NCBI GenBank assembly: GCA_965235115.1
Contig: OZ249436.1
Coordinates: 5,272,001-5,336,000, forward strand
Direction of reading: 5' to 3'
DNA length: 64,000 nt
Source: Laetmonice hystrix
Taxonomy: Eukaryota
Below the pieces are notes generated by a model. It saw only the letters and a program-made list of their open reading frames with translations. It had not been told where the DNA came from and ran no database searches. Each line of letters begins with the position of its first letter. Positions within the stretch are counted from its first letter, which is position 1. Positions 1 through 64,000 of the stretch are shown piece after piece. Position numbers and translations under genes: made by a program.

Positions 1-100
1 TAGATAAATAGAAGGTCACGTTGTAATGGTATCGTTTATTAAGAGAGAGATGATGACAGAATTACTGAAAACAGCCATGATAATGGTGAGCATCGGTAGC

Positions 101-907
101 ATCAGACTCTGGCTTACTCCAACAAGTCAGAGTCCTAGTCCTTACGTCCATACGGACTCTGACCGTCGAGTACAAATGCGCCAGCGACTGCTATGCTGTC
201 GGGGTTCTATCTCGGTCCTATCGCGCATCATCGCCTCAAAGTCATGTTTCAGACCACTTTTGGCACTGAAACTTGCTGAGAGTACACAAAAGAGGTTACT
301 TCAACAGATACGTAAATGTATTTTGTTGGATGTTATCTTAGTAGGTGAAATTCTCAGTTTGTTTGGTCAAACTCAAATACAGCGCAGCGCGGGTGACGAG
401 CGGTGACCCAGTTTATCGCGTGTGCGTATTTTCGACCTCTACAGTGGATCCGGAACGGACCGCATAAGTAGGTCGCGCTCTGTTCAAGCAGACGCTGTCG
501 CTGACGGCACAGAGTGAAGCTACCCGTTTCGGGTACCAGTAGCGATCTAACTTTTATCAGTTCCCGGTCACTCGGTGCACCGCAGATGGCTGACGGACTT
601 TGGGACCCGACATGCTCGTAAACAACGGGACCGTGTTGACGTTATATTTGTCCAATAATTATAATCAAAGTCGGAATAGAAATTTCAATACCGTGGCTCT
701 CTATAAAAATCGATTTCATACTCCGGGGAAGAAGTTTAGTACCAAAACGAAGGCCGCAAAGTTGCGATAACGGACCTCTTCGCAGTGCGTCCATGAGTCG
801 CTAGGCCAGCGTCACTCGACAACTAAACGGTGTTCTGGAAGACACCGTTTAGAAACTGAACTAACTCTGGCTCTGCCTAGTCTTACTCCAACAAGCCAGA
901 GTCTGAT
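101..907. mobile_element. Putative non-autonomous element with 15-bp inverted ends
   Basis: atcagactctggctt (101-115) is the reverse complement of aagccagagtctgat (893-907). cttactccaacaagYcagagtc is directly repeated near both ends. The interior is CpG-rich relative to the flanks. No TSD found. Confidence 0.4.
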
Positions 908-1529
908 AATCTGATATGTGGTCTGTTGACAACAAACTAGCAGAACAGGGTCTAGGTTCCTGGACTATGCCAAGTCTGTGCCTCTGGCTCTGTCCTGGCT
1001 TGTTAAAGTACCGGGTATAAATTTCCTACTTTACTAGCCCTATCAGATCTGCCCCTGGTTTGTACCTTGCTTTGCCGGCTGGAGCTTGGCTTGGTGCATC
1101 TAGACGGATTTGTTGTGAGCTAGATCAGGATAGCAGATGGACATTGCGAAGTCATCATGACGTCAAACAGTGGTTTTGGAGCAGGCCACGCTTATCATGC
1201 CTCATGTTTACCTACTGGCTGCTGAAACATAAAATGAATTGCAGTGAATATTTTAATTGTAAACTAATTGTCTAATATAAAATTGTTAATCTTATGCAGT
1301 GGTTATTCTGCCAGTGTATAGATGGGTCATGTGACTGCAATACTGGATTCTTATTGGATGATATCTGATGGCAGAATAGCGGATTATCTAATCTTAATTA
1401 GTGGATAATTAACAACAATTTTGGGACTAAACTAACACTAACCCTAGGCCTAACTTTAACCCTAACCCAACATAGCGTTTCGTGTTGGTAGGCCTACTAA
1501 GTCAAACTAATTTATATATTCTGACATCT

Positions 1530-2394
1530 CAGCCCTCGACATTAAGCACTAAATCACTGGCCCGGCCCGATTTTTCATGTACCGGGCCAGTCCGGGCCAG
1601 TAATTTTTGTTAATCACTGGCCCGACCAGGCCAGTAACTTTTGTAAATCTCTCTCACGATCAAATACTTTCCAAATGCTCCAAATACTCCCACAATCATG
1701 ATCTTTAGCAGCACTTAGTAGGAGTACCTTCTCTGCTCCGGGCATTTTAACTGAGGTCGTAGTAATGTCAACGCGTGCATTAAAAATTCAGGCTGCTTCT
1801 TACGTCTGTATGCATGTGGGATTGTCTTCTGCTATGATTCACTGGACTGGACGCTTACTTTTTTTGTGCCACGCTCTTGTGATGATCTTGTCATCTGCTA
1901 CAAGGACACGCAGGGCCAGTAACTTTCATTTTCTACTGGCCCTGTCAGGGCTTCAGATAATATTTTAAGGTAGGGAGTTTTTGAATCCTCTTTTTTCAGG
2001 TTGCGTATTGTACTACCCATCCTCAACAAGTGTTGCGTATTTGACTTCCAGTCAACTGACCTGCATGTGTTTGCTAATGCTGGGAACAACTGAAAGTGAC
2101 AACTTATAGTATTGTCCAGTTGGCACCCATGTGTCCAGCTGTTGGCACCCAGCCAGCGCTTGCTGACCACTGCAGACCATTAGAAGCCCCCTCCCAACCA
2201 TATTTGACTCTCAGGGCAGAAGGACTCAGCATATGGAAAGCTTTTATTACCCAATACTGATGCGTTTTTGACGATAGGGTCTTCAAAATTACTGCGTATT
2301 TTCACTACTTCAGTGCGTAAATACGCAAATACGCACCTTATCTGAAGCCCTGCCTTGTGGGCCAGTACATCAAAATGCTTATTGTTGAGGGCTG
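1530..2394. mobile_element. hAT-like MITE (outer), 5-bp TSD
   Basis: TIR cagccctcgacattaagc / gcttattgttgagggctg; catct on both flanks (1525-1529, 2395-2399); subterminal actggccc/gggccagt repeats. Confidence 0.75.
1946..2352. mobile_element. hAT-like MITE nested in the 1530-2394 element
   Basis: Perfect 15-bp TIR cagggcttcagataa / ttatctgaagccctg; flanks ccctgt / ccttgt; internal ttgcgtatt repeats. Confidence 0.75.
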
Positions 2395-5300
2395 CATCTG
2401 ATGGTAGAATAACCGCTGCGTTAATCTTAGGCCACATAAAACAATAAAGTTGGTGGTCACCCCTACCTGACCTTGGAAAGCAGCCAAGGCCCAGATTTAA
2501 AAAAAAATGTATTTAAAAAAAAAACTCAAAAAATGTGGGAAACATGTGCCAGAAGGGCACTGATATTTGAATACAATGCATTTCTGTGCTTTCAAACCCG
2601 TTCGTTCCTTGCGGAGGCATACATGATACATTGTCGGAACCATTCAGCAAGAGCCACCATTGTGATGGATGGCTCTCGGCAGTATCTTCCACATGCAGTA
2701 TGAGGGAACATATTTGGGTAAGAGTCAGTTACCCAAAAAAACGGGGAATACAACGTGACTGGATGTAAAGGAAAGACCAATTACAGACGGTGTTAGTTTG
2801 GCATAAACCCTCGAGTAATCATGCCATTCTTTGGGGGGGCTGAGTGAAACATATCAGTCTTGTGAGTTGTGACCCCTGCTGAGTAGCAGATATTCGGTTC
2901 ACCATGACTGGGCAATCATCACCTGGTCCTGGGTTAAAATCTGCATCAATCTGTGTGTAAATTGTATCTAGGAGACAGCCGGACTCATGGTCAGGGGCTG
3001 TTTCGGACTCACGGACTCCCATCGAAATTGACCCCTGCAAATACTCATTATAATTGGCTATGTACAGTTTTAATTTATGGTTAAAACGTATGGTGACAGA
3101 GAACAGTCTTCTACAGCTCATTTTATATATATATTTTTAATTATTTAAAAAAATTTAAATATATTTTATACTTATTATACATGTATATTTAAAAGGCTGC
3201 TGAATATTATCCAAATAAGTTAGATTTTTTGTGAAATATTAAAAGTTAAAATCATATGCAACAATTTTTCTAATTGTCACAGATCTCTAAATATGAAATT
3301 AAGATACCAAAAGTACATTTTATAAATGTCAAATGGAAAAGAAAAGAAAAGACATTGCCTAAAGGTTTAAGCTCCGCATTTGATAAGTGAAAAATAAACA
3401 GATTATACCTCAAATATATTTTGAGCTGTATTGCACAGTAGGCCTAGATGATGATTAAATTCTGCTGGAATAGTATTTGTCAAATCTATCCATAAATTAT
3501 ATAATTGCTCCAAAAATAATCTGGATTTTGCCCCAAGGATGAGATGGATGGCTTTGGGACAGCTACTTCAGATAGCCAGTACTTAAAGAAACATGGTGAC
3601 CTAGAACGATCGTATGACAGGTAATAGTCACTCTGAATCATGAGGTAAGTTAATTTCCGAGGTTGAAGATTGCATGTAGAGGGGTAAAAATAAAGGATAA
3701 AACTCATGTTAAAATAGAGAAACTTGTATTGGACGAGGCGGCAAGTGATGCAGCCTGAGATAAAAAGCTTGGTGGACTGCCAGCTTCCCAGCTGAGTGAC
3801 GAAAAGTTGAATTTTTCTACCCTGCAATGCATAGTACCAGCCAGCAACAAGCATTATGGTACCAACGACTAATATTATACTAGTATACTGAGAACAGAAT
3901 GACCCCAGATGTTTTCATGCTGTATGTCCTACAGTCATTATCCAAGGTTCTTTTTTATTCTTACGCAGTATAAACTTTTTTCTTTCCACCTCATTTCTCA
4001 ATGGCATACAAGAACACAGGTTAGTTTACTGGTCAAGACTAAACCATGGAACATTGGTCACTGGCAGAGGGGTCCTAAAAACAGCATTTGACCCACTTTT
4101 ATTGATATGCTAATCATTTTAGTGCTGACTTGTCAGGTTGCTGGGTTAGATCACTGACCCTCCACCCCCTGTACTAATACTGCAGCTGTGCAACTTCCCA
4201 TGGCCTACATAGAATGGCACCATCCATTTGGGACAGAGGGTGGGCCCTCACGCAGTGTTTGTATTGTAACCTGTATATGGCGCTACAACCGCCTGTATTG
4301 TGTAGGCATTTCTGGAGTGGGTTAGACCATTGTGTAGTCCACTACTGAAATATCTTTGATCACATGCACTTGGCCTGTGCCACATGGTCCTCAAAACGGC
4401 AGTCTACATTATAATGGAGATAGTGCAGCAGGTATCGCCACATCAGGACTGTTCATGTTTCTGATCCTCCATGTGTCAGAAACACGATCCCAGCAGTATT
4501 TCTTCTGTTAGCTAATACGTAAAGGGAAAGACACCAATGGATATCAGAGTTGGAATCGTAGAAGTTGGAAGCAGTTTATCAGACTTTATCCAGCTCCATA
4601 TCGGGCAGCTTTTTTCCCTTGGATCCCTCGGAAGCATTCTGCAAGAGATACGTACAAATCAAGGCTGACATTGAAACATCTGGAATCTTGATCAGCGGCA
4701 AACACGTGGAGTTGATGAGTGGTGATTGGATACATACCCAATGTGTGCGGATAAGTTTGTCCCCTACCATCATGAGTACGCACCACTGCCGGTCAATGAC
4801 CTGGACTACTTCCCTGACTGCACAAACAAGTTTGGACAGCTCCCATGGGAAGATCTCATGTAGGAACCTTCTCATTTAGTTGCCAGTCGTAAGATTCTTT
4901 CATTGTGTCAAAAAGTCCATGCATGAAATTGCACATGTATATTTTACGTACATGTTTGTGTAAAGGTTACCAAAGTTACACACAAAATCTTAATTTCCAC
5001 ACAAAGAGATGCGTGCGTTTCCACGTTCATGGAAAGCAAATCAAGCAAATGGAAAGCAAGGGTAATATTTCAATTTATATTTGATCCCTTTCACATTTTA
5101 AACTGTCTGCCCCAGCTGTGCAGCATAATTTACAGGCAGACACATATAAATTTATGTGCACAACTGGTAATTTCCACCCACAGATGTCCAGCAAAGTAGG
5201 TCGTGGGTCATGAGGTATGTGTTAATCTAGCACTTGTAGCATAGGTAGGCATTTGTAGCTGCACAGACTGAAACTGATGAGGAAGATGTTGAGTATGGGG

Positions 5301-6395
5301 ATGAACTGTGCCAGCTGTTACCTCCAATCATGACACATTATGATGATAGGTACATTAGGTATTGGATCAGTAAAACTAACTACGAATTTATTTCCATTTT
5401 TGTGATGGCCTTACTGGTTAACGTGTGTGCTGTGTCAACCAAGTCTCTAAAACCATTTGTAACTAAAACTGCTCTCTCATGCTGTAATTTGTAAATACCG
5501 GCGGTATTGTCTGGATATCACAAAACTGAGCCTACTCTGTCAACTCCACCGTGTGAATGCCAAATTAAAGTTTAAAAGAAAAAAATTGAAACTGGAATTT
5601 GGATATAGATACAGGGGATAATTTACTTCAGAAGAATTGATTCGCAGTGACTGCTACTCAGAAGGGATTTAAATAGCAATTCATTGCAAACCATACTGAG
5701 ATAGATCATTAGCTAATTTGAAGAGACTATGTTTTTCCTTTTCTATTAAGGTTGTTTTTTAAGCTTATTTAACTGCAAGAAGATTTCAAGTTAAAGTAGC
5801 ATGAGACCATTGGTACGAGATTGGTAGGTGAAAGTCAAAATCCACTGGGTGAATACTACTCAGTGACGGGCTCGCCGAGTCGTCATACTAATTCAGTAAT
5901 TGTAGAAGTTAACTGTAGAAGTTAACTGTAATGCTAATGTAATAATTGATGCATGGTTTCTATCAGATATTGATTGCTTTGTGTTGAATTGAAAGAAATC
6001 TGGTGTTGCCTAGTCTAGATAGTAATTTGTCTTCCGAATAATCTTATAAATGTCAGTCACTGACCCTGTAGCCGATTCTAGTTGCTTGTCCTTCAATCAG
6101 TTAGATCTTCTCTTCGATGAATCCCCAGAAGGGATATGTATGAATGGGATTTTGATGGAGAGCTGCCAGAAAGTCATGCAAATGGCCAGAGCTAACTGGG
6201 AACCTGACCTTTGGAGAATTTTGACCTCAGGGACTCCATTGAACACTTTCCTTTCTCAAACTTTGGTCACACATTGACAGAAAGAGGAGAACGTTGCCTC
6301 GACACTGATTATATTGATCACACACTTGGTGACTGGAAGAACCTTTGATTGTTTTGAAAGTATTCAGCGTTGACCTGTGTACTCATTGGTTTCAG

Positions 6396-6636
6396 GGGGA
6401 TGACCGTGACCTCGGGAAGTGTGTCCCTGAGAAAGGATACTCAGAACTTGATTGGTATCAGTATAGGTGGTGGCGCCCCACTCTGTCCCTGTCTCTACGT
6501 CGTCCAGATCTTTGACAACACTCCAGCAGCCAAGGATGCGACGTTGGCAGGTGGCGATGAGATCGTGGGTGTCAATGGCCAGTCAGTTAAAGGTCGCACC
6601 AAGGTCGAAGTGGCCAGGATGATCCAATCAGTCAAG
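6396..6636 (+). CDS. PICK1: PICK1 exon, PDZ domain
   Basis: Acceptor tttcag|G at 6395/6396 (phase 2), donor AAG|gtaaga; encodes NLIGISIGGG and CPC motifs. Confidence 0.96.
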
Positions 6637-9600
6637 GTAAGAGACTGGGAATTTAAAAGTAAGAAAATATTGTAATTGAAACCTGGTATTTGAAATCAAT
6701 TTGTAATCAATCAAAGTCATGTGCAGGGTTGTTTATTTTCAGACCGGAGAAGTGATTATCAATTACAACAAACTTCATGCTGACCCCAAACAAGGAAAGA
6801 CCCTAGATATAGGTAGGTACAACAAGTGAGGTATTGTGCATAGGGCACACACAGCTGACACAAGTCATGTATGATCATGACAATTGGAGGTAAAGTAACA
6901 AACAAACAAAAAGAGAATTGGTGCATAGTTAGTAATAAAAGGCAGGGAAATACGATGTGAGAACTGTCACTCGTGCAAAATAATGTTTCCCTTTATATAA
7001 ATAGTATGCATTTTTTTATCTTCAGGTTTCATGAGAGTTTTAAAAATCAGGTCTTTTTATGCAGTTGGTTGATCTTCTATTTCAGTGCTGAAGAAGGTGA
7101 AGCACCGAGTAGTGGAGTCGATGAGCTCTGGCACAGCTGACGCATTGGGCTTGAGCAGGGCCATCCTCTGTAATGATGGTTTGGTGCGTAAATTGGAAGA
7201 ACTGGAAAAGACGGCAGGCATGTACAAGGGGCTGATGGAGCACACCAAGAAATTACTGAAGGCATTCTTTGAGCTCTCACAGGCACACAAAGGTATGCAT
7301 TCTAGGCACAGACGATATAACACTAGTCAAGTTGATCAGTCTACTTTCAGTGATGTAATTTTAAGGTACTGTTAGTAATTTTTGTTGTATTCAGAAGTGT
7401 ATACACTACAGATAATAACAGAATTTTTGTATTGTTATTTACTCTAAGGAAAGTTCAATTTTCGAAAATTTTCAAGACACGTTCCCTTAAGAATAGTAAT
7501 GTTATTACTTTAATTATTCTACAATGAAGTGTATATATGGATATCAGTTCTGGATAAAACGATTAACTTTGACAAGATCTGTGCCATGTTTACTGACCAG
7601 AAAGAACTGATATTGAAAAACCATGGAGATATCATTAAGTTACTGGCATGTAAGCCAGACTATTGTCATCAAGTGGGGACTTCCTGGTGTCATTGTTGTC
7701 GGTCAGTGTCACATGGTAAATCTATTGTACAGCTCTAAAATACCCTCCCTATCTCGGCTTGTTGTCACAAACGTAGTGGGTTTTGAAATGTATGTAAACT
7801 ACAAGAAACATTTGATTTGGAATAAGCTTGAAATTTAATATTAATTTATTTTGGGTGAATTTATTCACTTATTGCAGCATACAAATATAAGAAGTAGAAG
7901 TGTTTATTTGAATTGTAAAAATGTTGGACATGTTTTTAGTCCCCAATGTGCATGAGGTACATAAGTAAACCGGTCCTGGTCCCAAGGTTACTTCTCCAGT
8001 TCCTGGTCTCTGTTGTCAAGGTTACCTGTCTGGTTATCTTGACAGGTCCTGGACCCTGTTGCCAAGGTTACCTGTCTGGTTATCTTGACAGGTCCTGGAC
8101 CCTGTTGTCAAGGTTACCCGTCTGGTTCCTGGTCCCTGTTGCCAAGGTTACCTGTCTGGTTACCTTGACAGGTTCTGGACCCTGTTGCCAAGGTTACCTG
8201 TCTGGTTACCTTGACAGGTTCTGGACCCTGTTGCCAAGGTTACCTGTCTGGTTACCTTGTTCTGGACCCTGTTGCCAAGGTTACCTGTCTGGTTACCTTG
8301 ACAGGTTCTGGACCCTGTTGCCAAGGTTACCTGTCTGGTTACCTTGACAGGTTCTGGACCCTGTTGCCAAGGTTACCTGTCTGGTTACCTTGACAGGTTC
8401 TGGACCCTGTTGCCAAGGTTACCTGTCTGGTTACCTTGTTCTGGACCCTGTTGCCAAGGTTACCTGTCTGGTTACCTTGACAGGTTCTGGACCCTGTTGC
8501 CAAGGTTACCTGTCTGGTTACCTTGACAGGTTCTGGACCCTGTTGCCAAGGTTACCTGTCTGGTTACCTTGACAGGTTCTGGACCCTGTTGCCAAGGTTA
8601 CCTGTCTGGTTACCTTGACAGGTCCTGGTCCCTGTTGCCAAGGTTACCTGTCTGGTTACCTTGACAGGTTCTGGACCCTGTTGCCAAGGTTACCTTTCTG
8701 GTTACCTTGACAGGTTCTGGTCTCTGTTGCTAAGGTTACCTTTACGTTTAGTATTAAGGTATTCATTGCATGATGACGCCCACTCATTCCCGCATTATGA
8801 TATTGGGTGTACCTGTGATCCTCGTGCACTCTCTCTGTCTACATCAGGGTGGATTTCCCATGGTAACTAGCACAGAACCAAACAACCTACCATTTTATAA
8901 CAAGAGCTGACCTTATTATGTTACCATGGGGGATCGTGTATGTATCTGTGGTTGCCTTATCCCTCTCTTCCAGCCTTTGGAGACGTGTTCTTTGCTATTG
9001 GTGTACGTGAACCCCAGCCCAACGCCAGCGGAGCATTCACTCAGTTTGGTGAGGCTCACCGGGAGATTGAACGCTATGCAATCCGCATGCTCAAAACTTG
9101 CAAACCTGTAAGTGAATGTTGACCAGCCATTGGTCATAGCCTGTCTCAGAGATAGACCCTTGATGTAGTATGTGTCTGGTTGGCTGCTCACAATTTTCAC
9201 CCAGCCCCCATTTAAGTAAAAGTTTTTTTGGTATTGTATGAAGTATCATCCTGGCTATTCACAGAGTTAACTTAGGGTCATGGGATGTCATATGGTGGCC
9301 AGCCAATCAGACACGTATAGTAGAGAACATATAATCTCACACACTCTGCACACGTCAAGGCAGTGATGCAAATAACCCCTGCCCGCCCGCCCACCCACCC
9401 GGCCAACATACTGCCTGATGGAAAAGGCCTCGTTCTTCTGGAGCTTTGGTTGTTTTCTCTTACACCCACCACAGTACAACACTGCATGTGGATTTCAAAC
9501 AAGCACGTTTTGGTTTGATCAGCCCCCAACTGGCAGATGGTGGATTTCGGCATTCAGGAATAAAAGAATGATTTTTAGTACAGAACTAATACATTTACCG

Positions 9601-12600
9601 CCTGAGTCTAGTTTGGGGCTGTGTCGCTTTTATATTTCAGTTTGCTTATGTTACAAAAATTGCCTGGTTAGGCTGAAGTTATGTGAACGAGGGCTCCACT
9701 TCTGGCATATTAATGTACTTTCAGAATTTGGAGAGGTATTTGCAGCCATAGGGGTGCGGGAACCACAGCCGAGTGCCAGCAAAGCCTTCAGCGTTTTCGG
9801 AGAGGCACACAGGCAGATAGAACGTTATGCCATCAGCATGCTCAGAACCTGCCGGCCTGTAAGTCTACAATGTGTGGACCGAGTGACTCACCTTAAGGCC
9901 GCATACTCCCACTCAAAGAATTAGAAGAGTTTTTATTTACGTTTTGAACCTTGTGAATCCTGAGCTCCCCAATCCAATCAACTCTATCCTGTCCAAATAG
10001 CAGGAGGCCCAGCCACCCTTTCCTGACCTGTTCATGAGACCCAGCCACCCTTTCCTAACCTTATAAAACCTGACCTGTCCAGGAGACCCAGCCACCCTTT
10101 CCTAACCTTATAAAACCTGACCTGTCCAGGAGGCCCAGCCACCCTTTCCTAACCTTATAAAACCTGCCCTGTCCAGGAGGAGACCCAGCCACCCTTTCCT
10201 AACCTTATAAAACCTGACCTGTCCAGGAGGAGACACAGCCACCCTTTCCTAACCTTATAAAACCTGACCTGTCCAGGAGACCCAGCCACCCTTTCCTAAC
10301 CTTATAAAACCTGACCTGTCCAGGAGGCCCAGCCACCCTTTCCTAACCTTATAAAACTTGACCTGTCAAGGAGGAGACCCAGCCACCCTTTCCTAACCTT
10401 ATAAAACCTGACCTGTCCAGGAGGAGACCCAGCCACCCTTTCCTAACCTTATAAAACCTGACCTGTCCAGGAGACCCAGCCACCCTTTCCTAACCTTATA
10501 AAACCTGACCTGTCAAGGAGGAGACCCAGCCACCCTTTCCTAACCTTATAAAACCTGACCTGTCCAGGAGGAGACCCAGCCACCCTTTCCTAACCTTATA
10601 AAACCTGACCTGTCCAGGAGACCCAGCCACCCTTTCCTAACCTTATAAAACCTGACCTGTCCAGGAGACCCAGCCACCCTTTCCTAACCTTATAAAACCT
10701 GACCTGTCCAGGAGGAGACCCAGCCACCCTTTCTTAACCTTATAAAACTTGACCTGTCCAGGAGGAGACCCAGCCACCCTTTCCTAACCTTATAAAACCT
10801 GACCTGTCCAGGAGGAGACCCAGCCACCCTTTCCTAACCTTATAAAACCTGACCTGTCCAGGAGGCCCAGCCACCCTTTCCTAACCTTATAAAACCTGAC
10901 CTGTCCAGGAGGAGACCCAGCCACCCTTTCCTAACCTTATAAAACCTGACCTGTCCAGGAGACCCAGCCACCCTTTCCTAACCTTATAAAACCTGACCTG
11001 TCCAGGAGGAGACCCAGCCACCCTTTCCTAACCTTATAAAACCTGACCTGTCCAGGAGGAGACCCAGCCACCCTTTCCTAACCTTATAAAACCTGACCTG
11101 TCCAGGAGGACACACAGCCACCCTTTCCTAACCTTATAAAACCTGACCTGTCCAGGAGGAGACACAGCCACCCTTTCCTAACCTTATAAAACCTGACCGT
11201 GAAATTGGTCCTGTGTAGATCAAATGAGCAAAAAATCAAAAGCCCAGTGGCATTAATATTAGAATTGCTAGATCTTGTGACTAAGTTCTGCACATTCTTA
11301 GCTTATGTAGAGCAAATGTCAGTTAACCATAAATCACGCGGTGCTGGTACATTGAACACATAGGCAGTAGGTTAGTGCTTACTAACAGGGGCACTGCTAG
11401 TGTTGTAGGTATAGTTAATGCCTTACTTACACATATATCATGTTATGAGGGAATATGAGAGGCCAACAGCATACAGCAGATATCCTACTGGTTAAGAAAA
11501 ATCTGGTGCAAAAAAAGGCAGGAAAGAGGTGCATTTTCAAAGGTTTTTCATGATTGCTTATATCGTTGGATCTTTACCATTTTATATGTGAGCAGGTAGT
11601 AATCCTAGAAGTATGGATGTAAGAGTCTAATGACACGCAGGAAACAATACGGCAGAACAGTTGCCTAATATGGACCGTATTATTTACAAGTAGACAGGAA
11701 TTTGGTCATCTTTTTGAAAAATAAATGTGGACGTTGGCCTGGTACTATTTAAATATCTTACAGTTACAGTACAATGCTTGAGTAATACGTGTACATGCTT
11801 CATTTAGTTTATATACCAGGTAGCTTCCGTTGGGAGTATTAAACGTGAACAACAGGCCATCGCCTGAGGCTGGCGACATGAAGACATTCATAGGCGTAAG
11901 AGCCTGGGGGAAGTCCCCCCCCCCCCCAATTCAGTCAAAACTGAGGAAAATTCGGGCAAGGCAAAAAGAAAAAAAATCGGACAGCATTTTCGGGCAAATG
12001 AACCCCCATGAAGACATTTGTCATATTATACGTTCAGACTATCTGACGTTCGAGTTCATGTCTTTTCAATTACCACACGGGTGGGGGCATCGTTTCCTGG
12101 GGACTTGTATAGATATGTGAATATTCAGGGAAAGTCACATTAATGGAAAATAACCTCAATTAAGTATTTCTCCCCCTTGTGCCTCTAAAAATGTGTCTTT
12201 GAGGAGTTCTGCCCAAAGGCAAGGTGTTTGCTTTGGATATAAGTGTGACCTTGTTTTCAGATGATTAGTGACCTCAACACGTATCTGAACAAAGCTGTCC
12301 CCGACACGAGGCTCACCATCAAAAAGTACCTGGACGCTAAGTTTGAATACCTGGTGAGACACATTTAGAATACTCTGATCAAACTAACAGGGTTCGTGTT
12401 ATAGGCCCTGTCACACCTTGCTGGATAGCATAAATGGATCATCTCCGTTTGCATGCATTTCTTGACCGTTTCTCGTTCGCCAAATGCGTTCCTTGTCAGG
12501 CGAAGTCTGTTCAATCCAGAGAAACGCCTGAGGGCATCGAGTAGCAACGGAGACGACTTTCACCACCGGATGGTTAATTTTTACCAAGTTTCTCTCCGTC

Positions 12601-13689
12601 GCACGTCCGTTTATGCTATCCGGCAAGGTGTGACAGGGCCATTAAGGGCCAGGGTTTCCGGAACTTCTCAACAGAAACCCAGAGTCTGATTCCAGGCTTA
12701 CTCAGTTTTAAAGTGTTTTTAAAGTGTTCCTTATATAATAATAAAACAGTGGTGGATGGTTTAAATTAGATGGGTTATCTAGAATAGTGTTTGTATGATC
12801 CTAAGCCTTGTTTAAATATGAAATCTGTAATCTCCTCCTAGTCGTACTGTCTGAGGGTAAAGGAGATGGATGATGAGGAGTACAGTTATGCCGCCTTACA
12901 GGAGCCCCTCTACCGGGTGGAGACTGGCAACTACGAATACAGGTAACGACACCTGGAGGGGATCAGCGGTACTATGGGCGGTCTCTCTCCACCAGGGGGC
13001 GCGCACGTATTAGCGCGATCAAACGAATGCATGTAACTAGGTTGTACAACGAGTGAAACAAAATAAATCCAGTTTGCTGCCTGTTTAAACAGGATGCGAA
13101 ATGATTAGAGAAAGGTCCGACCCTGAGGTTAATGGGTGATGATCTTAGACAATGAGTTCACTTGACTAGGGCCCACACAATGGTAAATGTTGGACATTAC
13201 TATGATTACATGGTTTGTTTTTGTTTTGCTTGCAGATTGATCCTGCGATGTAGACAGGATGCACGGGGAAGGTTTGCAAAGATGCGTTCTGATGTCTTGG
13301 TTAAGATGGAGCTTTTGGACCAAAAACATGGCAAGTCTTACCTTCACCTGTCCTTATGTAATTGATCACAGTGATGATTTTTTTGTATAAAATTCCCCAT
13401 CAGAGGGAGATCACCATTAATAAAAGGTTATGTGTATTTTTCCGATGCAGTCCAAGACATCGTGTTCCAGTTACAGCGGCTGGTATCAGCGATGGCCAAG
13501 TACCATACTGACTGCCACTCGGTCCTGAAGGAGGCGGACGTCTTCCCGATAGAAGTCGACCTATCGCGGAGTACGTTTACTTACGATACATCCAACCAGT
13601 TCAACGACAACGAGGACGACGAGGAGGAGGGTGAGGAGGGGGAGGAGGCTGTGGATGACACTGACGTGGACCTCATAAGTACTGAATAA
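6396..13689 (+). CDS. PICK1: PRKCA-binding protein PICK1 (PDZ + BAR/arfaptin-homology domain), multi-exon; 5'-most coding exon not securely identified
   Basis: Spliced translation gives GMTVTSGSVSLRKDTQNLIGISIGGGAPLCPCLYVVQIFDNTPAAKD...HADPKQGKTLDIVLKKVKHRVVESMSSGTADALGLSRAILCNDGLV...DLNTYLNKAVPDTRLTIKKYLDAKFEYLSYCLRVKEMDDEEY...ELLDQKHVQDIVFQLQRL...DVFPIEVDL plus an acidic tail, matching PICK1 throughout. Exons 6396-6636, 6743-6812, 7086-7292, (8974-9107 or 9725-9858), 12261-12353, 12842-12942, 13236-13330, 13451-13689 have consistent phases. Confidence 0.97.
6743..6812 (+). CDS. PICK1: PICK1 exon, end of PDZ/linker
   Basis: tttcag|ACC...ATA G|gtaggt; TGEVIINYNKLHADPKQGKTLDI. Confidence 0.95.
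7086..7292 (+). CDS. PICK1: PICK1 exon, linker/start of BAR
   Basis: tttcag|TG CTG AAG...AAA G|gtatgc; VLKKVKHRVVESMSSGTADALGLSRAILCND...SQAHK. Confidence 0.96.
7970..8742. repeat. Intronic minisatellite, ~46-bp unit (41-bp variants), ~17 copies
   Basis: Tandem ggttacctgtctggttaccttgacaggttctggaccctgttgccaa. Confidence 0.95.
8974..9107 (+). CDS. PICK1: PICK1 BAR exon, alternative copy A (134 nt)
   Basis: ctctcttccag|CC TTT...AAA CCT|gtaagt; (A)FGDVFFAIGVREPQPNASGAFTQFGEAHREIERYAIRMLKTCKP. Confidence 0.93.
9725..9858 (+). CDS. PICK1: PICK1 BAR exon, alternative copy B (134 nt)
   Basis: acttttcag|AA TTT...CGG CCT|gtaagt; (E)FGEVFAAIGVREPQPSASKAFSVFGEAHRQIERYAISMLRTCRP. Confidence 0.92.
10001..11197. 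repeat. Intronic minisatellite, 47-50-bp unit, ~24 copies
   Basis: Tandem cccagccaccctttcctaaccttataaaacctgacctgtccaggag(gag)a. Confidence 0.95.
12261..12353 (+). CDS. PICK1: PICK1 BAR exon
   Basis: ttttcag|ATG ATT AGT GAC...TAC CTG|gtgaga; MISDLNTYLNKAVPDTRLTIKKYLDAKFEYL. Confidence 0.95.
12404..12640. mobile_element. Intronic MITE (PIF/Harbinger-like ends), 237 bp
   Basis: ~35-bp TIR ggccctgtcacaccttgctggatagcataaatgga / tccgtttatgctatccggcaaggtgtgacagggcc; AT-rich flanks, TSD unclear. Confidence 0.8.
12842..12942 (+). CDS. PICK1: PICK1 BAR exon
   Basis: ctcctag|TCG TAC TGT...TAC AG|gtaacg; SYCLRVKEMDDEEYSYAALQEPLYRVETGNYEY. Confidence 0.95.
13236..13330 (+). CDS. PICK1: PICK1 BAR exon ending at a GC donor
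   Basis: ttgcag|A TTG ATC...CAT G|gcaagt; LILRCRQDARGRFAKMRSDVLVKMELLDQKH. Confidence 0.93.
13451..13689 (+). CDS. PICK1: PICK1 last coding exon with acidic tail and stop
   Basis: tgcag|TC CAA GAC ATC; VQDIVFQLQRLVSAMAKYHTDC...EDDEEEGEEGEEAVDDTDVDLISTE, TAA at 13687-13689. Confidence 0.96.
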
Positions 13690-14769
13690 ACATACCAAAG
13701 CATACATGCTCTAACCATTCGACCTATTCCATAACAACCAGAAACTCATCTCCGGTCGAGTTGTACGAACATCAGTCAATAACCGAGGATATTAATGAGA
13801 TCATGCCCGAGAAGGACATCCCGTAAGTCTAAAGTGAATGACTTTTCAAAGGAAAAAAAAAAACAATTGGCTCACAATTTGGAGTAGGTCTTGTTGACTT
13901 TTTCTGTACCGTTACAGCTCCTACTATTCCTTTTATTGGTCAATGTGTGGGATTCTAATAGAGTATATGACGTGCCATCGTTCTCTCCATTGACGGTTCT
14001 CATAATAATGTCATGATATTTTAGTGAGTTCTTTAACTCGAGGACGCTGTAAATGCTTGAACACGAGGTGTTCGTACATTATCTTCAGATAATATTCGGA
14101 GGTCATGATTTTTGCTGCTTTGATTTTTTTTAACTGAATGGAAAAGTTCAAACTCTTGGTGCGAACTGTTAATGGGGAGGACGGCAATATGCATTCCAGT
14201 CTTTGAGTTATAAAATATTTATAAAGTTTACAGTGATGGCATGTGCAGCATTGGGACCCACCTTGTAATAATACGTACTCGTTTTATGTTGTTCATGTAT
14301 GTAGACTTTTTGTTTATTGTCATTCCAGGTCTCTGTTTGTAAATGGAATACATTGACGTACATGTTTCTTGTTGGTATATATTGTCAGTGTTAATCTGCT
14401 TTGGCAGAGATATTGTCCCGATTGTATATTTATTTGAGAAAGAATTGGGAAAAGTGTCTTGTGATGCTTACTGAAAATGAACTTTGTTGTTACCCATCTG
14501 GTATGGGGCGAGAGCTCAGATTTTATTTAGTGGAGCTGACTGTAGGTTGACCAGGACTGCCCGAACCCACTCACCTGCTGGGATATTATGTAAGAATGGT
14601 TGAATGTAATTGGAACAGCGGTATTAAAAGTGTTGCAAATATCAACATGATTCATGTATTTTGCTAGATAAAGTTTCCAGTGTACAACCTGGGCTTGAGG
14701 AAAAGGAGAAAGGGTCCCAAACAGATTAACGATCCCGATCGAAGAATCAATGTTAGTGTCACAATATAA

Positions 14770-15852
14770 AGTCCATCCCCAGGGTGTCCCTTCTGACATG
14801 TTCGGACTATACTATTTTGAATTAACTTTTATAGACAACGAGGAAATACAAAGATGTTAGATCAACATTATTACGACCTCTCAAGGCGCCCTCTATCGTG
14901 GAGATGCCACTTATATAATATATATTATTTAATATACTATATTATATTATATTATATTATATTATATATATTTTAATAACTTATATAATAAGGAGATGCC
15001 ACAGATATAATAAGGAGCTTACTAGTAGAATCATGTAACAGATATTGAGAGAGGAAAGTATATACGGGATGAACGAAGGAAGAAAGGGTAGGATTTTTGC
15101 TCTCCATAGTGCCTGCTGGACTCTACGGCCATCATGGAACTGCCCAGTAGGCTGACGATACTTCTATATCGATATCTTATAACTTAGGAGTACATAGGCC
15201 TATTGGTTGGAGAGAGCAGATCTTCCATACTTCAGATTTGGAATTAACTTTTTCTAGAGGAATAAACGCAAATACAAACAAATGAGATCAACATACATGT
15301 AATACGACCTCTCGATCACGGCGCCCTCTATCGTGAAGTTGCCACCTAGGGGCACATAGCTGACAATGGACTGAGGGGAGGCCATTTGTGCGAAGGATAG
15401 CCTACTACACAATAACGAATAACCTTACTAGTAGAATCATGTAACAACAGAAATTGAGAGACGGAGGTAGGGGATGGACGAAGGAAAGGGTCAGATTACA
15501 CTGCCATCTCTTACATTGAAGGCCATTACGCAACCTTAGATCTATCAACGCCAGTCTCTATACAACTATAATTAGGCCTACCCATAGGGCCTATCTGCCA
15601 AATTCCCTTGTATTTTAAACGATATAAATTTCAGACAATGTATTTTTTTCCAATTATTGCATGGTTGCTGAGGTGTGCACATAGGTCGGTATCTCCTCCC
15701 CAAATTTCAACAAGATATCGCAAAAACTCGCCGAGTTATGAGTATTGCCTTACAACTACCCAAATGAGACACAACAATGCAAGATGTTGAAAAAAGCAGA
15801 AGAAAAAAAAATAGATTCCCATTCCACATGAAAGAGAAGAGGGGCAATCTAT
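14770..15852 (-). mobile_element. Degenerate non-autonomous Helentron-like element
   Basis: ccatccccagggtgtccc..acatgttc (~14773) resembles the sequence beside the CTAG end at ~50145. Two diverged ~420-bp internal repeats (gaattaacttttt, gcgccctctatcgtg, cttactagtagaatcatgtaaca). caaatttcaacaagatatc (~15702) resembles ~51450. Terminal inverted pair atagatt...aatctat. Confidence 0.5.
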
Positions 15853-17048
15853 CGGACCGTTGTATTAAACTGGAAACCCGACATTTCAGAAACCCGGTCC
15901 TTCCTTTAGGCAGGACCGGGATTCAGAAATGTCATTAAGGCAGGGTTGTTGACACTGTGTCTGAATGACTTGACTTCAAATGTATGAAATGCCCCCTGCC
16001 AAAACTGGTGGTCAGTCTCGACTTAAACCCCATGGTGTGGTTGGGTATTCCCTGTCTAAAAAAGTCTTTAAAGGTCGCAAACCATTTGTATCCACATAAA
16101 GAAATTTTAGCCTAGAAGGCTATCTGCCTGAAACTTTCACCGCAAAATGATATATAACATATATATAGAGGCCTATAACATGATGCCCTAAATATCAGTG
16201 ACAAACTATACAAATCCGACAACGTTGTCAGGTCGTCCCAATGACTGTTTGCCGTAAAGGTTTAGTTAACAATGGCAGATGACGTTGTACGCCTTTTCTA
16301 TATCAGATATCCCATTCCCAAGTAACAAACAAACAAAGAAAGATTACACAGAGATGTTCCAGGCAGAAAACACCAGGGTGCAGCGCAGCTCCACTGAAGC
16401 GGCGGCGGCGGCGGCGCTGACTGCACTGCCGCCTTCCGGCCAGCGGTGGAATCACCACGTACACCTAGCAGGGCTGGCAGGCACCTGTGGGTCTGAGGCG
16501 AGAGACAGGTTAAAGCAATGATAAGCGCAAAATGGCTACATTTTTGATACGTCAATTTGAAACTACGCCCCTCAAAATTATGATTCTTAGGCCAGATGTA
16601 GAACTGTCAAACGTATAGGTCTCGTACGTTCGCTACAGATTATGGTTGTGATGTGTACACTTCCCATTTGAGTATCTTCTCCAGATTTTAACATTAGAAT
16701 GTCCTCGCCTGTAGGCTACCTTTCATTTCCAGCTACCTCACTGTAGTGTTTGCATGACTGCTATAGGCCAGCCGGTAAAATGTTGGGACTTCTCACTCTA
16801 CTGGTTGGCCTCCCACAATGCTTGGCCCCACAGTGCAATGTTTGGCCTCACTGTACTCTTTGGCCTCACTGTAGTGTTCGCTTGGGTGCTAAGCCACCCA
16901 GTATACCTTGTAGCGATTCCTCCCTCTACTGTTTGGCCTTCCGGTACCGTTTGCTTGTATACAAGAGTAGCCAGTAGTATAGGGACGCCTCATGTTTCAT
17001 GTTTCCATGCCTTTATTGTCCAGGAGGCAGGCCATACGTTTCGTTTAT

Positions 17049-18081
17049 CGGGGCGAGACGCCCCCATTAAGGGTCAAAGCATTACCAGGCCGCCCCGTGT
17101 TATCAGAATGAGTAGTTTTTTTGTGGAAAGAAACATATATATTTTAGCTACTTATTGCTAATATGCTTTAGCTGTATCCTTTTTACAACATTTAAAAAAT
17201 GAATTATTTCGAATAAAATTGCAAAGGGACGTCTTGCCCCATACCAGAGGTAAGACGCCCCCCTGGAGGCGTCTTGCCCCACCCGCCTATATCCAAGCCA
17301 TAAAAGCCTGGCAGATTTCCTCTTTTTACTTTTTCTATTTCTCGAGTTTTCGTTTCTTTTGAATGTGGGTCTTCCATCTGTTATGTTGAATTTTCAATAA
17401 GGTGCATTTGTGGACTGTGAAAAGCCCCCAAATTTCCAAAGGGGGGCTGGCTGGCCCCCTTTTCCTATTAAAAATGGCTATTTTGGGGGTGGGGGCCTAG
17501 ATCCAAGATCGATAGGCCCCAGGACAAAGTAGGCCTGTCATCCTAGGCCTATAGGCTAGCTTAATTAGCCCAATTCTAAACGCCCTTTTGCACCCAAGCA
17601 TTTTATTTGATTTTTAACCAGTTTTATCCTTTGATATACGAATGACCATTGGGGCATGAGGCCCCCCCTAGGGGCGTTTTACCCCCGGGGTGGGGAGCGT
17701 CTTGCCCCACGGGTAGGCCTATATTTTTTACCAAGGCGAGCGTGACATAAAATCTTTGGCGTGGATGGTCGAACTCTTTTCCACTATTTACAGATAATTA
17801 CTTCTGTTATGTTATCATGATAGTACTTAGGCTGAATCACACAAAGGTAATGTGACCAGAGGACAAGAGTGTTGCACAAACCTTATACGAAAATATTCAT
17901 AAAATGTAATGTTGACCTACTTTCATGAAAATATCGCAAATCGTCTTGTCTGGCCTGGCGTCAACACTACGTCCATTAGTGCATAAAATAACCGCTAGGG
18001 AATCCCAGTTCAAGGATAAATAACTGAGTTAACACTGGGGGGCGTCTTTCCTCAAGGGGGCGTCTCGCCCCGCTCAGTCTT
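17049..18081. mobile_element. TIR element (Tc1/mariner-pogo-like MITE) in monomer 1, left tip apparently deleted
   Basis: cggggcgagacgcccc at 17049 and ggggcgtctcgccccg-ctcagtctt|TA at the right end. It interrupts monomer sequence tttatc(atc)tactcc. Internal ggcgtcttgcccc motifs repeat. Confidence 0.8.
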
Positions 18082-19435
18082 TACTCCAATCTAATCTGTG
18101 TCCCCTACAGACCATCGGTAGAGGATCTAAGCGTCCGACAACGTTGTCAGGTCGTCCCAATGACTGTTTGCCGTAAAGGTTTTGTTAACAATGGTAAATG
18201 ATGTTGTACGCCTTTTCTATATCAGATATCCTATCCCCAAGTAACAAACAAACAAAGATGACACATCTAGAGATATTGCAGGCAGAAAACACCAGGGTGC
18301 AGCTCAGCTGACTGCACTGCCGCCTTCCGGCCAGTGGTGGAATCACCACGTACACCTGGCCGGGCTGGCAGGCACCTGTGGCTCTGAGGCGAGAGACAGG
18401 TTAAAGCAATGATAAGCGCAAAATGGCTACATTTTTGATACGTCAAATTGAAACTACGCGCCCCAAAATTATTATTCTTAGGCCAGATGTAGAACTGTCA
18501 AACGTATAGGTCTCGTACGTTCGCTACACATATAGGTATAGTTGTGATGTGTACACTTCCCCTTTGAGTATCTTCTCCAGATTTTAATATTAGAATGTCC
18601 TCGCCTGTACTTTTCATTTCCACTACCTCACTGTAGTGTTTCGATGGCTGCTATAGGCCAGCCGGTAAAATGTTGGGACTTCTCACTCTACTGATTGGCC
18701 TCCCAAAATGCTTGGCCCCACAGTGTAATGTTTGGCCTCACTGTACTCTTTGGCCTCACTGTAGTGTTCGCTTGGGTGCTAGGCCACCCAGTATACCTTG
18801 TAGCGATTCCTCCCTCTACTGTTTGGCCTTCCTGTACCGTTTGCTTGTATACAAGAGTAGCCAGTAGTATAGGGACGCCTCATGTTTCATGTTTCCATGC
18901 TTTTATTCTCCAGGAGGCAGGCCATACGTTTCGGTTATCATCATCTACTCCAATCTAATGTGTCCCCTACAGACCATCGGTAAGCGTCCGACAACGTTGT
19001 CAGGTCGTCCCAATGACTGTTTGCCGTAAATGTTTTGTTAACAATGGCAAATGACGTTGTACGCCTTTTCTATATCAGATAACCTATCCCCTAGTAACAA
19101 ACAAACAAAGATGACACATCTAGAGATGATGCAGGCAGAAAACACCAGGGTGCAGCTCAGCTGACTGCACTGCCGCCTTCCGGCCAGCGGTGGAATCACC
19201 ACGTACACCTGGCCGGGCTGGCAGGCACCTGTGGTAAAAGCCGGTAAAATGTTGGGACTTCTCACTCTACTGGTTGGCCTCCCACAATGCTTGGCCCCAC
19301 AGTGTAATGTTTGGCCTCACTGTACTCTTTGGCCTCACTGTAGTGTTCGCTTGGGTGCTAGGCCACCCAGTAGGCCTATACCTTGTAGCGATTCCTCCCT
19401 CTACTGTTTGGCCTTCCTGTACCGTTTGCTTGTAT

Positions 19436-21470
19436 GGTCGATTCTCACGAACCGTTGTCATTTGGCCTGGCAGGGGGCTAAAATAAAAATCTGGAATATA
19501 GCCACGTGCCTGTGTGCACATATTGGTGAAGCGTTGGGGTATATATCTATATATATGGGGTAGCTTAAATCCATTTTGTGTTGCCATGGCAACTGAGCAA
19601 AGTTAGGTTCCGCTGAACCGAGTAGACGCGTCTCATTCCCTATACGTTGCTATATGAAATGTAGTTTACATAAAATATATTTTATATTCTGATTATTTTT
19701 TTTATTAAAAATATAACACAGACCTTGGACTATAATATAAAAAAAGTTTCAATAATAGTTTCATACATTCTTCTTAGTGGGAGACACATAAAAAATAGTC
19801 TTTTTTTAGGCAGTGGTTTGTTTTCTGTAGGTATTTATTTCAAAGTACATGAAATTTTTCATGATAATCTAAGAATACATAAAATAACATATATTTATAA
19901 TAACATACACTGGCCTTTGAGTGGTAGGGGTTGTGATGCTCTTAATAGTATCTATAGTATTGAAATTGTACTTTCTGAGGGAATGAGACGCGTCTACTTC
20001 TGTCACAAAAATTGTTTTTGTAAACGTAAATGCTATATTTTTATTTCTTTGTGTATCATGGGGTTGAAATTTATTCATTATTATAACATCTGATGTTATA
20101 AAAGTATATCTGCTTTTTCTTTAAAACCATTTTCAGTGAAATTTATATTTTGGGGGTTAAATGATGAAGTGAAATTGACATGTACCTACTTTTTATTATA
20201 AAAAAGTACTATTTAGCTTTGTTTTCCCAGTCATATATGAAGAATAATGTTATCTGCATTTCACATTATAATTTCCCCTATATTTTTCTTTCCATGAGGT
20301 CATATTCCTGCACAGGAAGGGAATGAGACGCGTCTACGTATTAGTTGAAGTTAAGCTTCAGTATGATGGCCTTTGCCCTGCTCTTTTTTTCTCGATCTCT
20401 ACAAGGTTAATAGCCATGCAACAGAAACTTGACATGTCATAAACACTAGAAATTGCCTTTTTCAACAAATTCAACAACACTGATGTGAAGACTGAGGAAA
20501 ATGTATATGCAGAAGGGGAATGAGACGCGTCTACCCCTCTACAATTGGTTCCCTCTGGAAGAATATACAGAATAACCCATGATATCTGCTTTATGAACCA
20601 TGTACATAATATTACATTGATTTAATGAGGGATTGAGGTGCGTCTACAGGTTAATCCCTTATCCATTCCAAAGTTTAACACCAGGGAATGAGACGCGTCT
20701 AGGGAATGATACGCGTCTACTTTATATGAATAACGCTATGCAGACCCTGGTAAAGCCTTGACAGCAGTATACTATTTTAATAGCATATAACTGCAACCAT
20801 AAGCTATTCTGTCCATGTAGTATATAAGGTTAAATATTAAACGTGTCATCGTGGTATCAGAAAATAGGGAATGAGACGCGTCTACGTGAAAACTACACAA
20901 GAGGAGACTAGAAGAAGTGTTTTGCTTCTATTATCCACAGTTCTCAAGCAATCATTAATATTTTTTTACATACATTCATGAACATATTAGAGATTAATAT
21001 AGTACAGTAATATTGTGTTGTCTCCCATCACTACTGGTTTTTATTGTATAGAAAAGACTCATGTTTTGGGAATGAGACGCGTCTACAGAAAAAGTACACA
21101 ATGGTAAAATATGTATTAAGAGTATAAAATTTCCATATCTTTGATATCTTACTAGCTAGAAACATTCACGGAGGAACGTCTCTAATGGAGAAAAAAAGAA
21201 AAGATCAATTATTTTATTCTTTTTCATTTTTTTATTAGATGGAAAAACATGAGTGACTATTTTTTTGGTAAAAAGGGCCATTTTTTAATGGTTTTCCGCC
21301 TCTATCTTCGTAAATATTCATGATAGATATGGAAAACTACGGTACCCTGGAAAGCTCTCATCAAGCCGGATTTGATGAAGTAAAAATTACTCATGTACTA
21401 TTTTATTGTAAGAAATTATATAGGGGAGAACGAAAAAATCCCATTTGACAACGGTTCGTGAGAATCGACC
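19436..21470. mobile_element. 2.0-kb non-autonomous TIR DNA transposon in monomer 3
   Basis: Perfect 25-bp TIR ggtcgattctcacgaaccgttgtca. The empty site ttgtatacaag is seen in sister monomers, so the TSD is GTAT (or TA if the ends extend 1 bp). AT-rich interior with nine gggaatgagacgcgtctac-type motifs and no transposase ORF. Confidence 0.92.
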
Positions 21471-23114
21471 GTATACAAGAGTAGCCAGTAGTATAGGGAC
21501 GCCTCATGTTTCATGTTTCCATGCTTTTATTGTCCAGGAGGCAGGCCATACGTTTCGGTTATCATCTACTCCAATGTAATCTGTGTCCCCTACAGACCAT
21601 CGGTAAGCGTCCGACAACGTTGTCAGGTCGTCCCAATGACTGTTTGCCGTAAAGGTTTTGTTAACAATGGCAAATGATGTTGTACGCCTTTTCTATATCA
21701 GATATCCTATCCCCAAGTAACAAACAAACAAAGATGACACATCCAGAGATTTTGCAGGCAGAAAACACCAGGGTGCAGCTCAGCTGACTGCACTGCCGCC
21801 TTCCGGCCCCCGGTGGAATCACCACGTACACCTGGCCGGGCTTGAAGGCACCTGTGGCTCTGAGGCGAGAGACAGGTTAAAGCAATGATAAGCGCAAAAT
21901 GGCTACATTTTTGATACGTCAAATTGAAACTACGCGCCCCAAAATTATGATTCTTAGGCCAGATGTAGAACTGTCAAACGTATAGGTCTCGTACGTTCGC
22001 TACACATATATAGTGGTGATGTGTACACTTCCCATTTGAGTATCTTCTCCAGATTTTAACATTAGAATGTCCTCGCCTGTACCTTTCATTTCCACTACCT
22101 CACTGTAGTGTTTGCATGGCTGCTATAGGCCAGCCGGTAAGATTTTGGGACTTCTCACTCTACTGGTTGGCCTCCCACAATGCTTGGTCCCACAGTGTAA
22201 TGTTTGGCCTCAATGTACTCTTTGGCCTTACTGTAGTGTTCGCTTGGGTGCTAGGCCACCCAGTATACCTTGTAGCGATTCCTCCCTCTACTGTTTGGCC
22301 TTCCTGTACCGTTTGCTTGTATACAAGAGTAGCCAGTAGTATAGGGACGCCTCATGTTTCATGTTTCCATGCCTTTAATGTCCAGGAGGTAGGCCATACG
22401 TTTCGTTTATCATCTACTCCAATCTAATCTGTGTCCCCTACAGACCATCAGTAAGCGTCCGACAACGTTGTCAGGTCGTCGCAATGACTGTTTGCCGTAA
22501 AGGTTTTGTTAACAATGGCAAATGACGTTGTACGCCTTTTCTATATCAGATATCCTATCCCCAAGTAACAAACAAACAAAGATTACACATCTAGAGATGC
22601 TGCAGGCAGAAAACACCAGGGTGCAGCTCAGCTGACTGCACTGCCGCCTTCCGGCCAGCGGTGAAATCACCACGTACACCTGTCCGGGCTGGCAGGCACC
22701 TGTGGGTCTGAGCCGAGAGACAGGTTAAAGCAATGATAAGCGCAAAATGGCTACATTTTTGATACGTCAAATTGAAACTACGCGCCCCAAAATCATGATT
22801 CTTAGGCCAGATGTAGAACTGTCAAACGTATAGGTCTCGTACGTTCGCTACAGATATATGGTTGTGATGTGTACACTTCCCATTTGAGTACCTTCTCATG
22901 ATTTTAACATTAGAATGTCCTCGCCTGTACCTTTCATTTCCAGCTACCTCACTGTAGTGTTTCGATGGCTGCTATAGGCCAGCCGGTAAAATGTTGGGAC
23001 TTCTCACTCTACTGGTTGGCCTCCCACAATGCTTGGCCCCACAGTGTAATGTTTGGCCTCACTGTACTATTTGGCCTCACTGTAGTGTTCGCTTGAGTGC
23101 TAAGCCACCCAGTA

Positions 23115-23885
23115 GGAAAGCGGGGCATGGCGGGACTCGGGGCATGAAGGGACATGGCTCTAGTTCCTACACTTTCCATCAGATGGGGCTGGGTTTCCCT
23201 ATAGTTGTCACAGCCTTGATGGAAGACATATTGGTGTTGACGGATCCGAACGTCAGACCCACATTTATCTGTAATCATCTACAGACTGAAATTCTTGGCA
23301 CCCAAACTTCCGTCAGGTAAATACTTAACACCCCCTGGGTCTCTAGAACTAAGAATGACTGACTATTCTCACACCAACAGTTAGTGTCGGCATTATAGAG
23401 TAAACATTCATTACGTATCTCGTGATGCATGATCTACTCTGGCGGGAAGAGGACATCTTTGTGACGTTAAGGGTGGGGCATAATGGGACAGTGGCTTATG
23501 GGCCACAATGGGTAACTGTCCCATCATACCCCATGAGTAGTTAGCGCATGGGCATCCACGGAGGGCGGGGGGCAGGGCAATGGGGGCAGTCCCCCTGCAT
23601 ATTACGTCTGTGATTTGTCTCTGTAAACTGACTGTACCGGTCAGCCCCGACCCTGTGTTAACAGCGTCCCGTAATACCCCGTACTCAAGGGGCACGATGG
23701 GACAGTGTTTAATTTTTTTAAAGTTGTGTTTTTTATTTCCTAGAAGTTAAAACTGTTTCTAATCAGAACTGGTAATAAAGGTTGGTAGTAGGTATACTGC
23801 TGTACTATTTTCATGTTCCAGGTGGGTAACGATTTTTCAAAAAACACATTTGAAAAAGTGTGGCCCGTTATGCCCCGCTTTCCCC
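23115..23885. mobile_element. 771-bp Tc1/mariner-pogo-like MITE with TA TSD in monomer 5
   Basis: cccagTA|ggaaagcggggcat...atgccccgctttcccc|TAtacc versus empty site cccagTAtacc. Confidence 0.9.
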
Positions 23886-26800
23886 TATACCTTGTAGCGA
23901 TTCCTCCCTGTACTGTTTGGCCTTCCTGTACCGTTTGCTTGTATACAAGAGTAGCCAGTAGTATAGGGACGCCTCATGTTTCATGTTTCCATGCCTTTAT
24001 TGTCCAGGAGGCAGGCCATACGTTTCGTTTATCATCTACTCCAATCTAATCTGTGTCCCCTACAGACCATCGGTAAGCGTCCGACAATGTTGTCAGGTCG
24101 TCCCAATGACTGTTTGCCGTAAAGGTTTTGTTAACAATGGCAAATGATGTTGTACGCCTTTTCTATATCAGATATCCTATCCCCAAGTAACAAACAAACA
24201 AAGACGACACATCTGGAGATTTTGCAGGCAGAAAACACCAGGGTGCAGCTCAGGTGACTGCACTGCCGCCTTCCGGCCACCGGTGGAATCACCACGTACA
24301 CCTGGCCGGGCTGGAAGGCACCTGTGGCTCTGAGGCGAGAGACAGGTTAAAGCAATGATAAGCGCAAAATGGCTACATTTTTGATACGTCAAATTGAAAC
24401 TACGCGCCCCAAAATTATGATTCTTAGGCCAGATGTAGAACTGTCAAACGTATAGGTCTCGTACGTTCGCTACACATATATAGTGGTGATGTGTACACTT
24501 CCCATTTGAGTATCTTCTCCAGATTTTAACATTAGAATGTCCTCGCCTGTATCTTTCATTTCCACTACCTCACTGTAGTGTTTGCATGGCTGCTATAGGC
24601 CAGCCGGTAAGATTTTGGGACTTCTCACTCTACTGGTTGGCCTCCCACAATGCTTGGTCCCACAGTGTAATGTTTGGCCTCAATGTACTCTTTGGCCTCA
24701 CTGTAGTGTTCGCTTGGGTGCTAGGCCACCCAGTATACCTTGTAGCGATTCCTCCCTCTACTGTTTGGCCTTCCTGTACCGTTTGCTTGTATACAAGAGT
24801 AGCCAGTAGTATAGGGACGCCTCATGTTTCATGTTTCCATGCCTTTAATGTCCAGGAGGTAGGCCATACGTTTCGTTTATCATCTACTCCAATCTAATCT
24901 GTGTCCCCTACAGACCATCAGTAAGCGTCCGACAACGTTGTCAGGTCGTCGCAATGACTGTTTGCCGTAAAGGTTTTGTTAACAATGGCAAATGACGTTG
25001 TACGCCTTTTCTCTATCATTAAGGATACCGATCCTATTCCCAAGTAACAAACAAACAAAGATTACACATCTAGAGATGCTGCAGGCAGGAAACACCAGGG
25101 TTCAGCTCAGCTGACTGCACTGCCGCCTTCTGGCCAGCGGTGGAATCACCACGTACACCTGGCCGGGCTGGCAGGCACCTGTGGGTCTGAGGCGAGAGAC
25201 AGGTTAAAGCAATGATAAGCGCAAAATGGCTACATTTTTGATACGTCAATTTGAAACTACGCCCCCCAAAATTATGATTCTTCGGCCACATGTAGAACTG
25301 TCAAACGTATAGGTCTCGTACGTTCGCTACAGATATATGGTTGTGATGTGTACACTTCCCATTTGAGTATCTTCTCCAGATTTTAACATTAGAATGTCGT
25401 CGCCTGTACCTTTCATTTCCAGCTACCTCACAGTAGTGTTTGCATGACTGCTATAGGCCAGCCGGTAAAATGTTGGGACTTCTCACTCTACTGGTTGGCC
25501 TCCCACAATGCTTGGCCCCACAGTGTAATGTTTGGCCTCACTGTACACTTTGGCCTCACTGTAGTGTTAGCTTGGGTGCTAGGCCACCCACTATACCTTG
25601 TAGCGATTCCTCCCTCTACTGTTTGGCCTTCCGGTACCGTTTGCTTGTATACAAGTGTAGCCAGTAGTATAGGGACGCCTCATGTTTCATGTTTCCATGC
25701 CTTTAATGTCCAGGAGGTAGGCCATACGTTTCGTTTATCATCTACTCCAATCTAATCTGTGTCCCCTACAGACCATCAGTAAGCGTCCGACAACGTTGTC
25801 AGGTCGTCGCAATGACTGTTTGCCGTAAAGGTTTTGTTAACAATGGCAAATGACGTTGTACGCCTTTTCTATATCAGATATCCTATCCCCAAGTAACAAA
25901 CAAACAAAGATTACACATCTAGAGATGCTGCAGGCAGAAAACACCAGGGTGCAGCTCAGCTGACTGCACTGCCGCCTTCCGGCCAGCGGTGAAATCACCA
26001 CGTACACCTGTCCGGGCTGGCAGGCACCTGTGGGTCTGAGCCGAGAGACAGGTTAAAGCAATGATAAGCGCAAAATGGCTACATTTTTGATACGTCAAAT
26101 TGAAACTACGCGCCCCAAAATCATGATTCTTAGGCCAGATGTAGAACTGTCAAACGTATAGGTCTCGTACGTTCGCTACAGATATATGGTTGTGATGTGT
26201 ACACTTCCCATTTGAGTACCTTCTCCAGATTTTAACATTAGAATGTCCTCGCCTGTACCTTTCATTTCCAGCTACCTCACTGTAGTGTTTGCATGGCTGC
26301 TATAGGCCAGCCGGTAAAATGTTGGGACTTCTCACTCTACTGGTTGGCCTCCCACAATGCTTGGCCCCACAGTGTAATGTTTGGCCTCACTGTACTCTTT
26401 GGCCTCACTGTAGTGTTCGCCTGGGTGCTAGGCCACCCAGTATACCTTGTAGCGATTCCTCCCTCTACTGTTTGGCCTTCCTGTACCGTTTGCTTGTATA
26501 CAAGTGTAGCCAGTAGTATAGGGACGCCTCATGTTTCATGTTTCCATGCCTTTATTGTCCAGGAGGCAGGCCATACGTTTCGTTTATCATCTACTCCAAT
26601 CTAATCTGTGTGCCCTACAGACCATTGGTAAGCGTCCGACAACGTTGTCAGGTCGTCGCAATGACTGTTTGCCGTAAATGTTTTGTTAACAATGGCAAAT
26701 GACGTTGTGCGCCTTTTCTCTATCATTAAGGATACCGATCCTATCCCCAAGTAACAAACAAACAAAGATTACACATCTAGAGATGCTGCAGGCAGGAAAC

Positions 26801-29800
26801 ACCAGGGTTCAGCTCAGCTGACTGCACTGCCGCCTTCTGGCCAGCGGTGGAATCACCACGTACACCTGGCCGGGCTGGCAGGCACCTGTGGGTCTGAGGC
26901 GAGAGACAGGTTAAAGCAATGATAAGCGCAAAATGGCTACATTTTTGATACGTCAATTTGAAACTACGCCCCCCAAAATTATGATTCTTCGGCCACATGT
27001 AGAACTGTCAAACGTATAGGTCTCGTACGTTCGCTACAGATATATGGTTGTGATGTGTACACTTCCCATTTGAGTATCTTCTCCAGATTTTAACATTAGA
27101 ATGTCGTCGCCTGTACCTTTAATTTCCAGCTACCTCACTGTAGTGTTTGCATGACTGCTATAGGCCAGCCGGTAAAATGTTGGGACTTCTCACTCTACTG
27201 GTTGGCCTCCCACAATGCTTGGCCCCACAGTGTAATGTTTGGCCTCACTGTACACTTTGGCCTCACTGTAGTGTTAGCTTGGGTGCTAGGCCACCCACTA
27301 TACCTTGTAGCGATTCCTCCCTCTACTGTTTGGCCTTCCTTTACCGTTTGCTTGTATACAAGTGTAGCCAGTAGTATAGGGACGCCTCATGTTTCATGTT
27401 TCCATGCCTTTATTGTCCAGGAGGCAGGCCATACGTTTCGGTTATCATCTACTCCAATCTAATCTGTGTCCCCTACAGACCATCGGTAAGCGTCCGACAA
27501 CGTTGTCAGGTCGTCCCAATGACTGTTTGCCGTAAAGGTTTTGTTAACAATGGCAAATGACGTTGTACGCCTTTTCTATATCAGATATCCTATCCCCAAG
27601 TAACAAACAAACAAAGATTACACATCTAGAGATGCTGCAGGCAGAAAACACCAGGGTGCAGCTCAGCTGACTGCACTGCCGCCTTCCGGCCAGTGGTGGA
27701 ATCACCACGTACACCTGTACGGGCTGGCAGGCACCTGTGGGTCTGAGGCGAGAGACAGGTTAAAGCAATGATAAGCGCAAAATGGCTACATTTTTGATAC
27801 GTCAAATTGAAACTACGCGCCCCAAAATCATGATTCTTAGGCCAGATGTAGAACTGTCAAACGTATAGGTCTCGTACGTTCGCTACAGATATATGGTTGT
27901 GATGTGTACACTTCCCATTTGAGTACCTTCTCCAGATTTTAACATTAGAATGTCCTCGCCTGTACCTTTCATTTCCAGCTACCTCACTGTAGTGTTTGCA
28001 TGGCTGCTATAGGCCAGCCGGTAAAATGTTGGGACTTCTCACTCTACTGGTTGGCCTCCCACAATGCTTGGCCCCACAGTGTAATGTTTGGCCTCACTGT
28101 ACTCTTTGGCCTCACTGTAGTGTTCGCCTGGGTGCTAGGCCACCCAGTATACCTTGTAGCGATTCCTCCCTCTACTGTTTGGCCTTCCTGTACCGTTTGC
28201 TTGTATACAAGAGTAGCCAGTAGTATAGGGACGCCTCATGTTTCATGTTTCCATGCTTTTATTGTCCAGGAGGCAGGCCATACGTTTCGTTTATCATCTT
28301 CTCCAATCTAATCTGTGTGCCCTACAGACCATCGGTAAGCGTCCGACAACGTTGTCAGGTCGTCGCAATGACTGTTTGCCGTAAAGGTTTTGTTAACAAT
28401 GGCAAATGACGTTGTACGCCTTTTCTCTATCATTGGGGATACCGATCCTATCCCCAAGTAACAAACAAACAAAGATTACACATCTAGAGATGCTGCAGGC
28501 AGAAAACACCAGGGTGCAGCTCAGCTGACTGCACTGCCGCCTTCTGGCCAGCGGTGGAATCACCACGTACACCTGGCCGGGCTGGCAGGCACCTGTGGGT
28601 CTGAGGCGAGAGACAGGTTAAAGCAATGATAAGCGCAAAATGGCTACATTTTTGATACGTCAATTTGAAACTACGCCCCCCAAAATTATGATTCTTCGGC
28701 CACATGTAGAACTGTCAAACTTATAGGTCTCGTACGTTCGCTACAGATATATGGTTGTGATGTGTACACTTCCCATTTGAGTATCTTCTCCAGATTTTAA
28801 CATTAGAATGTCGTCGCCTGTACCTTTCATTTCTAGCTACCTCACTGTAGTGTTTGCATGACTGCTATAGGCCAGCCGGTAAAATGTTGGGACTTCTCAC
28901 TCTACTGGTTGGCTTCCCACAATGCTTGGCCCCACAGTGTAATGTTTGGCCTCACTGTACACTTTGGCCTCACTGTAGTGTTAGCTTGGGTGGTAGGCCA
29001 CCCAGTATACCTTGTAGCGATTCTTCCCTCTACTGTTTGGCCTTCCTTTACCGTTTGCTTGTATACAAGTGTAGCCAGTAGTATAGGGACGCCTCATGTT
29101 TCATGTTTCCATGCCTTTATTGTCCAGGAGGCAGGCCATACGTTTCGGTTATCATCTACTCCAATCTAATCTGTGTCCCCTACAGACGATCGGTAAGCGT
29201 CCGACAACGTTGTCAGGTCGTCGCAATGACTGTTTGCCGTAAAGGTTTTGTTAACAATGGCAAATGACGTTGTACGCCTTTTCTATATCAAATATCCTAT
29301 CCCCAAGTAACAAACAAACAAAGATTACACATCTTGAGATGCTGCAGGCAGAAAACACCAGGGTGCAGCTCAGCTGACTGCACTGCCGCCTTCCGGCCAG
29401 CGGTGAAATCACCACGTACACCTGTCCGGGCTGGCAGGCACCTGTGGGTCTGAGCCGAGAGACAGGTTAAAGCAATGATAAGCGCAAAATGGCTACATTT
29501 TTGATACGTCAAATTGAAACTACGCGCCCCAAAATCATGATTCTTAGGCCAGATGTAGAACTGTCAAACGTATAGGTCTCGTACGTTCGCTACAGATATA
29601 TGGTTGTGATGTGTACACTTCCCATTTGAGTACCTTCTCATGATTTTAACATTAGAATGTCCTCGCCTGTACCTTTCATTTCCAGCTACCTCACTGTAGT
29701 GTTTGCATGGCTGCTATCGGCCAGCCGGTAAAATGTTGGGACTTCTCACTCTACTGGTTGGCCTCCCACAATGCTTGGCCCCACAGTGTAATGTTTGGCC

Positions 29801-32800
29801 TCACTGTACTCTTTGGCCTCACTGTAGTGTTCGCCTGGGTGCTAGGCCACCCAGTATACCTTGTAGCGATTCCTCCCTCTACTGTTTGGCCTTCCTGTAC
29901 CGTTTGCTTGTATACAAGAGTAGCCAGTAGTATAGGGACGCCTCATGTTTCATGTTTCCATGCCTTTATTGTCCAGGAGGCAGGCCATACGTTTCGGTTA
30001 TCATCTACTCCTATCTAATCTGTGTGCCCTACAGACCATCGGTAAGCGTCCGACAACGTTGTCAGGTCGATGCAATGACTGTTTGCCGTAAATGTTTTGT
30101 TAACAATGGCAAATGACGTTGTACGCCTTTTCTCTATCATTAAGGATACCGATCCTATCCCCAAGTAACAAACAAACAAAGATTACACATCTAGAGATGC
30201 TGCAGGCAGGAAACACCAGGGTTCAGCTCAGCTGACTGCACTGCCGCCTTCTGGCCAGCGGTGGAATCACCACGTACACCTGGCCGGGCTGGCAGGCACC
30301 TGTGGGTCTGAGGCGAGAGACAGGTTAAAGCAATGATAAGCGCAAAATGGCTACATTTTTGATACGTCAATTTGAAACTACGCCCCCCAAAATTATGATT
30401 CTTCGGCCACATGTAGAACTGTCAAACGTATAGGTCTCGTACGTTCGCTACAGATATATGGTTGTGATGTGTACACTTCCCATTTGAGTATCTTCTCCAG
30501 ATTTTAACATTAGAATGTCGTCGCCTGTACCTTTCATTTCCAGCTACCTCACTGTAGTGTTTGCATGACTGCTATAGGCCAGCCGGTAAAATGTTGGGAC
30601 TTCTCACTCTACTGGTTGGCCTCCCACAATGCTTGGCCCCACAGTGTAATGTTTGGCCTCACTGTACACTTTGGCCTCACTGTAGTGTTAGCTTGGGTGC
30701 TAGGCCACCCACTATACCTTGTAGCGATTCCTCCCTCTACTGTTTGGCCTTCCGGTACCGTTTGCTTGTATACAAGTGTAGCCAGTAGTATAGGGACGCC
30801 TCATGTTTCATGTTTCCATGCCTTTATTGCCCAGGAGGCAGGCCATACGTTTCGGTTATCATCTACTCCAATCTAATCTGTGTCCCCTACAGACCATCGG
30901 TAAGCGTCCGACAACGTTGTCAGGTCGTCCCAATGACTGTTTGCCGTAAAGGTTTTGTTAACAATGGCAAATGACGTTGTACGCCTTTTCTATATCAGAT
31001 TTCCTATCCCCAAGTAACAAACAAACAAAGATTACACATCTAGAGATGCTGCAGGCAGAAAACACCAGGGTGCAGCTCAGCTGACTGCACTGCCGCCTTC
31101 CGGCCAGTGGTGAAATCACCACGTACACCTGTACGGGCTGGCAGGCACCTGTGGGTCTGAGGCGAGAGACAGGTTAAAGCAATGATAAGCGCAAAATGGC
31201 TACATTTTTGATACGTCAAATTGAAACTACGCGCCCCAAAATCATGATTCTTAGGCCAGATGTAGAACTGTCAAACGTATAGGTCTCGTACGTTCGCTAC
31301 AGATATATGGTTGTGATGTGTACACTTCCCATTTGACTACCTTCTCCAGATTTTAACATTAGAATGTCCTCGCCTGTACCTTTCATTTCCAGCTACCTCA
31401 CTGTAGTGTTTGCATGGCTGCTATAGGCCAGCCGGTAAAATGTTGGGACTTCTCACTCTACTGGTTGGCCTCCCACAATGCTTGGCCCCACAGTGTAATG
31501 TTTGGCCTCACTGTACTCTTTGGCCTCACTGTAGTGTTCGCCTGGGTGCTAGGCCACCCGTATACCTTGTAGCGATTCCTCCCTCTACTGTTTGGCCTTC
31601 CTGTACCGTTTGCTTGTATACAAGAGTAGCCAGTAGTATAGGGACGCCTCATGTTTCATGTTTCCATGCTTTTATTGTCCAGGAGGCAGGCCATACGTTT
31701 CGTTTATCATCTTCTCCAATCTAATCTGTGTGCCCTACAGACCATCGGTAAGCGTCCGACAACGTTGTCAGGTCGTCGCAATGACTGTTTGCCGTAAAGG
31801 TTTTGTTAACAATGGCAAATGACGTTGTACGCCTTGTCTCTATCATTGGGGATACCGATCCTATCCCCAAGTAACAAACAAACAAAGATTACACATCTAG
31901 AGATGCTGCAGGCAGAAAACACCAGGGTGCAGCTCAGCTGACTGCACTGCCGCCTTCTGGCCAGCGGTGGAATCACCACGTACACCTGGCCGGGCTGGCA
32001 GGCACCTGTGGGTCTGAGGCGAGAGACAGGTTAAAGCAATGATAAGCGCAAAATGGCTACATTTTTGATACGTCAATTTGAAACTACGCCCCCCAAAATT
32101 ATGATTCTTCGGCCACATGTAGAACTGTCAAACGTATAGGTCTCGTACGTTCGCTACAGATATATGGTTGTGATGTGTACACTTCCCATTTGAGTATCTT
32201 CTCCAGATTTTAACATTAGAATGTCGTCGCCTGTACCTTTCATTTCTAGCTACCTCACTGTATTTTTTGCATGACTGCTATAGGCCAGCCGGTAAAATGT
32301 TGGGACTTCTCACTCTACTGGTTGGCTTCCCACAATGCTTGGCCCCACAGTGTAATGTTTGGCCTCACTGTACACTTTGGCCTCACTGTAGTGTTAGCTT
32401 GGGTGCTAGGCCACCCAGTATACCTTGTAGCGATTCCTCCCTCTACTGTTTGGCCTTCCTGTACCGTTTGCTTGTATACAAGAGTAGCCAGTAGTATAGG
32501 GACGCCTCATGTTTCATGTTTCCATGCCTTTATTGTCCAGAAGGCAGGCCATACGTTTCGTTTATCATCTACTCCAATCTAATCTGTGTGCCCTACAGAC
32601 CATCGGTAAGCGTCCGACAACGTTGTCAGGTCGTCGCAATGACTGTTTGCCGTAAAGGTTTTGTTAACAATGGCAAATGACGTTGTACGCCTTTTCTATA
32701 TCAGATTTCCTATCCCCAAGTAACAAACAAACAAAGATTACACATCTAGAGATGCTGCAGGCAGAAAACACCAGGGTGCAGCTCAGCTGACTGCACTGCC

Positions 32801-35800
32801 GCCTTCCGGCCAGTGGTGAAATCACCACGTACACCTGTACGGGCTGGCAGGCACCTGTTGGTCTGAGGCGAGAGACAGGTTAAAGCAATGATAAGCGCAA
32901 AATGGCTACATTTTTGATACGTCAAATTGAAACTACGCGCCCCAAAATCATGATTCTTAGGCCAGATGTAGAACTGTCAAACGTATAGGTCTCGTACGTT
33001 CGCTACAGATATATGGTTGTGATGTGTACACTTCCCATTTGAGTACCTTCTCATGATTTTAACATTAGAATGTCCTCGCCTGTACCTTTCATTTCCAGCT
33101 ACCTCACTGTAGTGTTTGCATGGCTGCTATCGGCCAGCCGGTAAAATGTTGGGACTTCTCACTCTACTGGTTGGCCTCCCACAATGCTTGGCCCCACAGT
33201 GTAATGTTTGGCCTCACTGTACTCTTTGGCCTCACTGTAGTGTTCGCCTGGGTGCTAGGCCACCCAGTATACCTTGTAGCGATTCCTCCCTCTACTGTTT
33301 GGCCTTCCTGTACCGTTTGCTTGTATACAAGAGTAGCCAGTAGTATAGGGACGCCTCATGTTTCATGTTTCCATGCCTTTATTGTCCAGGAGGCAGGCCA
33401 TACGTTTCGGTTATCATCTACTCCTATCTAATCTGTGTGCCCTACAGACCATCGGTAAGCGTCCGACAACGTTGTCAGGTCGATGCAATGACTGTTTGCC
33501 GTAAATGTTTTGTTAACAATGGCAAATGACGTTGTACGCCTTTTCTCTATCATTAAGGATACCGATCCTATCCCCAAGTAACAAACAAACAAAGATTACA
33601 CATCTAGAGATGCTGCAGGCAGGAAACACCAGGGTTCAGCTCAGCTGACTGCACTGCCGCCTTCTGGCCAGCGGTGGAATCACCACGTACACCTGGCCGG
33701 GCTGGCAGGCACCTGTGGGTCTGAGGCGAGAGACAGGTTAAAGCAATGATAAGCGCAAAATGGCTACATTTTTGATACGTCAATTTGAAACTACGCCCCC
33801 CAAAATTATGATTCTTCGGCCACATGTAGAACTGTCAAACGTATAGGTCTCGTACGTTCGCTACAGATATATGGTTGTGATGTGTACACTTCCCATTTGA
33901 GTATCTTCTCCAGATTTTAACATTAGAATGTCGTCGCCTGTACCTTTCATTTCCAGCTACCTCACTGTAGTGTTTGCATGACTGCTATAGGCCAGCCGGT
34001 AAAATGTTGGGACTTCTCACTCTACTGGTTGGCCTCCCACAATGCTTGGCCCCACAGTGTAATGTTTGGCCTCACTGTACACTTTGGCCTCACTGTAGTG
34101 TTAGCTTGGGTGCTAGGCCACCCACTATACCTTGTAGCGATTCCTCCCTCTACTGTTTGGCCTTCCGGTACCGTTTGCTTGTATACAAGTGTAGCCAGTA
34201 GTATAGGGACGCCTCATGTTTCATGTTTCCATGCCTTTATTGCCCAGGAGGCAGGCCATACGTTTCGGTTATCATCTACTCCAATCTAATCTGTGTCCCC
34301 TACAGACCATCGGTAAGCGTCCGACAACGTTGTCAGGTCGTCCCAATGACTGTTTGCCGTAAAGGTTTTGTTAACAATGGCAAATGACGTTGTACGCCTT
34401 TTCTATATCAGATTTCCTATCCCCAAGTAACAAACAAACAAAGATTACACATCTAGAGATGCTGCAGGCAGAAAACACCAGGGTGCAGCTCAGCTGACTG
34501 CACTGCCGCCTTCCGGCCAGTGGTGAAATCACCACGTACACCTGTACGGGCTGGCAGGCACCTGTGGGTCTGAGGCGAGAGACAGGTTAAAGCAATGATA
34601 AGCGCAAAATGGCTACATTTTTGATACGTCAAATTGAAACTACGCGCCCCAAAATCATGATTCTTAGGCCAGATGTAGAACTGTCAAACGTATAGGTCTC
34701 GTACGTTCGCTACAGATATATGGTTGTGATGTGTACACTTCCCATTTGACTACCTTCTCCAGATTTTAACATTAGAATGTCCTCGCCTGTACCTTTCATT
34801 TCCAGCTACCTCACTGTAGTGTTTGCATGGCTGCTATAGGCCAGCCGGTAAAATGTTGGGACTTCTCACTCTACTGGTTGGCCTCCCACAATGCTTGGCC
34901 CCACAGTGTAATGTTTGGCCTCACTGTACTCTTTGGCCTCACTGTAGTGTTCGCCTGGGTGCTAGGCCACCCGTATACCTTGTAGCGATTCCTCCCTCTA
35001 CTGTTTGGCCTTCCTGTACCGTTTGCTTGTATACAAGAGTAGCCAGTAGTATAGGGACGCCTCATGTTTCATGTTTCCATGCTTTTATTGTCCAGGAGGC
35101 AGGCCATACGTTTCGTTTATCATCTTCTCCAATCTAATCTGTGTGCCCTACAGACCATCGGTAAGCGTCCGACAACGTTGTCAGGTCGTCGCAATGACTG
35201 TTTGCCGTAAAGGTTTTGTTAACAATGGCAAATGACGTTGTACGCCTTGTCTCTATCATTGGGGATACCGATCCTATCCCCAAGTAACAAACAAACAAAG
35301 ATTACACATCTAGAGATGCTGCAGGCAGAAAACACCAGGGTGCAGCTCAGCTGACTGCACTGCCGCCTTCTGGCCAGCGGTGGAATCACCACGTACACCT
35401 GGCCGGGCTGGCAGGCACCTGTGGGTCTGAGGCGAGAGACAGGTTAAAGCAATGATAAGCGCAAAATGGCTACATTTTTGATACGTCAATTTGAAACTAC
35501 GCCCCCCAAAATTATGATTCTTCGGCCACATGTAGAACTGTCAAACGTATAGGTCTCGTACGTTCGCTACAGATATATGGTTGTGATGTGTACACTTCCC
35601 ATTTGAGTATCTTCTCCAGATTTTAACATTAGAATGTCGTCGCCTGTACCTTTCATTTCTAGCTACCTCACTGTATTTTTTGCATGACTGCTATAGGCCA
35701 GCCGGTAAAATGTTGGGACTTCTCACTCTACTGGTTGGCTTCCCACAATGCTTGGCCCCACAGTGTAATGTTTGGCCTCACTGTACACTTTGGCCTCACT

Positions 35801-38800
35801 GTAGTGTTAGCTTGGGTGCTAGGCCACCCAGTATACCTTGTAGCGATTCCTCCCTCTACTGTTTGGCCTTCCTGTACCGTTTGCTTGTATACAAGAGTAG
35901 CCAGTAGTATAGGGACGCCTCATGTTTCATGTTTCCATGCCTTTATTGTCCAGAAGGCAGGCCATACGTTTCGTTTATCATCTACTCCAATCTAATCTGT
36001 GTGCCCTACAGACCATCGGTAAGCGTCCGACAACGTTGTCAGGTCGTCGCAATGACTGTTTGCCGTAAAGGTTTTGTTAACAATGGCAAATGACGTTGTA
36101 CGCCTTTTCTATATCAGATTTCCTATCCCCAAGTAACAAACAAACAAAGATTACACATCTAGAGATGCTGCAGGCAGAAAACACCAGGGTGCAGCTCAGC
36201 TGACTGCACTGCCGCCTTCCGGCCAGTGGTGAAATCACCACGTACACCTGTACGGGCTGGCAGGCACCTGTTGGTCTGAGGCGAGAGACAGGTTAAAGCA
36301 ATGATAAGCGCAAAATGGCTACATTTTTGATACGTCAAATTGAAACTACGCGCCCCAAAATCATGATTCTTAGGCCAGATGTAGAACTGTCAAACGTATA
36401 GGTCTCGTACGTTCGCTACAGATATATGGTTGTGATGTGTACACTTCCCATTTGAGTACCTTCTCCAGATTTTAACATTAGAATGTCCTCGCCTGTACCT
36501 TTCATTTCCAGCTACCTCACTGTAGTGTTTGCATGGCTGCTATAGGCCAGCCGGTAAAATGTTGGGACTTCTCACTCTACTGGTTGGCCTCCCACAATGC
36601 TTGGCCCCACAGTGTAATGTTTGGCCTCACTGTACTCTTTGGCCTCACTGTAGTGTTCGCCTGGGTGCTAGGCCACCCAGTATACCTTGTAGCGATTCCT
36701 CCCTCTACTGTTTGGCCTTCCTGTACCGTTTGCTTGTATACAAGAGTAGCCAGTAGTATAGGGACGCCTCATGTTTCATGTTTCCATGCCTTTATTGTCC
36801 AGGAGGCAGGCCATACGTTTCGTTTATCATCTACTCCAATCTAATCTGTGTGCCCTACAGACCATCGGTAAGCGTCCGACAACGTTGTCAGGTCGTCGCA
36901 ATGACTGTTTGGCGTAAAGGTTTTGTTAACAATGGCAAATGACGTTGTACGCCTTTTCTCTATCATTAAGGATACCGATCCTATCCCCAAGTAACAAACA
37001 AACAAAGATTACACATCTAGAGATGCTGCAGGCAGAAAACACCAGGGTGCAGCTCAGCTGACTGCACTGCCGCCTTCTGGCCAGCGGTGGAATCACCACG
37101 TACACCTGGCCGGGCTGGCAGGCACCTGTGGGTCTGAGGCGAGAGACAGGTTAAAGCAATGATAAGCGCAAAATGGCTACATTTTTGATACGTCAATTTG
37201 AAACTACGCCCCCCAAAATTATGATTCTTCGGCCACATGTAGAACTGTCAAACGTATAGGTCTCGTACGTTCGCTACAGATATATGGTTGTGATGTGTAC
37301 ACTTCCCATTTGAGTATCTTCTCCAGATTTTAACATTAGAATGTCGTCGCCTGTACCTTTCATTTCCAGCTACCTCACTGTAGTGTTTGCATGACTGCTA
37401 TAGGCCAGCCGGTAAAATGTTGGGACTTCTCACTCTACTGGTTGGCCTCCCACAATGCTTGGCCCCACAGTGTAATGTTTGGCCTCACTGTACACTTTGG
37501 CCTCACTGTAGTGTTAGCTTGGGTGCTAGGCCACCCACTATACCTTGTAGCGATTCCTCCCTCTACTGTTTGGCCTTCCGGTACCGTTTGCTTGTATACA
37601 AGTGTAGCCAGTAGTATAGGGACGCCTCATGTTTCATGTTTCCATGCCTTTATTACCCAGGAGGCAGGCCATACGTTTCGGTTATCATCTACTCCAATCT
37701 AATCTGTGTCCCCTACAGACCATCGGTAAGCGTCCGACAACGTTGTCAGGTCGTCCCAATGACTGTTTGCCGTAAAGGTTTTGTTAACAATGGCAAATGA
37801 CGTTGTACGCCTTTTCTATATCAGATTTCCTATCCCCAAGTAACAAACAAACAAAGATTACACATCTAGAGATGCTGCAGGCAGAAAACACCAGGGTGCA
37901 GCTCAGCTGACTGCACTGCCGCCTTCCGGCCAGTGGTGGAATCACCACGTACACCTGTACGGGCTGGCAGGCACCTGTGGGTCTGAGGCGAGAGACAGGT
38001 TAAAGCAATGATAAGCGCAAAATGGCTACATTTTTGATACGTCAAATTGAAACTACGCGCCCCAAAATCATGATTCTTAGGCCAGATGTAGAACTGTCAA
38101 ACGTATAGGTCTCGTACGTTCGCTACAGATATATGGTTGTGATGTGTACACTTCCCATTTGAGTACCTTCTCCAGATTTTAACATTAGAATGTCCTCGCC
38201 TGTACCTTTCATTTCCAGCTACCTCACTGTAGTGTTTGCATGGCTGCTATAGGCCAGCCGGTAAAATGTTGGGACTTCTCACTCTACTGGTTGGCCTCCC
38301 ACAATGCTTGGCCCCACAGTGTAATGTTTGGCCTCACTGTACTCTTTGGCCTCACTGTAGTGTTCGCCTGGGTGCTAGGCCACCCAGTATACCTTGTAGC
38401 GATTCCTCCCTCTACTGTTTGGCCTTCCTGTACCGTTTGCTTGTATACAAGAGTAGCCAGTAGTATAGGGACGCCTCATGTTTCATGTTTCCATGCTTTT
38501 ATTGTCCAGGAGGCAGGCCATACGTTTCGTTTATCATCTTCTCCAATCTAATCTGTGTGCCCTACAGACCATCGGTAAGCGTCCGACAACGTTGTCAGGT
38601 CGTCGCAATGACTGTTTGCCGTAAAGGTTTTGTTAACAATGGCAAATGACGTTGTACGCCTTTTCTCTATCATTGGGGATACCGATCCTATCCCCAAGTA
38701 ACAAACAAACAAAGATTACACATCTAGAGATGCTGCAGGCAGAAAACACCAGGGTGCAGCTCAGCTGACTGCACTGCCGCCTTCTGGCCAGCGGTGGAAT

Positions 38801-41800
38801 CACCACGTACACCTGGCCGGGCTGGCAGGCACCTGTGGGTCTGAGGCGAGAGACAGGTTAAAGCAATGATAAGCGCAAAATGGCTACATTTTTGATACGT
38901 CAATTTGAAACTACGCCCCCCAAAATTATGATTCTTCGGCCACATGTAGAACTGTCAAACGTATAGGTCTCGTACGTTCGCTACAGATATATGGTTGTGA
39001 TGTGTACACTTCCCATTTGAGTATCTTCTCCAGATTTTAACATTAGAATGTCGTCGCCTGTACCTTTCATTTCTAGCTACCTCACTGTAGTGTTTGCATG
39101 ACTGCTATAGGCCAGCCGGTAAAATGTTGGGACTTCTCACTCTACTGGTTGGCTTCCCACAATGCTTGGCCCCACAGTGTAATGTTTGGCCTCACTGTAC
39201 ACTTTGGCCTCACTGTAGTGTTAGCTTGGGTGCTAGGCCACCCAGTATACCTTGTAGCGATTCCTCCCTCTACTGTTTGGCCTTCCTGTACCGTTTGCTT
39301 GTATACAAGAGTAGCCAGTAGTATAGGGACGCCTCATGTTTCATGTTTCCATGCCTTTATGGTCCAGGAGGCAGGCCATACGTTTCGTTTATCATCTACT
39401 CCAATCTAATCTGTGTGCCCTACAGACCATCGGTAAGCGTCCGACAACGTTGTCAGGTCGTACCAATGACTGTTTGCCGTAAATGTTTTGTTAACAATGG
39501 CAAATGACGTTGTACGCCTTTTCTATATCAGATATCCTATCCCCTAGTAACAAACAAACAAAGATGACACATCTAGAGATGATGCAGGCAGAAAACACCA
39601 GGGTGCAGCTCAGATGACTGCACTGCCGCCTTCCGGCCAGCGGTGGAATCACCACGTACACCTGGCCGGGCTGGCAGGCACCTGTGGTAAAAGCCGGTAA
39701 AATGTTGGGACTTCTCACTCTACTGGTTGGCCTCCCACAATGCTTGGCCCCACAGTGTAATGTTTGGCCTCACTGTACACTTTGGCCTCACTGTAGTGTT
39801 AGCTTGGGTGGTAGGCCACCCAGTATACCTTGTAGCGATTCCTCCCTCTACTGTTTGGCCTTCCGGTACCGTTTGCTTGTATACAAGTGTAGCCAGTAGT
39901 ATAGGGACGCCTCATGTTTCATGTTTCCATGCCTTTATTGTCCAGGAGGCAGGCCATACGTTTCGGTTATCATCTACTCCAATCTAATCTGTGTCCCCTA
40001 CAGACCATCAGTAAGCGTCCGACAACGTTGTCAGGTCGTCGCAATGACTGTTTGCCGTAAAGGTTTTGTTAACAGTGGCAAATGACGTTGTACGCCTTTT
40101 CTATATCAGATATCCTATCCCCAAGTAACAAACAAACAAAGATTACACATCTAGAGATGCTGCAGGCAGAAAACACCAGGGTGCAGCTCAGCTGACTGCA
40201 CTGCCGCCTTCCGGCCAGCGGTGGAATCACCACGTACACCTGTCCGGGCTGGCAGGCACCTGTGGGTCTGAGGCGAGAGACAGGTTAAAGCAATGATAAG
40301 CGCAAAATGGCTACATTTTTGATACGTCAAATTGAAACTACGCGCTCCAAAATCATGATTCTTAGGCCAGATGTAGAACTGTCAAACGTATAGGTCTCGT
40401 ACGTTCGCTACAGATATATGGTTGTGATGTGTACCCTTCCCATTGGAGTACCTTCTCCAGATTTTAACATTAGAATGTCCTCGCCTGTACCTTTCATTTC
40501 CAGCTACCTCACTGTAGTGTTTGCATGGCTGCTATAGGCCAGCCGGTAAAATGTTGGGACTTCTCACTCTACTGGTTGGCCTCCCACAATGCTTGGCCCC
40601 ACAGTGTAATGTTTGGCCTCACTGTACACTTTGGCCTCACTGTAGTGTTAGCTTGGGTGCTAGGCCACCCAGTATACCTTGTAGCGATTCCTCCCTCTAC
40701 TGTTTGGCCTTCCTGTACCGTTTGCTTGTATACAAGTGTAGCCAGTAGTATAGGGACGCCTCATGTTTTATGTTTCCATGCCTTTATTGTCCAGGAGGCA
40801 GGCCATACGTTTCGTTTTTCATCTACTCCAATCTAATCTGTGTCCCCTACAGACCATCGGTAAGCGTCCGACAACGTTGTCAGGTCGTCGCAATGACTGT
40901 TTGCCGTAAAGGTTTTGTTAACAATGGCAAATGACGTTGTACGCCTTTTCTCTATCATTGGGGATACCGATCCTATCCCCAAGTAACAAACAAACAAAGA
41001 TTACACATCTAGAGATGCTGCAGGCAGAAAACACCAGGGTGCAGCTCAGCTGACTGCACTGCCGCCTTCTGGCCAGCGGTGGAATCACCACGTACACCTG
41101 GCCGGGCTGGCAGGCACCTGTGGGTCTGAGGCGAGAGACAGGTTAAAGCAATGATAAGCGCAAAATGGCTACATTTTTGATACGTCAATTTGAAACTACG
41201 CCCCCCAAAATTATGATTCTTCGGCCACATGTAGAACTGTCAAACGTATAGGTCTCGTACGTTCGCTACAGATATATGGTTGTGATGTGTACACTTCCCA
41301 TTTGAGTATCTTCTCCAGATTTTAACATTAGAATGTCGTCGCCTGTACCTTTCATTTCTAGCTACCTCACTGTAGTGTTTGCATGACTGCTATAGGCCAG
41401 CCGGTAAAATGTTGGGACTTCTCACTCTACTGGTTGGCTTCCCACAATGCTTGGCCCCACAGTGTAATGTTTGGCCTCACTGTACACTTTGGCCTCACTG
41501 TAGTGTTAGCTTGGGTGCTAGGCCACCCAGTATACCTTGTAGCGATTCCTCCCTCTACTGTTTGGCCTTCCTGTACCGTTTGCTTGTATACAAGAGTAGC
41601 CAGTAGTATAGGGACGCCTCATGTTTCATGTTTCCATGCCTTTATTGTCCAGAAGGCAGGCCATACGTTTCGTTTATCATCTACTCCAATCTAATCTGTG
41701 TGCCCTACAGACCATCGGTAAGCGTCCGACAACGTTGTCAGGTCGTCGCAATGACTGTTTGCCGTAAAGGTTTTGTTAACAATGGCAAATGACGTTGTAC

Positions 41801-44800
41801 GCCTTTTCTATATCAGATTTCCTATCCCCAAGTAACAAACAAACAAAGATTACACATCTAGAGATGCTGCAGGCAGAAAACACCAGGGTGCAGCTCAGCT
41901 GACTGCACTGCCGCCTTCCGGCCAGTGGTGAAATCACCACGTACACCTGTACGGGCTGGCAGGCACCTGTTGGTCTGAGGCGAGAGACAGGTTAAAGCAA
42001 TGATAAGCGCAAAATGGCTACATTTTTGATACGTCAAATTGAAACTACGCGCCCCAAAATCATGATTCTTAGGCCAGATGTAGAACTGTCAAACGTATAG
42101 GTCTCGTACGTTCGCTACAGATATATGGTTGTGATGTGTACACTTCCCATTTGAGTACCTTCTCCAGATTTTAACATTAGAATGTCCTCGCCTGTACCTT
42201 TCATTTCCAGCTACCTCACTGTAGTGTTTGCATGGCTGCTATAGGCCAGCCGGTAAAATGTTGGGACTTCTCACTCTACTGGTTGGCCTCCCACAATGCT
42301 TGGCCCCACAGTGTAATGTTTGGCCTCACTGTACTCTTTGGCCTCACTGTAGTGTTCGCCTGGGTGCTAGGCCACCCAGTATACCTTGTAGCGATTCCTC
42401 CCTCTACTGTTTGGCCTTCCTGTACCGTTTGCTTGTATACAAGAGTAGCCAGTAGTATAGGGACGCCTCATGTTTCATGTTTCCATGCCTTTATTGTCCA
42501 GGAGGCAGGCCATACGTTTCGTTTATCATCTACTCCAATCTAATCTGTGTGCCCTACAGACCATCGGTAAGCGTCCGACAACGTTGTCAGGTCGTCGCAA
42601 TGACTGTTTGGCGTAAAGGTTTTGTTAACAATGGCAAATGACGTTGTACGCCTTTTCTCTATCATTAAGGATACCGATCCTATCCCCAAGTAACAAACAA
42701 ACAAAGATTACACATCTAGAGATGCTGCAGGCAGAAAACACCAGGGTGCAGCTCAGCTGACTGCACTGCCGCCTTCTGGCCAGCGGTGGAATCACCACGT
42801 ACACCTGGCCGGGCTGGCAGGCACCTGTGGGTCTGAGGCGAGAGACAGGTTAAAGCAATGATAAGCGCAAAATGGCTACATTTTTGATACGTCAATTTGA
42901 AACTACGCCCCCCAAAATTATGATTCTTCGGCCACATGTAGAACTGTCAAACGTATAGGTCTCGTACGTTCGCTACAGATATATGGTTGTGATGTGTACA
43001 CTTCCCATTTGAGTATCTTCTCCAGATTTTAACATTAGAATGTCGTCGCCTGTACCTTTCATTTCCAGCTACCTCACTGTAGTGTTTGCATGACTGCTAT
43101 AGGCCAGCCGGTAAAATGTTGGGACTTCTCACTCTACTGGTTGGCCTCCCACAATGCTTGGCCCCACAGTGTAATGTTTGGCCTCACTGTACACTTTGGC
43201 CTCACTGTAGTGTTAGCTTGGGTGCTAGGCCACCCACTATACCTTGTAGCGATTCCTCCCTCTACTGTTTGGCCTTCCGGTACCGTTTGCTTGTATACAA
43301 GTGTAGCCAGTAGTATAGGGACGCCTCATGTTTCATGTTTCCATGCCTTTATTACCCAGGAGGCAGGCCATACGTTTCGGTTATCATCTACTCCAATCTA
43401 ATCTGTGTCCCCTACAGACCATCGGTAAGCGTCCGACAACGTTGTCAGGTCGTCCCAATGACTGTTTGCCGTAAAGGTTTTGTTAACAATGGCAAATGAC
43501 GTTGTACGCCTTTTCTATATCAGATTTCCTATCCCCAAGTAACAAACAAACAAAGATTACACATCTAGAGATGCTGCAGGCAGAAAACACCAGGGTGCAG
43601 CTCAGCTGACTGCACTGCCGCCTTCCGGCCAGTGGTGGAATCACCAGGTACACCTGTACGGGCTGGCAGGCACCTGTGGGTCTGAGGCGAGAGACAGGTT
43701 AAAGCAATGATAAGCGCAAAATGGCTACATTTTTGATACGTCAAATTGAAACTACGCGCCCCAAAATCATGATTCTTAGGCCAGATGTAGAACTGTCAAA
43801 CGTATAGGTCTCGTACGTTCGCTACAGATATATGGTTGTGATGTGTACACTTCCCATTTGAGTACCTTCTCCAGATTTTAACATTAGAATGTCCTCGCCT
43901 GTACCTTTCATTTCCAGCTACCTCACTGTAGTGTTTGCATGGCTGCTATAGGCCAGCCGGTAAAATGTTGGGACTTCTCACTCTACTGGTTGGCCTCCCA
44001 CAATGCTTGGCCCCACAGTGTAATGTTTGGCCTCACTGTACTCTTTGGCCTCACTGTAGTGTTCGCCTGGGTGCTAGGCCACCCAGTATACCTTGTAGCG
44101 ATTCCTCCCTCTACTGTTTGGCCTTCCTGTACCGTTTGCTTGTATACAAGAGTAGCCAGTAGTATAGGGACGCCTCATGTTTCATGTTTCCATGCTTTTA
44201 TTGTCCAGGAGGCAGGCCATACGTTTCGTTTATCATCTTCTCCAATCTAATCTGTGTGCCCTACAGACCATCGGTAAGCGTCCGACAACGTTGTCAGGTC
44301 GTCGCAATGACTGTTTGCCGTAAAGGTTTTGTTAACAATGGCAAATGACGTTGTACGCCTTTTCTCTATCATTGGGGATACCGATCCTATCCCCAAGTAA
44401 CAAACAAACAAAGATTACACATCTAGAGATGCTGCAGGCAGAAAACACCAGGGTGCAGCTCAGCTGACTGCACTGCCGCCTTCTGGCCAGCGGTGGAATC
44501 ACCACGTACACCTGGCCGGGCTGGCAGGCACCTGTGGGTCTGAGGCGAGAGACAGGTTAAAGCAATGATAAGCGCAAAATGGCTACATTTTTGATACGTC
44601 AATTTGAAACTACGCCCCCCAAAATTATGATTCTTCGGCCACATGTAGAACTGTCAAACGTATAGGTCTCGTACGTTCGCTACAGATATATGGTTGTGAT
44701 GTGTACACTTCCCATTTGAGTATCTTCTCCAGATTTTAACATTAGAATGTCGTCGCCTGTACCTTTCATTTCTAGCTACCTCACTGTAGTGTTTGCATGA

Positions 44801-47800
44801 CTGCTATAGGCCAGCCGGTAAAATGTTGGGACTTCTCACTCTACTGGTTGGCTTCCCACAATGCTTGGCCCCACAGTGTAATGTTTGGCCTCACTGTACA
44901 CTTTGGCCTCACTGTAGTGTTAGCTTGGGTGCTAGGCCACCCAGTATACCTTGTAGCGATTCCTCCCTCTACTGTTTGGCCTTCCTGTACCGTTTGCTTG
45001 TATACAAGAGTAGCCAGTAGTATAGGGACGCCTCATGTTTCATGTTTCCATGCCTTTATTGTCCAGAAGGCAGGCCATACGTTTCGTTTATCATCTACTC
45101 CAATCTAATCTGTGTGCCCTACAGACCATCGGTAAGCGTCCGACAACGTTGTCAGGTCGTCGCAATGACTGTTTGCCGTAAAGGTTTTGTTAACAATGGC
45201 AAATGACGTTGTACGCCTTTTCTATATCAGATTTCCTATCCCCAAGTAACAAACAAACAAAGATTACACATCTAGAGATGCTGCAGGCAGAAAACACCAG
45301 GGTGCAGCTCAGCTGACTGCACTGCCGCCTTCCGGCCAGTGGTGAAATCACCACGTACACCTGTACGGGCTGGCAGGCACCTGTTGGTCTGAGGCGAGAG
45401 ACAGGTTAAAGCAATGATAAGCGCAAAATGGCTACATTTTTGATACGTCAAATTGAAACTACGCGCCCCAAAATCATGATTCTTAGGCCAGATGTAGAAC
45501 TGTCAAACGTATAGGTCTCGTACGTTCGCTACAGATATATGGTTGTGATGTGTACACTTCCCATTTGAGTACCTTCTCCAGATTTTAACATTAGAATGTC
45601 CTCGCCTGTACCTTTCATTTCCAGCTACCTCACTGTAGTGTTTGCATGGCTGCTATAGGCCAGCCGGTAAAATGTTGGGACTTCTCACTCTACTGGTTGG
45701 CCTCCCACAATGCTTGGCCCCACAGTGTAATGTTTGGCCTCACTGTACTCTTTGGCCTCACTGTAGTGTTCGCCTGGGTGCTAGGCCACCCAGTATACCT
45801 TGTAGCGATTCCTCCCTCTACTGTTTGGCCTTCCTGTACCGTTTGCTTGTATACAAGAGTAGCCAGTAGTATAGGGACGCCTCATGTTTCATGTTTCCAT
45901 GCCTTTATTGTCCAGGAGGCAGGCCATACGTTTCGTTTATCATCTACTCCAATCTAATCTGTGTGCCCTACAGACCATCGGTAAGCGTCCGACAACGTTG
46001 TCAGGTCGTCGCAATGACTGTTTGGCGTAAAGGTTTTGTTAACAATGGCAAATGACGTTGTACGCCTTTTCTCTATCATTAAGGATACCGATCCTATCCC
46101 CAAGTAACAAACAAACAAAGATTACACATCTAGAGATGCTGCAGGCAGAAAACACCAGGGTGCAGCTCAGCTGACTGCACTGCCGCCTTCTGGCCAGCGG
46201 TGGAATCACCACGTACACCTGGCCGGGCTGGCAGGCACCTGTGGGTCTGAGGCGAGAGACAGGTTAAAGCAATGATAAGCGCAAAATGGCTACATTTTTG
46301 ATACGTCAATTTGAAACTACGCCCCCCAAAATTATGATTCTTCGGCCACATGTAGAACTGTCAAACGTATAGGTCTCGTACGTTCGCTACAGATATATGG
46401 TTGTGATGTGTACACTTCCCATTTGAGTATCTTCTCCAGATTTTAACATTAGAATGTCGTCGCCTGTACCTTTCATTTCCAGCTACCTCACTGTAGTGTT
46501 TGCATGACTGCTATAGGCCAGCCGGTAAAATGTTGGGACTTCTCACTCTACTGGTTGGCCTCCCACAATGCTTGGCCCCACAGTGTAATGTTTGGCCTCA
46601 CTGTACACTTTGGCCTCACTGTAGTGTTAGCTTGGGTGCTAGGCCACCCACTATACCTTGTAGCGATTCCTCCCTCTACTGTTTGGCCTTCCGGTACCGT
46701 TTGCTTGTATACAAGTGTAGCCAGTAGTATAGGGACGCCTCATGTTTCATGTTTCCATGCCTTTATTACCCAGGAGGCAGGCCATACGTTTCGGTTATCA
46801 TCTACTCCAATCTAATCTGTGTCCCCTACAGACCATCGGTAAGCGTCCGACAACGTTGTCAGGTCGTCCCAATGACTGTTTGCCGTAAAGGTTTTGTTAA
46901 CAATGGCAAATGACGTTGTACGCCTTTTCTATATCAGATTTCCTATCCCCAAGTAACAAACAAACAAAGATTACACATCTAGAGATGCTGCAGGCAGAAA
47001 ACACCAGGGTGCAGCTCAGCTGACTGCACTGCCGCCTTCCGGCCAGTGGTGGAATCACCAGGTACACCTGTACGGGCTGGCAGGCACCTGTGGGTCTGAG
47101 GCGAGAGACAGGTTAAAGCAATGATAAGCGCAAAATGGCTACATTTTTGATACGTCAAATTGAAACTACGCGCCCCAAAATCATGATTCTTAGGCCAGAT
47201 GTAGAACTGTCAAACGTATAGGTCTCGTACGTTCGCTACAGATATATGGTTGTGATGTGTACACTTCCCATTTGAGTACCTTCTCCAGATTTTAACATTA
47301 GAATGTCCTCGCCTGTACCTTTCATTTCCAGCTACCTCACTGTAGTGTTTGCATGGCTGCTATAGGCCAGCCGGTAAAATGTTGGGACTTCTCACTCTAC
47401 TGGTTGGCCTCCCACAATGCTTGGCCCCACAGTGTAATGTTTGGCCTCACTGTACTCTTTGGCCTCACTGTAGTGTTCGCCTGGGTGCTAGGCCACCCAG
47501 TATACCTTGTAGCGATTCCTCCCTCTACTGTTTGGCCTTCCTGTACCGTTTGCTTGTATACAAGAGTAGCCAGTAGTATAGGGACGCCTCATGTTTCATG
47601 TTTCCATGCTTTTATTGTCCAGGAGGCAGGCCATACGTTTCGTTTATCATCTTCTCCAATCTAATCTGTGTGCCCTACAGACCATCGGTAAGCGTCCGAC
47701 AACGTTGTCAGGTCGTCGCAATGACTGTTTGCCGTAAAGGTTTTGTTAACAATGGCAAATGACGTTGTACGCCTTTTCTCTATCATTGGGGATACCGATC

Positions 47801-50798
47801 CTATCCCCAAGTAACAAACAAACAAAGATTACACATCTAGAGATGCTGCAGGCAGAAAACACCAGGGTGCAGCTCAGCTGACTGCACTGCCGCCTTCTGG
47901 CCAGCGGTGGAATCACCACGTACACCTGGCCGGGCTGGCAGGCACCTGTGGGTCTGAGGCGAGAGACAGGTTAAAGCAATGATAAGCGCAAAATGGCTAC
48001 ATTTTTGATACGTCAATTTGAAACTACGCCCCCCAAAATTATGATTCTTCGGCCACATGTAGAACTGTCAAACGTATAGGTCTCGTACGTTCGCTACAGA
48101 TATATGGTTGTGATGTGTACACTTCCCATTTGAGTATCTTCTCCAGATTTTAACATTAGAATGTCGTCGCCTGTACCTTTCATTTCTAGCTACCTCACTG
48201 TAGTGTTTGCATGACTGCTATAGGCCAGCCGGTAAAATGTTGGGACTTCTCACTCTACTGGTTGGCTTCCCACAATGCTTGGCCCCACAGTGTAATGTTT
48301 GGCCTCACTGTACACTTTGGCCTCACTGTAGTGTTAGCTTGGGTGCTAGGCCACCCAGTATACCTTGTAGCGATTCCTCCCTCTACTGTTTGGCCTTCCT
48401 GTACCGTTTGCTTGTATACAAGAGTAGCCAGTAGTATAGGGACGCCTCATGTTTCATGTTTCCATGCCTTTATTGTCCAGGAGGCAGGCCATACGTTTCG
48501 TTTATCATCTACTCCAATCTAATCTGTGTGCCCTACAGACCATCGGTAAGCGTCCGACAACGTTGTCAGGTCGTACCAATGACTGTTTGCCGTAAATGTT
48601 TTGTTAACAATGGCAAATGACGTTGTACGCCTTTTCTATATCAGATATCCTATCCCCTAGTAACAAACAAACAAAGATGACACATCTAGAGATGATGCAG
48701 GCAGAAAACACCAGGGTGCAGCTCAGATGACTGCACTGCCGCCTTCCGGCCAGCGGTGGAATCACCACGTACACCTGGCCGGGCTGGCAGGCACCTGTGG
48801 TAAAAGCCGGTAAAATGTTGGGACTTCTCACTCTACTGGTTGGCCTCCCACAATGCTTGGCCCCACAGTGTAATGTTTGGCCTCACTGTACACTTTGGCC
48901 TCACTGTAGTGTTAGCTTGGGTGGTAGGCCACCCAGTATACCTTGTAGCGATTCCTCCCTCTACTGTTTGGCCTTCCGGTACCGTTTGCTTGTATACAAG
49001 TGTAGCCAGTAGTATAGGGACGCCTCATGTTTCATGTTTCCATGCCTTTATTGTCCAGGAGGCAGGCCATACGTTTCGGTTATCATCTACTCCAATCTAA
49101 TCTGTGTCCCCTACAGACCATCAGTAAGCGTCCGACAACGTTGTCAGGTCGTCGCAATGACTGTTTGCCGTAAAGGTTTTGTTAACAGTGGCAAATGACG
49201 TTGTACGCCTTTTCTATATCAGATATCCTATCCCCAAGTAACAAACAAACAAAGATTACACATCTAGAGATGCTGCAGGCAGAAAACACCAGGGTGCAGC
49301 TCAGCTGACTGCACTGCCGCCTTCCGGCCAGCGGTGGAATCACCACGTACACCTGTCCGGGCTGGCAGGCACCTGTGGGTCTGAGGCGAGAGACAGGTTA
49401 AAGCAATGATAAGCGCAAAATGGCTACATTTTTGATACGTCAAATTGAAACTACGCGCTCCAAAATCATGATTCTTAGGCCAGATGTAGAACTGTCAAAC
49501 GTATAGGTCTCGTACGTTCGCTACAGATATATGGTTGTGATGTGTACCCTTCCCATTGGAGTACCTTCTCCAGATTTTAACATTAGAATGTCCTCGCCTG
49601 TACCTTTCATTTCCAGCTACCTCACTGTAGTGTTTGCATGGCTGCTATAGGCCAGCCGGTAAAATGTTGGGACTTCTCACTCTACTGGTTGGCCTCCCAC
49701 AATGCTTGGCCCCACAGTGTAATGTTTGGCCTCACTGTACACTTTGGCCTCACTGTAGTGTTAGCTTGGGTGCTAGGCCACCCAGTATACCTTGTAGCGA
49801 TTCCTCCCTCTACTGTTTGGCCTTCCTGTACCGTTTGCTTGTATACAAGTGTAGCCAGTAGTATAGGGACGCCTCATGTTTTATGTTTCCATGCCTTTAT
49901 TGTCCAGGAGGCAGGCCATACGTTTCGTTTTTCATCTACTCCAATCTAATCTGTGTCCCCTACAGACCATCGGTAAGCGTCCGACAACGTTGTCAGGTCG
50001 TCGCAATGACTGTTTGCCGTAAATGTTTTGTTAACAATGGCAAATGACGTTGTACGCCTTTTCTCTATCATTGGGGATACCGATCCTATCCCCAAGTAAC
50101 AAACAAACAAAGACTAGATACGTTGTGGAGTACCACAATGGATCCCATCCCCGGGGTGTCCCATGTAACATGTTCTGAATAGGGATAACTATGGTACTAT
50201 CTTGCACTCGTGACGACTTATGAGCCTTAGAAGATGGAAGTTACGTCATTATGACCTTATGCTACGTCATAAATATTGATCTCAATGGACTTCCTATTCA
50301 TGTTCAAAAATAACTATAGGTGTATCTAGCACCGTTTACTAGTTACAGGCTTCTACCAATCCTTAGAAGGGCTCAGTTACGTCATAAGGATGTAATAGAT
50401 CACACAACAGAATAAATCTTGGTGTCAATTGAAAGAACATAATGAGGACTTCCTGTTTATATTCAATACTAACTATGGGTCTAACTCCTACCATTTACAA
50501 GTTAAAACCCTGAGAAAATATCGATGACATCGTTATGTCATGGGTCACGTGACCTAAGAAATAATGATGCCAAACGAAAGAGTATACATGACTTCCTATT
50601 CGTGTTCAATAGTAACTATGGGTCTAACTTCAAGCATTAACAAGTTATATCCCTTAGAAAATATCGATGACAGCTTTACGACGTCACAGGTCACGTGACC
50701 TTAAGGATGACGATACCAAGTGATAGCAAGTTATAGCCCTCACAAAATATAGGTTCACTGGCTGTGGTAATCAGTACCAGTTCAATCCAGTATTAGCT

Positions 50799-50887
50799 TG
50801 TCAGATGGCGTAGCACTGGCAATAAGTGTCTTGACTCACATGCTATGGGTCGCCGGTTCAATCCCAGGCCGAGTCACCTATTTTTTT
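50799..50887 (+). pseudogene. tRNA-derived (SINE-head-like) Pol III cassette inside the Helentron-like element
   Basis: A-box-like tggcgtagcactgg, loop ctcacat (Val-CAC-like), B box ggttcaatccc (50855-50865), then a T run. Partial second copy gttcaatcccaggccgagtcac at ~50911. Stems do not form a complete cloverleaf. Confidence 0.55.
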
Positions 50888-51500
50888 GGACTTTTACCGG
50901 AAGGGTCCCGCGTTCAATCCCAGGCCGAGTCACGTTTCTTTTTGTTTTTGTTTTTTCCCTCTAATTTTTAAAAATGGTCACGTGACCTGAAAAAAAAAAT
51001 ATCATAAAAGAGCATAATGACTTCTTATCTGTGTTTAATAGTAACCAATGCCAAATCTGGCACCGTTTACAAGTTCTAGAAAATTGACAATTTTTCGAAA
51101 TTTCAAAGTCACGTGATTCAGCGAATATTAGTCAAATCGCTTATCTTTTGATGATTTGAGACAAGCTCATGTTAGAGAGTCCTTCTGCCTAATATTGTCG
51201 AATTTCACCAAAAAATGAAGAAGGAGTAGCGATTTAAGAGATTTGTGACTGAGGACACAGTTCTCCCAAAGTTCAAGGTCAAATGACAAATGAAGGGTCC
51301 ATGTTAGACTAGACCCTTGCCTGATTAAAACGCCATGATGGGGTTTGGAAATTCCCAATATGAACGTCATGACGTGACGTCATACGTCACGTCACGTGAT
51401 ATGTCACAACTCATTGTCTGACCAGTCCTTGTCATGGTCAAGATGTGTGCCAAATTTGATTGAGATATCTTGAAAACTGACTGAGATAGACGCCACTGTT

Positions 51501-51524
51501 TACTACTACTACTACTACTACTAC
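51501..51524. repeat. (TAC)8 microsatellite
   Basis: tactactactactactactactac. Confidence 0.9.
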
Positions 51525-52099
51525 AACGCAAAGAATAACTAGACCCGTTGCGGTGATAACCACAATGGATCCCATCCCCGGGGGGGTCCCGTCTACAATG
51601 TCCTGAGCTACGGCTATTTAAAATGATGGTGTCACATGAAAGAGCTATTAGTTCCTAATAGTAATAGTAAGTATGGCTCTAACCATTTACAAGTTATAGC
51701 CCTGAGAAAATATGTATGAGCCCTATCTTGAGCCCATTAAGACTTATAATACCCATTAGAAGATGCAAATGATGTCAATCAAAAGGGGACGCATGATTTC
51801 CTATTCGTGTTCAATATTGAGTATGGGTCTAACTCCTACCATTTACAAGTATAGCCCTGCGAAAAAATAAAAAGGCCTAGGGCTAGGCTAATTTGGCTGC
51901 AAATGCCTGACCTTAGAGTATGATTCAAGACTCTAGCATTGACGAGTTATGAGTTTATGCCGTGCAAAATCCAGGGGGGGGGCACGGGAATTTTGGGACT
52001 TGGCAGAAACACAGCACCAATCGATATCCCTATACTGTGTGCTAAGGACGAGTATGTGGCAAACAACAAGTTCACGTTACTTACATAGACAAGAGAACA

Positions 52100-52975
52100 T
52101 TGGTTTCAAGTTAAGGGGTTTAATTTTTATTTAAAAATGTCAGCGAGATTACTAAACCGCATATAGGCCCTAGGTGAGGAAAATCTGCTATTATTGTCCT
52201 TAAAATATTGAGTAAATCGAGTCATCAATTCTAGGCACTCTTATATTTGACATGTGGACCAAGTTCAGGTTGTTTGGAAATGCTGTACGTTGATGTCAAC
52301 GTATTATCCTGGTAGCTATGGCGTAGATACAGCAGAGGTGATTGGGGACTGGTGATCGAGTATATAGCTGGAGCATCAGTCTTTGTCCCGTTTCTGTTGC
52401 TACCTATAACAGATAACAGTAGAATTTATGAAATTATGTTTTACCGAGTTACAGGTTAAGACACAGATAATCTTAATATTACAAGTTATGGACAAGCATG
52501 TGGTAGACAAGAAATTAACGTTATTTTTAATGACAAGAGAACATTTCAAGTTCAACAGGTTTAATTCTTTTGTTAAAATGTCAGCGAGATTATGATACCG
52601 GATACAAGTAAATATTCTTTTAATACCAGCATCTGCCATTATCACTTTCCGGAAAATATTGCAGTAAATTGAGACATGACTGTGTTCTAGGCATTTTTCT
52701 ATTTGTGATCTTGTCCAAGCTGATGTTAGTACCTTTAAGATGGAAATGTAAATTGATGCATCGAGTTGTCCTTGTTAAAGTGGGTAGCTGTAGCTTTGAT
52801 ACACCAGGCCTTTTTCCCTCGATAGAGGCCGTTCGTCGGTTGTAGACAGGACCAGTGGTCGAGTCTATGGACGGTAGCCGGAGTATCAGTCCCCGTTTCC
52901 TTTCTGTTGCAACCTATAACAGTAGAATTTATGAAATTATGTTTTACGAAGATATAGGTTAAGACACTGGTATTT
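52100..52975. repeat. Two diverged direct copies of a ~450-500-bp segment
   Basis: aaaatgtcagcgagatta at ~52133 and ~52575; cagtagaatttatgaaattatgttttac at ~52417 and ~52920. Confidence 0.7.
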
Positions 52976-53324
52976 TTATGATAATCTTCATACAACAAGT
53001 GTATTAACCTAAATATAGTTTCCTACAAAGAAGAGCTTTAAAATACCTGTGTAATCCAATGTATTGGCGTAGAAAATCATTTCACTTGCACCTGTTGGTT
53101 CAGGCAATATTATTGTGGAAGACGACGTACGTTACTGGACAAACAGAGATGTGAGACGCCAAGACGTATCATGCCTGCGGCAGAAGATATCTTTATGGAA
53201 CTTCTGTTGTGCTGTTGTGGCTGGAAACATGATAAGCATTACGGTACATTATTAAATACTGTAGCTGAAAACATAGAAACTTAATGTCATGTCTATTGTT
53301 TCATGAATTATAATGATGAAAGAA

Positions 53325-53382
53325 GGAGAGATAGAGCAAGAGAGAGACAGGCACAGAGAGAGAGATAGAGCGAGAGAGACAG

Positions 53383-53453
<71 letters not shown>

Positions 53454-53503
53454 CAGAGAGAGAGAGAGAGAGGCAGAGAGGCAGAGAGAGAGAATGAGAG
53501 AGG
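53325..53503. repeat. (GA)n microsatellite
   Basis: Long perfect and interrupted GA run. Confidence 0.97.
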
Positions 53504-53799
53504 GAAAAAACTCACCTATAGATGAATGGGGCCAAATTTGTTCTTGGCAACTCTTTCGATCCGCCCATCTGACATACTGCTAGCAGATGGGCCATCCAGC
53601 ATCGTAGCTGGACTGGTAGAGTCCTCTATACTGATAGTTTGTCGATCTGGTATAGAGGTAGTTCGTCCATCTGGTAAGCAGATTTGTTCTCGCCAACTGT
53701 TTTGATCCACCCATCTGACATACTGGTGGCAGACGGGTCATCCAGCATCCTAGCTGGACTGGTAAACTCCTCTACTGATAGTTTGTCTATGTAGTATAG

Positions 53800-55340
53800 T
53801 GATAGTTCGTCCATCTGGTAAACTGGAATTTCGTCCTTCTGATATACTGGTAGTTTGCGGATCTAGTATATTGGTAGTTTGTCCTTCTGGTAGAGTGGTA
53901 GTTCATCCATTTAGTATAATGGAATCTATCTGGTATACTGGTATTTTGTCCATGTGGTATACTGGTAGTTCCTGAAGCTGGTAGACTGGTAGTTCATTTT
54001 GTGGTATATTGGGAGTTCATCTTCTAGGTAGAGTGGTAGTTAGTCCATATGATATACTGGCATTTCGTACATCTGGTAGAGTGGTAGTTTGGTGATCTGG
54101 TAGGCCTATATTGGTAGTTCCTCCTTCTGGTAGAGTGGTAGTTCGTCCTTTTGAGATCCTGGAGTCTATCTGTTATGCTGGTAGGTCGTCCTTCTGGTAT
54201 ACTGGTAGTTCGTGCATTTGTGTTAATGGAGTCGATCTGGTATACTGGTAATTTGTTAATCTGGTATAATGGTAGTTTGTTCATCATGTATACTGGTAGT
54301 TTGTTCATCATGCATACTGGTAGTTTGTTGATCATGCATACTGGCAGTTTGTCAATCTGGTATCCTGGTAGTTTGTCCATCTGGTAAAGTGGTAGTTCGT
54401 TTATTTGGGATACGGGAGTTTATCTGGTATACTGGTAATTTGTTAATCTGGTATAATGGTAGTTTGTTTATCATGTATACTGGTAGTTTGTGCGTCTGGT
54501 ATACTGGTAGTTTGTTTATCAGGCATACTGGTAGTTTGTCAATCTGGTATCCTGGTAGTTTGTCCATCTGGTAAAGTGGAAGTTCGTTTATTTGGGATAC
54601 GGGAGTTTATCTGGTATACTGGTAATTTGTTAATCTGGTATAATGGTAGTTTGTTCATCATGTATACTGGTAGTTTGTGCGTCTGGTATACTGGTAGTTT
54701 GTTTATCAGGCATACTGGCAGTTTGTCAATCTGGTATCCTGGTAGTTTGTCCATCTGGTAAAGTGGTAGTTCGTTTATTTGGGATACGGGAGTTTATCTG
54801 GTATACTGGTAATTTGTTAATCTGGTATAATGGTAGTTTGTTCATCATGTATACTGGTAGTTTGTGCGTCTGGTATACTGGTAGTTTGTTTATCAGGCAT
54901 ACTGGTAGTTTGTCAATCTGGTATCCTGGTAGTTTGTCCATCTGGTAAAGTGGAAGTTCGTTTATTTGGGATACGGGAGTTTATCTGGTATACTGGTAAT
55001 TTGTTAATCTGGTATAATGGTAGTTTGTTCATCATGTATACTGGTAGTTTGTGCGTCTGGTATACTGGTAGTTTGTTTATCAGGCATACTGGCAGTTTGT
55101 CAATCTGGTATCCTGGTAGTTTGTCCATCTGGTAAAGTGGTAGTTAGTCCATTTAGGATACTGGAGTCTATCTGGTATACTGTTAGTTTGTTTAAGTGGT
55201 GTACTGTTAGTTCATCTTCTTGTATACTGATAGAGTGGAGTCCATTTGGGATACTGGACTTCATTCGGTATAGTGGTAGTTTGTGAATCTGGTATGCTAG
55301 GGTCTGTTTAGTATACTGGGGGTTTGCCTGTCTGGTATAC
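53800..55340. repeat. 11/22-bp minisatellite with a 187-bp higher-order unit
   Basis: Unit tctggtatactggtagtttgt-; the ORF track repeats at 54352, 54539, 54726, 54913, 55100 (187-bp period). Confidence 0.93.
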
Positions 55341-55726
55341 GGACAGTTCGCTCGTATGCTAGTATTTTGACCTAGTAGTAGTTTGATCGTGTACGAAAAA
55401 AGAACGAGTATCAAATAATAGTCAGCTTGGCCTTTGACATGAATAATTTCATATAAGAAAGAAGGATATAATACTATCTAATAATTGATTGACTTATCTC
55501 ATTGATGATCAATACAAAATATATAACTGTATAAATTCATCACACAATATAACAATACTAATTATAAATAAAGTAGTACATGTATATATTTCAAATGCAT
55601 TGTCATTTAATTGAGAATTCTAGTTTCAAGTAAAGATTCATGTAGTAATGTGTATAATATTCATTTGGGGAATTTTAGAGTCTGGTACATTTCTCCACAG
55701 CATCAGATGAAGTACAAGATAAAATA

Positions 55727-58700
55727 TTAAATTTTTAAGAATACTGCATCATGATAACTGTAATATGTTTGTAATACTCCACAGTTTTTGAAATCCACAT
55801 TTTTGACATAGATCACATCTATCAGGGTATTTCCTAGGGTCGTTCCTTGGGTGATTAATTGTTGGTAATTATTGCGAGACATGACATTTTTGATTGTGTT
55901 CTGGCCTTTCATTAAATCTTCATTGAAGTCACCAGCAATTACATAACCCGAATCCTTTACGGTTTCTTCCATTTTCTGTATAAGGTCTTCGAGAGCTGGA
56001 CAGAACAAGTTTGTGGAGTATCGGGACGGGCGGTAAATTACACAAATAGTTAATGGTTTTTCATCAGTGACCAACACAACTGGAATGAATTCAAGGTTTC
56101 TGACAGACAGATGTAGAAGACTATGTGTGATTGTTTTTCTCACATATACTGCCACACCACCTTTTTCAAGCTTTGCCATTGATTTAATATCATAACTTTC
56201 TTGTCTTGTTTTGGATAAAAGATTAAAGTCTGGGTGCTGCAAGTTTGATAGATCTTCACGAGTAGCGAGCCACGTTTCTGTCAGTAATACAACATCTGAA
56301 GTAAATATCTGGAAGTGATTTCTTGTACTTTGAAAATTCTGAACCAATCCTTCAACATTGTGGTGGACAATTAGCAGCCTCCTTTCTGCAATATCAAGTT
56401 CATTTGGTACGAGTGGTTCCATTAGTTCCAATCCCTGTGCAACTCCTTCGTTCCTGTATATTTTATCGGCATTGTAATCTAGGAGATAGAGACCAGCTAT
56501 GTTTGTGACTCTAGAAAGGGCAACATAAGCATGTCCAGATTCAAACATAGTTTTCATGGAGATCACTATTTTGTCCACTGTGAGACCTTGCACTTTGTGT
56601 ATTGTACATGCCCAAGCTAATCTCAATGGAAACTGTCGCCTGATTCCTCCTTTTCTTTCTTGTTCTACAGGATCCAGAGATTCTTCATATGGCATTACTT
56701 TCACTGAACCTATTGGAACTGTGCCGTTATTCTTTTTTTCAGTCAATGCACGGCCAACTTTTTCATTGTCAAATTTAATACACACTGCTTCTGGTAAAGG
56801 TTTACCGTGTTGTGCAGGTAATATGGCAGTTATAGTTCCTATGGCACCATTTGTTATTCCATGTTCAGTGTCAATGTTCTTTGTTACCATGACTCTTGCG
56901 CCAACTGCTATTCTTAAACAACTGGGTAGGCTGTCACTTTTGTCATTGGATTTCTTTGCTGCCCTTTCCTCCAGTTTTGCAGTCTTTTTGTTTCGGATCA
57001 CATCAATAGCTCTAATATCACAGATCTGAGTGCACTTACTTTGTAACATTGTTTCATTGTGTTCATCTACCTCCTTATTTTTCGCATAGATAAACAAAGC
57101 ATCTTGTGGACATTGGTCAGATGGGGTAATTCGTGATAACAGTGTCTTTGTATCGGATTCACTCAAACTTTCAGTTTTTGGTTTTGTTCTGAGCCGATTC
57201 AACAGTGCTGCGAACACGGCGTCTTCTTTTTGTCTCATTATTTCTGTAAGTTCAACATACCTGAAGTATTGCATCCACAAATCACAGGTATTTGGTACAC
57301 AAATTGGTGAACCGGCCCTTACAGGTGGAAGCTGATAGAAATCGCCAACAGCAAGAACAGATACACCTCCAAAAAGTTCTTTACTATGTTTCAGTTGTCC
57401 CAATCGTTTGTGCACATAATTCAGTATGTTGCTTCCCATCATTGAAATTTCATCGATTACAAGAATTTTGATTTCACATAAGGTTGTATTCATGGTATTT
57501 AGGACACTTTCAGTCAGTGGTATGTATGGGCCTTTGCGGGGTTTAATTATTTTGAGTAGAGAATGAACTGTGGTTCCATCAACATTGAAGGCAGCCAGTC
57601 CGGTAGTTGCTGTCAGGAATACTGGTGGTAGGTTCTGCTCACTTTGTTGCCCAAGTAGAATTTTGGTAGCTTCATAGCAGATACATTTGATTAAGAGCGA
57701 TTTTCCAACACCTGCTGCACCACTAAGGAATATTCTAAACGGTTCAGGGCGTTCACCATTGACTTTATCTAGGCACCACTTTCGTATTGTGTAAAATACC
57801 TGTTGTTGTTTTTTATTCATACTCTTTAACATCGGCCTAACAGCTTTGGTAACACATCCATCAACACTGTGGTCAATAGCAAGTCCTCCTGGGATATTTC
57901 CTCTGTCCTCATCACCAATACAGTCGTGATCGTTTGCTAATGGTTCATCACAGCACTCTTCAAAAGCTAGGTTTTCTCGTTCTGCTTCCAATCTACTTAT
58001 CTCCGCTTCATTAGCAATGCTGGCCCATGCATCTTCCAAATTCTCAGAATTTTGCATCATTTGCCATGCTTCCTGCAAGACATCGGTATCTTTTTCATAT
58101 TTCTGCCTATTTTGAGTCACAATCAGTTTCACAGGTTCTATGTCATGGTCCTCACTCACTCTGACTGCTCCGTTTTCAAAGAATTCCTCATATGTAGCAT
58201 ATGCTTGGGGCTTTAATTGACACTTGTGTCTCCATGGCAAGTAAACCTTCATTTGAGCTTGATAATATTTCTCTGGTTTTGTTGTCTTGGAATGCCTGGG
58301 GTACCGAATCACAGCAAAGTTTTCACTTCTTCTTTTCTGTATAATACCACAATTGTTTGTCAGTGTAATTGTATTTCTACTCTTTGCCTGTCCATAAACC
58401 ATTCTGTACTCTGAAGCAAACTGAGCTAGACACATGTTATCAAATTCCACAGTATCAGGTCGTGCTTGGTATCTATCTATAATGTTTTTCATCCAGATTT
58501 CATCATCATCCTCATTTGATTTTGCTTTTGCTTCGATTTGTGATAATGGTAGACTCATTCTTGTTGCATTTTCATCCACTGGTAGGTTAACAACTGCACG
58601 AGAGCATTCTTTCAAGTGTAGATTACACATGCGATGTGCGGCTTCCTGACAACTTACTTCTCGGTAGTTCAGGTACACATTTCCTAATTTCCTCATTTCA

Positions 58701-61700
58701 GTTTTCAAGTCAATATTACCTTCTTTGAGCTCTCTTTGAGCATTGCGTAGAATTTCTGACAGTTCATGCTCAGCTTTACTGATGTATGACAGAATGTACA
58801 TAACACAACTGTATGGGTCTGTGATGTACTGTATGTCCATGTTAGCATTCCAGATGTCAAGGAGAGCTGGGTTGTGAGGATTTGTCCAACAGTCTTTATA
58901 CTCTCGTTTCATTACTATAGATATTTTCTTTGTTGCGATATCGAAATACTTTTTATATGTTTGCCATGTCAGTCCTGCTTTTTGCAAGAGCTCATCAATA
59001 GATGCATCTTCATTTCCAACATCTTCATTCAACAGGTCTCTGAGTTTTGACAATTGTTCTGAGGCATGATGCATGTCTGCCTTGCTTGGTGACTGTCCGT
59101 CAGGCATGGTTGCAGGTCTTGATACAAATGTCCTCTTTGCAACTGGTTTTGGGAAGTTGAATCTACATGGGCGATTCCCCTTTTTGCATGATTTTGTATG
59201 ACGCTTACTATGTTTCTGAAAGCGGTTCACCTTTTCATGCAATTCGTCACCTTCAGGTGGAACTTGACACGAGATGTACTGATCGATAAAGTCACATACA
59301 GTTTGGTCTGAATCTCGGTCTAAAATTGGTGCATCTTTTACCCAGAATAAACAATGTATATGTGGACTTCCTCTTGCCTGCCATTCAACTCTGTAAAAAT
59401 GATCAATGACTTCACCTATTGGTTTTGCTGGAGACATTATCACTTCATTGAGGAACAGTTTTACTCTGTGATCAAACATACGTGCACAAGTAACGGGATT
59501 GGATGCTAGAATGTTGCACTTTTCTTCCCATGACAAAGAATCAACATCAACTGTTTCTCCCTGCTGAGCTTTTATAGCAGTCACAATTTCAGGCCAATCA
59601 TTGTTACAGCTAAATGTACAAAAGAATGTTGGAATACCAAGTTGTCTGATCATGGCAAACAAATCGTGTTGGGTCATTTTCCAATAATCTGGTGAACCTT
59701 TCAGTGTGGGAAAATGTCGGAAACCTGTATCTTCTCTCGTAACATGATCGATACCTTTTCTCTGAGATAATGTGCCTGCTGTTATCTTCCTTCCATCTTT
59801 TGTTTGCTTTCTTCCCTTTCTCAGTGCAATGGATATGTTGCTGGCCATGAATTTCAATTCTGTGATGTACAACGCAAAGAATATGTATTGTGGGTCCTTG
59901 GCAAAACGGTTATCTACGTTCATTAGTCTGGCCTGGAAATATTTTGATGGGGATAATTCAACTGATCTTTCTTCTGTTAAAGTATTTCGACCATCTGGGA
60001 AATGATTTGGAAATGCAAGGGCTTCACCTGATTTGTTTGCATACAAATTCGTGGGTCTATTTTTTTCACATGGTGCAATAGACAAAATACTATCTGGACA
60101 CAATGGTAAGGCCTCCTGGACCATGTCAACAGGCATGAGGAACGTGTCTAATAGAGGTCCTGTTTTCACCTCCTCACACTCATTGTCATCATCATCATCA
60201 TCATCGGACACAATCTTATCAGTATTCTCAGTGTGGGAAGTTCCATTCGTTCGTTGCTGATCAGTCTCAGCAGTGTCAGGTTTATCACTGTCGTATTGCA
60301 CATGTCTTGATTGATCAATTTCAATGTCTGCATAATGTACATTTGCAATTTCTTCTTTTAAATATCTAAGAGCATCGTGAACTTTTTTCAAATCAACTTG
60401 CTTGTACTCATAATGACCTTCATATGAAAGCCTTCGTTTCATTTTGAGCCGAATGATTTGATCCGTGTCAAACCTGGGTAGACTATTTATTGTATCTTGC
60501 AAGTCTGACGGTACCAAAACACATGGGCCTTTTAGTTTTTTTTGGCCACCTTTTGGTAATGTGATGAGTTTCATGAAGGGTACGATTCGCGATATGAGGT
60601 GTTTCTCCAGTATGTTCAATGTTTGGAGTTCATGGGGTAGTGGCTGCAATTCCAATCTGTTTGTGTATGCTTCGTGTGGCATTTTCCCAGCCTTCAAATA
60701 TCTGTCGCACGTATGACATATGTACAAATCTCTCCGTGATTCCCTCAGTACATCACCACTTTGTGTGCACTTTGGATTATAATTGTGTAATAGATCTTCA
60801 CTAATGCAGGCTTTAGCCAAACGTTTCTGAGTAGCAGAAGTTTCATACTTTGTGTTATCGCATTTCAGAACCTGTTTTTTGAAAAGCAGTCTATGGCAAA
60901 CTGAACAGACATATTCTGGGTATTCCTGGACTTTGCTATGAAAAATAGTTTTCACGTTTTGAATCTTTTTACGCTGTTGATTATTTTGTTCCTTCCTTTG
61001 ACAAGCCTTCAGTCTAAGTGCTATAACATTTCTCAAGTACTGGCGTCTTTTCATCTTTTTCATACGCTTCCTTAATACAGGATCAGTCATGGTGGCTAGG
61101 TATTTCAACAGCGCTGATTTTTTTTTCTGTTGCTGATATTGAACATTGGTTTGGTATTTTAATCTCTGTGCCTCATTTATTTTTGACCTGAACAATGCAT
61201 TCTGTCGGTACTTTATCTTGCTGTAACTTTTCACCTTTTGTCTAAAATCCAGATTTTGTTTGTATTTCTGAGAACTGTAACTTTTCAGCTTTTGTCTAAA
61301 ATCCAGATTTTGTTTGTATTTCTGAGAACTGTACCTTTTTGCCTTGTTTTTGAAATCCAGATTTTGTTTGTATTTTTGTGAACTGTAACATTTAATTTTG
61401 TTTCTGTATGTTTCATCAGTTGCATACTTTGTCTTACCATACTGTAAACATTTTTCTCGGTAACTTATATGACTTGCGTATTTACATTTTTTTGATCGAC
61501 TTTCGTTTCCTTTAATCTCTAAATTGAGCCTTCTTTTTTGTGTGTATTGTCTTCCATTTTCTTTAAATTCCAAGTCTAGTCTTCGTTTTCTCATGTATAT
61601 GCGTTCATCTTGTTGGAAACCTGAATCTAGTCTACGTTTCTTGATGTATTCTCGTTCATCTTGTTGGAAGTCTGAATCTAGTCTTCGTTTCTTGATGTAT

Positions 61701-63970
61701 TCTCGTTCATCTTGTTGGAAGTCTGAATCTAGTCTTCGTTTCTTGATGTATTCTCGTTCATTTTGTTGGAAGTCTGAATCTAGTCTACATTTCTTGATGT
61801 ATTCTCGTTCATCTTGTTGGAAGTCTGAATCTAGTCTACGTTTCTTGATGTATTCTCGTTCATCTTGTTGGAAGTCTGAATCTAGTCTTCGTTTCTTTAT
61901 GTATTCTCGTTCATCTTGTTGGAAGTCTGAATCTAGTCTTCGTTTCTTGATGTATTCTCGTTCATCTTGTTGGAAGTCTGAATCTAGTCTTCGTTTCTTT
62001 ATGTATTCTCCTTCCCTTTTTCGGAAACTTGCATCTTGACGCTTTTTGTTAATGTATTCCTGGTCAGCATGTTTATTTGCTAGATTGAGCCTACGTTGCT
62101 TCTTGGACTGTCTTTCAGTCTCTAGGAATTGGCTATCTGATCTTCTCTTTCTCATATATTGTCTCATGTATTCTTTTCTGTCACGTGTTTCAAGTTCAGT
62201 CTTTTGATTATTTCTTTGAGCATGGTCTGCTGGGGGCAAGTCTTCCATAGAGCTGCCAACACTGTTTACAACTGTTAAGGCAACAAGTCGACAACGTGTA
62301 ACACTTTTCTTCATGTTTTTTAGCAGTTTTTCGATAACCTCACTGACTTGGTCTACACTTTTGCACACAACAAGCATGGCTTTCCCAAGATGTGGTTCTT
62401 TTACGTTGTACGGACTGGGAGTAAATACAACCCATGAGTCATGTTTTGTCTTCAAGGCAGTAAGGAAGCAGTTTTCTGTGGATATAATCAGGCTGTTTGA
62501 AACAGAAAAGGCCTTTTGAACCTCACTGCAAAGATTAGTGCTTTTTTGCCTTCGAGTTTTCATACCACCGCTCAAAACAATGTCAACAGACTGTATTTTT
62601 TGCACAACAGAGGATCTGTCAGTTTGTTCATGCAGTTTAACCACTGCTTTCTCGATATTGTTTGTGTCAACCTTTACCTGTGATTTGCTACAAAGTCGAG
62701 CCCCCTCTAGAAGTATATAGTTAACATCAGAAGGATGATATTGTTCACAGTTTGTTAGATACATGAGACTTGTGAGCGCATTACTCAGTGACAATCTTTG
62801 TTTATTGTACTGTGAAAAGCAATCATCGGCTTGACTTATGTTACCATAGACAACATCTTTATAGATGTCAGTGTCACAGGATTTATTTGAAATCATTCCA
62901 TGGCTTTGCAGTGGTTCAGACAGATGGGGTATTTTATTGGTTGACTGTTCATCTTGCTGATCATGGACTGTTAATTCTTTGTCTGTTCTATGCGTGTCAG
63001 TAGGTTCAGTTAAAATTGAAAATCGGTTGGAACATTGAATTCCATGAGAGTTCTTACAGATGGGATCTGATAATTGAACATTTTGCACTGGCTGTACAAC
63101 AGGCACATCACTTCTTTCCACAAACCTTTTAGTTCTCACACCAGAAATCATAGACAGGTTCCCATCATCATGTTTTATCTGTACTGGTTGCATTTCGTAT
63201 CTGACAGTACATGGATCATTTGTAGTACTACACACAAATTTCAGTAGCTGGTCTTGTAATTCTGTCAAGGTGGTGAAACACATAAATATGGCAGTTCCAT
63301 TGCAAGTTTGCTGACCTTGTATATCTCTTGAATGAGAGTCAAAGAGGCAGAATTTTCCTTTACAATTCAGGAATACACTGATGGCTTCAAGACCTATGAT
63401 AATGAGACCTGCATTGTGTCGATCAAACGTGTCTTTTACAGCTTCAGCAAGTGATACATTGTCATCATCAATGCTGACACAGGTACCCAGTGAGAGGTCA
63501 CTTTCGTTCATATCACACACAAACTGACTGCTGCCACTTTCTAAATGACGGGAAAGATCATTGAACGACAGATAATCATCTGGTACATGAACCCTTTGTT
63601 CTCTTATTTTGTTCCGAACTTTTTCATATACAGTAGAACCTTCAATTAGAACTCTATCAACGTCAGCTGTTGAGACATTTCTCATATTCTGAAGCCTTTC
63701 AATGGCTACTACGGCAGCACCTACACAAAATCTACCTCTGACATTGTCTGGAAATTTGACATTCCCCTGGTGCATACTGCCTGGAACAACACATGTTTCA
63801 AGATCAATATCTGAAGTTTTACCATGAGCAGAACAGCAGTCACTTGATGGGGTTTTGGAACTTGTATTACTTGTAGTCCTTTTCACATCTTGTACAATGT
63901 TAATGTCCTCGACAGCCAGTTTGGGTTGTCTATTTGTCGTTTGCTGCTCTGGTACATTTGTAGATTGCAT
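55727..63970 (-). CDS. Helentron Rep/helicase/endonuclease polyprotein (at least 2747 aa, N-terminus probably outside the window)
   Basis: HUH Rep motifs PTFFCTFSC, YRVEWQARGSPHIHCLFW, YILSYISK. PIF1 SF1 helicase motifs GAAGVGKS, IDEISM, GDFYQLPPV, LTEIMRQ, QFPLRLAWACTIHKVQGLT, YVALSR. C-terminal APE/EEP endonuclease motifs HNVEGL, LTETWL, GGVAVY, IYRP, GDFNED, IDVIY, YSYH. CxxC...CxxC Zn finger. No stop in frame from 63970 to 64000. Confidence 0.96.
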   Translation of the reverse strand: MQSTNVPEQQTTNRQPKLAVEDINIVQDVKRTTSNTSSKTPSSDCCSAHGKTSDIDLETCVVPGSMHQGNVKFPDNVRGRFCVGAAVVAIERLQNMRNVSTADVDRVLIEGSTVYEKVRNKIREQRVHVPDDYLSFNDLSRHLESGSSQFVCDMNESDLSLGTCVSIDDDNVSLAEAVKDTFDRHNAGLIIIGLEAISVFLNCKGKFCLFDSHSRDIQGQQTCNGTAIFMCFTTLTELQDQLLKFVCSTTNDPCTVRYEMQPVQIKHDDGNLSMISGVRTKRFVERSDVPVVQPVQNVQLSDPICKNSHGIQCSNRFSILTEPTDTHRTDKELTVHDQQDEQSTNKIPHLSEPLQSHGMISNKSCDTDIYKDVVYGNISQADDCFSQYNKQRLSLSNALTSLMYLTNCEQYHPSDVNYILLEGARLCSKSQVKVDTNNIEKAVVKLHEQTDRSSVVQKIQSVDIVLSGGMKTRRQKSTNLCSEVQKAFSVSNSLIISTENCFLTALKTKHDSWVVFTPSPYNVKEPHLGKAMLVVCKSVDQVSEVIEKLLKNMKKSVTRCRLVALTVVNSVGSSMEDLPPADHAQRNNQKTELETRDRKEYMRQYMRKRRSDSQFLETERQSKKQRRLNLANKHADQEYINKKRQDASFRKREGEYIKKRRLDSDFQQDEREYIKKRRLDSDFQQDEREYIKKRRLDSDFQQDEREYIKKRRLDSDFQQDEREYIKKCRLDSDFQQNEREYIKKRRLDSDFQQDEREYIKKRRLDSDFQQDEREYIKKRRLDSGFQQDERIYMRKRRLDLEFKENGRQYTQKRRLNLEIKGNESRSKKCKYASHISYREKCLQYGKTKYATDETYRNKIKCYSSQKYKQNLDFKNKAKRYSSQKYKQNLDFRQKLKSYSSQKYKQNLDFRQKVKSYSKIKYRQNALFRSKINEAQRLKYQTNVQYQQQKKKSALLKYLATMTDPVLRKRMKKMKRRQYLRNVIALRLKACQRKEQNNQQRKKIQNVKTIFHSKVQEYPEYVCSVCHRLLFKKQVLKCDNTKYETSATQKRLAKACISEDLLHNYNPKCTQSGDVLRESRRDLYICHTCDRYLKAGKMPHEAYTNRLELQPLPHELQTLNILEKHLISRIVPFMKLITLPKGGQKKLKGPCVLVPSDLQDTINSLPRFDTDQIIRLKMKRRLSYEGHYEYKQVDLKKVHDALRYLKEEIANVHYADIEIDQSRHVQYDSDKPDTAETDQQRTNGTSHTENTDKIVSDDDDDDDNECEEVKTGPLLDTFLMPVDMVQEALPLCPDSILSIAPCEKNRPTNLYANKSGEALAFPNHFPDGRNTLTEERSVELSPSKYFQARLMNVDNRFAKDPQYIFFALYITELKFMASNISIALRKGRKQTKDGRKITAGTLSQRKGIDHVTREDTGFRHFPTLKGSPDYWKMTQHDLFAMIRQLGIPTFFCTFSCNNDWPEIVTAIKAQQGETVDVDSLSWEEKCNILASNPVTCARMFDHRVKLFLNEVIMSPAKPIGEVIDHFYRVEWQARGSPHIHCLFWVKDAPILDRDSDQTVCDFIDQYISCQVPPEGDELHEKVNRFQKHSKRHTKSCKKGNRPCRFNFPKPVAKRTFVSRPATMPDGQSPSKADMHHASEQLSKLRDLLNEDVGNEDASIDELLQKAGLTWQTYKKYFDIATKKISIVMKREYKDCWTNPHNPALLDIWNANMDIQYITDPYSCVMYILSYISKAEHELSEILRNAQRELKEGNIDLKTEMRKLGNVYLNYREVSCQEAAHRMCNLHLKECSRAVVNLPVDENATRMSLPLSQIEAKAKSNEDDDEIWMKNIIDRYQARPDTVEFDNMCLAQFASEYRMVYGQAKSRNTITLTNNCGIIQKRRSENFAVIRYPRHSKTTKPEKYYQAQMKVYLPWRHKCQLKPQAYATYEEFFENGAVRVSEDHDIEPVKLIVTQNRQKYEKDTDVLQEAWQMMQNSENLEDAWASIANEAEISRLEAERENLAFEECCDEPLANDHDCIGDEDRGNIPGGLAIDHSVDGCVTKAVRPMLKSMNKKQQQVFYTIRKWCLDKVNGERPEPFRIFLSGAAGVGKSLLIKCICYEATKILLGQQSEQNLPPVFLTATTGLAAFNVDGTTVHSLLKIIKPRKGPYIPLTESVLNTMNTTLCEIKILVIDEISMMGSNILNYVHKRLGQLKHSKELFGGVSVLAVGDFYQLPPVRAGSPICVPNTCDLWMQYFRYVELTEIMRQKEDAVFAALLNRLRTKPKTESLSESDTKTLLSRITPSDQCPQDALFIYAKNKEVDEHNETMLQSKCTQICDIRAIDVIRNKKTAKLEERAAKKSNDKSDSLPSCLRIAVGARVMVTKNIDTEHGITNGAIGTITAILPAQHGKPLPEAVCIKFDNEKVGRALTEKKNNGTVPIGSVKVMPYEESLDPVEQERKGGIRRQFPLRLAWACTIHKVQGLTVDKIVISMKTMFESGHAYVALSRVTNIAGLYLLDYNADKIYRNEGVAQGLELMEPLVPNELDIAERRLLIVHHNVEGLVQNFQSTRNHFQIFTSDVVLLTETWLATREDLSNLQHPDFNLLSKTRQESYDIKSMAKLEKGGVAVYVRKTITHSLLHLSVRNLEFIPVVLVTDEKPLTICVIYRPSRYSTNLFCPALEDLIQKMEETVKDSGYVIAGDFNEDLMKGQNTIKNVMSRNNYQQLITQGTTLGNTLIDVIYVKNVDFKNCGVLQTYYSYHDAVFLKI

Positions 63971-64000
63971 GACGTTAGGTTTGGTGGATGTGCTGTTGGT

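Follow-up and report, generated by a model that had tools for sequence, protein, structure and literature searches.

Tandemly duplicated, mutually exclusive exons in the BAR domain of Laetmonice hystrix PICK1, and the same segment swapped in annotated isoforms of other lineages

Mutually exclusive exons, as characterised in the accessible text of a catalogue of human clusters (PMC5740500) and of a review (PMC3342872), are neighbouring exons of similar sequence, equal length and the same reading frame. The length is not divisible by three in 377 (60%) of the human clusters in the catalogue, and likewise in the pair of exons, A and B, found in the PICK1 gene of Laetmonice hystrix, which share the other properties too. 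In tropomyosin, Dscam and ion-channel genes, the accessible part of PMC3342872 describes exons of the same gene duplicated independently in several bilaterian lineages, and tropomyosin resembles PICK1 further in being a coiled-coil-like protein with alternative first exons; the PICK1 sample is by contrast small, comprising three lineages for this exon and two loci for other exons. Literature searches, including those for annelids, Branchiostoma and Drosophila, found no report of mutually exclusive or duplicated BAR exons in PICK1, most subscription papers being out of reach, and no paper discussing the isoform pairs of Tubulanus and Branchiostoma considered below; the supplements of PMC5740500 contained no relevant match.

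The layout of the gene within the window, the whole 64-kb stretch of DNA that was analysed, is given in Table 1. The protein has an N-terminal PDZ domain, an arfaptin-type BAR domain (both with Pfam matches) and an acidic tail, the same architecture as vertebrate PICK1 and its relatives in the arfaptin/ICA69 BAR family, and the landmarks R158, R185, R197, R247, 271-DDEE-274 and E293 are in register in vertebrate relatives. Outside the alternative exon it is 92% identical to Tubulanus PICK1, and in the backbone PICK1 tree it groups with three other proteins at 64% support, too little to place it in a phylum; a search for erythrocruorin linkers drew a blank, as did its controls. The PICK1 gene is single, and the exon peptide matched nowhere in the 627-Mb genome except at A and B. 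Exon A encodes the end of BAR helix 1, the turn and the first part of helix 2, equivalent to human residues 186-230, the helix limits being taken from the model of a Tubulanus relative and the human numbering checked on the landmarks. The A and B peptides match the Pfam Arfaptin profile at 73-114 (E 5.5e-05) and 73-112 (E 2.7e-05); being fragments, they fall short of the cut-off for whole proteins. No Rfam match was found within the window.

Table 1. Features of the PICK1 locus of L. hystrix, in positions of the 64-kb window
Feature	Position	Strand	Remarks
Other first coding exon, short acidic type (putative)	ends 64 bases upstream of window start		similarity to N-termini of relatives
Probable alternative first exon, coding part	4741..4859	+	long N-terminus type; similarity to N-termini of relatives
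Exon E2, PDZ domain	6396..6636	+	Pfam PDZ E 4.8e-10
Exon E3, end of PDZ domain	6743..6812	+	frame and borders
Exon E4, constitutive, upstream	7086..7292	+	linker and BAR helix 1; donor joined to A or B; contig loose ends match last E4 bases
46-bp tandem array, intronic	8003..8741	.	16.5 copies, upstream of exon A
Exon A, alternative	8974..9107	+	134 nt, phase 1 to 0; joined to E4 and E6 in one contig of run X4
A-B intron	9108..9724	+	617 nt, GT-AG
Stem candidate in A-B intron	9168..9318	+	18-19 bp, 9168-9187 pairs with 9300-9318; covers no splice site; borderline against shuffles
Exon B, alternative	9725..9858	+	134 nt, phase 1 to 0; joined to E4 and E6 in the other contig of run X4
50-bp tandem array, intronic	10036..11198	.	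23.8 copies, downstream of exon B
Exon E6, constitutive, downstream	12261..12353	+	rest of helix 2; receives A or B; contig loose ends match first 27 E6 bases
Exon E7, last part of helix 2 and acidic loop	12842..12942	+	frame and borders
Exon E8, helix 3 start, GC donor	13236..13330	+	frame and borders
Exon E9, last coding, to stop region	13451..13689	+	helix 3 end and acidic tail

Use of either exon A or exon B alone gives an open frame of 392 aa from E2 to the stop. Inclusion of both leads to a stop after 225 aa (TAG at 9749) and omission of both to a stop after 174 aa, each with at least three exon junctions downstream; as judged by frame, skipping both copies would be unproductive. In run X4, coverage is confined to exons A and B (8/30 bins) and consists of exactly two spliced contigs of 191 nt, E4-A-E6 and E4-B-E6, with depths of 35.6 and 44.4. 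The contig spanning 8972-9107 runs on into 27 bases of E6, a junction that bridges exon B, and that spanning 9723-9858 follows on from 28 bases of E4, a junction that bridges exon A. Arithmetically, 191 nt is 30 + 131 + 30, which is just what an unbranched arm of a bubble measures when the words have 31 letters. No joint of A to B is present in this run, contigs being a form of data from which rare transcripts may drop out, and the clean two-arm bubble indicates that such joining is rare or absent. The run was taken to be RNA on account of its spliced, intron-free contigs, the run search having listed no run as RNA and the library type not being on record; it represents one run of one sample, its contigs carry neither tissue information nor a reliable ratio, and the mapped stretch excluded E4 and E6, and hence the E4>E6 skip form.

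All four junctions expected of an alternative pair (7292>8974, 7292>9725, 9107>12261 and 9858>12261) are thus represented in the contigs of this one run, and the case in which only one copy is ever spliced in does not apply. Of the characteristics used to recognise mutually exclusive exons in PMC5740500, the following are found here: the exons are adjacent, similar in length and sequence, in the same frame and free of in-frame stops, both bridging junctions are present, and the joining junction is absent and would shift the frame. This supports the view that A and B are kept as mutually exclusive exons, yielding two PICK1 proteins of equal length. The initial annotation had called the exclusion obligatory, which is too strong: the frame does not force the spliceosome's choice, and simply makes transcripts with both or neither unproductive. 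As far as spliced contigs and sequence show, the donor of E4 is joined to A or B and the chosen exon then to E6; the resulting proteins share PDZ domain and tail, and are told apart by 11 of the 45 residues near the hairpin of BAR helices 1 and 2.

The coordinates, 134-nt lengths, ag/gtaagt borders and phases of the two exons are as the initial annotation gave them, and its count of 34/45 shared residues is reproduced by 34 of 44 whole codons that encode the same residue together with a split first residue that differs (A against E). The acceptor of exon A has the good polypyrimidine tract that had been ascribed to both (18/20 pyrimidines), but that of exon B does not (12/20). Identity between A and B is 37/44, 37/44 and 21/44 at the three codon positions and only 4/17 fourfold-degenerate sites agree, bearing out the heavy third-position divergence that had been remarked upon. 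The proportion of synonymous differences (pS 0.737) reflects saturated sites, and that of nonsynonymous differences (pN 0.142) gives a pN/pS of 0.19 (bootstrap 0.08-0.33). As had also been noted, the flanking introns show no similarity above that of shuffled sequences (four comparisons, p 0.13-0.66). None of the 22 single-base differences between alleles or runs falls in the 268 exonic of 1286 bases, where approximately 4.6 would be expected (p ~0.006, one individual), and the exon B peptide is identical at 45/45 residues in a second genome (P0255), in which the in-frame read-through of the intron differs. These data support the view that an internal PICK1 exon was duplicated in tandem long ago and that both copies have been under purifying selection, as the initial annotation proposed.

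The swap is not peculiar to L. hystrix, because the same segment is swapped in annotated isoforms of Tubulanus and Branchiostoma. These RefSeq pairs ('PRKCA-binding protein-like') resemble that of L. hystrix in being equal-length swaps confined to the same 45-residue segment, with the remaining aligned protein identical, but are unlike it in sequence (20-35/45 identity between copies of different lineages). The two models of Tubulanus polymorphus (XP_074647383.1/XP_074647384.1), which also differ at the N-terminus and so hint that the choice of copy may be tied to one first exon, are identical at 299/299 aligned residues outside the segment and at 35/45 within it. Identity within the segment is 31-32/45 in Branchiostoma floridae (XP_035694991.1/XP_035694992.1), B. 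belcheri (XP_019615628.1/XP_019615629.1), B. lanceolatum (XP_066291619.1/XP_066291621.1) and a hybrid. As all these are automated annotations seen as proteins, tandem exons in both genera are presumed. Since the Branchiostoma copies share their last 16 residues, the unit swapped in that genus may be shorter or may have been homogenised; the alternative copy is the same in all four taxa while altering five conserved columns. By contrast, 12/12 informative genomic loci are single-copy for this segment, two of them duplicating other PICK1 exons, and no swap was present in the annotated isoforms examined of molluscs, a brachiopod, hemichordates, a crinoid, chelicerates, Lineus and lampreys. The single copy attributed to vertebrates agrees with the single form in five lamprey proteins, 15 of the 380 members of one tetrapod cluster and one vertebrate-like locus. 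Three shark/ray pairs (3/24 flagged by the swap filter) proved to be differences between species, and the idea that sequences of the Paralvinella type, with a D/E start and serine at 223, are 'B-type' exons gained no support, no partner isoform having been found.

Of the 11 residues that differ between A and B, 10 lie in columns that vary among single-copy relatives. Just one, position 205, is in a column with conservation of 95% or more: E205 is kept in 125/127 distinct background segments, and is replaced by G in A, and by K in both B and Tubulanus X1. The charge changes previously remarked upon are real, though both segments have a net charge of +1, and A and B do not differ at R197 or at any invariant core residue. 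Six of the eight differences in helix 2 lie on one heptad stripe, which was noticed before being tested (at 100 degrees, p 0.021 under a uniform model and 0.053 when weighted by background variability); the amphioxus differences do not keep to the stripe, 2/7 lying on it. R197, which contacts the ICA69 monomer in an AlphaFold model described in the accessible part of PMC8884907, lies within this alternative exon, and the L. hystrix genome also encodes a gene of the ICA69 type. Searches of the PDB gave no match to the exon-A peptide alone and, for PICK1, yielded structures of the PDZ domain and none of the BAR domain, the nearest solved BAR domain being that of arfaptin-2 (1i49, 4dcn).

Taken as a whole, an old tandem duplication followed by divergence and either-or splicing, with recurrence in other lineages, is a very probable explanation of these observations, and its components face competing accounts of quite unequal standing. 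It is extremely improbable that the pair is an assembly artefact or that one copy is a dead pseudo-exon: tandem arrays do flank the pair, the DNA runs may come from the very sample that was assembled and the two exons are never covered by one and the same piece, but both copies have open frames and are spliced, B is retained in the second genome, and three DNA-like runs (one sample) cover 30/30 bins, each exon sitting within its own intron flanks. The saturation of the silent sites further rules out a duplicated haplotype as the source. The exclusion itself would most likely, with rather better than even confidence, arise by competition between the strong acceptor of A and the weaker one of B, with splicing factors guiding the outcome and nonsense-mediated decay clearing any transcripts containing both or neither. 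Steric interference, for which the donor should lie less than about 50 nt from the branch point, was rejected, as the nearest branch-point-like word to B is 15 nt before it and approximately 600 nt from the donor of A; another such word, 12 nt after that donor, is separated from exon B by many AG dinucleotides. Incompatibility between U2 and U12 sites was also discarded, the donors (gtatgc, gtaagt, gtaagt) and ag acceptors all being major-class by inspection. Enforcement by competing RNA structures of the docking/selector kind, or by a distal branch point, in place of factor competition and decay, is unlikely. Such an active block would be in keeping with the complete absence of the A-B joint from run X4, and candidates exist in the stem of the A-B intron (z -2.70 over the 241 nt selected), a 19-nt imperfect pairing of the pyrimidine tract of A (8946-8964) with exon B (9750-9768), and the sole branch-point-like word of A, 67 nt upstream within a possible hairpin loop. 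However, the strongest duplex, at -36.3 kcal/mol, is hardly better than the top results of ten shuffled scans (-27.2 to -35.4); it overlies no splice site, and one allele breaks one of its pairs. The pairing of the A tract with B (-28.7) is inside the shuffled range, and the fold around the acceptor of A is ordinary (z -0.25). The docking/selector pairing envisaged by the initial annotation did not emerge from a duplex scan of the non-repeat regions of the L. hystrix sequence, nothing being clearly above the ten shuffled scans. Among the 25 of 125 inverted repeats shown, most come from the 46-bp array, and a single 31-nt match of 71% links the two intronic arrays among those shown.

The number of origins and the consequences of the swap can be weighed in the same manner. 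In a tree of the 45 exon columns, both amphioxus copies lie with deuterostomes (81/84), apart from the spiralian copies (93/90), and the amphioxus pair, on this sequence comparison, looks to have arisen independently; the tree has 2/33 branches starred and is poorly resolved within Spiralia, and none of five tested groupings was rejected (p-AU 0.18-0.48). The segment has quite likely been duplicated more than once in bilaterians, at least twice, with one event in lancelets and one or two in spiralians. A less likely history is that the exon was duplicated a single time long ago, in an ancestor of the bilaterians or of the spiralians, and that the pair was then lost in most lineages and partly homogenised by gene conversion. 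It would account for the K205 and S223 that L. hystrix B shares with Tubulanus X1 and the E186 it shares with the alternative copy of amphioxus, and it accords with the unrejected groupings of B with Tubulanus X1 (p-AU 0.46) and of these two with Branchiostoma X2 (p-AU 0.22); loss of ancient clusters is moreover cited for myosin genes in the accessible text of PMC5740500. Against this, each pair bears marks of its own lineage, such as the shared ending of the amphioxus copies and their position with deuterostomes, the informative loci are uniformly single-copy, and many losses would be needed because the swap is missing from the other groups examined. The duplication of other PICK1 exons elsewhere also points to a general tendency to exon duplication. 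With regard to consequences, the two isoforms probably fold alike but present different surfaces, because the changes spare the invariant core and lie mostly on one face of helix 2. That such a surface would tune the choice of partner (PICK1 homodimer, ICA69 heterodimer or oligomer) or membrane shaping is a tentative reading, at slightly under an even chance. Somewhat less probable again is that the exclusive pair is real but functionally near-neutral, each copy, being spliced, having to yield a functional BAR domain, and no difference between them having been selected; the isoforms may indeed be nearly equivalent, because R197 and the core are unchanged, net charge is equal and one conserved column is altered, the remaining differences being at columns that vary in single-copy relatives. 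This sits less easily with the departure of both copies from so widely kept a residue as E205, with the same E-to-K change in Tubulanus X1 and B, with the unchanged B peptide in the second genome, and with a segment duplicated in three phyla whose alternative amphioxus copy is constant despite altering conserved columns.

AMPA-receptor trafficking and the biogenesis of secretory granules are both under the control of PICK1, which acts by switching between homodimer and ICA69 heterodimer; what governs this switch is described as unresolved in the accessible part of PMC3635858, and in vertebrates the choice depends on ICA69 and calcium, not splicing, according to what is accessible of that source and of PMC9201945. 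A duplicated either-or exon is in itself a common arrangement and not surprising. The A/B pairs from three phyla nevertheless amount to exchanges of a single BAR segment that evolution has already tried out and that can be compared directly, E205 stands out as a residue of interest, and PICK1 joins a short list of genes whose exons duplicate repeatedly. A bolder reading, which must be considered improbable, is that PICK1 is a hot spot of recurrent exon duplication in which splicing hard-wires the choice of dimer or membrane behaviour. If so, annelid, nemertean and lancelet lineages would each have duplicated the hairpin exon and two other lineages other exons, and two spiralian phyla would have arrived convergently at a reversed charge at E205, a residue fixed elsewhere. 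The choice of exon would set a PICK1 that prefers homodimers against one that prefers ICA69, or two membrane-shaping behaviours, which vertebrates manage with one protein, and the naturally occurring variants would show which surface decides between partners, in a BAR family for which the PDB matches found include no solved PICK1 BAR domain.

The two 134-nt copies of one BAR-domain segment of PICK1, exons A and B, are a real, expressed and selected mutually exclusive exon pair. Four sequencing runs of one sample, with RNA on record for none, were compared over positions 8745-10030. Three are DNA-like, covering all 30 bins, and none of their 22 single-base differences or four small indels lies inside A or B. 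The fourth, X4, covers eight bins, exons A and B alone, as two 191-nt contigs that both start with the last bases of exon E4 and run at the other end into the initial 27 bases of E6. E4-A-E6 and E4-B-E6 are therefore both present, in agreement with the one-at-a-time splicing proposed in the initial annotation, and its alternative that only one copy is ever spliced in does not hold. The contig depths, 35.6 and 44.4, show the same order of magnitude and nothing more. No A-to-B joint is found in the X4 contigs over this interval, and their length (191 = 30 + 131 + 30) is arithmetically that of an unbranched bubble arm, which implies no third path from the end of A or into the start of B above the assembler's filter. 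Under the three junction criteria of PMC5740500, A and B classify as mutually exclusive, judged on contigs of one sample over an interval that would not register a transcript lacking both copies.

The sequence of the pair is largely as first described. Positions and sizes are reproduced, as are the borders, with ag before and gtaagt after both exons. With either copy alone the frame is open from E2 onward for 392 residues before the stop, and the predicted frame shift is seen with both (stop after 225 residues) or neither (after 174). A and B are identical at 95 of 134 nucleotides, with the reported divergence at third positions (identity by codon position 37/44, 37/44 and 21/44) and 4 of 17 fourfold sites alike; a dN/dS-type comparison bears out purifying selection on both copies (pN/pS = 0.19, bootstrap 0.08-0.33), and four comparisons find the flanks unrelated, as claimed. 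The exception concerns the supposedly good polypyrimidine acceptors: that of A is strong (18/20), but that of B is weaker (12/20). Both peptides hit Pfam Arfaptin at identical profile positions, and genome-wide only A and B match the exon peptide.

The surrounding gene has two first coding exons, recognised by resemblance to the short and long N-termini of relatives. The short N-terminus carries a tyrosine two places ahead of the EEDK motif, shared with one tick and both named annelids with a short N-terminus in the set, and differing from both nemerteans and from the molluscs, brachiopod, hemichordates and lancelet compared. The named best matches of the exon are annelids. In the PICK1 backbone tree the grouping of the window protein has 64% support, too little to fix the phylum. 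The source is a spiralian and, from the tyrosine and the exon matches, probably an annelid. E4 is without the intron that splits the same region in several related genomic loci (e.g. L003-L009 and L024); this intron seems, from the sequences, to have been lost in this lineage. Elsewhere in the window, a satellite with no Rfam match is regularly arrayed between about 23900 and 50100, its scattered copies starting at 16400, and shows approximately 98% identity between higher-order units and 95% between the two monomers. A further feature is apparently an intact endonuclease-bearing Helitron-type element, its frame having Helitron_like_N, DUF6570, PIF1 helicase and exo/endonuclease-phosphatase domains.

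Features of the window and of two related PICK1 loci
Feature	Position	Strand	Remark
PICK1 gene		+	complete, holds A and B
One first coding exon	ends 64 bases upstream of window
Other first coding exon	4741-4859
E2	6396-6636	+
E3	6743-6812	+
E4	7086-7292	+
A	8974-9107	+	134 nt
B	9725-9858	+	134 nt
E6	12261-12353	+
E7	12842-12942	+
E8	13236-13330	+	GC donor, gcaagt, at 13330-13331
E9	from 13451	+
Satellite array	16400-50113		~853-bp monomer, 1707-bp two-monomer higher-order repeat
Helitron-type element	55730-64000	minus	frame open without a break for 2757 codons or more
E8-equivalent triplet	L003:5800-6401		three tandem open 95-nt copies (BAR helix 3 start), ag/gt-bounded
PDZ-BAR linker exon pair	L005:1860-2097		two tandem 90-nt copies, 58 nt apart

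Several mechanisms might explain why A and B are not joined. Incompatibility of U2 and U12 sites was discarded, all splice sites being major-class by inspection. Steric exclusion was likewise rejected, because the A-B intron is 617 nt long with a branch-point-like word 15 nt ahead of B, while the rule given in PMC5740500 is under 50 nt. The best match in a duplex scan is a local stem within this intron, which masks no splice site. Its energy is -36.3 kcal/mol, where the top hits of 10 shuffled scans reach -27.2 to -35.4, and a window picked around the stem has z = -2.70; pairing of the A pyrimidine tract with exon B (-28.7) falls inside the range of the 10 shuffles. The default reading is that A and B would compete under the guidance of splicing factors, with decay of frame-shifted transcripts as a backup. 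Some active block on joining is also common, since PMC5740500 notes joining reads in just 22% of the frame-shifting clusters in human.

The consequences for the protein were considered on a structure model of Tubulanus PICK1 with a mean pLDDT of 63.7 and values of about 70-90 in the BAR helices; the nearest solved BAR is that of arfaptin-2. Helix 1 is predicted to end at residue 194, followed by a three-residue turn and helix 2 at 198-277, such that the exon (model residues 183-227) would supply 12 residues at the end of helix 1, the whole turn and another 30 residues in helix 2. Human landmarks from the literature are in register in three vertebrate relatives, hence the exon corresponds to human residues 186-230. 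In this numbering the differences between A and B are at 186, 189, 192, 202, 205, 208, 209, 216, 223, 226 and 229, and both keep every invariant residue. The charge changes originally noted stand as individual swaps, such as G/K at 205, but net charge is equal (+1 each). One heptad stripe holds six of the eight helix-2 differences (at 100 degrees, p = 0.021 uniform and 0.053 weighted; p = 0.001 at 102.9 degrees, an angle chosen after the pattern was seen); it is weaker in Tubulanus and absent in Branchiostoma. Only one difference touches a conserved column: at 205, of 127 distinct background segments 125 have E, whereas A has G and both B and Tubulanus isoform X1 have K; F192 of A is not seen in any of the 127. 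R197, the same in A and B, contacts the ICA69 monomer in AlphaFold models, and R197Q did not abolish binding (PMC8884907). A switch between PICK1 homodimers and ICA69 heterodimers is described in PMC3635858 and PMC9201945, and the same genome holds an ICA69-type gene (contig C29) and a third arfaptin-family gene (contig C4). The A and B isoforms may have different partner preferences or shape membranes differently.

Among relatives, P0255, an open frame on a genomic contig found by searching with B, has all 45 residues of B unchanged. It is probably from another species, because its in-frame intron read-through differs from that of the window while the B peptide is the same. For a few codons on either side of the exon, the read-through flanking B (window 9859-9900) is similar to that in P0255, a hint, at the level of translation rather than DNA, that intronic sequence near the acceptor and donor of B is conserved. 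Filtering 281 fetched proteins of at least 224 residues for pairs with 97% identity or more outside the segment but at least five differences within it gave 24 pairs: one from Tubulanus, 20 from Branchiostoma and three from sharks and rays, the last dropped as between-species differences. The Tubulanus isoforms are identical at 299/299 positions outside the segment and 35/45 inside. One alternative sequence is common to Branchiostoma floridae, belcheri, lanceolatum and a hybrid; it matches its partner at 31-32 of 45 residues, with differences starting at residue 1 and none in the final 16. Both swaps are seen at the protein level. Among the matches listed, which represent clusters of more than 15 members in part, no segment swap is seen in annotated isoforms of oysters, mussels, abalones, snails, Lingula, Lineus, hemichordates, a crinoid, horseshoe crabs, scorpions, ticks or lampreys. 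The segment is an exon of its own with both neighbours in view in 12 of 37 metagenome loci, and single-copy in all 12.

Two Tubulanus models, P0047 and P0048, pair each alternative segment with a different N-terminus, which promoter-coupled exon choice would fit; the Branchiostoma pairs have one N-terminus common to both isoforms. The annotated isoform P0067 of the cuttlefish Acanthosepion differs from P0066 and P0070 at three residues where the E7-equivalent segment ends, the aligned core being otherwise the same, which may reflect a further alternative exon or a quirk of annotation.

In a tree of the 45 residues, both lancelet copies group with deuterostome sequences (81/84), away from all spiralian copies (93/90), from which we infer that the lancelet duplication would be an independent event, unless an older shared duplication has been masked by gene conversion; K205 and S223 are common to B and Tubulanus X1. 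There is no resolution within Spiralia, and the five groupings put to the test all stand unrejected (p-AU 0.18-0.48).

Other PICK1 exons are duplicated in two of the 12 single-copy loci. The copies in L003 agree at 22-26 of 31 residues, have diverged at third positions and form a candidate three-way mutually exclusive cluster; those in L005 are identical at 60 of 90 bases, and their spacing would fit steric exclusion.

No published account of a PICK1 exon pair was found, most subscription journals lying outside the search. On the sequences compared, the PICK1 segment swap recurs in three phyla, and it is this recurrence, together with the change at E205, that raises the interest of the pair.

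Follow-up and report, generated by a model that had tools for sequence, protein, structure and literature searches.

A Helentron polyprotein that opens with a putative VTD deubiquitinase and a conserved second VTD domain lacking the catalytic triad

The window, by which is meant the whole stretch of 64,000 nucleotides analysed here, is best explained as containing part of an intact Helentron (HLE2); judging from its sequence, the transposase polyprotein of this element begins with a module of two VTD domains, the first of which (domain 1) retains its catalytic residues while the second (domain 2) has lost them. An active deubiquitinase (DUB) joined to a pseudoenzyme adaptor that is maintained by selection is the best overall explanation of this module, and a somewhat probable one. 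Helentron VTDs, tandem active copies of them, their DUB activity and their link to herpesviruses are already published (PMC9741609), so the gain is incremental with respect to the enzyme family; the added part is domain 2, a conserved dead twin.

No function for an inactive VTD is given in the Helentron and VTD literature compared here. The wider question is why VTD deubiquitinases occur in Helentrons and herpesviruses at all. In this genome one lineage is represented by about 80 long open frames, with domain-1 identities of 45-100%; all contain the active-plus-dead module, and they thus provide a natural series for studying the target of the DUB and the role of the pseudo-VTD.

The element and its reading frame

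A stop-free frame occupies positions 55727-64000 of the minus strand, is open at the window edge, and holds all of the motifs quoted in an earlier reading made from the letters of the window (the sequence-only reading). It belongs to the long exon of the Helentron polyprotein, whose predicted splice acceptor lies 411 bases past the window edge; the ORF runs 145 codons past the window, giving an open frame of 2,902 aa. A 21-codon first exon, predicted from sequence about 5 kb further upstream, would bring the protein to about 2,915 aa, and the exon-1 region is conserved upstream of sibling copies. Because the ORF extends past the window and begins at a splice-acceptor-like site, Met11 of the window frame is probably not the true start.

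The remaining features are all on the minus strand. A basic repeat region (61221-62014) consists of tandem repeats of 51 bp (17 aa; 8.6 copies) and 54 bp (18 aa; 3.2 copies). It is followed by DUF6570, preceded by a Cys/His-rich stretch (60305-60688; Pfam E 3e-20), by a Rep (HUH) domain matching Helitron_like_N (59348-59941; Pfam E 2.2e-35) that contains the Helentron-type motif 2 FYRVEWQARGSPHIH, by a PIF1-family helicase (56510-57820; Pfam PIF1 E 5e-20, together with Pif1_2B and a weak UvrD_C_2), and by a C-terminal AP-type endonuclease (55781-56362; Exo_endo_phos, Pfam E 1.9e-10). Helentrons are distinguished by F/Y-x-R before Rep motif 2 and by the Ser in RGSPHxH (PMC4067079); both of these, and the Helentron-type motif 2 itself, are found in 19/19 long ORFs. 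DUF6570 is an HLE2 marker (PMC11417382), and the ORF unites DUF6570 with a PIF1 helicase and a C-terminal AP endonuclease, the combination that characterises HLE2 subgroup b.

A candidate 3' end lies at 51537-51579 (minus strand), with a subterminal 15-mer (51565-51579), a 7-bp hairpin (51548-51565), and CTAG followed by TT. The match to two other copies ends nearby, at 51534; the hairpin is no more stable than shuffled sequences (z -0.54). Helentrons are expected to have subterminal inverted repeats and a 3' hairpin and to insert at TT, and these features bear on the candidate end to that extent. The 5' end of the element lies outside the window, over 9.5 kb away. The two-domain region has other copies that are 99-100% identical to it, so the element appears to have been recently copied. 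The proposal of the sequence-only reading that an active-plus-pseudoenzyme pair is fused to Rep, helicase and endonuclease in an intact ORF is supported. Three sequencing runs that were also compared consist of contigs from a single sample, and they establish no more than the presence of related DNA.

Domain 1

Domain 1 (63161-63802, minus strand) is an acidic domain with the VTD deubiquitinase fold. Its Gln is encoded at 63769-63767, its Cys at 63727-63725, its Asp at 63340-63338 and its His at 63334-63332; the last three are the residues previously numbered C82, D211 and H213 by counting from the Met at residue 11 of the window frame. The domain matches the zebrafish Helentron DUB of PDB entry 8ADD both in sequence (phmmer E 2.9e-13) and as a predicted model (TM 0.88, E 3.6e-18), and its model also matches herpesvirus M48 (2J7Q) with a TM of 0.78. 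Short, weak PDB sequence matches between the FDSH strand and clostridial toxin repeats were dismissed as spurious.

When the suggested check with models and Foldseek was run, both domains matched the VTD folds of 8ADD and 2J7Q, and no OTU domain was found in the window ORF, in its upstream part, or in 6/6 sibling ORFs; the earlier assignment to the type of the herpesvirus tegument DUBs (MEROPS C76), and not to the OTU type, is therefore upheld. The suggested Pfam check turned out differently, since neither window domain matched Herpes_teg_N. Among relatives, this family was matched at E<=1 by 13/26 domain-1 sequences (best 1.7e-5) and by 0/26 domain-2 sequences, and it is present in precomputed annotation of the close relatives P0002, P0080 and P0081.

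The Cys and the FDSHSR triad motif are kept in 41/41 sampled copies, a sample that was drawn from one genome and includes near-identical copies. By analogy with its characterised homologues, domain 1 is very probably a functional cysteine deubiquitinase belonging to the VTD type of viruses and Helitrons. In the zebrafish enzyme DrT1-VTD2, which cleaves K48, K63 and K11 chains as well as NEDD8, D376 and E377 bind the R-x-R ubiquitin tail (PMC9741609). The position of E377 is acidic in 35/41 domain-1 copies and that of D376 in 0/41, and the domain-1 hairpin, unlike that of 8ADD, is acidic, so the specificity of domain 1 cannot be inferred from 8ADD.

It was also suggested earlier that the protease might process the polyprotein. 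An N-terminal protease fold in a multidomain protein of 2,900 aa would suit an enzyme whose main task is to cut that protein into separate enzymes, but characterised VTDs cut after the RLRGG tail of ubiquitin (PMC9741609), LRGG occurs in 0/19 long ORFs, and the recurring L/R-x-G-G words are inside the helicase. Such a role is very improbable, and the suggestion gained no support.

Domain 2

Domain 2 (62255-62866, minus strand) is basic, and is separated from domain 1 by a linker (62867-63160, minus strand) that varies between 75 and 210 aa across copies. As the sequence-only reading had it, the domain lacks the Cys and the D-x-H of its intact neighbour: Ser (62791-62789) occupies the nucleophile position and T-P-S (62422-62414) replaces D-S-H. 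The triad is absent from all 41 sampled domain-2 copies, with Ser (40/41) or Ala (1/41) at the Cys position and N or S at the His position in every one.

The relationship of the two domains is faint in direct comparison (BLASTP E 6e-6, over 72 aa only) and clear in profile-profile alignment with hhalign (98.5%, E 1.5e-15, 202 columns), so the collinearity described for the segments holds. The domain-2 model (pLDDT 85) superimposes on 8ADD with Z 19.6 and an rmsd of 3.5 A over 195 residues, and on 2J7Q with Z 16.2 (Foldseek E 1e-9 to 2e-6). A search of PDB sequences with domain 2, singly or as a profile, gave no match, while a search with its profile gave 73 matches, mostly VTD proteins. Its first match in the Atlas, at 0.96, is to the Herpes_teg_N cluster, with recognition below the mark set by the tool. 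A weak Pfam match to N_Asn_amidohyd (E 2e-4, below the cut-off, in 6/26 members) was rejected as the family of domain 2, given that VTD is the family indicated by the fold search.

Domain 2 might instead have kept a Ser nucleophile or some cryptic activity, for instance towards ester-linked ubiquitin. The Ser is preserved in nearly all copies while its codon varies through all four TCN forms, the oxyanion Gln is kept in 35/41, and some DUBs retain esterase activity without Cys, among them Cys-to-Ser variants and the pseudo-DUB OTULINL (bioRxiv 10.64898/2026.10.20.760496). In that same study, however, esterase activity all but disappeared when Cys and His were both lost, and domain 2 has neither of these residues, nor does it contain any other His conserved in at least 37/41 copies. 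Residual catalysis is thus improbable.

Mapping from two alignments places an 8-residue gap or an Ala in domain 2 at the acidic site that receives the ubiquitin tail and, at the position of the ubiquitin-binding hairpin, a loop KTRxxK (KTRRQK in the window, 62560-62543) in which the R and K are invariant in 26/26 sequences. Since both of the ubiquitin-recognition elements of 8ADD are missing, canonical ubiquitin binding by domain 2 is less likely. The two domains also differ in net charge (domain 2 +5.6 vs domain 1 -10.9) and in pI (8.7 vs 4.9).

Selection, pairing and ancestry

Across 15 full-length elements, dN/dS is 0.287 in domain 2, 0.192 in domain 1, 0.206 in the endonuclease and 0.098 in Rep plus helicase. 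These values bear on whether domain 2 could be a decaying relic that persists simply through being part of the reading frame. Domain 2 does change more quickly, with a mean pairwise identity of 48% against 56% for domain 1, but fixing its omega at 1 worsens the fit by 160 log-likelihood units, so that neutrality is strongly rejected; in close pairs its dN/dS is below that of the adjacent linker (0.35 vs 0.64, with the linker pooled over 12 pairs); and it has 15 invariant columns of its own, a near-constant length and a confidently predicted fold. Decay is the least probable of the alternatives considered. With high confidence, domain 2 is an ancient VTD copy whose triad was already lost when these families of elements diversified and which purifying selection has maintained.

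The pairing of the domains is strict. A domain 2 lies within 1.5 kb downstream of 90 of the 92 intact domain-1 matches in this genome, and the pair has been doubled as a unit at 3/38 loci. Variants with the order domain 1-domain 1-domain 2, known by coordinates alone, also exist. Two VTD matches that are divergent (27% identity) and lie in open frames of some length, likewise known by coordinates alone, have no domain-2 match, which suggests that other Helentrons here may do without domain 2.

The two domains have different histories within the element. The domain-2 tree has 11/12 splits in common with the Rep tree and the domain-1 tree 5/12; each domain rejects the tree of the other (p-AU 7e-4 and 3e-7), and the Rep tree itself is rejected for domain 2 (p-AU 0.009). 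The sequences thus indicate that domain 2 follows Rep and helicase while domain 1 has been swapped between lineages, although the tracking of Rep by domain 2 may reflect mere nearness to Rep, with crossovers in the variable linker. In free trees, domain 2 lies apart from domain 1 and from the insect poly-iVTD proteins, in a clade of its own; a forced joint clade of the two domains is not rejected (p-AU 0.51), so the trees fit tandem duplication and separate capture alike. Only 5 of the 73 representative matches (P0001-P0005, all ENA records) are of the domain-2 type, and a word-indexed search of longer proteins gave two matches, a scarcity that is weak evidence.

Proposed roles of the two domains

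Domain 1 would most likely act on the transposase or on nearby host proteins, trimming ubiquitin or NEDD8 from them, a role suggested by its zebrafish homologues, and the trimming would protect transposition from proteasomal or other ubiquitin-dependent control. The countering of such host control has already been proposed in print, and it is a plausible role here.

For domain 2, one possibility, implied by the sequence-only reading, is that it is a pseudo-DUB partner of domain 1, binding ubiquitin chains non-canonically or packing against domain 1 as an allosteric activator or inhibitor, and so tuning linkage specificity. Pseudo-DUBs are known to activate and scaffold other DUBs (PMC10919355), and the strict order and pairing, the duplication as a unit and the opposite net charges are all compatible with a partnership. 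The loss or replacement of both ubiquitin-recognition elements and the variable length of the linker count against it, however, and domain 1 has moved between lineages while domain 2 stayed behind, which speaks against a closely co-evolved contact surface. A predicted complex of the two domains, computed without alignments and with its controls not folded, scored 0.30 against a mark of 0.34, a value that speaks neither for nor against a contact. A partnership of this kind is rather unlikely.

The basic surface and the conserved R-x-x-K loop make it most likely that domain 2 is a non-catalytic adaptor that has lost canonical recognition of ubiquitin. It would bind an acidic partner (DNA, chromatin or an acidic protein), work with the transposase core, and help to position the DUB; this detailed version has about an even chance of being correct, and the basic charge may fit a nuclear localisation signal or binding to the acidic domain 1 equally well. 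More speculatively, and doubtfully, the basic pseudoenzyme could bind DNA or chromatin and steer the DUB to the site of transposition while the catalytic domain is swapped between element families; dead-plus-active DUB pairs may recur in rolling-circle transposons, and the arrays of inactive VTDs in animal germline genes could have arisen from such pairs.

Comparison with known systems

Erven et al. 2022 (PMC9741609) described Helentron VTDs, tandem VTDs, their deubiquitinase and deneddylase activity, and the hypothesis of transfer from transposon to herpesvirus. According to that work, no catalytic residue is missing from the VTDs of Helitrons presumed to be autonomous, pseudogenised copies excepted. 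DrT2 is described there as having "a single active VTD" plus an OTU, and the legend of Fig. 1b mentions inactive VTDs, so this figure may already show an inactive Helentron VTD. Herpes_teg_N in a RepHel ORF is recorded in the HELIANO survey (PMC11417382), whose section on HLE2 subgroup b lists domains and leaves their catalytic state unmentioned. A UL36 match in fungal Helitrons (PMC4289320) was set aside, as it involves a different CDD model and lies on a captured gene.

The zebrafish domains DrT1-VTD1/2 and DrT2-VTD (8ADD) have in common with the present module the VTD fold, the Cys and Asp-x-His (domain 1), and an N-terminal position in a Rep/helicase/endonuclease ORF. DrT1 has tandem VTDs as here, but both are active, whereas here all sampled intact elements have a dead second VTD, and it is under selection; DrT2 has an OTU, which is absent here. 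The herpesvirus tegument DUBs (MCMV M48, 2J7Q; UL36/BPLF1; PF04843) have the same fold, and the Asp-x-His of domain 1, at about 15% identity; they are virion proteins, while the present protein belongs to a transposon and has no direct PF04843 match. The insect poly-iVTD proteins (Drosophila CG32436, CG4669 and others; PMC9741609) contain arrays of inactive VTDs and lie outside transposons. Several multi-domain matches obtained here (P0011, P0013, P0018, P0031, P0037 and P0054), none of which has a Rep or PIF1 motif, combine intact-looking with dead VTDs. Domain 2, unlike the insect poly-iVTDs, is part of a RepHel ORF and forms a separate lineage.

The element and its reading frame

The two domains lie within a stop-free minus-strand frame (55727-64000) that has 2,757 codons in the window and runs past its edge; at full genomic length it is a 2,902-aa open frame in which Pfam detects DUF6570, Helitron_like_N, PIF1 and Exo_endo_phos. 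The frame starts at a splice-acceptor-like site 411 bases past the window edge, a predicted basic upstream exon of 21 codons with a GT donor of matching phase lies 4,967 bases beyond that site, and sibling copies have a conserved counterpart of this exon region upstream; the spliced product is predicted to be a 2,915-aa protein. Rep motif 2 is FYRVEWQARGSPHIH in all 19 long ORFs, the Helentron signature described in PMC4067079. The candidate 3' end of the element lies near 51540, and the 5' end lies more than 9.5 kb beyond the window. Two further copies, 99-100% identical across the two-domain region, have open frames of 2,902 and 2,869 aa, which is consistent with recent copying.

Downstream of the ORF, the element contains a tandem array (53773-55233) whose units of 24 bp are organised in a higher-order period of 187 bp. 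A 1.43-kb non-coding unit (50113-51538) shares its subterminal 15-mer and hairpin with the candidate 3' end. It occurs in at least 32 places at 97-100% identity, in some of them in tandem beside another Helentron copy, and is either an alternative end that is repeated or a non-autonomous partner. A satellite array (16200-50113) of ~853-bp monomers in 1,707-bp dimers, the dimers 98-99% alike and the offset monomers ~96%, adjoins a Helentron-type end at 50113, and since several other genome loci match across this junction, the satellite may travel with such ends. Upstream of the predicted first exon is a 1.7-kb high-copy insertion (7304-8971 of L021, the stretch upstream of the ORF) found in dozens of places at 95-99% and common to the element's two closest copies. 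Two minisatellites, of 46-bp and 50-bp units, occupy window positions 8003-8741 and 10036-11198.

Two domains with one fold

The sequence-only reading, which proposed a tandem pair of viral-tegument-like deubiquitinase (VTD) domains, one intact and one dead, identified the feature correctly; both domains match the fold of the zebrafish Helentron VTD (PDB 8ADD). Domain 1 (63161-63802, minus strand) matches 8ADD by sequence (E 2.9e-13 with a single sequence, 2.8e-25 with the family profile) and in predicted structure (pLDDT 90; TM 0.88, against 0.78 to herpesvirus M48). The Pfam model Herpes_teg_N, suggested as a check, gave no match to domain 1 in the window and weak matches to 13 of 26 relatives. 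The claimed distinction from OTU proteases is supported; Pfam finds no OTU domain in the ORF. Domain 2 (62255-62866, minus strand) has no PDB match in sequence searches, with single sequence or profile, but its profile-profile alignment to domain 1, on which the tandem claim had been staked, gives 98.5% over 202 columns, and its model (pLDDT 85) reaches Z 19.6 to 8ADD and Z 16.2 to 2J7Q, the M48 structure. A domain-2 profile search returns 73 proteins, mostly recognisable VTDs.

Residue states were compared in 41 domain-1 and 41 domain-2 sequences from 38 loci (20 best matches and 18 stretches picked to span divergence, near-identical copies included). The catalytic Cys and FDSHSR are present in every domain-1 copy. 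The loss of the triad noted in domain 2 is borne out: the Cys position holds Ser in 40 copies and Ala in one, the His position Asn or Ser in all 41, and the Asp position never Asp. The idea that domain 2 retains cryptic activity draws on a report that deubiquitinase esterase activity can outlast loss of the Cys, but in the same work this activity almost disappears once Cys and His are both removed (bioRxiv 10.64898/2026.10.20.760496); no column of domain 2 keeps a His in at least 37 of the 41 copies, and we consider the idea improbable.

The two domains also differ in their charge and their putative ubiquitin-binding surfaces. Domain 1 has a mean net charge of -10.9 (pI 4.9), with an acidic residue at the position of DrT1-VTD2 E377 in 35 of 41 copies and at that of D376 in none; domain 2 has a mean net charge of +5.6 (pI 8.7). 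With numbering mapped through two alignments, the acidic tail-binding site of 8ADD falls in an 8-residue gap in domain 2, and the position of the hairpin required for ubiquitin recognition (PMC9741609) reads KTRxxK, the Arg and Lys being invariant.

Selection and pairing

Omega (dN/dS) was estimated on 15 elements, those of the 19 long ORFs for which the fetched stretch contained the complete set of six regions (the other 4 were left out); it is 0.287 for domain 2, 0.192 for domain 1, 0.206 for the endonuclease, 0.159 for the Zn/DUF6570 region and 0.098 for both Rep and helicase. Fixing omega at 1 in domain 2 worsens the fit by 160 log-likelihood units, and pooled dN/dS over 12 close pairs is 0.33 for domain 1, 0.64 for the linker and 0.35 for domain 2. 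Domain 2 is not a relic, and decay is barely credible as an explanation of it.

Each genome search scored 150 candidates, so that the totals, at least 152 matches to domain 1 and at least 134 to domain 2, are lower bounds. Among the matches listed, requiring near-full-length, stop-free matches in an open frame of at least 2,000 aa leaves 92 and 96 respectively, and 90 of the 92 domain-1 matches are followed by domain 2 at most 1.5 kb downstream. The other two (G000:C29:2439852-2440457 and C12:30330117-30330731, whose open frames measure 2,545 and 2,115 aa) are 27%-identical VTDs with no domain-2 match near, and probably represent another element lineage, useful as a control. Eight filtered domain-2 matches lack a filtered partner, and each has an upstream domain-1 match that fails the filter through a broken or shorter frame. 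The pair as a whole is duplicated in 3 of the 38 loci, and coordinates show variants with the order domain 1-domain 1-domain 2 (these architectures lie at G000:C19:15889847-15893209, C11:7318934-7322296, C20:1820389-1823700 and C7:4655221-4658580, and at C6:26716919-26719330 and C12:29912535-29914946). Elsewhere, four element copies of equal score at ~27.9 kb spacing (G000:C5:29451244-29536789) form either a head-to-tail array or a segmental repeat.

History and possible function

In a tree with external VTDs (matches spanning at least 165 profile columns, fragments excluded, active and inactive labels assigned approximately by pattern), domain 1 forms one strongly supported group and domain 2 another, and a forced sister grouping of the two is not rejected (p-AU 0.51). 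When compared with the Rep tree of the 15 elements, the tree of domain 2 has 11 of 12 splits in common with it and that of domain 1 has 5 of 12; each domain rejects the other's topology. Because its tree conflicts with those of domain 2 and Rep, domain 1 has been exchanged between element families, although the agreement of domain 2 with Rep may merely reflect closer position. Domain-2-type sequences were found elsewhere only in ENA records (5 of the 73 profile matches, and 2 from a word-indexed search of longer proteins), which may come from the same host or a relative.

By analogy, domain 1 probably acts like the zebrafish Helentron VTDs, which cut K48, K63 and K11 chains and in some cases NEDD8, and which are proposed to shield transposition proteins from degradation (PMC9741609). 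Polyprotein processing, suggested earlier, is very unlikely, as LRGG occurs in none of the 19 long ORFs. Domain 2 would most likely be an adaptor that binds an acidic partner and has no catalytic role. An allosteric role or non-canonical ubiquitin binding is a lesser possibility; the exchange of domain 1 between families, as read from the trees, argues against a tightly co-evolved interface between the domains.

Comparison with known systems

Neither the enzyme family nor its presence in Helentrons is new. According to PMC9741609, VTDs are carried by Helentrons from vertebrates, insects, cnidarians and molluscs; the paper also describes a two-VTD element and inactive VTD arrays in insects, and proposes that the herpesvirus enzyme stems from a Helitron; Herpes_teg_N is listed for HLE2 subgroup b in PMC11417382. 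Six long poly-VTD proteins (P0011, P0013, P0018, P0031, P0037 and P0054), in which no Rep or PIF1 motifs were found, each combine several dead domains with a single one whose active site looks intact, unlike the insect arrays reported as inactive, and mixed arrays alone are therefore not unique. PMC9741609 speaks, for DrT2, of both "a single active VTD" and "three intact VTD domains", and given this wording and the legend there is about one chance in three that its Fig. 1b already draws an inactive Helentron VTD. A literature search with most subscription journals outside its coverage found no publication describing transposons with an inactive VTD that is conserved, and as far as the literature found shows, the fixed, selected and charge-reversed pseudo-VTD is new. 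In PMC9741609, presumed autonomous Helitrons are said to retain all catalytic residues, pseudogenised copies excepted, a rule that the Laetmonice hystrix lineage contradicts.
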